Assembly (NCBI GenBank): GCA_964035545.1
Contig: OZ037765.1
Coordinates: forward strand, 33,169,504 to 33,233,503
Length of the DNA stretch: 64,000 nucleotides
Source: Bugula neritina
Taxonomy: Eukaryota; Animalia; Bryozoa
Direction: 5' to 3'
The notes below the pieces were generated by a model, which made no database searches, was not told the origin of the DNA, and worked only from the letters and a program-made list of their open reading frames with translations. Shown in pieces: positions 1-64,000 of the stretch. Position 1 is the first letter of the stretch; every line of letters starts with the position of its first letter. The translations under genes and the position numbers were made by a program.

Positions 1-1409
1 AACCTATCAGAAAAAGTTCCACATTTACTATTACAATTATCTTCCCTTTTCTCCTCAGCTAAGAGCATGGATTACGGCTGGAAAACCGAGAGAGAAGGAA
101 AACTCGTTTCTAATCCCTTGGTGGGTGGAGTTACTCTATCAATATGTGAGGGGAATACTTCACAGTGTGCCTCTACAATGTCTAAACATGTGTACCACTG
201 CAACTGTGAGGCTATCAACCCTCTACCCAGTGCAGTGGCTGACGAAGGGTTGGGAAGCATAAAGTTTAATTACTAGCAACAGCAATTAACTGGAGAATGT
301 AACAAACCATTCACCCATGAATATTAGCCCATATCTACTAGCTGGCTGAGTTAGCCATATCAAGTAATATTAATGTAAAGATAACAACACTACAGCCCTG
401 TTACTTAGCGATGAAGTGATCAACTCTATCAACATGGTGGGTGAAAGCAAACAGAAATAGGCAAACCTTAGCTACAGGCTGTCTGCATGTAATATTTACA
501 CACCATTTCATTCTAATAATACGTGTATTGCCTGCAGATAAGGGAGAGTTTACGCTGCGTGGGGGGAGGGGGGGTTATGGATGAAATCACTGCGGGCAGA
601 TTCGGAGTTTTGGCCCCAATAATCCTTCCTTGTAGTAACAATCTCTATGAAGTGCTAAATAGTCTACTAGTGACAGCATCACTGGTTTCCATCAGCAACT
701 ACTCACAGAAACTTTCAGTATTTACTTGTAGTGTTTTCATTAACAGATTTACTTTAGTAAAGCCATTCATAGTAACAAGTGAAGTGGAGCATTAAACAAT
801 GCATTCCATGTCCACCTACGTCACTCCATATACAGTATAATATACTAGTTATACGCTGTTATACAGTATATACCAGTTACACTGTATATTATACAGAGTT
901 ATACAGTATATTATACAGAGCTATAAGGTATATACAGAGGGTTACACAGCGCTATGAAGTGTTACACTGTATAGGCTAAGTAACCCACTCAGCTGTAAAG
1001 TAAACAAAGATCATCTCCGGAAGTAACACAGGCTAATCAATGCATTCCAATGGGTACTTTACACACAGAATATTATACACAGTATCTCTCTAGTACACAC
1101 AGTATAGTACACACAGTATAGTATACACAGTGAGTGGATCACACACAGCTTACTGTAAACACTCCTCACTCATTCACATATCCAAGTACATTACACAATA
1201 CTACACTTTAGGATATTAGTGCATGTAACAGCACGTCATGCTGCCCTAGCAGTGTCTGCTGTCAATAATTATTCAAATGACACCCGAGTAGGCGTGTCTC
1301 ACATAGCTTGAGATGACCTTGAAGGTCAACTAAGCAAGTAGATTATTCCGAAGCAGGGAGTGGGAGTAGATATAAATATATGAGTCATGATACAGAGCCT
1401 TGTCTGTGT

Positions 1410-1645
1410 ATTACTATATAACTACTATATGATATGAGTAGGCCTATATACTACTATATGATATGAGTATATATTACTATATGATATGAGTACATATTAC
1501 TATATGATATGAGTATATATTACTATATGATATGAGTATATATTACTATATAATATGAGTACATATTACTATATGACATGAGTACATATTACTATATGAT
1601 ATGTGTATATATTACTATATGATATGTGTATATATTACTATATGA
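1410..1645. repeat. ~23-bp minisatellite (TATTACTATATGATATGAGTATA)n, about 9-10 copies
   Basis: Tandem units read directly; intronic, near the donor of the 1697-1780 exon. Confidence 0.85.
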
Positions 1646-1696
1646 CGTGATGTAGTATACTGTCTATAGCTATAGCCTTAGACCCAAGGGACTTAC

Positions 1697-4600
1697 CATC
1701 AAACACATGCACCGGGTAGTTGCAGAGAAGGCCCCCATCTATATACACATTGGTCCCTTGTCTCACAGGCTGGAAGTATCCTACAAACAACCGACACAAT
1801 GTCCAGTATGTGAGGAGACATCTTATAAGGGGAGCTATAGCAGAGCCCCCTAATATGCTAGTTTTGTGTGGATACCAAGTCTATGCTTACCAAGCAGTTA
1901 TACTATAGCTATAGGGAAGGAATAGTGAAGGTTATACACTATAATATAATATTTAGTTAAGATTATCTTTTCTAAAACAACATTTCAAACATGTATATAC
2001 TAATCACTACCTGTAGCAGCAGCTTGTGCAGGTAAGTAAACAATGCACAGAGATTGTTACTGATTTATGTCAGCTGAATGAAAATGTAGCTGTCAAATTA
2101 AAATGTCAAGTTAGTGCTAACGGTGAGGTAAAGTGAATAGACCATGTAAAACTCAGCCAATCAGCGAAGTGTACCAGGTCAATGTCTTACCATTGTAACT
2201 GATATAAAATTCTGCAAGTTCAATTGCAAAATGCATGCTTCTAAAAGCTAGTTGTGCAACTTTTTTTTCATGCATTATTTAATTTCATATCTTAAATTGA
2301 TGACTCTTGAAATGATTTTTTAAAATGTCTAAATTAAGTGTTTATAAAACGCAATTAAAAATTGCATGTCTAGAAAAATGACCTGGTACACTTTTGCAAC
2401 TTAAGGCCAATTATTACATAACTGCCAGCTTAGTAGTTATTTGTTGTTGCAGCTTGAATGGGTTATTGTTTAGCATTGGAAGCTTGCAGTAAACATCTGT
2501 GAATTTCGTACATGACTTTGATTGGCTGGCTTTTGAATGGCCCTTTAGTATATGCATCTGGATGGCTGGGTAGTGTGGACTCCGCCTACATCTAGCTAAT
2601 GTACAGTAGCCAATCCACAGTAGTATTACAAAATTTCTGTTTAACAAATGAAATATTCTGGTCATTTGTTTTGTACTTTACAATAGTAAATATTCTATTC
2701 AACTAGAATTTTATTGTATGTAAGCCATGGGAACTACTAAGAGGTTAAATCAACCACCCATGCTGGTAATATTGTTGCTCGCAGTAATAGCAAGTCCACA
2801 CCGTATAAATATACACATAAGCTAGTATGTGCAGCTTATGAATGCTGAAATGACCCCATTTCTTACTTTCAACTTGAAAAAAATTGTATTACATATTCTG
2901 CCACTTCTGCACCAGGAACTTGTTTTCCTTTTAAATTTTGAAAATAGTAGTCAGTTTCTATAGCAGTCAACATCCACAACGTAAGCTTTCAAATAAACTA
3001 TAAATATATGGTAGCATATTGGCTTTGAAAGCTCAGAGGGATGTTCAGCTTTTCTCTTGGTGGAAAATATATTAGATTGTTCAGTTCTCTCGCTAAAATA
3101 TCTAATGCGTTTTTGAAGGTTTTGCTTGCTAGCAATCTAGAAATGTAAAAAAGGCCAGCAAGTATTTGAAACTGTAAACCTTGACGCAGCTTCATCAAAG
3201 CCAATAAAAGTTTATCTTGTCTTGTTAACTTTTTTCGGAGAGTAAGAACTTTCATCTTCGGACATATAAATCTAAATATCGTAAATAAAGAAAGAAAATT
3301 AAATTATGATTCAAATTATAATGTATGTGCTAAATAAATTTTGTGCTTAGTTTGTATTCATTCAGCAGTTTTTACCCTCTGGTAAATAGCTTCAGTTATA
3401 TTTTGCAAGAACTATGAAGTTTAAGAACTGCTAGCTGAAGGCTTGACCCAATATATCACCATCCAAACAGAATGTAATGTGTGTCAACATGTGTTACATA
3501 ATACTGTAACAGTACATAATAAGCTAGTTGTATGAATTCATGCTTTGAATGAAGTCATGAGTTTAAACAAATACTGTGGACAAACAATTATTACTTCATT
3601 TTATAATTATACTATAACTAATTCAAATCCATATTATTTCTAGAATAGCATTTAATAATGTTTGTGAATAAGTGAAACTAGTAACAAGTGTAAACCATTT
3701 TAGTTTTAAACACTGAGTTAGTTTCAGCTAAAAATTAGATTAGGAGGCCACTTTTGATAAGCTTTAAAATAACCAAGGAAAATTTAAGTTAAAACAATTT
3801 ACTTTTCCTTGAGAAAGTGAGTCAATTTGTCCACAAATAAAATACTGCTGCTTGTTTAAATAAAACCCTAAACTAAATAAGTCAAAGCATACAGATGACC
3901 ACTGTGGTATTTATGAATATCTTACATAAAACAACATCGTTAATAAAAAATGTATGAATGATGTACTCACACTGCAACAAATTTAATTAAAATGACAGTT
4001 TTACTACACATCAAATTTAATCAATGTAGAAATTTTAGCATAGTGAGACTTGCATTGTTTATTTGTAATAAACCATAGTCTATCTTTGCAATAAGAAAAT
4101 CATAATTTTCACCTTGCTAAAAAATAGTATAGAGAACGTGTAGGTATTCCAGTATAGAATTTAGTTTGCTCATCTGTAGTGGTGAAAGTTTTAAAAACTT
4201 TTACTTTTTCAATAGTTGCTTTTTGTTTAAACGTGGAACTTTTTGAGCCTTTTCTTCCAACTTTTGATTTTCGTCTATCAATAGAATGTGCAGATCTTTT
4301 TTTCTGAGTAGTTGATGATTCTGGTAACTCAGTTACTTCTGATGAAGTCTGACTATGAGGATGGCTGTCAGATGAGTTCTGTTGCTCTATATCAGCTGAC
4401 TCTGTTGATAACGTTTTCTGTTCGCTTCCTTCACATGTTTCATAAAAACCACTGTTTTTTGTTCGTCTTACATTATATGCTTTAGTGCATTGGTAACCCG
4501 AATGAAAGGTTGGAGTTGGATTTTGCTCAGTGGGCTGACCATCTTTATGATTATGATAGTCTGCTATGCTCTCTGTAATCTACAGCCACCATTGGTGACT

Positions 4601-7600
4601 GATGAAATTTAGAATTTGAAGTAAAAATGTGTTATTTTTACCTGTGCCATTTTATAGAAATCTATATCTAGCTTTTATAATATAATATTCTTGTAATTTT
4701 TCATCATAGCAAGAACTAAATTACATTGTTTCCACACTAATATTTCATATATTTATAGTTTATTTGAAAGCTTACGTTGTGGATGTTGACTGCTATAGAA
4801 ACTGACTACTATTTTCAAAATTTAAAAGGAAAACAAGTTCCTGGTGCAGAAGTGGCAGAATATGTAATACAATTTTTTTCAAGTTGAAAGTAAGAAATGG
4901 GGTCATTTCAGCATTCATAAGCTGCACATACTAGCTTATGTGTATATTTATACGGTGTGGACTTGCTATTACTGCGAGCAACAATATTACCAGCATGGGT
5001 GGTTGATTTAACCTCTTAGTAGTTCCCATGGCTTACATACAATAAAATTCTAGTTGAATAGAATATTTACTATTGTAAAGTACAAAACAAATGACCAGAA
5101 TATTTCATTTGTTAAACAGAAATTTTGTAATACTACTGTGGATTGGCTACTGTACATTAGCTAGATGTAGGCGGAATCCACACTACCCAGCCATCCAGAT
5201 GCATATACTAAAGGGCCATTCAAAAGCCAGCCAATCAAAGTCATGTACGAAATTCACAGATGTTTACTGCAAGCTTCCAATGCTAAACAATAACCCATTC
5301 AAGCTGCAACAACAAATAACTACTAAGCTGGCAGTTATGTAATAATTGGCCTTAAGTTGCAAAAGTGTACCAGGTCATTTTTCTAGACATGCAATTTTTA
5401 ATTGCGTTTTATAAACACTTAATTTAGACATTTTAAAAAATCATTTCAAGAGTCATCAATTTAAGATATGAAATTAAATAATGCATGAAAAAAAAGTTGC
5501 ACAACTAGCTTTTAGAAGCATGCATTTTGCAATTGAACTTGCAGAATTTTATATCAGTTACAATGGTAAGACATTGACCTGGTACACTTCGCTGATTGGC
5601 TGAGTTTTACATGGTCTATTGATTAGCAAACACAGAGTAGTGATGGAGGTTAAGTCATTGTGTACATAGAACTGTCTATTGTTCCAACAACTATGGGTTT
5701 TGTGGTCAGAAAAGTTGAATAAGATAGAAAGTAGAGGTGAAGTGGAACACTAACACTAATACAGCTACTAGTCACAATGGGTGATTCTAATTGATTTGTA
5801 TATCCTTTGGATCTTATGACACTCAATATAATTATTATGTTGAAATTAAGTTCTGTACAATTAGTCCATTCACTGATCACCAGAAAGGTGAATATCCTGA
5901 TATGGCAGTGAGATGGAGCTGGGAATGCAAATATTATATTACATATTACTATATGATACATAATATAATATTAAATGTAATATGATACCAGAGTATACAA
6001 TGTAATATTATATAATATTACATTGTACTCTACTACTCTGTACTCTACTACTCTGTACTCTACTACTCTGTACTCTACTACTCTGTACTCTACTACTCTG
6101 TACTCTACTACTCTGTACTCTACTACTCTGTACTCTACTACTCTGTACTCTACTACTCTATACTCTACTACACTGTTACTTGATTAAACTAGTTTGTTAT
6201 GTTTTGTTCATCTCGTGACATAGTACTCTTAGAATGACTGAAAAACAACACATCCAGGGTTGAGTAGAGAGAACTGAGTACAAGTTGAGTGCAGAAAGCT
6301 GGTTGGCTGATGAGACGGTTACCTGGCAACGAGGAGGACATCCGGGCGGCGAGTTTGATAGGCATGTGAGGGGAGGTCTTGGGGTGGAAGTATTCCTCGC
6401 ACCTGTTGCTAAGATTCACGGCCACGATACACAGCTCTACTCCGTACTGGTCGAGTACCTGTGGAATACAGAGTCAGCTGTGAGTCAGCTGTGAGTCAGC
6501 AGCACAGGCAGCACCTGTGTCAGCGTGAGTCTCTGATGCTGGAATAAACTAGTATTGACAAAGTTGTTTGTGAAATACCAGCATTTTAACATTAAATTAT
6601 AATCACTCGTAGGAAAATTTACGTTGTTTATCAATGCAGGTTCGCAGTAAATAAAATGAGTGGCTAAGTTCCGCAAATTAAACCTTCAAGTTGCTTCAAA
6701 TACGTCATAACTTTAATGATGAGTCCCCCATATAATATTCAGTTGGTTACTCCAATCACATGTGATAAAAGACGAGTGGAGTATGACAGTGTGGCGATAC
6801 AGCAACAAGTCTAGCTAAGGTGATACCAGGCAAAACCAAACCAACTGAGCAATATCAAGCAAACATAGTGCTGGAAAATTCCTCTAAAAACTTTCAAGAA
6901 TTTAATACAGATTTTCAAATATTTTACTGATACTTTAACCCATAAATATCAGTATTGGAGAGTAGCGAGGGGTAGTGAGGGGTGGAGAGGGGTAATGAGG
7001 AGTGGAGAGAGGTAGTGAAGGGGTAGTCAGGGGTAGTGAAGGGTACACAGTTAGAAGGGTACACAGTTAGAAGGGTACCGAGGTAGCAGATTGATGTTAT
7101 CAGGCTGCGAGAAGAGATGGGTGGAGTGGGTAGTCTGACGTGGTGGACACACAACAATGTTATCTACTAGAGATAAGTAGAGGACTGGAGATGGTGAATT
7201 AGTGTAAACAGGGTTTAAGTAGTTAGACTGAGGGTTTACAGGAGAAAGGGGGGCCTACAGTGTAACCCTATCAGTTTATCACACTCAGTATAACTACCAG
7301 TAAAGTTAACTTCCTGTAACCTAGTATTAGTCAGTCATTGAGGATAAATAGATACTGTATGTAATCTAGGTACTCCAACTATACTGTATATAGTATAATA
7401 CTATACCGTATAGTATACTGTACATAGTATGATACTATACCGTATAGTATACTGTACATAGTATAATACTATACCGCATAGTATACTGTACATAGTATGA
7501 TACTATACCGTATAGTATACTGTACATAGTGTGATACTATACTGTATAGTATACTGTACATAGTATGATACTATACCGTATAAGATATACTATACATAGT

Positions 7601-10600
7601 ATAATACTATACCGTATAATATATACTATACACTTCAGTGTATGCTGACCTCACTGACCCTGAGAGACAGCGGCAGCACCCACCTCCTGGAATGTGATGT
7701 CAGGGTTTCTGGTCTTCACAGCAAGACATTCCCCGAACCACTTGGTGGCCCGGTCACCCGGGTTCCAGCCGTAGTGTCTGAACATGTTGGGCAGGAGACT
7801 GAGTAGACCACATGTGCCGTCTGAATCATAGCATAGGAGATAACTAAGAGTAGTAGTGAGTAGTTAGAGTACTGAGTAGTTAGAGTACTGAGTAGTTAGA
7901 GTACTGAGTAGTTAGAGTGATACTGAGTAGTTAGAGTGATACTGAGTAGTTAGAGTAGTACTGAGTAGTTAGAGTACTGAGTAGTTAGAGTACTGAGTAG
8001 TTAGAGTACTGAGTAGTTAGAGTAGTGAGTAGTTAGAGTACTGAGTAGTTAGAGTACTGAGTAGTTAGAGTACTGAGTGTTTAGAGTACTGAGTAGTTAG
8101 AGTACTAAGTAGTTAGAGTAGTACTGAGTAGTTAGAGTACTGAGTAGTTAGAGTACTGAGTAGTTAGAGTACTGAGTAGTTAGAGTAGTGAGTAGTTAGA
8201 GTACTGAGTAGTTAGAGTACTGAGTAGTTAGAGTAGCAGTCTAGGTAAAGAGCATTTTCACACACAAACTCCTAGAAGGCATTTCTCAATAATCAATACT
8301 TTAAGGGTTGTAAGATAATCTTAATTTGTTAGAATGTAGCCGCAGACATGATTACGTAAGTCACTTTGATCTGAGTCAGTCAGTTATTGCTGATTCAATA
8401 TAACAACTTCGTGTATTAACTGTCATATAATAGATAGTATATGCAAACCTTTCTAATTCTGGTATAACAGTAGTAGCTAGTACTAACAGTATAGTAACTA
8501 GTACTACAGTATAGTAACTAGTACCACAGTATAGTAGCTAGTACTACAGTATAGTATTACAGTATAGTATTACAGTATATTATTACAGTATAGTATTACA
8601 GTATAGTATTACAGTATAATATTACAGTATAGTATTACAGTATAGTATTACAGTATAATATTACAGTATAGTATTACGGTATAGTATTACGGTATAGTAT
8701 TACGGTATAGTATTACAGTATAGTACTACAGTATAGTATTACAGTATAGTATTACAGTGTAGTATTACAGTATAGTACTACAGTATAGTATTACAGTATA
8801 GTATTACAGTATAGTATTACAGTATAGTATTACAGTATAGTATTACAGTATAGTATTACAGTATAGTATTACAGTATAGTATTACAGTATAGTATTACAG
8901 TATAGTATTACAGTATAGTATTACAGTATAGTACTACAGTATAGTATTACAGTATAGTATTACAGTATAGTATTACAGTATAGTATTACAGTACAGTATT
9001 ACAGTACAGTATTACAGTACACTATTACAGTACAGTATTACAGTATAGTGTTACAGTATAGTATTACTGAATACCTTTAACATTATACTCGACGTCATAC
9101 TCATATAGGATGTGGATTTCCTCTGAAGTGTAACCCACAGCAAGTAGACCTGCAGTTATGGCCCCTGCACTGGTGCCAGCCAACCGCTTTGGTTTAATCC
9201 CTGCTTCTTCTAGGCACTGCAAGAATACTTCAGTGTTATGTGACGTCATACTTTGTAATATAGTGTAATATAGTAATATATGACGTCATACTTTGTAATA
9301 TAGTGTAATATAGTAATATATGACGTCATACTTTGTAATATAGTGTAATATAGTAATATATGACGTCATACTTTGTAATATAGTGTTATATAGCAATATC
9401 ACAAGCCAACAATGTATGTATAGGGCTTTGTCTCATTAAATTGATTTCATAAGATAATACATCTATAAGTTTGAATGGAATAAACTATAAAGGATAATAT
9501 TTGAGTTACTCAAGTAACCAAAATGTAGAATATAGATAGTACATAGCATAGAATATAGATAGTACATATTATAGAATATAGATAGTACATATTATAGAAT
9601 ATAGATAGTACATAGTATAGAATATAAATAGTACATATTATAGAATATAGATAGTACATATTATAGAATATAGATAGTATATAGTATAGAATATAGATAG
9701 TACATATTATAGAATATAGATAGTACATATTATAGAATATAGATAGTACATAGTATAGAATATAGATAGTACATATTATAGAATATAGATAGTACATATT
9801 ATAGAATATAGATAGTACATAGTATAGAATATAAATAGTAAAGAGGAAGTGAAAGGTCAAAGTTCAGGAATGTAGCAAAAACAGGAGTTGATTAACTAAA
9901 GGAGTTAAAAGTATGAAGAGAGGAGAAAATAAAGCAGTTTAATGTCACTTTAGAGAATTGAGTCAAAGATAGAATGCATTAAAATGTCAACTTTTCAACA
10001 AAATTCTAGGAATTCATAGAACAAGGAACTAAAGGCTGAAATACAACACTCGTCTCTGTTCATCTTTATGCCCAACATTGCTTTCCTAACTCCACAGTAC
10101 TTGATATAACAGAAATAGGCCTACTGTGAATAGACCAGGTTAACAAATCAATAGTACTTCAAAAGCTCCAATTAACTGATTCTATATGATAAAAGGAAAT
10201 TAAGCCAAACTTATAGCATGTAGCGGAGAGAAAATAATTGTGTGCCATTTGAAGGTGATGGCCTGGAGGTTTGCCACCTTTGGTGTATTCAGATTAAAGG
10301 CATTTCAGGACAAAACTAACTCAACAGAAATAAACACGAGGAAACAATCAATTCACACAATCTCACCTTGATAGCTCCAATGTAGGTGTGTACTTTAGCT
10401 CCACCCCCTTCAAACACCAGATTCTCAAACGGGTAGTTGAAGTTCCAGAAGTCGATGTCATCCAGACAGTGCTGGGAGGAGTTCTTCTGCAAGTGTTTAA
10501 CCAGATCCATGTGAGCTGTCTGCGACGCGGAGTTGATCAGCGCTTTGGACCCGGAAACCGTGCTCCTCTTCTTAGTCTTCATGCTGGGCAGTCGAATCTG

Positions 10601-11188
10601 CTCTTGGTCATCTGTCTTTCGTTTATTCCTCTTTTTACTAATCTTCTTAGCTAAGAAAGAATCACTTTTGACATGACGCATGGAGGACGTTAGTCTATCC
10701 AGATTTCTCGCCCAAGTGCGTTTCCGCTTGTCGTTACTTTCGACGTTGGCATTTCGCCGATTTATGAAGGCCATAAATCGCTCTTTGGCATTGTGGGTAG
10801 TCCTTCGCTTGCTGACAGAATCAGCCGAAGATTTGTTTTTACCAAACTTCATTTCAAACCTTTCGAATATACTCAGGTACTTCCTTCTCATCTGTAGGGG
10901 CTCTTCGTCCACTTCGGCCTCGGTCGCTTTGTTTTGATTGAGTGAAGACAGGGCCTGGAAGATGCGCCGCAGTCTGTCCAAGTTGATGGAGTAATGAGGG
11001 GAAGGCGGCGTCACCACCGGGTCAGCTACTCCTGGTGCTGCCACAATGTTATTCACATCTGACGGAGGATCGTCCTGAGTACCGCTGACGGAAGCCATGT
11101 CTGTGGACAGGGACTCGGGGCTGGCTTCTTCAGGTGGGCCGGAGTTACCCATGAGAAGAGAGAACAGCTTCATTCTGTAAGGTGCCAT
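1697..11188 (-). CDS. Patatin-like phospholipase (ExoU/VipD/RssA-like subgroup), multi-exon, 3' end not found in window
   Basis: GT-AG exons with matching phases: 10367-11188 (..FENLVFEGGGAKVHTYIGAIK), 9075-9216 (CLEEAGIKPKRLAGTSAGAITAGLLAVGY..), 7684-7820 (..FRHYGWNPGDRATKWFGECLAVKTRNPDITFQE), 6323-6458 (..LCIVAVNLSNRCEEYFHPKTSPHMPIKLAARMSSSLPG), 1697-1780 (YFQPVRQGTNVYIDGGLLCNYPVHVFD). The oxyanion GGG, nucleophile GTSAG and catalytic DGG motifs are all present. Confidence 0.92.
2137..5619. mobile_element. Non-autonomous PIF/Harbinger (ISL2EU-like) DNA transposon with 874-bp terminal inverted repeats
   Basis: 2137-3010 is the reverse complement of 4746-5619 (begins ATAGACCATGTAAAACTCAGCC, ends GGCTGAGTTTTACATGGTCTAT; one mismatch noticed at 2580). 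Flanked by TGA at 2134-2136 and 5620-5622, a candidate 3-bp TNA target-site duplication. The internal region carries transposase remnants. Confidence 0.85.
3011..4550 (-). pseudogene. Decayed THAP + helix-turn-helix (DDE_Tnp_4-associated) transposase fragment
   Basis: Minus-strand pieces: KDGQPTEQNPTPTFHSGY (~4495-4548, THAP C-terminal signature), TTDEQTKFYTGIPT (~4145-4185), and LTRQDKLLLALMKLRQGLQFQILAGLFYIS..IYFPPRE..PLSFQSQY (2998-3255, HTH_Tnp_4-like). The pieces are interrupted and no DDE core was recognised. Confidence 0.75.
6023..6172. repeat. 15-bp tandem repeat (CTGTACTCTACTACT)n, about 10 copies
   Basis: Read directly. Confidence 0.9.
7380..7630. repeat. ~34-bp minisatellite (TAGTATACTGTACATAGTATGATACTATACCGTA)n, about 7 copies
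   Basis: Read directly; lies just beyond the donor of exon 7684-7820. Confidence 0.85.
7855..8235. repeat. 16-bp minisatellite (GAGTAGTTAGAGTACT)n, over 20 copies
   Basis: Read directly. Confidence 0.9.
8475..9066. repeat. 13-bp minisatellite (TATTACAGTATAG)n, about 40 copies
   Basis: Read directly; abuts the donor at 9073-9074. Confidence 0.9.
9238..9390. repeat. 40-bp tandem repeat (TGACGTCATACTTTGTAATATAGTGTAATATAGTAATATA), about 3.7 copies
   Basis: Read directly; each unit contains a perfect TGACGTCA palindrome. Confidence 0.9.
9525..9840. repeat. 23-bp minisatellite (ATAGAATATAGATAGTACATATT)n, about 13 copies
   Basis: Read directly; explains the spurious ORF 9510-9860. Confidence 0.9.
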
Positions 11189-11993
11189 CGCCGCTTATCC
11201 TTCTAGAATAATCCGAGAAACATGCTCTTAGAGAGTGCAGAAGAAAGTAAAATATAATATACCATGCTTTTTTGAAAGAAAGCTTGAATACAGAAAAGTT
11301 CGCCACAATTTCGGTCAATATTGAATTAATCTATCAGCCAGTAGCCTCAACTCATCTTGAGACTCTTAGCCTATCTTGTCTATATAGTAACCTACTAATA
11401 CTTGATTATTTCTCACTGCCAATAATCACATCTAATATTAACACATCTCACATATAAAATCAATAAATTACCTCCCATAACAAGATTATGATAATTACAA
11501 ACCTTAATATAGCACACCTGTGAATATGACAGATTATATTTTCAATATAGCAATAAGATATGGCATATGACACTTCAATACCACAAACATTTGCACTATA
11601 GTATTGAGTTTGTACAGAATTACCTATTGTAAATAATTATATAACACACATGAGTAAATTTCTATTATCTTGTTTTACTTGGAATGTGCTGTCACAGCAG
11701 ACTAAGCATTTTATGTATTTCTTTATTATAAATTAATCATAAGAATAAAATCTAAGTTTCCAATGATCAAAAATTACTAATGCGATAAAGTTAGACACAC
11801 CAGAATGAGCAATTATGATGCATAATAGGAAGTTTTTTCCTACAACTAAGGCATACTTATAACATATTTATGAATGAGATCATTGTTTTCATAGTCAGGC
11901 ATATGATTATAGTCTCTGCTGCTGAAACATTTAGCCCAGTCACTCATACTAACATTCACTTTAATTTTCAGCAATAATAAAAGTAAATAAATA

Positions 11994-12035
11994 AAAGTCA
12001 CACTAAATTATATATCAATAATTTAGTGTGACTTT
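11994..12035. repeat. Perfect 18-bp inverted repeat with a 6-nt loop
   Basis: AAAGTCACACTAAATTAT-atatca-ATAATTTAGTGTGACTTT. Confidence 0.85.
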
Positions 12036-15000
12036 CCTTTTAAGATGTTAAAACAAAAGCAGAACAATAAACCTTGCAATTGTGAAAATTAAATTTTTAA
12101 ACCTAATGATCAAACCTATTAAATTCTATTGGGATAGTCAGAGTGATAGTGGATATATGTGATTCAACATTCGAATTTTCGAAACAAAAAATTGAAAATG
12201 AAAGTGAAAATCAAAATGTAATAAACATCAAAATTATTACTTCAAGAAACAGGAAACTCATAGCCATACTAATAGTAATAATAATACTAATAGCCATACG
12301 CATAGTTGTAGCAATACTAAGAATTATAGTAACGATTACTATTAGTTTTAGTATACTCACTATTTACTGAGTATTATTAAATAACTATTACTATTCTTTA
12401 TTAAATCAAATAACTATAAAGCTTAGGTATGAAGAAAAGTTTATACGGCGTAGCCCATACGCATAGCTGCATAAGCAAAGTTTAAGTCAAATTTTAGTGT
12501 TGAAAATAAAAATGTTGGAAAAATTTAATAAAAGTACTACTTAGTCTATTAGTATTAGTATCACTATTAGCATTACTATTAGACTTAGAAACTACTGACT
12601 AGAGTTTACTGAGTTAGTTACTCACTGCCTCTACTGAATAACTGTTATTCTTAGTCTTACAGTTATTGTTAATGTTATTCATACTGACTTAGATTTACTT
12701 TTAGTTTTACTGTTTCACTTACTCATTACTGTTACAGTTACACATACTCATACTCTGATACTGTGTTAGTGTTACTGATACCCATATTGTAAGTCACTAA
12801 GTGTTAGAACAAGATATTTTCTTTATCTTAATCATAATCATAATGAATATGAATATCAACATGAAAATATTATTATTATATTTATAATTATATTTATTGT
12901 TAAACTTAATTATAATAAAAATATCCATTTCTAATTCTACAACTAATTCACTCTCAGTCATACTGCATTAAAAAATAATATAAAATAAACCGTAAGAGTT
13001 TAAATTGGCTATACTACTCATCTACTGCTTACACGAACTGCCGCTTGCCAAACGAGTTGCGATGATCATTACGAACTATTGTTTACCATTAGTATTACGA
13101 CTACTATCTTTAGTCACAAGTTGTAGATAAATAATTGCTAGCGGAAACAAACTGACGAAACGCAGTAAAGGCGTGCCCAGCTGCGATTAGCCATTTAGCA
13201 CGTTACCACAACAACGAAATAAAATGCGTTTAACGTTGCCGCAGTGGCCTACATTGCGCGTGTACTTCAAAGGAAAGACAACCACACACTTTTGGCATTC
13301 ATTGCTTAACACTATCAACATAGCATTATTATTTAAGGTTATTATAACATTATTCAAATAAAATGCTTTATGGATAACCAGAAAAAGCAATGAGATAATC
13401 ATATGTCTCTTTAACTGGTTGGCACTAAAATATTACCATAAAGTTTTAAGTTCACCATGTATCATGTTATCATCATGCATTGTGGTTTAAAAGGCTCTAC
13501 AACTATAATTGTATATGCTGCTTCACAAAGAAACTTATGTAGAATTTACAATCTTTCTAAACACTTTTTGATTAGTTCTATTTAAAAAAAACCGTTTTTA
13601 CTGTTCTTACAAGTTACAATAGTGAGTAAAGGTAACCTGTGATAAATATACTTCACTGAAATCACAACAATAACAATTAAACTTTCAAATCAACTATATA
13701 CTCATTGGAATTGTTAAATATACAAGGAAAACTCACTTGAAATGCCTTTTTGCAAACATGTTAAAGCTGGAAGTACTATCTGAATGCTAGTCCAATAACT
13801 GGGTATCACTTTGAGTTAATTGCTATCACTCTGAGACCAGATGTATTCTAGCAGACGACTAGTATTGTTCAATAAGCCGACAGAGTTAACTCAACGTGTA
13901 GACTACACCTTCCACTCGTCAGCTGTGCTAGCAACTGATAACATGTATTGAAATGCACAGTTTGAAAAAGCCTTGTTGAATGAAGGTATATTGCTGTTTA
14001 GTTTATCACGTAACTTAAGCAAACAAAGACTCGGTATCTAAATAATCTCTATAGTTCTTGTTTAATTTGCTAAATAGGTACGCGAATATTGAATGATTGA
14101 TTGATTATCACAGCTTATAATTATAATTACATCATATAGAAATATAAATTAACAGAAATTAATGTGAAGCTAGGAGAGTTAGGTAATAGTGGTATATTTA
14201 GTAAGTTCAATATGAAAGCACATGAAAATTGATTGATTAAACAAACAGTAGATTTTCATTGTTAAATATAATCTAGCCCGGTATGCATATTTACTTAATC
14301 AAAGTCAAAATCGGTTCTTATTTGAACATCATACAGACTCGGTCTGGTGTTGAATACAATATATTTAACTCAATGATAAATTATCTGACCCATAATCAAA
14401 AAATAACAAAACATTGCTGGCTGTTTGAGGCCACAAAGACAACTGAACAGAATACAAGAGGCCAACATATAGAATTTACCTTAGTGATAAGTAAAGTGGG
14501 TAATTCCAATGCCCTTTTTATAATAAAAAGTAACTAAGGTTGTAAAAAGGCAAAAAATGCATGCTTTGGAGGAAATGTTAAAATGTATGAACACACCGGG
14601 TGATAGCATGCAGCTAGAAATAGTAACAGGATGTGAACAAATAGTAGAAAATATACCAGAATTCAGCAGTAGAACAGACTTTTACATTCAGTACTTGAAC
14701 ACAACATTAATTTGCATAAAAAGCACTTTGATAAGATGACAAAAAATTGAAGAAAAACAGTAATTTTATTCATATTTACCACAAACTTAAATATTATCTT
14801 GTTATAGTAAACAAAGAACAATGATGAGTCATGATATTAACACAGCAGTTTGAATATGACCAGATACTACATTTCATAGACACAGAGATATCACATTTTA
14901 TATCACACTTGAATCATAAACTATAACAAAAAATTGAAACTTGTAATACTGATACATGGAGAAAATATCATACAAGTTGCAATACTTGACAATATAAAGA

Positions 15001-15157
15001 GCAATTCAATAGATGACTGCTTCCATGATATATTTGGTATTAAAAATACACACTACTGTATAAAATGTCTAGTATTAACTACTTTATAGAAAATAATTAA
15101 AAACTTTTTGTTTGTAATGATGTCCTCTTTTGCAAAAAGAGAAACTTGAAAATAATT

Positions 15158-18100
15158 TCACAGTTCGTCTGTTTGTCGGTTGGTGTCGAGATGGAAAAGT
15201 GACGTCTTACGACGAATAGCTCTTCTCTTGCGCACAGAGTCTTTTGCAAGAGAGGAACGATTAAGTTGACCCTTTTTCATAAGAGAGTCATAAACACTTC
15301 GCCTCTTTCTTTTGTTATCTGGGTAAGTTAGTCTGAAACGACTGCGGTGGGCGGAGCTCTGTTGGGGAAAATAAAAAATGTATAGCCTACGATAAAGATA
15401 ATGAGTTACAGGAAAAATTGGCCATAAGATAAAATGGATTGCATAATTAAATGAGTTACATAGTGAAACAAGTCACACGATGAAACGAGTCACATGTGTT
15501 CAAGGAATTGTAATCTAGCATTTACTTACTTATATACATTAAAGATCAGTAAATACTTTTGTGGTGGGTGTATTAAATGCAGTAGGATTAAAAAGTGAAT
15601 CAGCTAAAATAGTTAAGGTTTTATATAATACATACTTTGATAAATTGGGGAGAGCCAAATAACACCCCTTCTAAATTCTTTAAATACCCCAAGTTGGTTA
15701 GACCTCCTTCTGTAAAAAAAGTAAACATCATAGTCTCAGTACATTTTATTCTAAACAAAAGTTGAAAATGAATAAAAACTAAACATAATAAGAACATCAT
15801 TAGGTCACTGTTACAATGAGTATTACTATAATTAGCAAGTTAATGTCTTTATTTATATCAGCTGATCGCACTGCATGGCACGTAACAAATACTTACTAAC
15901 TTTAGGGTGAAGTACTAACTATAACATATAATTATATTGTACTTTATGCATTCACAACTTACAAACAGCCTTCTACTTTTCTAATAGAATGGTTTCAAAT
16001 TAAGCCAAATAACTATTCTTATAAAACCAATTTAAATATTGCATTGAATTTTATTTATTGCTTCATAAAAATTCATATTTATTTATAGTATTAATATTTA
16101 TTACAACTATTAGTTAAACATTAACTAAATTTGATACAAATGATCTGATTGGCTGATTATTTGAGTATAACCAAGTACCACAGCTAATAGAAATAATGTA
16201 ATCATAACAGTTGAAGCACAAGCTCGTTGGCATGACACAACGGTATGCTGCCTACCATAGTCGCTGTCATCATTCATGGAGTAGTAGACTTTGAGATGTT
16301 CTGTGGCAGCGCTATGAGTGTATGAGGGTTGCTGCCATATTGTGTCTAAGTCAGCGTCATCCACACTGATGTCATAGATCCGAACCTGTAGCAGCACACC
16401 AAATGTTGATGAAAACACAGCACAGCACAGCACACGGTGTTATAAAAACTACTTCATGATTTGGTAAAAGAAAATTGCAGATTTTAAAATTTCTTCAAGA
16501 AGAAAAGTAACACACCTTTCAAAATGTGTGACTAAAAATCTATATACATTATGTAATCAATATATCAATTTAAGAGATGTCAATCCAATAAACACAGAAA
16601 TTATGTTTCATGCTTCACAACATTTCATGAAAATTGCAACAATGATGGCTTTTTACCATCTCATATTTTTAGTATAAGCTCCGAGCACTACAAATTATTG
16701 ACCAAACAGAATTTCATGTATACTATATTAAGCAGCAAAAATCCAAGGGCTAAACTATAGCTATTGAGTTGTTTTCTCTATTCTTAAGACAGCACATACT
16801 TTGCTGTTGTCATGGAAACATAACAACACTAAATATCTACCAGCTCTTATAATTTAGATTACCTCATCAATGTAGCCTGAGAAATAAAAACTGCGAGATC
16901 TGCCCAGATAGAGAGAGCGGTCCTCCGTCCCATTCCAAGTGTATGGTTCAACATCCGATAGGCTCACTGTGTTGCTACCATTCAGCAACATTGTCAGTAC
17001 GTGATCTGTGGGACATATTATCTTTATAATACAGCTGTAGAAAGCTAATGCTTGGGAAACACATAAAATATGGTTGACTTGGGTTGATTTAGTTTTTAGA
17101 AGACAAATCTTGAAAAAACCAGCTTCTACTAAACACTAATAACTTATTCTGAGTGATGAACAAACAGCTGTGTGCATTTATTATGATTAGCCAACATCAC
17201 CTAATTTTCTAAAATTAATATATTTCTTTACTAACAATAATATATTATTTATGAATAATGTGATGAAAACAACTTATCTCGCTTAATATAGCATCATATT
17301 AAATCCCATAAAATATGCTTTGACGTATGTAACTTTTAAGGAGCATGCATATAAAATATTCCAGAATGCAGAGTTGCCTTCTCAGAGTAAGAGAAAGTAA
17401 CTACGAAAACACTATTATAAACCTTCAGCATCATATCTGTAGAGGACATGGTGCCAGCCATCTTTGTTGAGGGGACGACTCTGAATAAGCTGAAATACAT
17501 CATGTCTTCCAACTAAGTATCCACTACTGTTTACTGACAGGCAGATTAGCTCAGTTTCTGTACACAACAGCGGGTATTCAATGGCGGGGTAGTCCGTAAC
17601 GTATACCCACATGCTAACAGTGAAACTGCAACATAATAAAGCATAAATAGCTGTTACATGCTCTACTCTATAAACTTTGGCAGAAACGCAAACTCTTGGA
17701 GATTTGTGTTTTGTCTTTCTTCTTACATTAAAAACTTCAAACTAAAACTAAGTTGCTGTGGGGACAGCTCAAATAGCTGAGCTCAGTCTAAGTGTAATAA
17801 AATTAAAGCTAATGCAATTCAATAAATAGAATTGTAGACTCAGTACCTATAATTCACAACTCATGGTCACACAAATTTCTATGTATCACATTGGAGTCAG
17901 GTGTGATTTTCGTAGCTTATGTTCTATGCAGACATGCACGAAATTAATCTTGGTTTACCAACAAGAAGATTTACCAGACCAAAAATTAAAAATTTAAGCT
18001 AAGGAAATCTAGTCATTAAACTCGTAGTACTATTCTACATGAAATCAGGGTTCTAGAAAGTTCCGTGAGAAGCACCTTTCCAGGATGTCAATCTCGGACT

Positions 18101-18160
18101 CCTTGATGGATCCAACATAGACGTAGTCAGTCACTTTGTTCAGCTTCAGGGCGTAGTTTA
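15158..18160 (-). other. Mega-TSP sub-region: LamG/ConA-like domain and basic C-terminal tail
   Basis: NYALKL.., SFTVSMWVY.., [28 protein letters not shown] (LamG_3/pentraxin-like signature), followed by ..[21 protein letters not shown]. Confidence 0.8.
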
Positions 18161-21100
18161 CTGTATTCATGCACTTCACCTTCAAGTTAGACCAGATTCC
18201 AAAGTCCTGTTTGAAAGTGAACAAACCCACCCGACCTCCACCAATAGTTGTATCATAAACATTGCCGCTATCAGTGATCAGTGTTTCTTGCTGTTTAATT
18301 ACCACCCTGAAACACCAACACATCAAAATATTTATGATATTATTTGTAATCATTACAAAATTTGATAAAATTTTACTAAAAATCTGTCAAGAATTAGTTG
18401 AATAGAAAAAGATCAACCACCAAAGTAATTTCTTTTCAATTCATTTCACAGATGGTCTAAATGCATGACAGTAGTGGACAGATCTCACTAGAAGTTGTAA
18501 AACTAAAACTACTTGTTTAAATATAATATAACTTGATAGTTAGTATTATTCTGGATTATAACATTATTGCCATTTAATACCGGATTATTATGCATACATA
18601 CCAGATTTTAGGTAAAATGGCACAAATGAAAAAGCAGGTAAAACACACTGATGTTAATGTTTCCCAAACCCCCTGCTTGAAACCCGAACCCTCAACCCTT
18701 AATTCCCAAACCTAAACTCCCCCTTCCGAACTCCCTAACCCTAATATTGGAAATGTGCCATTTTTATTTACTTTGCCATTTGCGCCATTATTACCTATGC
18801 AACGTTTACAGGACACCTACATACCAACTGCATCAGCCTAAAGCAATTTAGCAGTTGTCTTCCCACTAGTAAACAAAAAATTAGCCATTACATTAATATA
18901 TGTACTAGAATATTAGCATACTATAAACTTTAATAAAACCTTGTATTATCCAAACATGAAGTAAATGAATATACTTCAACACCTTTGATACATGTGCTGT
19001 CTCACCACACCTGCGGCACGACATAAAGGGGAGATTACTCTCTATACACTCACCTCAATAAATACCACAGAGCAAGACTATAACTACACACCTGATTAAT
19101 CCAATCTCAGGTCTGTGTTTAATATGAAACTTGTAGCTTGTTTTACACTCCCAATTTCTTAGCCAGCGATCATGATATAAGATACTAACGTGGTCGGTAT
19201 CCACACTGCTCCACACACCTGAGGCTAGGTCATAACCTGGATCCACAGCCGAGTTCACCAACTGAAGAACATTAGATTCACATACCATGACATCATCTCA
19301 AAAATATAATGTATGAGTCATGCAGAGTCAGTAAATGAGTCACATGAACTAATTTGAAGTTATTGAAAAACATTTCTTTCAGATGCTATCTGGACTAAAA
19401 GAAGTAAAGATTATTGCTTAGAAATAAAGAAAACTAGTATTTTGGTCAGTTTATGCTATTCTATGCTTTTACCATAACATCTTTGAGCTCTTAATAACAA
19501 TGATTAAGGTCCATTTTATGATATCTACTTTTGCAGGTATATTTATGGGGTAATTTTTAGCTGGAATCCCACAAACAATATGGCTGTCAAAAGTATTCAT
19601 TACTTCTATAAACAAATGTTTTCATTTAGCTTATAATCACTAGCTCACATTCAAGATAAAGTCATAACAATTCCAACTGTTAGATGTTATGTAATATACC
19701 TAGTAAGACACAGATTGCTGCAGATGCATATATAAGATAGTAGAAAGTACAATATTCTATATCCACCACCTTGATCTGCAACCCCTGTAGTCCAGGAGTG
19801 TAGTCAGGGGGATAGTTCCTGTGGTTATGCTTCCAAGTAGCCAAGTAGAACTTGCGGTTGCTCTGGTATCCAAACACAAAGCCCAGGTACCCGTCACAAG
19901 TGTCGGAGTTGGCAAATACCGTCCCCGTATAGTCCATAGCATCGTAGGATGTGTCACCTAAATACACATTGTATAGTAATATGCTTTGCATGGGAAAACA
20001 GTGAATTCATTATAAATATCATGAGATGACAAAGCTTAGAAAGCTCAAGTAGGTTTTCATTTAAAATAACACGAATCTGGGACCAAGCAATATAAATAAA
20101 TACTTATTAACTTTTCTCAGCTGATAATTTTTTCAATAGCTTACTAGTACCAGTTAAAACAACTAAAAACATGTTTTGTTAATATAACAAAAGCAAACAC
20201 GGCTCCTTATAAAACAGTCAATTCTCACTCACTCAACTGTTCCACTCACCAACCAAGATGGCGGGCATATCCGTCTGCATCAGTTGTCTGACTTCTCTGC
20301 CATCATGGAGGACAAGCCAGGCCGGATCTGGAGCATCTGCCAGACTGGGGTAGAGGTTAATGCTGGTGTGACTGGAGAGGTCAGTGGTAGTTATGAATGG
20401 GTTGGATGGACAGTGGTCATCCTTATCTATCACTCCGTCTGCATCATAGTCCAACTCACACTCATCTCCTATGTAGTCCTCTACATAATATACAGACACG
20501 TGTGTGCCTATCGCTCATTACTCAGACTATAAAACTATAGTCTGACTCATATTTCTATATACTAGTCCTATATAATACTGATTGTAGCATTTACCATCCA
20601 TGTCGCCTTGCGAGGGGTTCACCACATACGGGCAATTATCGTTGTCATTATCGATACCATCATTATCGATATCTGTATCACACCTGTCTCCGATATCATC
20701 CGAGTCGGTGTCGGCCTGTTCGCTGTTAGCTGTATACTCACAGTTATCCAGAGAGTCTTGTATCCCGTCCCCGTCCGCATCATCTGTGAACACAAGAACT
20801 CAGGTCAACACTGGCTTGTCTGTTGGCAGACATAGGATGCTAACAAGGAAACAGGGCATTGCAGGTGGGGCTTGTATATTCTTAGCAAGAACTTATGTTT
20901 ATAAAATGTCTGTTCATTTAGTCAATTTACAGCAGAATAAAGCAGTATCAGGTGAGTATAATTTACTGATAAGATTTTGGTTGAAGAAAAACAGACAAAA
21001 AAATTCTATTTTTGTAAAATCTAAGCAATAAAAGTAACTTGCCAATTAAACAAAAACCCCAAACTTTCAAATAACCAGCAGAACATAAACTCAACAACAA

Positions 21101-24100
21101 TGAGTAAATTGTCACATGGACATACAGACAGACAGAGAAACAGGCAGACAAACAGACAGAGACAAACAGACAGATATACAGACGAAGAGACAAACAGACA
21201 GACAGACCCACCGTCTTCACAGTCATCTCCGATGCCATCTTGGTCAGTGTCTGTCTGTCCTGGATTACTTATTGAAGGGCAGTTGTCGCAGACGTCACCC
21301 ACAGTATCACCGTCTGAGTCCTCTTGACCTGTGATAGGAGGACACGTAACCTATTAGATCAGTGTACATGTCTAACAGAATAGTCTGCATTATTCTATTT
21401 GAGTATGGATGGAAGATAGAAGTGAGGTGAAACTTGGAGTTATCTGACCAGAGTTGGAATGTAGAGGACAATTGTCTGCTGCACTGAGTAACCCGTCACC
21501 ATCTTCGTCTGCGTCACAAACATCACCTTCACCATTTCCGTCCGCGTCTTTCTGGTCTGTATTTGATTCGCTCACACAGTTATCACATTCATCTCCTGTA
21601 ATGAAGAGCTTTCACTATTTATACCCCATTTATATCTAGCAGTAAGTTATAAACTTATTGTTTAATAAATGCAAATATATGAAAAAAGTAAAGCATTTGA
21701 ATGCAGCTACTTTAAACACCATGACCATTTAAGTAGTAAAAAAATTCAAGTTCATCTTAAAAACAAATGCTTTTCCTTTATTTTCAAAAAATAAATTAAA
21801 ACTTTCTACTAAATTGAAAATAATAATTCCTCAAAAAGGCTAAAAATACACTAAATTTTGTAGCCAATTAACTTGAAAGGTTATTTATTTTTGAGAAAAT
21901 ACCATAAGTACTTCTAAAAAGTAATATCAAACTGAATATACCAGACAATTACCAATCATATCAGAGTCGCCATCACTTTGATCTCTGTTGTAGTCGTACT
22001 GACAGTTGTCCAACAGATCCAAGATGCCATCATTATCGTCATCGTCATCGCAGACGTCACCTATGACAGCAAACAACTGATGTAAACAGTAAACAGAACG
22101 GCGTGCGAACTCCATCTGATCATATTGAATACACTACCAATCCAGTCGCCATCGTTATCCTCCTGGCCAGAGTTTGGCACATGGGGGCAGTTGTCCTTAG
22201 AGCAAGTTTCCTCCTCACAAGACTGAGCCACCGTGGGTAAACCGTCCTGATCAGCGTCTTCTGCACATATGAAACCATTTCCTGCCCAGCCATTGATACA
22301 CTACAGCATAGTATACAGTGTAATACACACTACAGTACAGTATATAGTGTAATACACACTACAACACAGTATAATACACACTACAGTATATAATACACAC
22401 TAAAGTATATAATACATACTACAATACAGTATACAGTGTAATACACACTACAACACAGTATAATACACACTACAACACAGTATAATACACACTACAGTAT
22501 ATAATACATACTAAAGTATATAATACATACTACAATACAGTATACAGTGTAATACACACTACAACACAGTATATAATGAAATACACACTACAGTATACAG
22601 TGGAATATACACTACAGCATAATATACAGGGAAATACAAAAGTGGATAATTTCTAAGCTCACAACACCAGACTAGCAGATGACACTCAGGTAACTGATGA
22701 GTAATTTTCTTTTCTATTATATGTGAGTCACTATTTCTAAAATAAATTAATCAGTCTAATAAAGCAGATTTTTGAGCAGTTAACCGCAAATGATGTCAGC
22801 ATAAGACTTGCCGATGGAATCATTTAATTTAATCTACTTTCTATCTCTACTCACGGGACAAGTTTTACTGAAAATTATAAACCACATTCTTACCATGCCT
22901 CATGTTGCGCAGTTACAAATTACTATTACACTTGTATGATGCACTACTGTAATACCACACTCACTTCCCTTTGTATAATGTACCGCTGTAACACCACACT
23001 CACCTCACACTTGTAAGCCCCGGGACCAGTGAAAATACACTCGGCATACTCAGAGCATGTGTGACGGTGGACCGGGTGGTCAGATGTGCAGAAGTTGTTG
23101 GAGTAACACTCAAACTGACTGCTCCCCATGTACCCCTCCTTACAGAACCCACAGTGGTAGCTACCTGGAAGGAAACGAACAAATAAACACAGTATGGGAT
23201 GATATGCTCATGTCTTATGATCCATATGTCTATGTTACATGACAGCAGTATATAGGTCACAACTGTCACATGCCTATAGTGTTGACACAGTAAGAGTTGA
23301 TGTCACATCCACCATTGTCAGTGTCACACTCATTGAGGTCTTCGCAAGTCTGATACGGGAGCTCATCACGTTCCAAGTTGTAGAGCTCAAAGGTTCGATC
23401 AGTGTAGTTGTAGGCCCAGGCGTCCTCAAACGTCCCGACGTAGCCTAGAGGGCAGGCCAGGCATTGGAAGCCGGGGGCAGTGTTGATACACCTCTCTGAA
23501 TCGTAGCAGGGACTGTAGTCCACACACTAAAGGAAACAGAGAGAAACAAAATATAAAGTCAAGCGCTTACTGTTGCTTATGAAAAAATTAGCTTAAATAA
23601 TAATTAGCAAGCAAGATTGAACTAAGGTCAAAGCAAAAGAGGCATTAAAATGTATATATAATACAAACAGTATTAAAAATTTGTATAGTGCAACTTTTAA
23701 TTAAAAAGCTCTTTTCACAAATAGATGCATCATTCCATATGCTTTCCTGTTTACACTCATCTCATTGATCTCTACACTCACCCCACTGATCTCTACACTC
23801 ACCTCATCCACGTCTGCACATGTCTCTCCGTCTCCAGTGAAGCCTCTAGGACAGTTGCCACAGTCATAGGAGCCGCTGCCGGTGTTGGTGCAGACTGCTC
23901 CGTCATAACAAGGAGGGTCAGCGGCCATACATGGGCACTCGGAGTCGGCAGCACAACTGTTACACAGCCCTCCCTCCGTGGAGAAGGTGCTGGTAGAGCA
24001 GGGGAGACAGCGATCTCTACCTCCACTACTAGAGTATCCTGCAGGGCAGGGGAAACAACTCGGCTGTCCAGTCAGATTCTGGAACTGGCCAGGCTCGCAG

Positions 24101-27100
24101 GGCAGGCAGAATTCTGTAACAGATTACATCACATCCTGCGTGACTCTAAGAGATGTATAATCAAGGGTAACACAGCAAGTAAAAGATTTAATTTTTGCTT
24201 AGTTTTTAAAGCATTAAAATATCTTTACGAAACTATTGCAGCTAAGCACTGGACTTTCAACAGTTTAATGTCATCAGTTTATTGTCAACAGTTAAGTGTC
24301 ATCGGTTTAGTGTCAACAGTTTATTGTCAACAGTTAAGTGTCATTGGTTTAGTGTCAACAGTTTATTGTCAACAGTTAAGTGTCATCGGTTTAGTGTCAA
24401 CAGTTTAATGTCAGCAGTTTAATCTCAACAGTTTAATGTCAACAGGATATCAATATTACTACCAACTAAAATCAAAATTCAATTATTGAATTAAAGTTTC
24501 TGCGAGGCTAAAACAAAAAGTTTAAAATAAATTATCTAAAATAGTCATTATGTTTGAGACACGAGAGTTAAAGAGCAAGTGGAGACAACTCCCACCTTCA
24601 TAGCCGTCACTGTATGTACCGACGTTACACTCATACTTGACACCCCCTCTGCAGGCGTGACCAGGTTCGCACTGAATGCAATCTTCACAGTGAGAGGTGT
24701 TACACACGGCATAGTGGTACTGAGGGCAAGGTGTGCCGTAACCGTCGACGCATTTCTGCAAAAAACAGTAGATTTCTTAATTTAAAGACTGCATTAACTG
24801 GAAACAACATGTTTTTCTATTTATCAAAAAACGTTGCAAGTCATAGAAAAAAACATAAAATGAATGAAAATATAATAAAAGAAATTGCCCAGTAGCTTTC
24901 ATAGGGAATGAATTAACTACAAAACAACAGATGTATACTTCCATACTTAGGGACAGAAAATGAGATGCCATGTCACTAAGGCTACCTTTTCAATCATATC
25001 TTAGCTAAGCGGGTGGGATGTATGAACCCCCACTTTGTTATCCTATTATATCTACCTTGCTAACTCTGACACTGGTTACAACACATTACTGCTGATATTT
25101 AGTCTAGCTAGTACACTATGTCGTATGTTTGTAAAACTGTCTACACTTTCTACTTGGTACTCAGTTGGGGATTCAACTGCATTAGTTATGGGACAAATAA
25201 CTTCTTACAAATATTTTCTGCAATTAAGCTGTTGTACAGATAACACTTGATTAATCAGTTTATAATTCATATCCTTAGAATACTACTCACCATAAAAAGC
25301 ATCCCTACCTAAACAACACAAATTATATTGCAGATTGCACCAACCCAGTGTTCAGCTATACGTACTGCTGGTTGCACCTACATAATGTTCAGCTATATGT
25401 ACTGCATATAACACCTACCCAGTGTTCAGCTATGAATACTGCAGATAACACCTACCCAGCACTCAGCTATACGTACTGCAGGTTACACCTACATAGTGTT
25501 CAGCTATACATACTGCAGGTTACACCTACCCAGTGTTCAGCTATGAGTGCTGCAGGTTACACCTACCCAGCCAACTGGACACGGCTCACACTCAGCTCTG
25601 TACCCAAAGGAATGTTCGGTGGGGGACCTGCCACAAGTTGAGTTACTCTGCGGGGGGTCACATCTACCACACGCTAACTTATTACCATCTCCCTCACAGT
25701 ACCACGAGGCTGCACACCGTAGACATGCCCTGTTCCCTGCAACACAATGTCACGCTAAATGTTCTATCAACTTGTAAAAAATAAGTTTGAGAAAAATAGA
25801 AAGCTTTAAAACCCAGTGAACATATAATGTTGTTTGTCACTAATTTCACCTGTAGGGTAGTACAACTCCGACGCTATATTGGAAAAAACTTTTTATATTC
25901 CTTAAGGAATCGCTGACACACTTTATATATGCAGTATTAGAATATTCATGTATATCTTAGTTATCTTCTACGCTCCATAGACTTAGTATACAACTCCCAG
26001 TCAGTGGATTATCGCTAAGATACATAATATGAATATTTTAATACTGCCTAAATAAAATGCGCAAGAGTTTCTGTAAACATAATATATGCAACAGACTGAG
26101 AGAGATAAGAGATGAACGTTATAGACTGAGAGAGAAGGTGATAGACTGAGAACACGTACAGTACTCCAGCTCTTCCTGCTGACAGCCATAAAGTTCCATC
26201 CGTAGGGAGACATTGCCATTCCACTCTAAAACTAGAAGCCTGATATATCTCCCGTATATCCATGGGTCAAGGTCAAAGTATGTTGTGTCGTTACCATTGG
26301 TTACATTTTCAACAGTGAACTCCACTACAGAACCTGTGAGTCATGAAATGGAATGCAGAGTGTAGAATTTAGAGGCATGTAAGATTTACAGTATCAAACC
26401 TAGCTTCAATAGTGAAACTGTTAGTAGCACTACTAACTTTCACTGTTTAGTAGTAGTACTAACCATAAAAATGATTTTAACACTTTAATAAAAAGCATTA
26501 AAAGTTCTAGCAGTTTCTCTGCTATTATCTGATAAAATCTTCACAACTCGACAGTCTGCATGACTCAGTCAGCTGCACGACTCAACTAACTGAATGACTC
26601 AACCGTCTGGGCAGGTAAATGCTTACCTAGGGTGTCCGCATGCTGAAACCATTCGATGCCATCATTACTAAAGTTGAGTGAGAATCTGCGTATCCAATAT
26701 GGAAGCTGGTCATGACCTTGAACTTTCAGTCCGCTGAATACATATGACTTTTCCATGTCTACCTAAGATATATCATCATACAGTGATGTACTATACAGCA
26801 ATACATTATACAGTATAATATTATATAGTAATACATTATACAGTAATACATTATATAGTAATACATTATATAGTAATACATTATATAGTAATACATTATA
26901 CAGTAATACACTATACAGTAATACATTATATAGTAATACATTATATAGTAATACATTATACAGTAATACACTATACAGTAATACATTATACAGTAATGTA
27001 GATTTGCCCAAGAATTCATCACATTTAAACAAAACGATTGTAGTTGCTGATAAAAAATAACCCGAATTCTCACCTGAATCCAAGGAGCTGAGTCATTAGC

Positions 27101-30100
27101 CTGAGGCCTCCATCCACCAGAGAAACCTGCTGCTAGGCCACCCACAATCGGCTCCAGTGTCAGCGCATTGAGCCGGGCTCTGCTGGCAGCAGCATACTCT
27201 TGTTCAGTTGATGCCGTCATCAGGCTGTCTCTAACCCACGCGAACTCTATTCCCACGCTTCCATCACACGCTGAGTTACATAATAGTAGTACTGTGACTA
27301 CTATGACTAAAGTGACTACTATGGCTACTGACTATTACTGCTGTGAGTACTGACTATGACTACTAATAATAGTACTATGAGCACAGTGACTAATAAGACA
27401 ATGACTATGACAATGAATAATGTGACTATGAATAATGTGACTATTACTACTGTGACTGGTATGACTACTATAATTATGTCTGCTATCACTACTATAACTA
27501 TGAATATGACTTTTGACTGACTCTTGACTATTACAACTATGACTATAACTACTATGACTACTACAAGCTGACAGGTACCTACCGAAAGGTTCACTGTAGT
27601 ACCCCGGCACCACGGCCCTCAGCTCCCCTGTGTTCTCATCCACCTTCTGGTCACTGGGTATAGCTGAGAACCAAGTGTCTAGTATACAGGTATTGGATAT
27701 CTCATACGTGACGTTAGCGGTGGTGCCCCGAGTGGGGGAACCCTTGTCCGTTATGACCACAGTATAGGTTAGGTTGGTGTTTAGAGGGTAGATTTGTCGG
27801 TAGATGTCGAGTGTGTTGTTGGCAATCTCAGAGAAAGGTGGACTGTGTAATGATATAGTGAGGACAATAATGTACTGGTAGGTAGATGAATAGATGCTGA
27901 AACACACACCATACACATAGAGCTGATCTTTAACTTATAAAACGAATAAGTTACAAAGATAAATTGAAGGATTTAAATTTGAATTTTGTATTGTCAAGGG
28001 AAACCTTAGCTCAGAAGGCGTGGAGTTTATCACAATTATAATTTGTGTTGAAGCTTAAGATGAAAATCATCATTAAAAATGGTTACATAAAATATATAAA
28101 TTTATTACAATTTTGGAGATTTTTAAAATATTTGAACATAAAAATTATATTTGGGAGTTATCATCTCATAAGACAGTTGACTGTAGAGATGTTATTCACA
28201 GCTAACCTTAGTTCAGGAATTGTCCTCTGATAGATAAGGACAGCGTTGGAGGTGCTGTCGGCATCAGTGGCGTTGAGTTTGAGGTAAGGTTCAGGGGTCA
28301 TTGGGGGAACTCCTTTGACAAAATATTCCCTGATGTCCAGCAGGGGGCAATTGTCGTTAAGATCATTTAAATTCACCTGTAAATAATACATTCACCTGTA
28401 AACAATACATTTAGCTGTAAATAATATATTTAGCTGTAAATAATATATTTTCTTGTAAATAATACTAATTATTCAGAAGTTATAATTATTTTGATGATAA
28501 AAACAACTCAGGGCTAGATGCTGTCAGCAGCGCTATACAAAGTTGCTTAGAAAACTGCAATCAGCAATAAAACATCACAAGATTTACTTACAATAACTAA
28601 CTTATGATTCATAAGATGACACATAATATAAGTAATGTCTGACACTTTTATCTCACTGAGTTGACACATTATATATACTAGTATTACTACCATCATTGTG
28701 AAGAGACAACTGAAGTGGTCTGGCCATGTGGTAAGAATGGATGATAACCGGCTACCAAAAAAGACCATGTGCTCTGAGCTGAACACTGGAAATCGCTCAC
28801 AGGGTGGTCAGAGGAAAAGGTATAAAGACACTCTACACGAGAGCCTTAAGCAGTGTTTCATTCGACCACAGACCTGGGAAGTTCAGGCCTTGGACAGAAA
28901 AAATTGGAGAACTGTTGTGCATCAAGGGACAGCGATTTTTGAACAACAACAACGCCAAAAACGAGAGCACAAACGGTTGCTAAGGAAAAACAGGGAGTTA
29001 TGCTCTGTTACACACCCATCAGTGACTGACTCTAGTAACATTTGTCCTCACTGTGGCAAATTATGCCGATCTCGAATTGGGCTTGTGAGTCACCTCAGAA
29101 CTCACAACCTCTAGTAGGATTTTACGGATTTTCGAACTGGAACGGATTACGGATCACGGCACAGACTAGGGCTTGCAAGCAGACATCATACTCGTCACAC
29201 GAGGGATTGCTGACACACACTAGTATTATAGTGAGTTGACACATTACATACACTAGTATTATAGTAAGCTGACACATTAGATATACTAGTATTTTAGTGA
29301 GTTGACACATTACATATACTAGTATTTTAGTGAGTTGACACATTACATATACTAGTATTATAGTGAGTTGACACATTACATATACTAGTATTATAGTGAG
29401 TTGACACATTATATATACTAGTATTATAGTAAGCTGACACATTACATATACTAGTATTATAGTGAGTTGACACATTACATATACTAGTATTATAGTGAGT
29501 TGACACATTACATATACTAGTATTATAGTGAGTTGACACATTATATATACTAGTATTATAGTAAGCTGACACATTACATATACTAGTATTATAGTAAGTT
29601 GACACATTATATATACTAGTATTATAGTGAGTTGACACATTACATATACTAGTATTATAGTGAGTTGACACATTACATATACTAGTATTATAGTGAGTTG
29701 ACACATTACATATACTAGTATTTTAGTGAGTTGACACATTACATACACTAGTATTATAGTAAGCTGACACATTAGATATACTAGTATTTTAGTGAGTTGA
29801 CACATTACATATACTAGTATTTTAGTGAGTTGACACATTACATATACTAGTATTATAGTGAGTTGACACATTACATATACTAGTATTATAGTGAGTTGAC
29901 ACATTATATATACTAGTATTATAGTAAGCTGACACATTACATATACTAGTATTATAGTGAGTTGACACATTACATATACTAGTATTATAGTGAGTTGACA
30001 CATTACATATACTAGTATTATAGTGAGTTGACACATTACATATACTAGTATTATAGTGAGTTGACACATTACATACACTAGTATTATAGTAAGCTGACAC

Positions 30101-33100
30101 ATTATATATACTAGTATTTTAGTGAGTTGACACATTACATATACTAGTATTTTAGTGAGTTGACACATTACATATACTAGTATTATAGTGAGTTGACACA
30201 TTACATATACTAGTATTATAGTGAGTTGACACATTATATATACTAGTATTATAGTAAGCTGACACATTACATATACTAGTATTATAGTGAGTTGACACAT
30301 TACATATACTAGTATTATAGTGAGTTGACACATTACATATACTAGTATTATAGTGAGTTGACACATTATGTATACTAGTATTATAGTAAGTTGACACATT
30401 ATATATACTAGTATTATAGTGAGTTGACACATTACATATACTAGTATTATAGTGAGTTGACACATTACATATACTAGTATTATAGTGAGTTGACACATTA
30501 CATATACTAGTATTTTAGTGAGTTGACACATTACATATACTAGTATTATAGTGAGTTGACACATTACATATACTAGTATTATAGTGAGTTGACACATTAT
30601 ATATACTAGTATTATAGTAAGCTGACACATTACATATACTAGTATTATAGTAAGTTGACACATTATATATACTAGTATTATAGTGAGTTGACACATTACA
30701 TATACTAGTATTTTAGTGAGTTGACACATTACATATACTAGTATTATAGTGAGTTGACACATTACATATACTAGTATTTTAGTGAGTTGACACATTACAT
30801 ATACTAGTATTATAGTGAGTTGACACATTACATATACTAGCATTATAGTGAGTTGACACATTACATATACTAGTATTATAGTAAGCTGACACATTAGATA
30901 TACTAGTATTATAGTAAGCTGACACATTAGATATACTAGTATTATAGTGAGTTGACACATTACATATACTAGTATTATAGTAAGCTGACACATTATATAT
31001 ACTAGTATTATAGTAAGTTGACACATTACATATACTAGTATTATAGTGAGTTGACACATTATATATACTAGTATTATAGTGAGTTGACACATTATATATA
31101 CTAGTATTTTAGTGAGTTGACACATTACATATACTAGTATTATAGTGAGTTGACACATTACATATACTAGTATTTTAGTGAGTTGACACATTATATATAC
31201 TAGTATTATAGTGAGTTGACACATTACATATACTAGTATTATAGTGAGTTGACACATTACATATACTAGTATTATAGTGAGTTGACACATTACATATACT
31301 AGTATTTTAGTGAGTTGACACATTACATATACTAGTATTATAGTGAGTTGACACATTACATATACTAGTATTATAGTGAGTTGACACATTATATATACTA
31401 GTATTATAGTAAGCTGACACATTACATATACTAGTATTTTAGTGAGTTGACACATTACATATACTAGTATTATAGTGAGTTGACACATTACATATACTAG
31501 CATTATAGTGAGTTGACACATTACATATACTAGTATTATAGTAAGCTGACACATTAGATATACTAGTATTATAGTAAGCTGACACATTAGATATACTAGT
31601 ATTATAGTGAGTTGACACATTACATATACTAGTATTATAGTAAGCTGACACATTATATATACTAGTATTATAGTAAGTTGACACATTACATATACTAGTA
31701 TTATAGTGAGTTGACACATTATATATACTAGTATTATAGTGAGCTGACACATTACATATACTAGTATTATAGTGAGTTGACACATTATATATACTAGTAT
31801 TATAGTGAGTTGACACATTACATATACTAGTATTTTAGTGAGTTGACACATTACATATACTAGTATTATAGTGAGTTGACACATTACATATACTAGTATT
31901 ATAGTGAGCTGACACATTACATATACTAGTATTATAGTGAGTTGACACATTACATATACTAGTATTACAGTGAGTTGACACATTACATATACTAGTATTA
32001 TAGTGAGTTGACACATTACATATACTAGTATTATAGTGAGTTGACACATTACATATACTAGTATTATAGTGAGTTGACACATTACATATACTAGTATTAT
32101 AGTGAGTTGACACATTACATATACTAGTATTTTAGTGAGTTGACACATTACATATACTAGTATTATAGTGAGTTGACACATTACATATACTAGTATTATA
32201 GTAGGTTGACACATTACATATACTAGTATTATAGTGAGTTGACACATTACATATACTAGTATTATAGTGAGTTGACACATTACATATACTAGTATTATAG
32301 TGAGTTGACACATTATATATACTAGTATTATAGTAAGCTGACACATTAGATTTACTAGTATTATAGTAAGCTGACACATTAGATATACTAGTATTTTAGT
32401 GAGTTGACACATTAGATATACTAGTATTTTAGTGAGTTGACACATTACATATACTAGTATTATAGTGAGTTGACACATTACATATACTAGTATTATAGTG
32501 AGTTGACACATTACATATACTAGTATTATAGTGAGTTGACACATTACATATACTAGTATTATAGTGAGTTGACACATTACATATACTAGTATTATAGTAA
32601 GTTGACACATTACATATACTAGTATTTTAGTGAGTTGACACATTATATATACTAGTATTTTAGTGAGCTGACACATTACATATACTAGTATTATAGTGAG
32701 TTGACACATTATATATACTAGTATTTTAGTGAGCTGACACATTATATATACTAGTATTATAGTGAGTTGACACATTATATATACTAGTATTTTAGTGAGT
32801 TGACACATTATATATACTAGTATTTTAGTAAGCTGACACCTTGACTGTGATCTGACCAGTGAGAGCAGGTACTTTGAGGTAGTCAATGACCTCTACAATG
32901 AGCGTGTAGTAAGTGGAGACCTCATAGTCAACTGGTGAAAACAGAGTAACAAGCATGGTTTCCGTGGTAACCTCAAAGATCTCTACACCAGTCGCGTTAT
33001 CTACAAAATAGAGATTGGTGTAAGCTGCTAATAAAGATGTTTATACCCGTACTACCAATACTAATACTTTGTAATACTGATTATGACACCCTACTGTACT

Positions 33101-36100
33101 ACTAATATTAATGCTCATGATAAATACTTGTAATACGTACTAATACATGTAATATTAGTAAACATATTGTATTAAATGATGCTATATAAGATCAGTTGAA
33201 ATAAAGTTGAAAAATACTAAAAATACTTGTGTAAATTATCCCCAAAAACACAATACTAGTACATAGGTTAGAGAAATGTCATAAATGCATACTAATTGAC
33301 AATAAAATTTGTAATATTGGGTTTTACATTATAATAAAGTCAACATGAAATTAAAAGAATTGCTTTTTTGGTACGAGCAAATGTTGGTAAATTTATACGC
33401 AGAGTCTACCAGCCTGAAACATAATAAAAACATTTAACACTGAAATACACGACGGCAACTAAAAGCTAAGAGTCTCTGTCTCACCATCTGGTGTGATAAC
33501 AGCTGGCCCATCACACTCCACAAAGGAAACATCTACCCCCGATACAGACAGAGTGGTGTAAGTGTAGTTTACAGGAGCAGGGACAGCGGCAGCAGCAGCA
33601 GCCTCATTCGCTGACGTAGCATTCTTCATAGTGATATGTTTAGCTTCATTTCCTAACACAGAGAAGACACAGTGATGGTTAGATGGAGCACAGTATAATA
33701 TACATCCAGCAGTAGCAACTTGTACTCATAAAGAATACTGTTTGCATGACCAAATAAAAAAGCAGACGATTGGTTTTATGCATTTTATACTAGGTTGTCT
33801 CCATTTAAATTTTCCTTTGCTTTAAACGTTCTCTGCTACACCCTGGCACTACATCTGTTACAAAGTTGATGAAATAAAAGTTGAGCTTTGGCCCGTGGAC
33901 AAATAAAATGCAGTCCATACAATACAACACACTACAATACTGTATCTTATACTGCCTTGCAATGACAATATGCTACTACTACAATTTATATTGCACTACA
34001 GTACAATGTCTTGCAGCTCGTAATAATAGTACAGCAAACCATAATACAATATATTATACTGCCATGAAATGATAATAAACTACTTTTATTATAATACAAT
34101 GCAATATCTTGCAGGTCTTAGTATAAGAGAGGCACCTCGTAGGATGTTGACTTGGAAAGGAGGACCAGCAGAGAATGAGTCAGCAAGAACTATCCTCTCG
34201 ATGATGCCGTCTACGTGGAAGTCCTCATCAATGTAGACAATATAGTCCCTGGGGGGCTCCTCCAACTCGTCTAGTATAAAGTCAAAGTCTGTGAGGTCAA
34301 TCAGCAGCTCAGAGCCACACCCCTCTCTCTCAGTATGGAAGATGGTGAAGTGGTACCTTTCCCCTATCTAATATATTTGCATAAATCATACTTTCAGCAA
34401 TAAAGAAAAAACAACACAGGTTCGTGCTAATTTTAAAACTTGGTACTAAAACAAATCACTAAAAGAAATAATTTTTTTAAAATCAATTAAATTGAGTAAA
34501 AAATGAGTTTAGGAAACCTCCAGTTGCAGCTGGACTTCCTCGTCTGGCAAATCAGAAGTTATGGAACACGCTCCGCCAACAACATACCCTAGTTGGGGGG
34601 TGAGTACAGCGCCCCCTACAACAGCAACCAAACTCAAGGCTAATACCAGACCACTATGCAGAAATATGAGAACAAACATAAATTTACACTCACAGAATGA
34701 ACTTTGGAACTGGTATTTAAAAATAAGAAAAGCCCCAAATAATATACTAAACCTTATTCACAAGTTCACCTTATTCTGTAGAATAAACTCACCCTGTTCT
34801 GCAGCTCTACTGATGTTGACATGTTTACAGATTTTCACTGAATCACTTTCCTCATTGAACACCTAGAAACAAACTACTTAGCTTTTCAACAAATAAAGTA
34901 GGAAAAGATACTAAATTGACCTAAAAGAGAATCTAAATCTGAACCTCCTTTACTGACTTAAACACACGCTGCCATTTACGCTATGCTTGGCTAAATTCAC
35001 CACAAAGATGACTGCATCGTCCAAGCTTTTAAAAAGTATATTATAGTGCTGTTCACACTACAGAAGAGATCATAGTGTTGCTAGCCACACCCACCTGCAG
35101 CACCAACTTCCTGTTTAGATACAGCCACATCATCTCACCACCTGAGAGAGAAATAGTCTCATTTCCTTGAAACACAAACCCGGTACGGATGGCTGAGGTG
35201 AAGCCCAGATTGGAAGGAATGCCAGAGCAGTCTGTTTGTCCCTCATCCAACCAACCCATGTGGTCCACAGGGTAGAAGTCGGTAGACGAAAACCTAAAGT
35301 GTATTGTTACTAGATGTTTCAGAGGTTAGGTGAGAAGAATAAAATGTTAGCTGGGATTTGAACTCCTGTTGGATGGAACTGTCTAGTGTTGGGTGCTCTT
35401 ACACTTCCCCCCACCAAACCCTTGACAAAAAGTTCAACTATTAGTTTCATATAAGCTTTCTCCACACTATACAGAGCGTACATTGACTTAGTAGTTAGGA
35501 TATCTTGTGAATTCTGCCATATACAACTGAACAAAAATATCATAAAAACAAAATATTAATAAAACACAAAACACCTCCACATGTTTGAGATTTTCACCTG
35601 TGTGCTCCTTCAGACGCGACTCCTTTAAGTACAAGCGTACTCTCAAACTCAAAGGTCATGTCCTCCACATATCTGAACCAATCAGAGAAGGTGTCTGTGC
35701 TGGGCGTGTTTGAAATAGCTAGCCACGCCCCAAAGGGACTGGGCACATACGTAGGAGAGTTTATGGTGTACGACAAGGGAAACCCAGTGAAGTCAACATG
35801 GTGGATGCTACAGCATAAGATATAATGTAAATGTTTTACCCAATCTTATCATAATTACACATATTAAAAAGTTATCCAATGATTCAAAAAGAAACATTTT
35901 CAACAAATTTGTTTTCACTAAAGCAAACTGTGTACAGAAAAATCTAAAAATTAAAGAATTTTCTAAAAACTTGCAAAAAGTAAATTTTATAAATAGTCTA
36001 AAAAATTATTCAAAGTAAAGAAATATCAACAACTATAACGACTGATAAGTATTCACATTAACCAACCGATAATGTTGAGTCATCCTTACCTGAAGTCATA

Positions 36101-39100
36101 ATACTTGATGGGCAAAGAAATATCTCCCAACTCAGTTGACACATTCTTTCCTACAATAACACTATTTTTTATATACTATCCTATATACTCTCTTACAGTA
36201 TATACTCTCTTATGCAATATCTTATATACAGTGACCTGTATGATGACTATAATAAGAAGATAATTTACATAGGAGTTATCTGCACATGAAAATAACCGAG
36301 AGATGTTTAGCTTGTACCAATAATGTGAAGTTCAGTAAACAAAAAAATAAAACCCAACTTCAAGAAACAGACATGAATTCAGTTAAATACTTTTAATAAC
36401 AAATCTGAATGTGCTTCAAAATTCAGCAACGAAATAAAGAAATGTTAGCTACAAGTTATCACATTTTTAACAAAATATTCCACATTGTAATAAAAACTAA
36501 ATTATAATGCAAAATACAAACACAGTAACGTATTATAAGTATAACTATGAGTATATTGCATTGCATTCAATTAAGAGTTATAAATATTATGATGTACTAT
36601 TTCTGTCACAATGTAGTTTAAACACAAAGCAAAACCCATTTACAACCAGTCTACTGAGACACTGATACACAGAGATACTAGAATGAACTGTAGCAGACGT
36701 ACGTGTATCGAGTAGAGAGACAAAGCTGACAGGGGAGCTGGCAGCAGAGTGATCGCTGCCGATACGGAGATACACAACACAGATGTATATAGTGTTGTCT
36801 AACACCCCCTCAGACTCGAAGAATGTGTGGTTTGCTGTTCCGTTGACCGTAGCATTGAGATCTACGCCATTGGCTAGTGGAGTCCAGCATTGTACAAAAA
36901 AACTACAAGTAGAGATGTGTGAGCAGCACAGGGAGGCAACTACGGAATATTTATACAAAGTAGTAGGGGGTGTTGTAGAAGTTAAGGCTCTATATCACAA
37001 AAATAAAGAAAATTTAATATCTATAATAAAATGACCCAAATGTAGAGCATGCAGTGCTATGAAAAGTATTTTGCTTCTGAAGTTTTTGATTAGACAAATT
37101 ATAAAATATACAGTGCAAATAAATATGACTGTAAAATTTTGCTTAATTATAACTCCTTAAATACGATGAAAATAGTTAAATAAAATTGTCAGATTTTGTT
37201 TGAATGGTAAACACACTGAGTAGTTAGTAGCAATTTAGAATTTTCTGCCAGCAACAAAAAATTCTTTTTTTAAGTCAAAGTAAGCTTTCTAAAACAATTC
37301 AATTTATCTAAGTAAAAATAATTATTAAAAAGCTTCACTGACCTGTAGTTTGTATAATCAACAATTTCCACTCCACTCTCATTGTAAGCAGACCAGTTCA
37401 GGTCTATCACATTGATGCTGGGTTGACTATAACTCAGATTAAATGGAGCACACGTAATGGTGGTTGGATCTCCTTTGTACCAGCTAGAGGAAAGCAGACT
37501 AACGCCACTAGTTAAGGGAGGATAAGAGCACGTCGCCGCACCATCGACTGTGATATTAGGATATAGCAGGGAATCATAAACAGCACAGCCACATTGCAGC
37601 GACGTTGTGTCTAGACTAACGCTACCCATACTGATGGAAGTAAAAGCATTTTCAGCTATTGTGGAAATTGGATTGCCCGAGAAATCGGCGGTTAGTTCAA
37701 GGGAAATACTATCGGAGCCTCCAATCTTAGGGATGTGGTATAAGTGATTGCCAGAGAAATCTATGCTAGTCAGCGAATCACAGTTGTCAAACAGACCGGC
37801 AGCTATGAAGGTCAGCTGATTATCTCGAATAGATAACGTCTGCAGAGAGACAGCGTTGTCCAGCAGGTCAGCTTGAAGATGGGTGATCTGGTTAGAGTCG
37901 AGAACCAAACTCGTCATTGTAGTTTCGGTATCGAATGAGTCATCCGGGATTTCACTGATGAGATTCCCCGTAAAGTCAATGACGTCTAGACCAAGAACAG
38001 AAATGGCTGAGCCAGGATACTGAGTCAGCAAGTTGTTCTGTAAGTTGAGGACGCCAACCGACAGCCCTACAAACGTCACTGGAAGCAGCGAGGATAAACC
38101 GTTGTCGTTCAGAGAAAGAGTAGTTACCGAAGACGCATTGAACATGGCGCCCAAGATGTCTGCCAAACCATTATTAGATAAGTCGACAGATGAGTAACTC
38201 ACTTTGAACGCAGCTTCTTCGACATAAGTGATGAGATTATGGCTGAGATCTAGTTTATTACCAGAAATATCGTAGAAAGAGTGACTCGGAACATGTCTGA
38301 TCTGGTTGTAACCGAGATAAATGTAGGAGTATGTGCCGGTATTAAACGCGTATTCTCTCAGATATTTCACAGCATTTCCTGTCAAGTAGAGGTATGATAT
38401 GGAGCAGTCGACAAAAGCATTTGAGTCGATGTAAGCAATTTTATTATCCCTGAAGTAAATATGAGTTGCAGACGTCTGGTTGAATGTATCCGTCTGTATC
38501 GAAGTAATCATGTTGCTGTCTAGAGTCAGAAAAGTGAAAGTGATGTGGTGAAAATCTTTAGAGGTCTTTGAGAGCTCTGTGAGTCTGTTGTGACCTAAAT
38601 CCAAAGCATACATAGAAGAAAGATGGCTGAAGGTGTTGTCCCCGAGGTAAGCAATCTCATTGTTACTCACGTAGAACCTGTCTAGAGCTGTGCAGTCGGG
38701 AAACATAGAGCTGTTGAGCCAACTGATCCGATTGGACGTCATGGACAAGTAGCTGAGGCTGGTACAGTTTTGAAATGTCGTAGGACTGATTATTGATATT
38801 CGATTGTCATCTAAGAAAAGTTGTAGGAGATTGGTCAATTGGGCGAAGGTGCTGGTGTGAGTGAAGTCTATTTGATTACTCCGCAGGTTCAGGATTGTGA
38901 GGGATTCTGGGAAAGCATTATCCTCGATGGTCACAATTAGGTTGTTCTACAAGACACATCATCTTTTATAGATAGTGTACAAATATACTGAGCTGTAATT
39001 CGTACCATTCCAATGCGTATGCAATTGACTAGGACTAAGACTGAGTCATTACTCTAATTATCAAAAGCCAATAACATTCTCATAAAATTATTATATAAAT

Positions 39101-42100
39101 AAAACAATAATTTATGAACTAAACTACCAGCAAAAATCTAATTCAAATGGTACTTTGCGGCAAAAAAGAACATAACTCCGAATTCTGTGACCACTAAACT
39201 TACAATATCAGGTAGTAACAGCATAGTAAATTACTCACCTCAAGGTAAAGATCAGTGAGAAGGGAGTGATTAGAGAATGAGTTTGACTCAATTACTGTTA
39301 GTTTGTTATAGTTGAGAGTGAGTACACTGATAGCTAACAAACTATTGCTGTCCGTGATAGACTCAGGTAAGTACTGTATGAGGTTGCTACCCAAATCTCT
39401 AGAAGTACAAATAATATATTGAAGTTTTCTATCAATAGAAATTATAGAAGTAGAGAAATTAGTCATATTAAAATAAGTAATTGTTAGTCTGTAAAAAGAA
39501 TCCATATTGATACCTAATTTATAATAAAAAGCGCATTTATATGTATTTTTAGTACTACTTTCTCTTACAACCTCTAATTACACTAGGCTAGCTAACGAAA
39601 AATGTTTAAAATGAGAAAAATAATGCTTTTTACAATAAAATTGACAGGTGAATCAACGTTTCATTCACCTATTGACAATTGTAAAGAGAATTGTAAATTA
39701 GCTGACAGCAGATAGAGACTTTCAGATTCTAACAAGATAGGTTATATCTCTCTGCTAAAAAGCATAGCAAATAAGAAAATAAATTCAAAAGCAGAAGATG
39801 TCTAGATCGCAGCTAATATACACACATGACTCACAGCATGCTGAGTACAGGGTTACAGGAGAAGAGGTCAGTGGGGATGCTCGAAGTCTCCTCTGTCAGT
39901 GAATTGCCGTTCAGATTCAACTCACTCAAATGTTTCAGCTCACAGAAGGCTTTCTCAGCCAGAGCTGTAATCTCATTGCCATCCAAATGCCTAAACAACA
40001 GGAGGAGAAAACTACTAACATGACGGCTAAAAGTTGGAGCAATATGAAAATACTATGATAACTAACAGTGAGATTAATATTAACAGTAATACTAAAAGTA
40101 ATACTAAAAGTAATACTACAGTAACAGTGAAAGTAACATGAAAAGTAACAAAACTAACACTGATACTCAGTATGAATAATTTTTAGTAGCTTTATTAATT
40201 TATAACATCAATAATTATAATTATGGTTATACATAATAATATTAGTGAGTCTAAATTCCAATTCCCTCGCTCACCCACTCGAACAAAGTTGTTAATTAAT
40301 ACTTTCATTTACTATTCAACTGTAAATTCAACAGCAAATTCAACATGCTAAACAGCTTTTTTTCTATTAAACACTTCTTCCTGTGAGTAAATCCAACAAC
40401 ATGTAAACATGTGTGAATGGTAAACATACAAAACTTGTATGTTTGGAGTTGTCACATTCCACTTGGACCAGACCCGGAGTCTAGACTTGTGTAGTGGACC
40501 TTGGTCGTCAGGGAAACCATCGACTCCGTAGAGGAGAGGGTCAGATATAGAGTTGTCTCCAGCATATCTATTGGGAGTAGATGTAGAACATGGTAATATA
40601 CAACTATATATCTATAGGAGTAGTTGTACAACATGGTATTATACAGCAACATATCTACTGGGAGTAGATGTAGAATTTATTACCAGTTTATAATGTAAGT
40701 GTATATCTTACTTACAATATTTATACAATCATGTAAATACTAACCATGCATCATAACTCTATAAATAACATAAACAAACTTCCAAACTAACATTTCCTAA
40801 CTTCTAATCTGCAATAACATATTGTTATTTTGAGTTATTTTAGCTTCATACATTTTTGCTGCTATAACTTTAAATAAATAAAGCTATTAGACATAAAACT
40901 AAACCTAACAAGTACACATAACTACTAGTACAGCATCTAAAATTAAGATGATAATGTTTCTCACTATTTAAACCAATCACGGCTATTTTTTCAGTTCAGA
41001 TGAGCTGAAACTGAGCCAATCAGAGCCTGACTTACATTTTAGACAATGAGAAGTAGTTTTGCTCAAACAGCACTTGATGGGGAAAGGAGACCAGACTATT
41101 GTCGCTCACCCACCTACAATGAAAGAGGCAGCAAAACATGCTAAACTTATATACTATGAGCTTTCTTTATATTGGAGTTATTCTCCCATTAAATACAGTT
41201 ATGTTATGCAAAGTACTTATACATAAAGAGAAGTAACAATACCTTGAATCTAAATTTATACAAAACAGCCCTTTTAAAACAGTGAATAAAAGTTGGGAAT
41301 ACATCAAGAAGCTAAAATACTTGCAGCAGTGATATTTTATAATTACAGGCATGTGGCAATGTAGCGCTATTGTTATATAGCATTGCACAACTATACAGCT
41401 GGCACACGCATTGTCTTGCAAATAAGTTGTATTATACAACCTCAGGTCAATATTTCTTAAAGCACCCAACATACAGGTGTTTGAGTGCATGAGTAATCAA
41501 TGAGTAACCTATGTACCACTTGAAGTAATTATTGGTGAAATAAAACTAAAATTTTACAAGTTATCTCCTCTGGTTTGAGCATGATCAGGTTTAATACATT
41601 GATCAAGCAAAAGACATTTAAACTATTGTTTTGTGGGTCACAAAGAAAAATGTCTAAGAAATATAGATATTAAGATGTACTTTTTTAATTGTACATATAA
41701 CACTTACACAACATATGTGTTATATTTTTGCATTTACTTAAATTGCATCTACTATACTTACAAATAGAATACATTATACTTATATTGTATACATGTATAC
41801 TACACTTCGATTGTACTTACAATACTTGGAGCACATATTTACACTTACACTTTCATTTGTAATAAATGTCATACTTACAATAAACATCACACAATTACAC
41901 TTACAGTTCATATAAACTCTGATTGATATCCCAGAATGCATTGTAATACAAGTTGAGCATTGGAGGATTCTGGGAATGTAGTCTGAGTTCCTTTAGTTTG
42001 GGCAGCTCCATTATAGAATATGAGTACATCCTCTCTAAACCGTTGCCATGCAACGATCTACACAAAAACATCTTTAATTAATAAGACTAAAAATTGTTCA

Positions 42101-45100
42101 TGATATCCTATGAAATAGTATATAACATAGTCTAATATTATGGGACTTTTAGACTGTTTTAACGTCTTTAGTGAGCGATTTAAAGATTTTTTTTATAAAG
42201 TTTTGTGACTCAGGAGCTAATCTAAGATTACTCTTATCTCAGTACAACACATATAGAAGGAACATTCTTTTAATTTAACATTAAATTTTAAACTAAACCC
42301 TATTAGCCCGGCAAACTCCTCACTCCAGGTCTTGTATTAAAAACAAAATATTGATGAATAATATTTATGTATATAAATAAAAGGGTGTAAACAGATTAGA
42401 TAATGATACAAATTAACATTAAATAAGAGATCCTAAATATTTCTACATCACATAATAATTGTGATTCCAGCTTTCAATAAAAAGAACAAAAGAGATTAAT
42501 AGAATATAATAGCTCCAATCCATATAAAACAATAATATATTATATAGATTGAGTTCTAAAGTTATGCTAACACCCTAACTTAACTGGTGCGATATTATAC
42601 AGCATGTGTAATTGTGTAGTATTACCTAGCACTGTGCAGTGTGATGTAACAGTGTGCAGTGTTATGTAGCAGTGTGTAGTGTTATGTAGCAGTGTGATGT
42701 AGCAGTGTGTAGTGTTATGTCTCACTGTGTAGTGTTATGTAGCAGTGTGTAGTGTTATGTAGCACTGTGCAGTGTTATGTAGCACTGTGTAGTATTATGT
42801 AACAGTGTGTAGTTTTATGTAGTCCTGTGTAGCAGTGTGTAGCGTTATGTCTCAATGTAGCATACTTACAGATATTCCAGACTTGGTATGTTCCGGAAAA
42901 CCCCTTTAACCACCTGAGACAGCTTATTAGCATGCAGCTCTCTGTAACACAGATATACTACACATTATTAGGAGAGGGCAACTCTAACACCAAACTCAAC
43001 CAGTCATAATTCACTAGCCGACAATATTGCTATTTGTTTAATGGCATGCTGTAATAACGTTGGCTTTTGATCAGATATAATCATTTAAAGTGGTGATTTA
43101 CTATATCAGTCGTATCTTTGATGGCTTTCCAATTTGTAGATGTAACATAACTGCTTTACTTTAATCTTCAACATAGAAATTAGCATAAATCACAGAATCT
43201 ACTATATCAAAGCTGGCAAAGGTAGTTGAAAATTAAGATGGGCGGCTTTTCATATCTATTTGTAAATATTTTCCTAAAATGTTAATAAGAAATCATAAGC
43301 AGGTATGTAGCTAATACACCTACACCATTATATTTCTCCCCAAATCTTACCTATGATTACCTATAATGACAATATTATAGATACATGAAAAAACTTCACA
43401 GTTGCATATAAATCTTGCATAATCTTGAGAAATAGTAATGACAGCTGTAATGTAGCAAACGCAGTCGGTAAATTAGTAGACTATGAAATTGCCTAAGATA
43501 AGTTTCTGTATGCTTCACTGCTTTGTAGAAAATATAATAGACAGCAAATTACAAGAGCTCATGGCAATTGTGTAACAAAAAGTTTTAGTGGAGTCACTGT
43601 TATATAATATTGGTACAACATATTACAGATGAATGGTTCATTAAATTTTATATAATTATTATCACATAAACAATTTAGACAGTTTAGATAGAAATTGTAA
43701 TTTGATTTTTTGATTTTTTGCCAAATAATAGCTGAGTATTGGCATCAGTTCAAGTTATTATAGAGAGGAAGGCTGCAGGTAAACTGTTGCTTTGAAGTAT
43801 ATATTAATTATTTTCCTCCTTAATATAAAATTCAGTTGAGATTACATAACTGATTATATTCTGCAATTCCCCTGGTGGAGTTGAAAGAGACAATCATTGT
43901 GGATTCCACTTATTAAATTGCAAAGCAAGGTTTATGAAATTTAAATTGAGTTTAAAATGAGATTTTCTAATAAAATTTATTTCTACAAGCACACTGATGT
44001 TTAATAGAAGAAGAAAATAATAAGTGAACTAGGAAAGAGTATACATATAATATAATGAGAGCTACAAAAAGCTATAAATTAAAGCTATAATAATAAACAG
44101 GTAGCTAAGGCTGATTATAGTAATAAATAAAAGCATAGAAAGTAACTATTTCTTCTAACAATACTTACATAATAATTAGGTCACTTACAGTACTTACAGT
44201 ATAATATAATCACATACAGTACTTACAGTATAATTAGGTCACATACAGTACTTATAGCATAAGTAGGTCACATATAGCACTTACAGTATAATTAGGTCAC
44301 ATACAGTACTTACAGTATAATTAGGTCTTGTAGCCCAGTAAGAGCTCCAGGCTGAATATAGTCTATAGCATTGTTACTCAGATTGAGGCTGAGAAGCCTT
44401 GACTTTGCGTAGCTATTTCCTGTCAGGTGACGTTTAGATATCTGCGGAATTTCATTCTCGCTCAGACCTCTACAAACAAAATGCATTGAGATACATACAA
44501 TGGCAGCTGAAAATAATCCTGGAAGGCAGTGAATTTATTCAACAAGAGACTATATGTGAAGAATATGAAACTACTTTGGATATTGATGGACTTGGGCTTT
44601 TGGAAATTTTCCATTAACACAGAATTTGAAAGAATATATTTTTAGGCTAGACCAAACACAAGGCCATGGTCACTGAAGCAATAACAAACTTTTCAGTGTA
44701 ATACTAAACTCATTTAAATTTTATAGTTGCTTTAAAAAGGTTTTCTCTTTTATTGACATTCTCATGATAAAATGGAATTTATGTATCCTTGAAACCACAG
44801 AGTATGTGACACTCTTTTATAATCAATTACTGTCACCACAGCTCATTTATTACATAATTTATGTTTCAGATTCACTAAAGAAAAGATTAGGCAAATTCTG
44901 TACACAGTTGCTGGGTGACAGAAGATATTCTTATACTAATAGTATTACTAACACTACTTATACTAATAGTTTTACTAACACTACAAGTCTTGTACTATGA
45001 TATACTCATACTAATAGTATTACTAACACTACAAGTCTTGTACTATGATATACTCATACTAATAGTATTACTAACACTACAACTCTTGTACTATGATATA

Positions 45101-48100
45101 CTCATACTAATAGTATTACTAACACTACAACTCTTGTACTATGATATACTCATACTAATAGTATTACTAACACTACAACTCTTGTACTATGATATACTCA
45201 TACTAATAGTATTACTAACAATATACCAATGACTACACAGTTACACCACTTGTTGCTGTCATAGCAGCAACATACAAGCCTCGCTTTAACTGATTAAACT
45301 ACATAAAAAAGAAACCAAGTACAAGCAATGTGCTATATTCATGTATTTCAGTTGCTACGATCCTTAGTTAAATTTGATAAGATTAATTTATTAGATTAAA
45401 CATTCAATAACTTGATAATAATTACGAAAATTACTAGAAGTTAGTGTTACCAGAATCAATGACAAAATACACTATCAAATGAAAGACAGCATGTAATAAC
45501 TTGAGTAAACATATCATTAACTAAGAGTAACTTTTCTTTTATTTATTCACTCAAAAGCAATTTGTCCCAAGTTTAGTAACTTATCATTATAATAAAATAT
45601 AAATAAACTCATAACATGGACATGGAGCAAGTAGTCTGCATGACTCACAAATGACTCAGCTCCGGCATATTCCGGAATGCCAAGAAGGGATAGTGATTCA
45701 AGTTGTTTCTGGCCAACTGCCTGCAAAATATTCATATTCTGTAAAACTGTAACAAGAAATGAAAACATCGGGTGTTTAGTCTGAAGTTTGGCGGCAATGA
45801 AAGTTTATTGCAATGTTAAATATTAGTGCGTAGGTATTACATCAAACTTTCACAGCTGGACAAAAATTTAGAAACAAATTGCAAAAGGCGGAGTATACAT
45901 AGTCACTTTTCTATTATTAGTCTATTCAACAGTTAATTTGAAAAAATCTATTTATAGATTTAATACAATAAATGAATTTTAAGACAAGTGTGTAACAAGA
46001 TTTGATAAATACAAATACACACTCAAGTAATGAGAGATTAATGCAGTGAATAAACAGAGAGCTGACAGTGTGAATAGTGAAATGCAGATGAAGTTAATAT
46101 TTGAATAAATAATCAAACTGAAGTATTGATGTTGAAATGAAAAGATTCGGCAGCTAAACAAATACCTAAGCTATAGATTACAGAATTCTATCTCAATATT
46201 TGTAGAGAATAAATGCTGAGCTTCTGTATTACACTTTAACCATTGTTGGCAGTTTAAAACCAATTGAAATATTTTCATATAGTGTGCAACCATCACTATG
46301 TAATAACATAACATAATAATAATATTATGTAACGAAATGTAACTTACAGAAATTGGATGTTGCTGCCTGAAAAATAACCATCTGGGAGGTAATCAATGTT
46401 GTTGTCTTGCAGAGCACTGAAATAGATAGACATCAGGGTTAGGGTCAATTACATATGAATGTAATTAATTACAATTACATGAGAATTTGTCAATTACAAT
46501 TACAATCACAGTTGAAATAAATGTAAAATTACAATTACATGGTAATATAATTAATTACAATTACAATAATTTTTGTTCTCACAAGAGACAGATAAAAGTT
46601 ATAAATATAATCTCACTTCTGGGGTCCAACTACCAGGGGTAATTTTGACAACTGAAAACCTTCTTTGTTCTCAACAGTAACAAATAGGGTGATAAATACA
46701 TGAAATTAATCTGAACCTTTTATTAAACGGTAGACAAGGCAGAAAAAATATGAATTTTACAATATTTAAAAAATTGAAGTAATTGTTATGTAATTATAAA
46801 GTAATTGTTAATTTCAATTACATTAGCAATGTGATTAATTACAATTACACTTACATTTTTTACATCAATTACAAATTACATTCAATTACTTGAGAAAATG
46901 TAATTAATTACAACCAATTACAATTACCAATTACAATTACCCCAACCCTGGTAACAACAAAATATATTTTGGGCTTTGACATGCTTCATAACAAGATGCA
47001 TCTTTTAGTCACTGTGCAGAGCACTTAGGAGCAGTAGTGGAGAAATTGAGATAGCCTAAGTTGTTTAAATTTCTTTATAAATTTTGTTCTGGGACTCAGG
47101 TTGAAATTCTTGCTAGAATATACTTTCTTATGCTACATTTCTAATCTAGAACGCAGGCTTTTCTCAAACTTAGATGCAAGCATTGCACATGCAGCAGAGT
47201 GTGGGAAATTACTGAAACATAACAAGGTAATCCCTAAACAAACAGAAGTTAAAAATAGTAGCAATGTTTGCTGCAAATAAAATTAATGAGTGTAAAGTAA
47301 AACCAAACAAACATTTAGTTAGTAACAAATCTGAAGATATAAAGAACATTTGTGTATAATGTGATCAGCAATGCATTATGGGATACTTGCAATGTATTAT
47401 GGGATACTTGCAGTGTATTATGGGATACCTGCAATGCACCATGGGATACTTGCAGTGTACTATGGGATACCTGCAATGCACCATGGGATACTTGCAGTGC
47501 ATTATGGGATACTTGCAATGCACCATGGGATACTTGCAATGCACCATGGGATACTTGCAATGCACCATGGGATACCTGCAGTGTACTATGGGATACTTGC
47601 AATGCACCATGGAATACCTACACATGAGTTAGCTCATTGGGCCAGCTAATCTTGGTGTAGTTGTGTGGAAAAAGCTGAATCTCGTTCTCTCCAAGCATAA
47701 GGAGAGAGAGTTTAGTATTAGATATATCAGGTACTGTGGTAACACCAGTCCTATGAATGATCCTGCAACGTATCAACAACAGTAATATAAATTATACAAT
47801 GGCTTGTGTGTGGTGAACATGGCTAATGAATGAAAACCAATTTTATGCAAAACACAGAGGTTGGTTTAATTTACTAGTTTCTGGACAAAGTGATGTATTT
47901 ATATGCTGAATAATTAGACAGGTTAACAAATTCAGTGAATGGAAAGGAAACCAGCTACAAACCACTATAACATGAGCCTACTCAGCAGGTGTAGTGGGCA
48001 ATGTGATTGGGCAGAAATAAGCCAATCACAACACACTATATGTTAGATAAACAACAACCACACATGCAGCATATAATATACGAATATAGATATATGAATA

Positions 48101-51100
48101 GTTTGCTATTAAATGGTTATAGGGTCAACAGTTACTTATAAAACATTAAATTAAGTTCTCACATCTGACCATGTAATGGTTATATAGCACTTAAAAGAAA
48201 CAATAAAACGAATCAATACATTATGACAGGAATTTGGTGAGTGACTGAAACACTACTGCTAACATAGAACAACATCATATGACATGTGAGCTAGCACACA
48301 TTTACTAGCTAGGCAGGAAGAGGCTCTCGGTGAACAGGAAATTGTGTTTTCTAGCTAATCAAACTTTAATAGAATCACAAAAACTGGCGCAGTATTCCAG
48401 AAATATACGAGAAACAGCCAGAAGAAAATAGGGGTTTAAAGCTGGCCGTGTATGACTTGGTGAAAAGTTTTATTGAACAACTTTTGATGAACTTTGAAAT
48501 TTCCAGAACTTTTTAAATTTACTCACTCAATTTAAAACTTTTTGCTTAGCCCATTTCATTTCGAATAAAACAGATATTGTAAGGAATATAATTTCCTTTC
48601 ATATTTAAAAATTAGACAGTATTATTACATAACACTCATAGCATGCGATTGCTAAAATCAACTTACAATAACATAAATATGATGTTGGATTAAGTGAATT
48701 AATTTAACATTAACTTGAAATTAGGATGAGCAAATTTCTTCAACTTACAGAGATGTGAGATCAGTCAGATGGTCAAAAGTGCCTTCACCAATCACAGTGA
48801 GCTGAGGAATATTGTAGATTTTACTACAATCAGATATTATAGAATACATAATACTAATCCCAAGGAGTTGATAAAATCATTTAATTATCACATGTATTAT
48901 AACATGCAACAACTTAGTTATCCTTGTGCTTTGAGATTTCTATAGTATAACACAACTGCAATTGTTGACAATTCTAAGTACGATACTTGAAAAAGACTTG
49001 AAAAAATTATTAGTTGAATTACTAATCATCTTAACTTATAACTACTAATTACTGTTAGGCCTAATATTTTTATTGCAAAAAACTATTTGTAAAAACTCAT
49101 TAAAATCATCAAAAACAAAAAGTATAAATTGCCAAAGATTCCATAGAGCATTAGTTTTCTTTTATTCAGGTATGAAAGAAGCCTACAGACACTTTGGAAA
49201 GTAACGATACACTCACATAGATGTAGTGGCAGAGGTGAAGGTCTCAGCTGTTAGACTCAGGATGTTGTATTTAGTCAGGGTGCTACATAGACATATACAG
49301 TGTAATTAAATCTTAAAGGATACATGCATACTATAAAGATATCTATGTCTATTGGAATATAACCATATACATCTAGAAAATAGAAAGCACTTCTATAATA
49401 GGCCTTTGATTTCATGTTAAAAGATTTACTAATCTGAACCAACACGGAAGTTCTTGAACTGTAAAAGGTACTTATTTTATAACAAAAGAAATATTTTCAA
49501 ATATCATCTAGCCACCATTTTAGCATATAAAGGAGCTCCTTCCTTAATGTGTTTGTGAGAATTAGATTGGATGAACATCATGTTTTAAAGGTATATGAAA
49601 AGTACTGTATAGTAGACTATACACTAGACTGTATACTCTTCTAATGTTCAGTTGAAAGACTTTTAGGCAGAGCTGGGTTTCTTAAAACCAAATTGTTGTA
49701 TTATAGCTATACAGGCTTTCAGAGAAAAAGCTGTGAAAAGCTTTCAGTTAAATAGCTAATACTTTACATCCTGATTTCTGCGCAATACAACTATAGCTAA
49801 CATCCTCTGTGCACAATAAAACATAATATCATCATAATCCTACACAAATAGCATATCCAATGCAGAGATGTGATTCACCACAGAAAAATAACTGAACTAT
49901 AAAAACAATAAACAGTAAATTATAAAAACTAAGAAAATCTCCCAAAAACTACAATTCATCTGTGTTCTCAATAACTGAGACAATGGCCCCTGACACGAAT
50001 CACCTCAGCTTACACGGATTAGCATCATAACTTTTATTGTTAACCAAAATATTGGCAGGGATTAAATTTCAACAGCTTAGATTAGATGTAATTAGAGCTG
50101 TAAACAGGTGGGATTTGCTAGGCTAACCGTCTGAGCACCATTAATATTATGTATTTTTTATCTACTTGAAAAGACTCGATACTAGCCCCAGGGACTCAAA
50201 TTACTAGCCCCAGGGAATCAAACTCAATATCTCTTGAGTTGATCTGTCTCCAAACAGCTCTTGTAAGGACCTTAAGGCTACATATGTTCTCGTGATAATC
50301 TCATATTGTGCTCCAACTAGATTCTTATCTGAAAGATTGAGGTTTGCAACCAACTGGAAACTGCATGGCTGTCCATGTCGTGTCTACATACACCTACACT
50401 ATACGAGTATATATATTATATACACTCTATATACTTACACCATACTTACTCTATGTACTTACACAGTATATACTTACACCATACTTACTCTGTATATACT
50501 TACACAGTATATACTTACACCATACTTACTCTGTATGTACTTACACTCTACACACTCAGTATGTACATACACTCTTTAGATTTACACAGTATATACTTAC
50601 ACCATATATACACTTACTCTGCATGTACTTACACCGTATAATTTATATTTGCACTGTGTATACTCACAATGTACACACTTACACTACAAGCTACATAATT
50701 CACATTACATAGTATATTTCACATGTTACTTACACTGCACCAGAACACCCTGTGGCCAGTCCTGCTACTTCATCACAAAAACAGGTACAAGTTCTGACAC
50801 TGTATGAGGCTGGAGAGAAATAGAAATTGGAAGTTATGACACTTGGGTTGTCACTCCACAGCAGGTGCTGGTCTGTGGCTATAAACATGTACAATGTAGC
50901 ATATATTAACATATATACTATAACTATTACTTTGACTATATATGATATTATTACATATATTATAAAATATTGTTCTAGTTATATATAAGTTACATAATCT
51001 CGCAGTATTCTATTATATTTATTATAACAAATATTATTATAGTTACTATATCACTGCTAGCAACATAGATAGCTGCATCAAATATAATGTGCTATGTAAT

Positions 51101-52181
51101 AAATTCATATTACGTTTGGTGCTGAATGATTAAATTCAAATGTTTATGTGTGGTGGAGGACTTATAGTATTAGTTGGCTTATTTGGCAGGTAAAATTCAT
51201 TCAAAGCTCCATGATTGATACAGTGACAGGTAACCTTGAACACCACTTGCATGTGACAAACTTGTGACATACATGTGACATGTGACATACATGTAGCATG
51301 TGACAAACTTGTGACATGTGGCAATGCATGTGGCATGTGACAAGTGGTATAGATGTGACACTTAATATAAATGCAAGCACTGCACATTACATTTCACTGG
51401 ATCATCTGATATTAACAAGTAATTTCATGTATTCAAGTATTACTATTGCTAATACAGACGGCACAAGTAATTTCAGTATTTGCTGCTTGCACTATTATGT
51501 TTACAATTTCTAGGAAGCACTAGTAGTTGAACAGTCACTAATAATTATACAAGGAAGCTGTGTTAATAGTATATATGTCTAGCTAGAGGCTTTCCTCTGG
51601 GAAAAGTACACGAGTGTACTAAACAAAAGCTTATAAATTATTTATTTGTTTTCGCGATACTGTTTCAACTAAACATTAAAACTAATGTTTAGAAAATGCA
51701 GGAAGAGAAAAATGAAAAACTGTATTCAGACAAGGGTTTGCGTGCATTGTCTCTTGGAAATTCCTACTTATTTGAAAGAATCATATATTCACAAATTTAC
51801 AATTTTTAAACAGATCTATAATCACAAAAAATCAATATTTTTATGAAATATATATTTAATGTATTCTAAATCTGCCAGAGTTTAAATCTATTTGGGTTGA
51901 AGCAATTTTATTTTTGCCAAATGAAAACTCTAAAAGTATTTAACAAATCTTAAACTAATGCTTGATTGTTTCAAAAGTTTCCAAAATTGAATGTTTTAAA
52001 GAAAATAAAATCCTTTACCAGAGTCAAAGTTGATGGAGAATCTGTCATTGTAGTATTCCCAGCCATTCCAGGTGACGTAGGGTCTGCAGAGGGGGAGAGT
52101 AACTGCTAGCAGCAGAAGAATATATCCACCCCTGGCAGCATATCCACCCCTGGCAGCAAATCTACCCCTGGCAGCAGTCAT
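15158..52181 (-). CDS. Mega-thrombospondin-type giant secreted ECM protein (about 48 exons, about 2,980 aa)
   Basis: Exons in transcript order (plus-strand coordinates): 52019-52181, 50734-50878, 49217-49282, 48749-48823, 47622-47762, 46348-46416, 45649-45720, 44314-44469, 42870-42941, 41905-42057, 41036-41113, 40430-40567, 39835-39990, 39239-39398, 37343-38946, 36703-36902, 36090-36150, 35598-35807, 35095-35293, 34793-34862, 34518-34615, 34136-34367, 33485-33652, 32840-33000, 28207-28376, 27583-27842, 27074-27270, 26627-26762, 26160-26333, 25567-25736, 24596-24755, 23803-24113, 23274-23526, 23004-23164, 22138-22300, 21953-22060, 21449-21595, 21212-21328, 20595-20783, 20250-20480, 19770-19957, 19092-19261, 18076-18306, 17423-17625, 16863-17005, 16256-16385, 15636-15709, 15158-15358. 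The sum is 8934 nt (a multiple of 3) with consistent phases. Further small symmetric LRR exons may have been missed. Confidence 0.88.
18609..18797. mobile_element. Short non-autonomous element with imperfect ~28-bp inverted repeats and an internal degenerate (AACCCT)n tract
   Basis: TAGGTAAAATGGCACAAATGAAAAAGCA compared with the reverse complement of TACTTTGCCATTTGCGCCATTATTACCTA; telomere-like AACCCT units at about 18662-18743. Confidence 0.45.
21120..21208. repeat. (CAGA)n-type microsatellite at a splice donor
   Basis: Read directly; abuts the donor at 21210-21211. Confidence 0.85.
22295..22625. repeat. Degenerate tandem repeat (ATACACACTACAGTAT..)n containing copies of the splice acceptor
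   Basis: Read directly; starts at the acceptor 22301-22302. Confidence 0.8.
24258..24445. repeat. ~42-bp tandem repeat built on GTCAACAGTT units
   Basis: Read directly; produces the repetitive tail of ORF 23725-24408. Confidence 0.8.
25338..25570. repeat. ~37-bp tandem repeat (CACCTACCCAGTGTTCAGCTATACGTACTGCAGGTTA), about 6 copies, each with a copy of the donor
   Basis: On the minus strand each unit contains CTGG|GTAGGTG or a variant, matching the real donor at 25565-25566. Confidence 0.85.
26160..27270 (-). other. Mega-TSP sub-region: F5/8 type C (discoidin) domain
   Basis: [57 protein letters not shown]. Confidence 0.92.
26780..26997. repeat. 15-bp repeat (ACAGTAATACATTAT)n, about 14 copies
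   Basis: Read directly. Confidence 0.85.
27285..27565. repeat. Low-complexity (ACTATG/ACT)n intron
   Basis: Read directly; fills most of the intron 27271-27582. Confidence 0.75.
28687..29218 (+). mobile_element. 5'-truncated RTE-clade LINE (end of ORF2 with C2H2 finger, plus 3' UTR)
   Basis: ORF 28698-29114: [64 protein letters not shown]. The 3' end has a CTCGTCACACGAG hairpin and a (CA)n tail. Candidate TSD ACTAGTATTA at 28677-28686 and 29219-29228. Confidence 0.9.
29219..32839. repeat. 33-bp satellite (ACTAGTATTATAGTGAGTTGACACATTACATAT)n, about 110 copies, intronic
   Basis: Read directly; homogeneous units with a few recurrent variants. Degenerate copies also occur at about 28610-28686, left of the LINE. 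Confidence 0.97.
34300..36150 (-). other. Mega-TSP sub-region: fibro-slime / PA14-like domain
   Basis: [89 protein letters not shown] follows the motif order of fibro-slime/PsiA-type PA14 domains. Confidence 0.72.
42625..42860. repeat. ~18-bp degenerate repeat (GTGTAGTGTTATGTAGCA)n
   Basis: Read directly; adjacent to the donor at 42868-42869. Confidence 0.8.
44161..44327. repeat. 29-bp tandem repeat copying the exon end plus donor (ACTTACAGTATAATTAGGTCACATACAGT), about 6 copies
   Basis: The minus-strand unit GACCTAATTATACT|GTAAGT.. is identical to the junction at 44313/44314. Confidence 0.88.
44930..45220. repeat. 48-bp minisatellite, about 5-6 copies
   Basis: Unit ATACTAATAGTATTACTAACACTACAACTCTTGTACTATGATATACTC; explains ORF 44915-45232. 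Confidence 0.9.
46434..46950. mobile_element. MITE-like element (hAT-type CAGGG termini, subterminal CAATTA repeats)
   Basis: Starts CAGGGTTAGGGT and ends ACCCCAACCCTG, with dense AATTAC/GTAATT arrays at both ends. No clear TSD seen. Confidence 0.65.
47370..47620. repeat. 21-bp minisatellite (GCAATGCACCATGGGATACTT)n, about 12 copies
   Basis: Read directly; abuts the donor at 47620-47621 and explains five overlapping spurious ORFs. Confidence 0.92.
50385..50735. repeat. Degenerate repeat rich in TACTTACAC (minus strand GTGTAAGTA, donor-like)
   Basis: Read directly; leads up to the donor at 50732-50733. Confidence 0.75.
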
Positions 52182-53903
52182 AATTTCTAGAAAATGCAGC
52201 AGAAGTAGTCATGTAACATAGGCTATCTACTTCAGTCTATAGCAAACCTCTAATCAATGTTAATTTGTACATACAAAAGACAAGGGCTTCCCTTATTGGT
52301 ATGAATTGAATGAATGCAGTTGAAACTACTCAGAGCTCTAAAAGCTATTCAGGGAATTATGATTTAATTTAAAATAAATCATTGAATATATCAACAGTAA
52401 ACTATAGCAACATTGTTGACATCCTGTATAATTACAGTCAGCTTGTCAAAGATTTCTCTAATAACAAATCCAGCTTGTACATTGAGCATTGAAAGAATGT
52501 AGAAACAAGCTATTATAATTCCTATTTGCTGAAAATCTTCAAATAAAGTTAAATTTATATAATATAATTTCCAAACAAAGTGAACCATACATGGTGTTTC
52601 TGCACGCCTTAACTATAGTTACTAATAAATAGTTATGCTTATATAATAACTGATGAATTTTTAGCTGTAAAGTAAATGTATATGCATAAAAATAAATTTA
52701 CTTTAAATGCTTACAAATCTAGAAAAATATTTCACTACACACCGTAAGTTAGTATATAGCTACTATTAGCTATAATATATACTATTAAATACACCATTTC
52801 AGTTGCTATTGAAACAAAACATTACGTACAGAAGTAAAATTGCCTTCCTTGAGTTTTCATTATGTAATATATTACTTTACAAAAATATACTGTATAATAG
52901 TGTATAACTATACAACAATACACTATTATTATAATGTAATAAATATAATATAACGCAACACAATATCATATAACTTAATATGTGACTTACAAGAAGTATA
53001 TGTTACTGCCAGAAAAGCAACCATCAAGGAAGTGAGTGAAATATTATAAACTAAAGTTACTGTGAGGTTTATTAATTTAAAGTTCATGAGCATTCAGTAG
53101 AATACAATTCTGAGTTTACAAACAGCAAGTTGTTTACTCTCAGTCAGCTATGAGGTGTAATTTGAGCATTGTGACAATAGTCTACTAATATACATGTGGA
53201 GGCTCTATTATATTCACTGATCATTCATTACAGTTTAGTGACAATGAACATTGACTCCTGATTAATCACAGCACAGCTTCTTACCAGTTTACATGTTTAA
53301 GGACAGATAACTTCTATGATAGATAGTGTTTCATATATAAACATGTACCCAGACTATGTGTATTTAATGTTACAACACAAATCTACGAAATATCAGAATG
53401 ACAGTGAAATATTTACACAATACTTGATAGTATAATTTGTATATATGAGCTTACATCTGAGCACAGGCTAAGAATGAGAGAATTTGTCAACCTTTCGTCA
53501 AGGAACTCATGCTAAATTCTACTGGTACAGAGCGTGGCAGCTTCATAGGCAGCATGACTCATCTCCCTAAACATACTATAGAATAATAATACAGGATTAC
53601 AGAATAGAAGGCACGTTAAGATGTAAACACATAGGGACAGAGAGCAGCTGCAGCAGAAAGCATATCATGTAGGATTTGAAGAAGTTGGCACTAATTAAAA
53701 GCATATCTGCAGGTTAATGCAGGTTAACAGCTTTCCACATGGTCCAATAGTTTAATACCACATTATATTCTAGAATCTTCTCAATGCAGAGATAGGTTTT
53801 CACCATGAGCATGGATCATCACCATGGCAACCAAGTGATTCAAATATACTATATTTACCAAGAAAGTTCTAGATAAAATCAGTGTGGTGTGAATAGAGCA
53901 GGG

Positions 53904-55761
53904 ATGAGGGTGTTCCAGTTGAGAAGGAAAGAGTTGATTACGACAGTAGGCTTCATACTGGTGATATCATGCATAGCCATGTTGCAATACGCGGTGACGG
54001 GAAGGGGCGGTGATCTAACGGGATACGTGAAATACCCCGACAACCTCAACACCTTCAAATTGTATGAAGATGCGACGACAGCCTCGCCAATCGGACCTAC
54101 CCTCCACAAGAAGGTGCAGAGGGAGGGGACGCATGCCAGACGCCACCTCTTATACGGATCAATAGTTGACAGCAGAGGAATTGTGGCTAGCATTACTCAT
54201 AATGTTACGTCTGAGCTGATCTTCTCTTTCTCACCCACCGCTGAAGAGCACTTCAAAGCCAAACTTGTGGATCCGAATCACGAGCAGCAGGTGTACGCCA
54301 ACAGCCCGGCAATGATCTGGGACGGCAAGAAGTTTATTGTCATCATGAGAATGTGGCTTGACCAGGAACACACCATCAAGAAGACTAAGAATATATTCTC
54401 AGACAACTACCTCTACACCAGAACATACAACGACAAGATGGAGCCTCTAGATGTCAGTGGAAAAATATTGGGAATACCCACGAGAGTCCTGGAGACTTTA
54501 GGTGAGTGTAAACCTCAGGCTAGGAGTTGTATTCAAGTATTGCTGCTGGGCAACATTTTGGCATAAAAACAATAGTATTAGAAGAGACAACTCTTAATCA
54601 AACTATCAATGGTAATCTCAAAAATTCTTTGATATAAAACATATTTTTTAAATCTCAGTGCTTTACAAAATAGAAAGGACAACATTTTGGTCTAAATATG
54701 ATTGTAATAATCTAATAGAACAGACAACTCCAGATCTAAATATTGTGATGGTAATTTAAAGGGCCTTAAAATCTCAAAAAATTGTTAATCTCAGTGCTTT
54801 ACAGATTATAAAGGTTCCTAGGCACAAAAATAACAAATTACATCAGCAATTATTTTGGCAGACTGCAAACTTGTTCGTATTGTATAACTCAATACTAAGA
54901 CACTTGATAAATGACAGCTGACCAATAAAAATTTGTTTTACAGGAGATGGACCAATAGAACCAAGAGCATTCCCCTTCTACAACAAGCTATACCTCTCTT
55001 TCAACAACGCCCTCTACGTTGGTAAGAAAGAAATGGACACCACAATATTCTGGGACTGGGAGGGAGACAGATTCGTGATGCCGAAGATAACAGACGGTCA
55101 GCCGAACATCCAATCGAGACGAATAATGCCGAGAGACAAACACTGGTCTTCCTACATGTTTGACGACAGCAACTACATGATATACAGCGTCGACCCTCTA
55201 CGAATAATAAAATGTGACAATAACTCCGTGTGTGGGTTCTACCAGAATTCCGCCAAACCAGACTACAGATTTATAGATTTGTTTGACTGTCTGAGAGGCG
55301 GTACACCCACCCTACATTACCGAGACAATTTCTTCATAACCATCACACACGTGACTCTGTTCAAAACCGGCTACAAGAGATATTACACGGTGAATATAGC
55401 CGTGTTGAGAGCGGAGAAGGGAGCAAACCATGAGATAGTATACTTGAGTTCACCTCTTCAGTTTGACGAGTCTATAATGACTGAGACACCAATAATACGG
55501 ACCAGGTGGATAGAGGACCCCTTTTTCTTCCCAGTGAGTCTCCTGCTAGAGGATGAGGACAATATAGTCATAGGGGGGCATGTGAACGACCACAGTGCCT
55601 ACCTATTCAGAGTTAAGGGTATTAAAGCCCTGATGGACAGCGTTATAGCTCAAAGCAAATCTCTAAGTAAAGATGGCCCAGCTAACGGCGTGCTTCACAA
55701 CCTAGCTAGGTCATATGCTGCAAAACAATCAGGGTACACTTTTGAAAAACCTAAAAATTAG
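53904..55761 (+). CDS. Type II membrane glycosyltransferase-like protein, beta-mannosyltransferase (GT91/BMT)-like beta-propeller, paralogue A (about 471 aa)
   Basis: Exons 53904-54501 and 54944-55761 (GT-AG, phase 1). Short basic N-tail and TM segment (ITTVGFILVISCIAMLQYAV); motifs YANSPAM, GDGPIEPR, RDKHW, IYSVDPLRIIKC, LRGGT, FFFPVSL. The family call is from motif recall, not a search. Confidence 0.75.
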
Positions 55762-56899
55762 TAGTGTGCTTTATTTTTTAACTTAAGTCATTTAGATTTT
55801 GTTATCACCATTTTTTATTCTTTGGGAATTTTACAAGGGAACAAATAAACAGCCAAAATATAAAAACACTTCAATTTTATTACTATTTCAAATTAATTCA
55901 GCTGTGTCACACTTGGAATAAATTTATTCTGACATAGGAATAACGCAATGACCTACGTGATGTTGGAATCATACCAACATGTCAAAACAGAGAAATCACG
56001 CGTAGAAGTGTTTTGTGACGCATGCATTAGAAGTTGCAGTGACCTTACTCTGAATATATTACATTATCATTACTACACAGGGCAGGCTTAGACCAATCAG
56101 CTGCATAGCATGCAGAAAATTCCGGAAAGATTGGAATAATAATTACTTTAATGAAATATCTTAGTTCGAGGCAGTTTTTCTTGGTAGTCTATCATCCAGA
56201 TATAAATTATGCAGCTATTAAAGGGCAATAAGAAAGACACTGTGCAGTTCATGTTTTCTGATGATTTAGGTTGAAATTCTACAACATGCACATACATACT
56301 TTCTAAACCAACACTTCAGTAGTACCTATGCATACAAATAGGAATACACTGTCTATCTCTACTAATTAGTGTAAAGTATTTGTATAATTAATTTGAAAAC
56401 TCAAGCATGGAATATGTTACCTATGCAAATATTTAAACTTGAGCACTTTAGGAAGCAAAAATTAAGGTGTTTTAGGAAGCAAAACAACTTTTAATAAGCT
56501 TTACTGCAGGTAAAAATGAACTAATTATTATTCATTTTTCAAACTAGACATTAATTGAAGAAGTCAAGTGAAACCACCTGTTATCTATTATTGCTTAAAT
56601 GTACCTACCATTGCTCTACTCTAAATTCTAGCATTGGATACTCAAGGAAATAAATAACCAGTTTTATGGTACATTGTTGAGTTATAATTGCTTAATGCAA
56701 ACTTGCCTATTGCATGATGTTGTGCTTGAAAACTGCAAGAGAAAATTTTTTAGGTAGCCTACTATTCACATTGAAATCAGCGATATAATGGAAATAGAGT
56801 TGGAATTTGTTAAAGTCAGCTGAGAGTCTGACAGTGAGGGTTCGGCAGCAGTTTATTGGTTAGATGCTGGTGGGAGACCTGTGTGCTCATGGGTTCAAC

Positions 56900-57131
56900 T
56901 CCTGGCAGCAAGGGGAGGTAAGTAACATAACATCCTGGCAGCAAGAAGAGGTAAGTGACAAAACATCCTGGCAGCAAGGAGAGGTAAGTAACAAAACATC
57001 CTGGCAGCAAGGAGAGGTAAGTAATAAAACATCCTGGCAGCAAAGGAAGGTAAGTGACATAACATCCTGGCAGCAAGGGGAGGTAAGTAACAAAACATCC
57101 TGGCAGCAAGAAGAGGTAAGTGACAAAACAT
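56900..57131. repeat. 33-bp minisatellite (CCTGGCAGCAAGGAGAGGTAAGTAACAAAACAT), 7 copies
   Basis: Read directly; every unit contains AG|GTAAGT on the plus strand. Confidence 0.92.
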
Positions 57132-59424
57132 CAAGTAGCGCTTAGTGCTGATAGCAAAAGCCCGTAAGGGGTTCTCTTGAGAATGGAGACTTGAAACAAA
57201 CGTGATTGTTTCTGGTATCGAAGTATAAACATAATTTTCTAATAGGATCAGCATCACAACATTATCCTCACATGATTATAGTATGACATTAGAGTTTTAA
57301 ACTGTAATAATCCCATTATCATGTCATTAGCTGTAATGACACACAATTATACATGCATTAGTAAGTCATTACTAACCACAATATAGAGTTATACATTCTG
57401 CACTACTTCCGTATATGTAAGGTAACAATTTCAGCTCATCATGCTGTTCATGTCAAAAAGAGTAAATTACTATTTAAAGAATTAGATAATTTGATAATGT
57501 AGTTAAATAACTACAGTGGAGTGTATTATTTTACAGGAAGAGGTAATAAGGAGGGGCTTTCCTTTAGCCAAATGAGTCTAGAATCTTGCAGTGGTCACAT
57601 GCTTCCTTTTGCTCAAAGTGGTGAATGTTTACTGGCACAGCGGTGACTATATTGCAAATTGCTAGCTGAAAGAGATATGAAATAGTTAATATCTGAAATG
57701 CTTAGTTTCAGCTGAGCCATTTTTTCCTAACTTAAGCTCATGTCAAGTTGAAGAGATAGTCATGATACTATAATATGAAACTGGCATCATCTATATTAGT
57801 CATAAAATAATTCTAAAAATTTTCCACTAAGGCTATATGTAGGGAAAGTAACTCCAAGGTAACTCTATATTCTTTAAAAGAATAGCCTTTATTCTATAGT
57901 TTGAAAGAACGTTGAGACAGGGGGTACAGCATGAGCTTCAAAATGTTGTGAAGAAATTTCGATTTGATTTCTATTTCAACCTTAGAATGTAAGAACATGT
58001 TGGTTTCAAAAAACTTTGCAAGGCACCAATACTTGCGCTAATATATATTTATTTGATATTCTTGGGTGGTTATCAGAGTATAAAATGTACTTAGAAATGT
58101 CAATGTTGTATATAACTTGACACTTGTTGAAGACTAAAGGGAAGAAATGTTGAAAATAAACGTCAAGTAATTTGTTTATAAAATTCTTATGTGTGTCTGC
58201 CAAAAATGTTATTAAAATATTATTTAGGTGCACCATAGTAAAAGTTTGCATAGGAAGCCTTTCTATTGTGCAAAAATAAACTTGAAATAAAACTAAGGCC
58301 ATTTTTTTTATAAATGCTTTAAAATCACAGTTCTGTAAATTAAATATCAGCATTAGAGGTCTCGCAAAAAGAGTGTGAAAACTAATATTTGATGAAAGCA
58401 ATAAATAAGGACTGGAGGAGATTATAACCTAGTGTCTGTGAATGGTAGGAGGCGACCTAGTATAATATTTAGTGTGGAGCACAACACTTTATGGACAAAA
58501 TATCTCTCCGCCTCAAAATCAAACTCCTACTTGATAAATTCTATTTTTTCCAAAACACTACATTCTTCTTAACCGCAATAAATGAGAATTTGAAGGTTGT
58601 AAAGTTATGAATAATGCATGCATGGCACAAGCGGAGTAGAAACAAAAGCATTGATGAAGTGCTATACAATCATCATACACTTGCAATTTATAAAGCTTTC
58701 GATGACAGCTATAAGCGCGTGCCCACTCAACTATACAAAATATTTCCCACCGACAAATAATCCTATTGATGTAAGGCTCTCTATAGACATAGTATTTATT
58801 CGCTTGCTATACGAGCCATGCTAAGCAGTCTATTGTGATTACTAGTAGAAAGAAGACGCATGAAATGAATCACTAGTGAGACTGAGTCATACCATACTAG
58901 TAGTAACTAGTAACCAGTGCTCTCAGTAACTCAGTGCTGGTGAATAGAGAGAGACTTTATAGCTTGATGTGAAGATGCAGTAACGGTACAGCCACAGGTA
59001 AGTTATTAATCTCAGTACTATTAGACTGTGGGTGTGACCTGGTAACGACTAATGTCTGCTGGTATATCAGGGCATAACTGCAACTTTTCGCTCTGCTTTT
59101 AGTAGACATAAACTAGATAGTAACCTTACAGTAAAGAACCATTTTTTTAATTGATACAAAAAATAGATTTCAATAAGCTTGGCTATGGAGCTATGTCAGT
59201 ATGTGTGATACATTTCATTATACATGCTTTTTACATATGCCCAACTTCATGACATTATGTAATCATGTGAGTATAACTTTCAGTGTATCGTTTTTGAGAA
59301 GAATTGGGTCACAGATATTCCTAGGAAATGAGAAATTTTACTAAAGTCAAGACAGTAATGTTGATAAGATAGGATTGTCCTAGTAATTTAGAGATCTGAT
59401 ATCACAGACATCGTGTTTTCCAGA

Positions 59425-61511
59425 ATGACTTGGAGAATAGCAAGAAACAGAAACTCTGTGGTTCTGATACTCATAGCCTTCGTCATCTTCATGATATATT
59501 TGATGCCAGCCAGCAACCAGTTGTCAGTGAGTCCAGTAGAAACACATTTCACACTTTCCTCTAAGTATGAGTCAGTCAGCAACAGTGACCAACATATTCA
59601 TGCTGCTGATATGTTTCAACACAAGTTTAAAGTTGAGGGTCACAGGTTTGGAGAACAGGGAACAGTGCAGTATTACCAACACTCTCTAGAATCTTCTGTC
59701 ATTCACTCCTTCTCACCATACACAGAGGACAGAGTTAGGGAGATCATGTTGGAGCCCAGACATGAGCAGAGAATCTATGCTAACAGGTCTGTCTTCTCAT
59801 TGGCTCTTCTTATTGGCTGAGACTGACCGATTATCTTCCAATGCAATGTGCAAGATTCTGGTCAGATTTAAGCTAATCTGTGAATTTATGTTGGGCTTTC
59901 AATTTCTTTTTAGAAGTACTTTTTGCATTTGATAATAATCTTTATACATTAACCACTTATGGTAGGTATAAGTCTTGAAACTGGTAAAGCATACTATCAA
60001 GTTTTAACATTAATTGAGAGTAGAAAAAATGAAGCTATTCTTTTACAAAAACATCTGTTCAATTTCACACTTTTTTTACTTGCTTGTGTTACTAAAGCTG
60101 ATTATTATTCAAGAGGCATGCATGGGTGTATTTTAGCCTGTGATTCCTGACAAAAGGTGGCCCTACCTTGATTGGTGTAAACTAATGTAATGACAAGGGA
60201 GAACAATTGAAACTATTCCAACTAGATGTCTGTTTGTCATGTATGCTAATTTATCAGGCAGCTTTCGTAGCTTGTACTTTATTTTCCACCTAGTGAAAAT
60301 TTGAATTTAAAATGAGTTTAGGGCCTGCTGCACGCATATTGAAGCATTAACTGACTGAGACATTTGGTTTAGAATATTTTAGCCCGCAATTTATAGACGG
60401 TTACTACTATACCATAATGAACATTGTGCTAGAATAATCTGTAGACACTAGACAGTTACCAATATATCACAACATATGTTTCAGCCCAGCCATACTGTGG
60501 CACAAAGGAGAGATCATATGTGTGATGAGGATATGGCTGGAGAAAGAGAAGTACATGGAGGAAGGAGCTCACAAACCACCAAATGACTTCAACGACAACT
60601 TTCTCTATACCCAAAAGTTCAACAGGCAAATGAAGCCAAAGACACCCGGCAGTATATTAGGCATACCTACACCTCGCCAGTGGTTAATAGGTGATGGCCC
60701 TATAGAGCCTAGACTATTCAAAACTGATGATGAGAATGTGTTTGTATCCTTCAACACTGGAGTTTACCTGCAGGATGGCAGAGCACTAGACGGTACGTTC
60801 ATCTGGGACTATCTACGACACAAAACATTGGTACCATCAATCAGAGGTGGTTCTCCAATTCAGAAAAATGTGGATCCCAACAAGATTCCACGAGACAAAC
60901 ACTGGACACCATACAACGACAACAACACATTGAAAATGGTGTATAACCTTGACCCTTTGAGGGTGCTCACGTGTGACCTTAACTTCTCGTGCCACTTTAA
61001 CCATTTTGAGGGACCCAAAAACTATAAATTCACTCAGTACCAAGACTCTCTTAGAGGTGGCACCCCTTGGGTCCTCTATAAGTATCCCTACTATTACTCT
61101 ATCAGTCACTCCACCCTCTTCAAAAACCCTTCCTCTGACAGAATCTACACAATAAACCTCATCGTGTACAGAGCTGCGCCTACACCCAGGGTTGTGTACC
61201 TCAGCGGACCCATACAAATTCATGAGAAGCCGATGAACGACGTACCAATAGTGAGATATAATTATATTAGGGACCCATTTTTCTTCCCCGTTAGTCTGGT
61301 TGAGGAAGATTCAAACTCTATTATTATTGGTGGACATATCAATGACTACAGCAGCGTTCTGCTGAGAGTGAAAGGTGTTCAGAAGCTACTTGAAGAAGTA
61401 GTAAATGACGATAGGAAAATGCCAGCACACACCACTGGCCCACCCCTAGGAACTTTACATAATAGCACAAAAAAATTCGCGTCCAAACAGACTAATAGCA
61501 CATTCTTTTGA
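59425..61511 (+). CDS. Type II membrane glycosyltransferase-like protein, GT91/BMT-like, paralogue B (about 462 aa)
   Basis: Exons 59425-59786 and 60485-61511 (GT-AG, phase 2, restores YANSPAI). TM segment VVLILIAFVIFMIYLMPA. Shares SFSP, ILGIPT, GDGPIEPR, PRDKHW, DPLR, LRGGTP, DPFFFPVSL and IGGHxND with paralogue A. Confidence 0.75.
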
Positions 61512-61772
61512 ATTGTTTTATATTTAAACTAATTTATTAGAAATTGGTATAAAAATTAAAATTATATAACTGTGAAGGGGCTATCAGAAGAATTCAATAC
61601 ATTTATGATATTATGATATTCAGTCTACCTGTTTTAGCATATTTACCATAAAGATACTCAAGTTATTGCACTTGTCATCACTCAATACTGAGCATTGTAT
61701 TAAATATGTACCCAACTTGACTGAGGTGTGCACTTTAGCTGAAGTATTTAACTTGACAGTGTATCAGATGGA

Positions 61773-61858
61773 CTGGTAGTTATAGAACTGGTAGTTATAG
61801 AACTGGTAGTTATAGAACTGGTAGTTATAGAACTGGTAGTCATAGAACTGGTAGTTAT
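61773..61858. repeat. 15-bp repeat (ACTGGTAGTTATAGA)n, about 6 copies
   Basis: Read directly. Confidence 0.9.
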
Positions 61859-62565
61859 GGCATTGTTGCTGGACGATGACCAAGAATCAGGTTTTTAAGC
61901 TAACTAATGTCAAGTAATTATCTAAAGAATGTGATAGAACGAAGGGAATAAAATGGACATGGAACGTTTCTTCTTACAATTCATATGCACCTCACCTACA
62001 AAACAGAAAGCAACATTCAGTTGGCTTACAAAGACAGGAAATAATTTCAAATAATCCTCTGCATTAGATAACTGCATGCATTAGATAAGAATCTGAGAGA
62101 TATTGATGAATAGAAACCCTCTCAACTCTCTTTAACAGCTCATGAATATGTCACGTGATATTAGACTGCGGGACTAAATAGCATGTCTTTATAGTATATA
62201 AACTCTTTTGAAGGAAAAAAATTGACAAATTTCAACATAAAACTGTTGCCAATGGAAAGCAATTTTACAATTTATTAACAATATTTTGGCAATACAAGTA
62301 TATACAGCACTTAAACCTTGAGAGTGTATTTAATTATATTACTTGGTAGAGAGAGCATGGGCGAGGGTTGAGGGAGAGAATGGTAGGGGTAGAAGAGGGG
62401 GGTAGGTAGGGAAAGGATAGATGGGGCAGAGGATGGAGTTGGTCATCTGGATGCAGTTGAAAATAAACAGAAGTCATAATAAAACAGGATGTACAAGTTT
62501 GCTTAACATAATATATGAAAATAAAAACTTTTAAAAGATACACAATTCCTGTTAGAATCAGTTAC

Positions 62566-62620
62566 CTGTTGGCATCTCTGGTACATCTCACTCATTCTTC
62601 TTTGATGGCGAGGAACCTCC
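62566..62620 (-). other. Candidate isolated 55-nt exon
   Basis: Good acceptor (TTTACAG|GGAGG) and donor (CAACAG|GTAAC) around a segment richer in GC than its flanks; parent transcript unknown. Confidence 0.3.
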
Positions 62621-64000
62621 CTGTAAATTAAAGAAGGAATTTTTATAGGTCAGATTAGAGTGAGGCAAGGCAATTAGTATTAAGTATGTCAACTTAATGT
62701 ACTTATAAATAACATTTATATCTAAAAATATGGGGGGCTGAGTGAAAAACACAATGAATCAGAAAAACAAGTTGTGTCGCATGTAAAAAGCCAAGTTTAT
62801 CGAAGTTGTAGCCACGTATGTATATCCTAGTGAATACCTTAGCCATGACACATAAATGAAGATGGAAGTGGCCAAATTTTCACCCGAAGTAATAGTCACT
62901 TTATCTTTAAAATGTTAACCCCAAACTTGCCAACTCTTTTAAGCAGACTAAGAATGGACTTTGCCACACAGTGATTCCAAGAAACACGTTTATAAAGTTG
63001 ATGCATGCCTATATGTTCACTTAGGCAACAAACTTAAAATTTTTTTAGAAAACTGGAATATTTTCTGCATGTAGATAGTTGCTATGGCAACCATATAACA
63101 TATCAAACAGTTCCATACATCAAATGGAAGAATGATCAGTTAGTTAGCTTATAAAATAGCCAGTTTCTAAAACTTGCTAAAACTAATGAAAGGGGCACTC
63201 TACAGTGCCCCCTCTGTTGCTACTAACAAACCTGTATGGAGAGTAGTCTAGTCTTGAGCTGGTAGGCATCTCTAGCCATGGCAATCTGCACCCACTTAGG
63301 AGCGTTGGGAATCATGTATGACACTGACACTCTGATTACTATCAGCAGGTGCTACAAGTGGCAACAGGATAGCTATACATTACAGCATCTCAGTGGGATC
63401 CATATAACATATACTTCTTGCTACAAACTAACCGCTTCAGCTCATATTGTCTGCTCAATATATTCAACTTATACACAAAATTACCAACTTAAAGCTTGGA
63501 ACAAGAATAAACTAAAAACTTTCATTAAGTAGTAACCAGGGGAGGGGGTTCAACTACCTCCCAACTTTTCACGTAACACGTAACTCAATTACAGAAATGT
63601 TACTATTGTACCTGCAGGCTATGGTAAAAACGTATTGACAGTTTAAACTCTAATGCATAAAAGTCAAAATGTAATAATTAAATATTGATATTCCAGAAAA
63701 TAAAATCTATGTTGTTGGTAGAAAAGTGCCTTAATTGTTAAATAACTCATTTTAATGCAGTTCTGCCTTCATAAGACACGTAATATACTATTTATTAAAT
63801 ATTACGTGTAAAATGATGTTGGAGAAAAACATAAAATCAATTTCATGCAGTTTTTTGGCCGTTCAACTAAAAAAGTTATTAGGGTTCTTGGCAGCCACAC
63901 CAAAGATAAAGTCAGAAAATAACTAGAATATTATACTTTAGAGATGACAGCTGAATATATAAGAAATATAAATGACCAGATCTTCATTTTAATACGGACT

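What the first reader, a model, noticed from the sequence alone, without database searches (positions are those of the whole stretch)
53904..61511. Tandem pair of fungal-type beta-mannosyltransferase (GT91/BMT)-like genes in an animal genome
Seen: two paralogous ~465-aa type II membrane proteins sharing GDGPIEPR..RDKHW..Y(S/N)xDPLR(I/V)xxC..LRGGTP..Y. Established: this motif order (GPEDPR, KNW, PLxILKC, LRGGT) characterises the Golgi beta-1,2-mannosyltransferases of Candida/Komagataella, which are related to the five-bladed beta-propeller GH130/GT108 enzymes and are not part of the standard animal glycosylation toolkit. Inference: an uncharacterised, possibly horizontally acquired Golgi glycosylation activity that has expanded in this invertebrate lineage.
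Basis: partly seen in the sequence, partly recalled or inferred. Interest (0 to 1): 0.85.

Follow-up and report, generated by a model that had tools for sequence, protein, structure and literature searches.

The report
Yeast-like sugar transferases in marine invertebrates
Two neighbouring genes of the bryozoan Bugula neritina belong to an ancient family, for which I found no paper, of membrane-anchored enzymes that resemble the yeast enzymes that add beta-mannose; the family is shared by bryozoans, brachiopods, annelids and ribbon worms, and its rebuilt active site suggests these animals make a sugar linkage nobody has yet traced to an enzyme.

Summary
Observation confirmed: two intact two-exon genes (471 and 462 aa, 38% identical), each with an N-terminal membrane anchor. 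Host: Bugula neritina; pair, introns and neighbour are conserved in Watersipora. The Watersipora orthologue folds (pLDDT 93.5) as a five-bladed propeller closest to GH130 mannoside phosphorylases (Z 22.9); 57 of 58 homologues hit Pfam BMT (GT91), but the window's exons stay below the family cut-off. Best reading: Golgi inverting GDP-sugar (probably GDP-mannose) transferases making a linkage other than yeast beta-1,2-mannan. No activity or RNA evidence; no paper found; no earlier scan note on this family.

The parts
53904..54501 (+). Gene A exon 1 (codons 1-199 plus 1 nt): basic N-tail, membrane anchor, stem, start of propeller (NSPA, MRMW, DNYLY motifs)
   Evidence: orthologue P0058 in Watersipora
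53934..53990 (+). Gene A predicted transmembrane anchor (res ~11-29)
   Evidence: hydropathy 2.07
54502..54943 (+). Gene A intron, 442 nt, phase 1, inside the Gly before DGPIEPR; same position in Watersipora
54944..55761 (+). Gene A exon 2: rest of propeller and C-terminal helices, stop at 55759-55761
   Evidence: PF12141 E=0.0017, 17.5 bits
54949..54966 (+). Gene A GPIEPR motif; Glu205 sits at the GH130 catalytic-Asp position
55132..55146 (+). Gene A RDKHW motif (EKNW in BMT-like relatives)
56900..57132 (.). 33-bp tandem repeat (7.1 copies) in the spacer between the genes; not part of either coding sequence
58998..59423 (+). Possible intron in the 5' UTR of gene B (CAG|GTAAGT donor; TTCCAG acceptor one base before the ATG); inferred from sequence only
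59425..59786 (+). Gene B exon 1 (codons 1-120 plus 2 nt): basic N-tail, membrane anchor, stem; absent from the NCBI protein EB796_012970 (328 aa)
59455..59514 (+). Gene B predicted transmembrane anchor (res ~11-30)
   Evidence: hydropathy 2.70
59787..60484 (+). Gene B intron, 698 nt, phase 2, inside Ser of ANSPA; same position in Watersipora, different from gene A's intron
60485..61511 (+). Gene B exon 2: most of the five-bladed propeller, stop at 61509-61511
   Evidence: PF12141 E=0.0002, 20.6 bits; 99% to B. neritina EB796_012970
60696..60713 (+). Gene B GPIEPR motif; Ile194-Glu195 in place of Glu-Asp
60891..60905 (+). Gene B RDKHW motif

Best explanation
Genes A and B are bryozoan paralogues of an old lophotrochozoan subfamily (GPIEPR/RDKHW) of the GH130/GT108/GT91 five-bladed-propeller superfamily. 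SHOWN: intact conserved genes, N-terminal anchor, propeller fold (orthologue model), invariant residues at the blade starts, homology chain to PF12141, presence in four phyla. INFERRED: the anchor puts the propeller in the Golgi lumen; basic residues (B: Lys259, Arg311, His329) hold the diphosphate of a GDP-sugar, most likely GDP-mannose, Asp408 holds the sugar, and the carboxylate at the catalytic position (Glu195 in B, Glu205 in A) acts as base in a single-displacement, inverting transfer giving a beta-mannoside. Because the Glu that orients a mannose acceptor for beta-1,2 linkage is Ile, and the Asp-to-Glu change comes with EKNW-to-DKHW, acceptor and linkage probably differ from yeast beta-1,2-mannan. 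The substrate (glycolipid, O- or N-glycan of the body wall or secretions) is unknown. The family probably entered, or was kept only in, an early spiralian/lophotrochozoan ancestor as an intron-poor gene; bryozoan copies gained introns separately.
For: Fold: pLDDT 93.5, pTM 0.92; top five wide-search hits are GH130 mannoside phosphorylases or relatives, Z 21.4-22.9, Leishmania 2b4w Z 19.4, GH43/62/32 at most 17.4 (Foldseek agrees). PF12141 is the only consistent family, 57/58 members, best E 2e-8. Profile links: A1 to P0194 prob 99.7; P0194 scores 119 bits on PF12141 and TM 0.88 to ascomycete Bmt1 models. GPIEPR aligns to GPEDPR, which aligns to GVEDPR of GH130 7FIP (E=0.19). In GH130 the Asp is invariant and essential and the Glu before it sets beta-1,2 specificity (PMC4599007; PMC12814180). 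Ile-Glu, Asp-Lys-His and Arg-Gly-Gly are present in 73/73 subfamily members. 54 of 57 full-length homologues have an N-terminal anchor. Clade support 100/99 across four phyla.
Against: No activity data for any member. Window exons are below the PF12141 cut-off. Residue mapping to GH130 is anchored only for the first two blades and by a weak match; phosphate-site mapping rests on motif order. No GH130 with Glu at the catalytic position is known to me. A Golgi GDP-mannose supply in these animals was not checked. The model is of the Watersipora orthologue, not the window's proteins.
Confidence: 0.55

Rival explanations
1. They are ordinary beta-1,2-mannosyltransferases like Candida Bmt1-9; Ile-Glu is a tolerated variant of Glu-Asp.
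For: PF12141 is the best family; same topology; same motif order; some animal relatives (Lineus P0122) keep GPEDPR/EKNW.
Against: The beta-1,2-determining Glu (PMC12814180) is Ile in 73/73; E141Q and D142N both abolish activity in GH130 BT3780; scores below cut-off.
Confidence: 0.12
2. They are Golgi transferases for another nucleotide sugar (for example GDP-fucose, GDP-L-galactose or a UDP-sugar); the coordinated active-site changes mark a donor switch.
For: Linked invariant substitutions (ED to IE, EKNW to DKHW, new invariant Arg and Asn); position before the catalytic acid varies widely across the animal family.
Against: All characterised GH130/GT108/GT91 members act on mannose (papers read; own knowledge); the Asp at the mannose-binding position (B Asp408) and the blade-1 Arg are kept.
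Confidence: 0.14
3. They are membrane-anchored glycan-trimming enzymes (beta-mannosidase or phosphorylase) rather than transferases.
For: Closest solved folds are phosphorylases and hydrolases; a Glu could serve a hydrolase; GH130 contains hydrolases (PMC4599007).
Against: GH130 hydrolases replace basic phosphate-binding residues with acids (abstract of PMC4599007), whereas Lys, Arg and His are kept here; sequence kin are PF12141, hardly PF04041; type II anchor is typical of Golgi transferases.
Confidence: 0.13
4. They are catalytically dead glycan-binding or scaffold proteins.
For: The canonical catalytic Asp is missing.
Against: It is replaced by another carboxylate that is invariant across four phyla, and about 30 columns are invariant in 58 homologues.
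Confidence: 0.05
5. On origin (independent of function): the family is an old eukaryotic inheritance lost in most animal phyla, not a horizontal acquisition.
For: Relatives in Euglena, ascomycetes, diatoms (feature-level only) and several unnamed microbial eukaryotes; deep branches unresolved; no bacterial donor found.
Against: Needs many losses (no named hit from molluscs, arthropods, deuterostomes, cnidarians or sponges); catalytic domain intronless in Lingula, Capitella and many contigs, with unshared introns in each bryozoan paralogue; Euglena and one marine clade fall among animal sequences in the free tree.
Confidence: 0.4

Closest known systems
GT91 / Pfam PF12141 BMT (Candida Bmt1-9, Komagataella Bmt1-4)
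   Same: N-terminal anchor; motif order G-P-x-acid-P-R, K-(N/H)-W-x-P, P-L-x-(I/V)-x-x-C, L-R-G-G-T; only consistent Pfam match; linked by profile comparison.
   Different: Scores below the curated cut-off; Ile-Glu for Glu-Asp; DKHW for EKNW; animal hosts, whereas GT91 is described as fungal (PMC8476585); fungal Bmt models were not among the nearest Atlas structures of the orthologue.
GH130 mannoside phosphorylases and beta-1,2-mannosidases (RaMP1 5AYC, Uhgb_MS 9ERH, Uhgb_MP 4UDG, Teth514_1788 9FJ8, BT3780 5A7V)
   Same: Five-bladed propeller, Z 21.5-22.9; SPA/NAA, blade-1 Arg and xDPR motifs align through the divergent profile.
   Different: About 10% identity; bacterial, not type II Golgi proteins; invariant catalytic Asp is Glu here; no PF04041 match in A1.
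GT108 Leishmania mannosyltransferase/phosphorylases (MTP)
   Same: Same propeller fold (2b4w, Z 19.4; that this entry is an MTP is from my own knowledge); precedent for GDP-Man transfer on this fold.
   Different: 6% identity; MTPs are soluble mannogen enzymes acquired from bacteria (PMC10913872); no sequence-level match.

Membership tests
GT91 / PF12141 BMT | PF12141 score at or above the gathering cut-off (28.3 bits) | tested here: not met
   Exon 2 of A 17.5 bits, exon 2 of B 20.6 bits, exons 1 none (searched exon by exon). Six-frame family search of the genome gave no match. 57/58 homologues match at E<=0.1, best 2e-8.
GT91 / PF12141 BMT | Homology to above-cut-off PF12141 proteins over the whole catalytic domain | tested here: met
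   hhalign A1 vs P0194: prob 99.7, E 6.7e-27, 259 columns; P0194 119 bits and TM 0.88 to ascomycete Bmt1 cluster.
GT91 / PF12141 BMT | Type II membrane topology | tested here: met
   Single N-terminal hydrophobic segment in both and in 54/57 homologues; Golgi location itself not tested.
GT91 / PF12141 BMT | GPEDPR motif (Glu-Asp) | tested here: not met
   GPIEPR in A, B and 73/73 subfamily members.
GT91 / PF12141 BMT | EKNW and LRGG motifs | tested here: inconclusive
   LRGG and the Lys-x-Trp core kept; DKHW instead of EKNW.
GT91 / PF12141 BMT | beta-1,2-mannosyl transfer from GDP-Man | not testable with these tools
   Needs enzyme assay.
GH130 | Five-bladed beta-propeller fold | tested here: met
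   Model of orthologue P0004:75-455; Z 22.9 to 5AYC, 292 aligned, rmsd 4.0.
GH130 | Invariant catalytic Asp | tested here: not met
   Glu at that position; Asp invariant in GH130 per PMC4599007.
GH130 | PF04041 match | tested here: not met
   0/58 in A1; 3/24 distant relatives weakly, best E 0.0056.
GH130 | Phosphate-binding basic residues and loop L2 geometry (phosphorylase, transferase or hydrolase) | tested here: inconclusive
   Lys, Arg, His conserved at blade 3-4 motifs but no residue-level superposition was available.
GT108 | Fold shared with Leishmania MTPs | tested here: met
   2b4w Z 19.4, 259 aligned.
GT108 | Sequence-level similarity and soluble location | tested here: not met
   No PDB sequence match; 6% identity; N-terminal anchor present.

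The most novel reading that the evidence does not exclude
A lophotrochozoan-specific Golgi glycosylation pathway built on a propeller-fold (non GT-A/B/C) transferase acquired from a microbial eukaryote before the split of annelids, nemerteans, brachiopods and bryozoans; the GPIEPR subfamily uses Glu as catalytic base to make a glycosidic linkage not yet known from any enzyme, deserving its own GT family, while sister paralogues diversified acceptor specificity at the residue before the catalytic acid.
Probability: 0.3. Interest if true: 0.82.

Novelty: new variant of a known kind. Interest (0 to 1): 0.62.

Why it matters
Propeller-fold glycosyltransferases are described from yeasts (GT91) and Leishmania (GT108); I found no paper reporting them in animals. 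A family kept for over half a billion years in four phyla implies a glycan structure those animals need. Invertebrate glycomics lists modifications, including beta-mannosylation, with no known enzyme (PMC6935376; those examples are molluscs and insects, where I found no member, so this family is probably not their source). The genes give a direct handle: soluble domains can be expressed and screened, and annelid models allow knock-outs. The natural Glu-Asp to Ile-Glu swap also tests how this fold sets linkage, and GT91 has no solved structure (PMC8476585; no PDB sequence match here).

Tried and rejected
Contamination: rejected (35.6-Mb contig, spliceosomal introns, synteny with Watersipora). 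Pseudogenes: rejected (open frames, dS saturated with dN 0.19-0.26). Recent fungal or bacterial transfer into Bugula: rejected (orthologues 42-49% identical in brachiopod and annelids; no relative in GTDB genomes, phages or plasmids; these scans find close relatives only). Viral donor: only one distant, anchor-less giant-virus ORF, not detected by the A1 profile. Paper searches for animal GT91/BMT, and for matching annelid or brachiopod glycans, found nothing relevant.
Full report
1. Observation. Both genes are real. Gene A runs 53904-54501 plus 54944-55761 (471 aa) and gene B 59425-59786 plus 60485-61511 (462 aa), each with one GT-AG intron, no internal stop, one N-terminal hydrophobic segment after a short basic tail, and 38% mutual identity. 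The introns lie at different places (A inside the Gly before DGPIEPR, phase 1; B inside the Ser of ANSPA, phase 2). The host is the bryozoan Bugula neritina: exon 2 of B is 99% identical to EB796_012970. The locus is on a 35.6-Mb contig. Watersipora subatra has the same pair in the same order and orientation, followed by an anoctamin gene on the other strand, as here; its proteins are 61% (A) and 66% (B) identical over full length, with identical intron positions; synonymous sites are saturated while dN is 0.19-0.26. So the genes are functional-looking, host-encoded, and the duplication is older than the split of these two bryozoans.

2. Family and fold. Exon 2 of each gene hits only PF12141 (BMT), at 17.5 and 20.6 bits against a cut-off of 28.3; 57 of 58 aligned homologues hit it, best E 2e-8. 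No PDB sequence matches. The AlphaFold2 model of the Watersipora B orthologue's lumenal domain is confident (pLDDT 93.5, pTM 0.92) and is a five-bladed propeller whose best matches are GH130 mannoside phosphorylases and relatives (Z 21.4-22.9), then Leishmania 2b4w (Z 19.4), ahead of GH43/62/32 (at most 17.4). The conserved motifs SPA, EPR, KHW, RGG and FPV each lie at the first strand of a blade, where this fold keeps its active site. The family links by profile to proteins that pass the PF12141 cut-off (prob 99.7), one of which matches ascomycete Bmt1 models at TM 0.88.

3. Active site. GPIEPR aligns column for column with GPEDPR of the divergent relatives, whose profile aligns weakly (E=0.19, top PDB hit) with GVEDPR of the GH130 beta-1,2-mannobiose phosphorylase 7FIP. 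In GH130 the Asp is invariant and essential (BT3780 D142N and E141Q inactive; Uhgb_MP Asp104; PMC4599007), and the residue before it sets linkage: Glu in beta-1,2 enzymes, Tyr103 in a beta-1,4 enzyme (PMC12814180). Genes A and B carry Ile-Glu. All 73 near-complete subfamily members do, together with DKHW for EKNW, while the Lys, the LRGG Arg, the blade-4 His and the blade-5 Asp are kept. In the wider animal family the Asp is usually kept but the preceding residue varies (E, M, H, Q, L, S, R, V, A and others), which looks like diversification of acceptor or linkage. Bugula's other two paralogues read GPMDPR.

4. Distribution and origin. Named orthologues come from Bryozoa, Brachiopoda (Lingula), Annelida (Capitella, Owenia, Dimorphilus, Ridgeia, Paralvinella) and Nemertea (Tubulanus); they form one clade at 100/99, with the bryozoan copies together at 97/90. 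More distant named animal members are from the same phyla plus Lineus. The profile finds 107 clusters at E<=1e-30 and 1311 at E<=0.001, of which I saw the best 150. The nearest identified non-animal members are two Euglena gracilis proteins; others lie on eukaryotic metagenome contigs, some probably rotifer (inference from neighbours). Scans of bacterial and archaeal genomes, phages and plasmids found no close relative; giant viruses and Chlamydiota hold distant fold relatives. In the free tree Euglena and one marine clade sit among animal sequences with weak support; forcing named animals into one clade is not rejected (AU p=0.074). The catalytic domain is intronless in Lingula, Capitella and many contigs, and genes A, B, Watersipora P0022 and the GPMDPR pair have introns at different positions. 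That fits an intron-poor incoming gene but also retroposition or intron loss. I put an ancient transfer from a microbial eukaryote at about 0.5-0.6 and inheritance with losses at about 0.4; a recent or specifically fungal transfer is not supported.

5. Mechanism. Most likely (0.55) these are Golgi-lumen inverting transferases using a GDP-sugar, probably GDP-mannose, with the Glu as base, making a beta-mannoside of a linkage or on an acceptor other than yeast beta-1,2-mannan. Topology, fold, homology and residue conservation are shown; Golgi location, donor, catalytic role and product are inferred from GH130/GT108/GT91 (that Candida Bmts use GDP-Man is from my own knowledge). Rivals: plain beta-1,2-mannosyltransferase (0.12), another donor (0.14), trimming hydrolase or phosphorylase (0.13), dead lectin-like protein (0.05).

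6. Comparison with what is known. It works most plausibly like GT91/GT108, but membership of GT91 fails on two tested features (cut-off score, Glu-Asp motif), so I file it as a GT91-related subfamily. GT91 is described as fungal and without a structure (PMC8476585; PMC11657238). Paper searches found no report of animal members, though databases already carry automatic PF12141 hits on many of these proteins and an Atlas cluster of mostly annelid 'hypothetical proteins'. The library lacks most subscription journals. Earlier scan notes hold nothing on this family; several name the same host.

7. Limits and verdict. The tandem pair itself is an ordinary duplication; the interest lies in the undescribed four-phylum family and its fixed active-site change. 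Novelty: new variant of a known kind. Interest 0.62.

Noticed in passing
window 59425-59786: The NCBI protein for gene B (EB796_012970, 328 aa) starts at Met135 and lacks exon 1 with the membrane anchor; the public model looks truncated.
   Followed up: yes
G000:C1:7225857-7228848 (-) and G000:C2:23307125-23309370 (-): Two further, multi-exon paralogues in Bugula with the motif GPMDPR (catalytic Asp kept, INW for KNW); they share two introns not found in A or B.
   Followed up: partly
L017:10001-14666 (Watersipora P0022): A third GPIEPR paralogue with four introns at yet other positions; no Bugula counterpart came up in the genome searches.
   Followed up: partly
window 63229-63309 (-) and beyond the window (L008): 3' exons of an anoctamin gene converge on gene B; same arrangement in Watersipora (L006).
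   Followed up: yes
window ~16100-39500 (-): Exons with many leucine-rich repeats (37270-38934), a cadherin-like stretch (~27700) and thrombospondin C-terminal domain (18045-19991), possibly one large mosaic extracellular protein; not assembled.
   Followed up: partly
window 10316-11188 (-): ORF ending in NLVFEGGGAK, like the glycine-rich loop of patatin-type phospholipases; no Pfam hit for this exon alone.
   Followed up: partly
window 28698-29114 (+) and 29122-32886: 3' end of a LINE-like element with a C2H2 finger, next to a 3.7-kb tandem repeat that gives a spurious 1254-aa ORF.
   Followed up: no
P0174, P0169: Euglena gracilis has two members (GPVDPR) with no Pfam hit for P0174; they fall among animal sequences with weak support.
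   Followed up: partly
P0194, L020, L013: Above-cut-off PF12141 proteins, one fused to an FkbM methyltransferase, on contigs whose neighbours (NHL, 7tm_1, RING-LRR) suggest bdelloid rotifers; taxon not confirmed.
   Followed up: partly
L021:2848-3768: A giant-virus MAG encodes an anchor-less 306-aa protein with GPEDVR and AEKNW motifs; many giant-virus proteins share the fold.
   Followed up: partly
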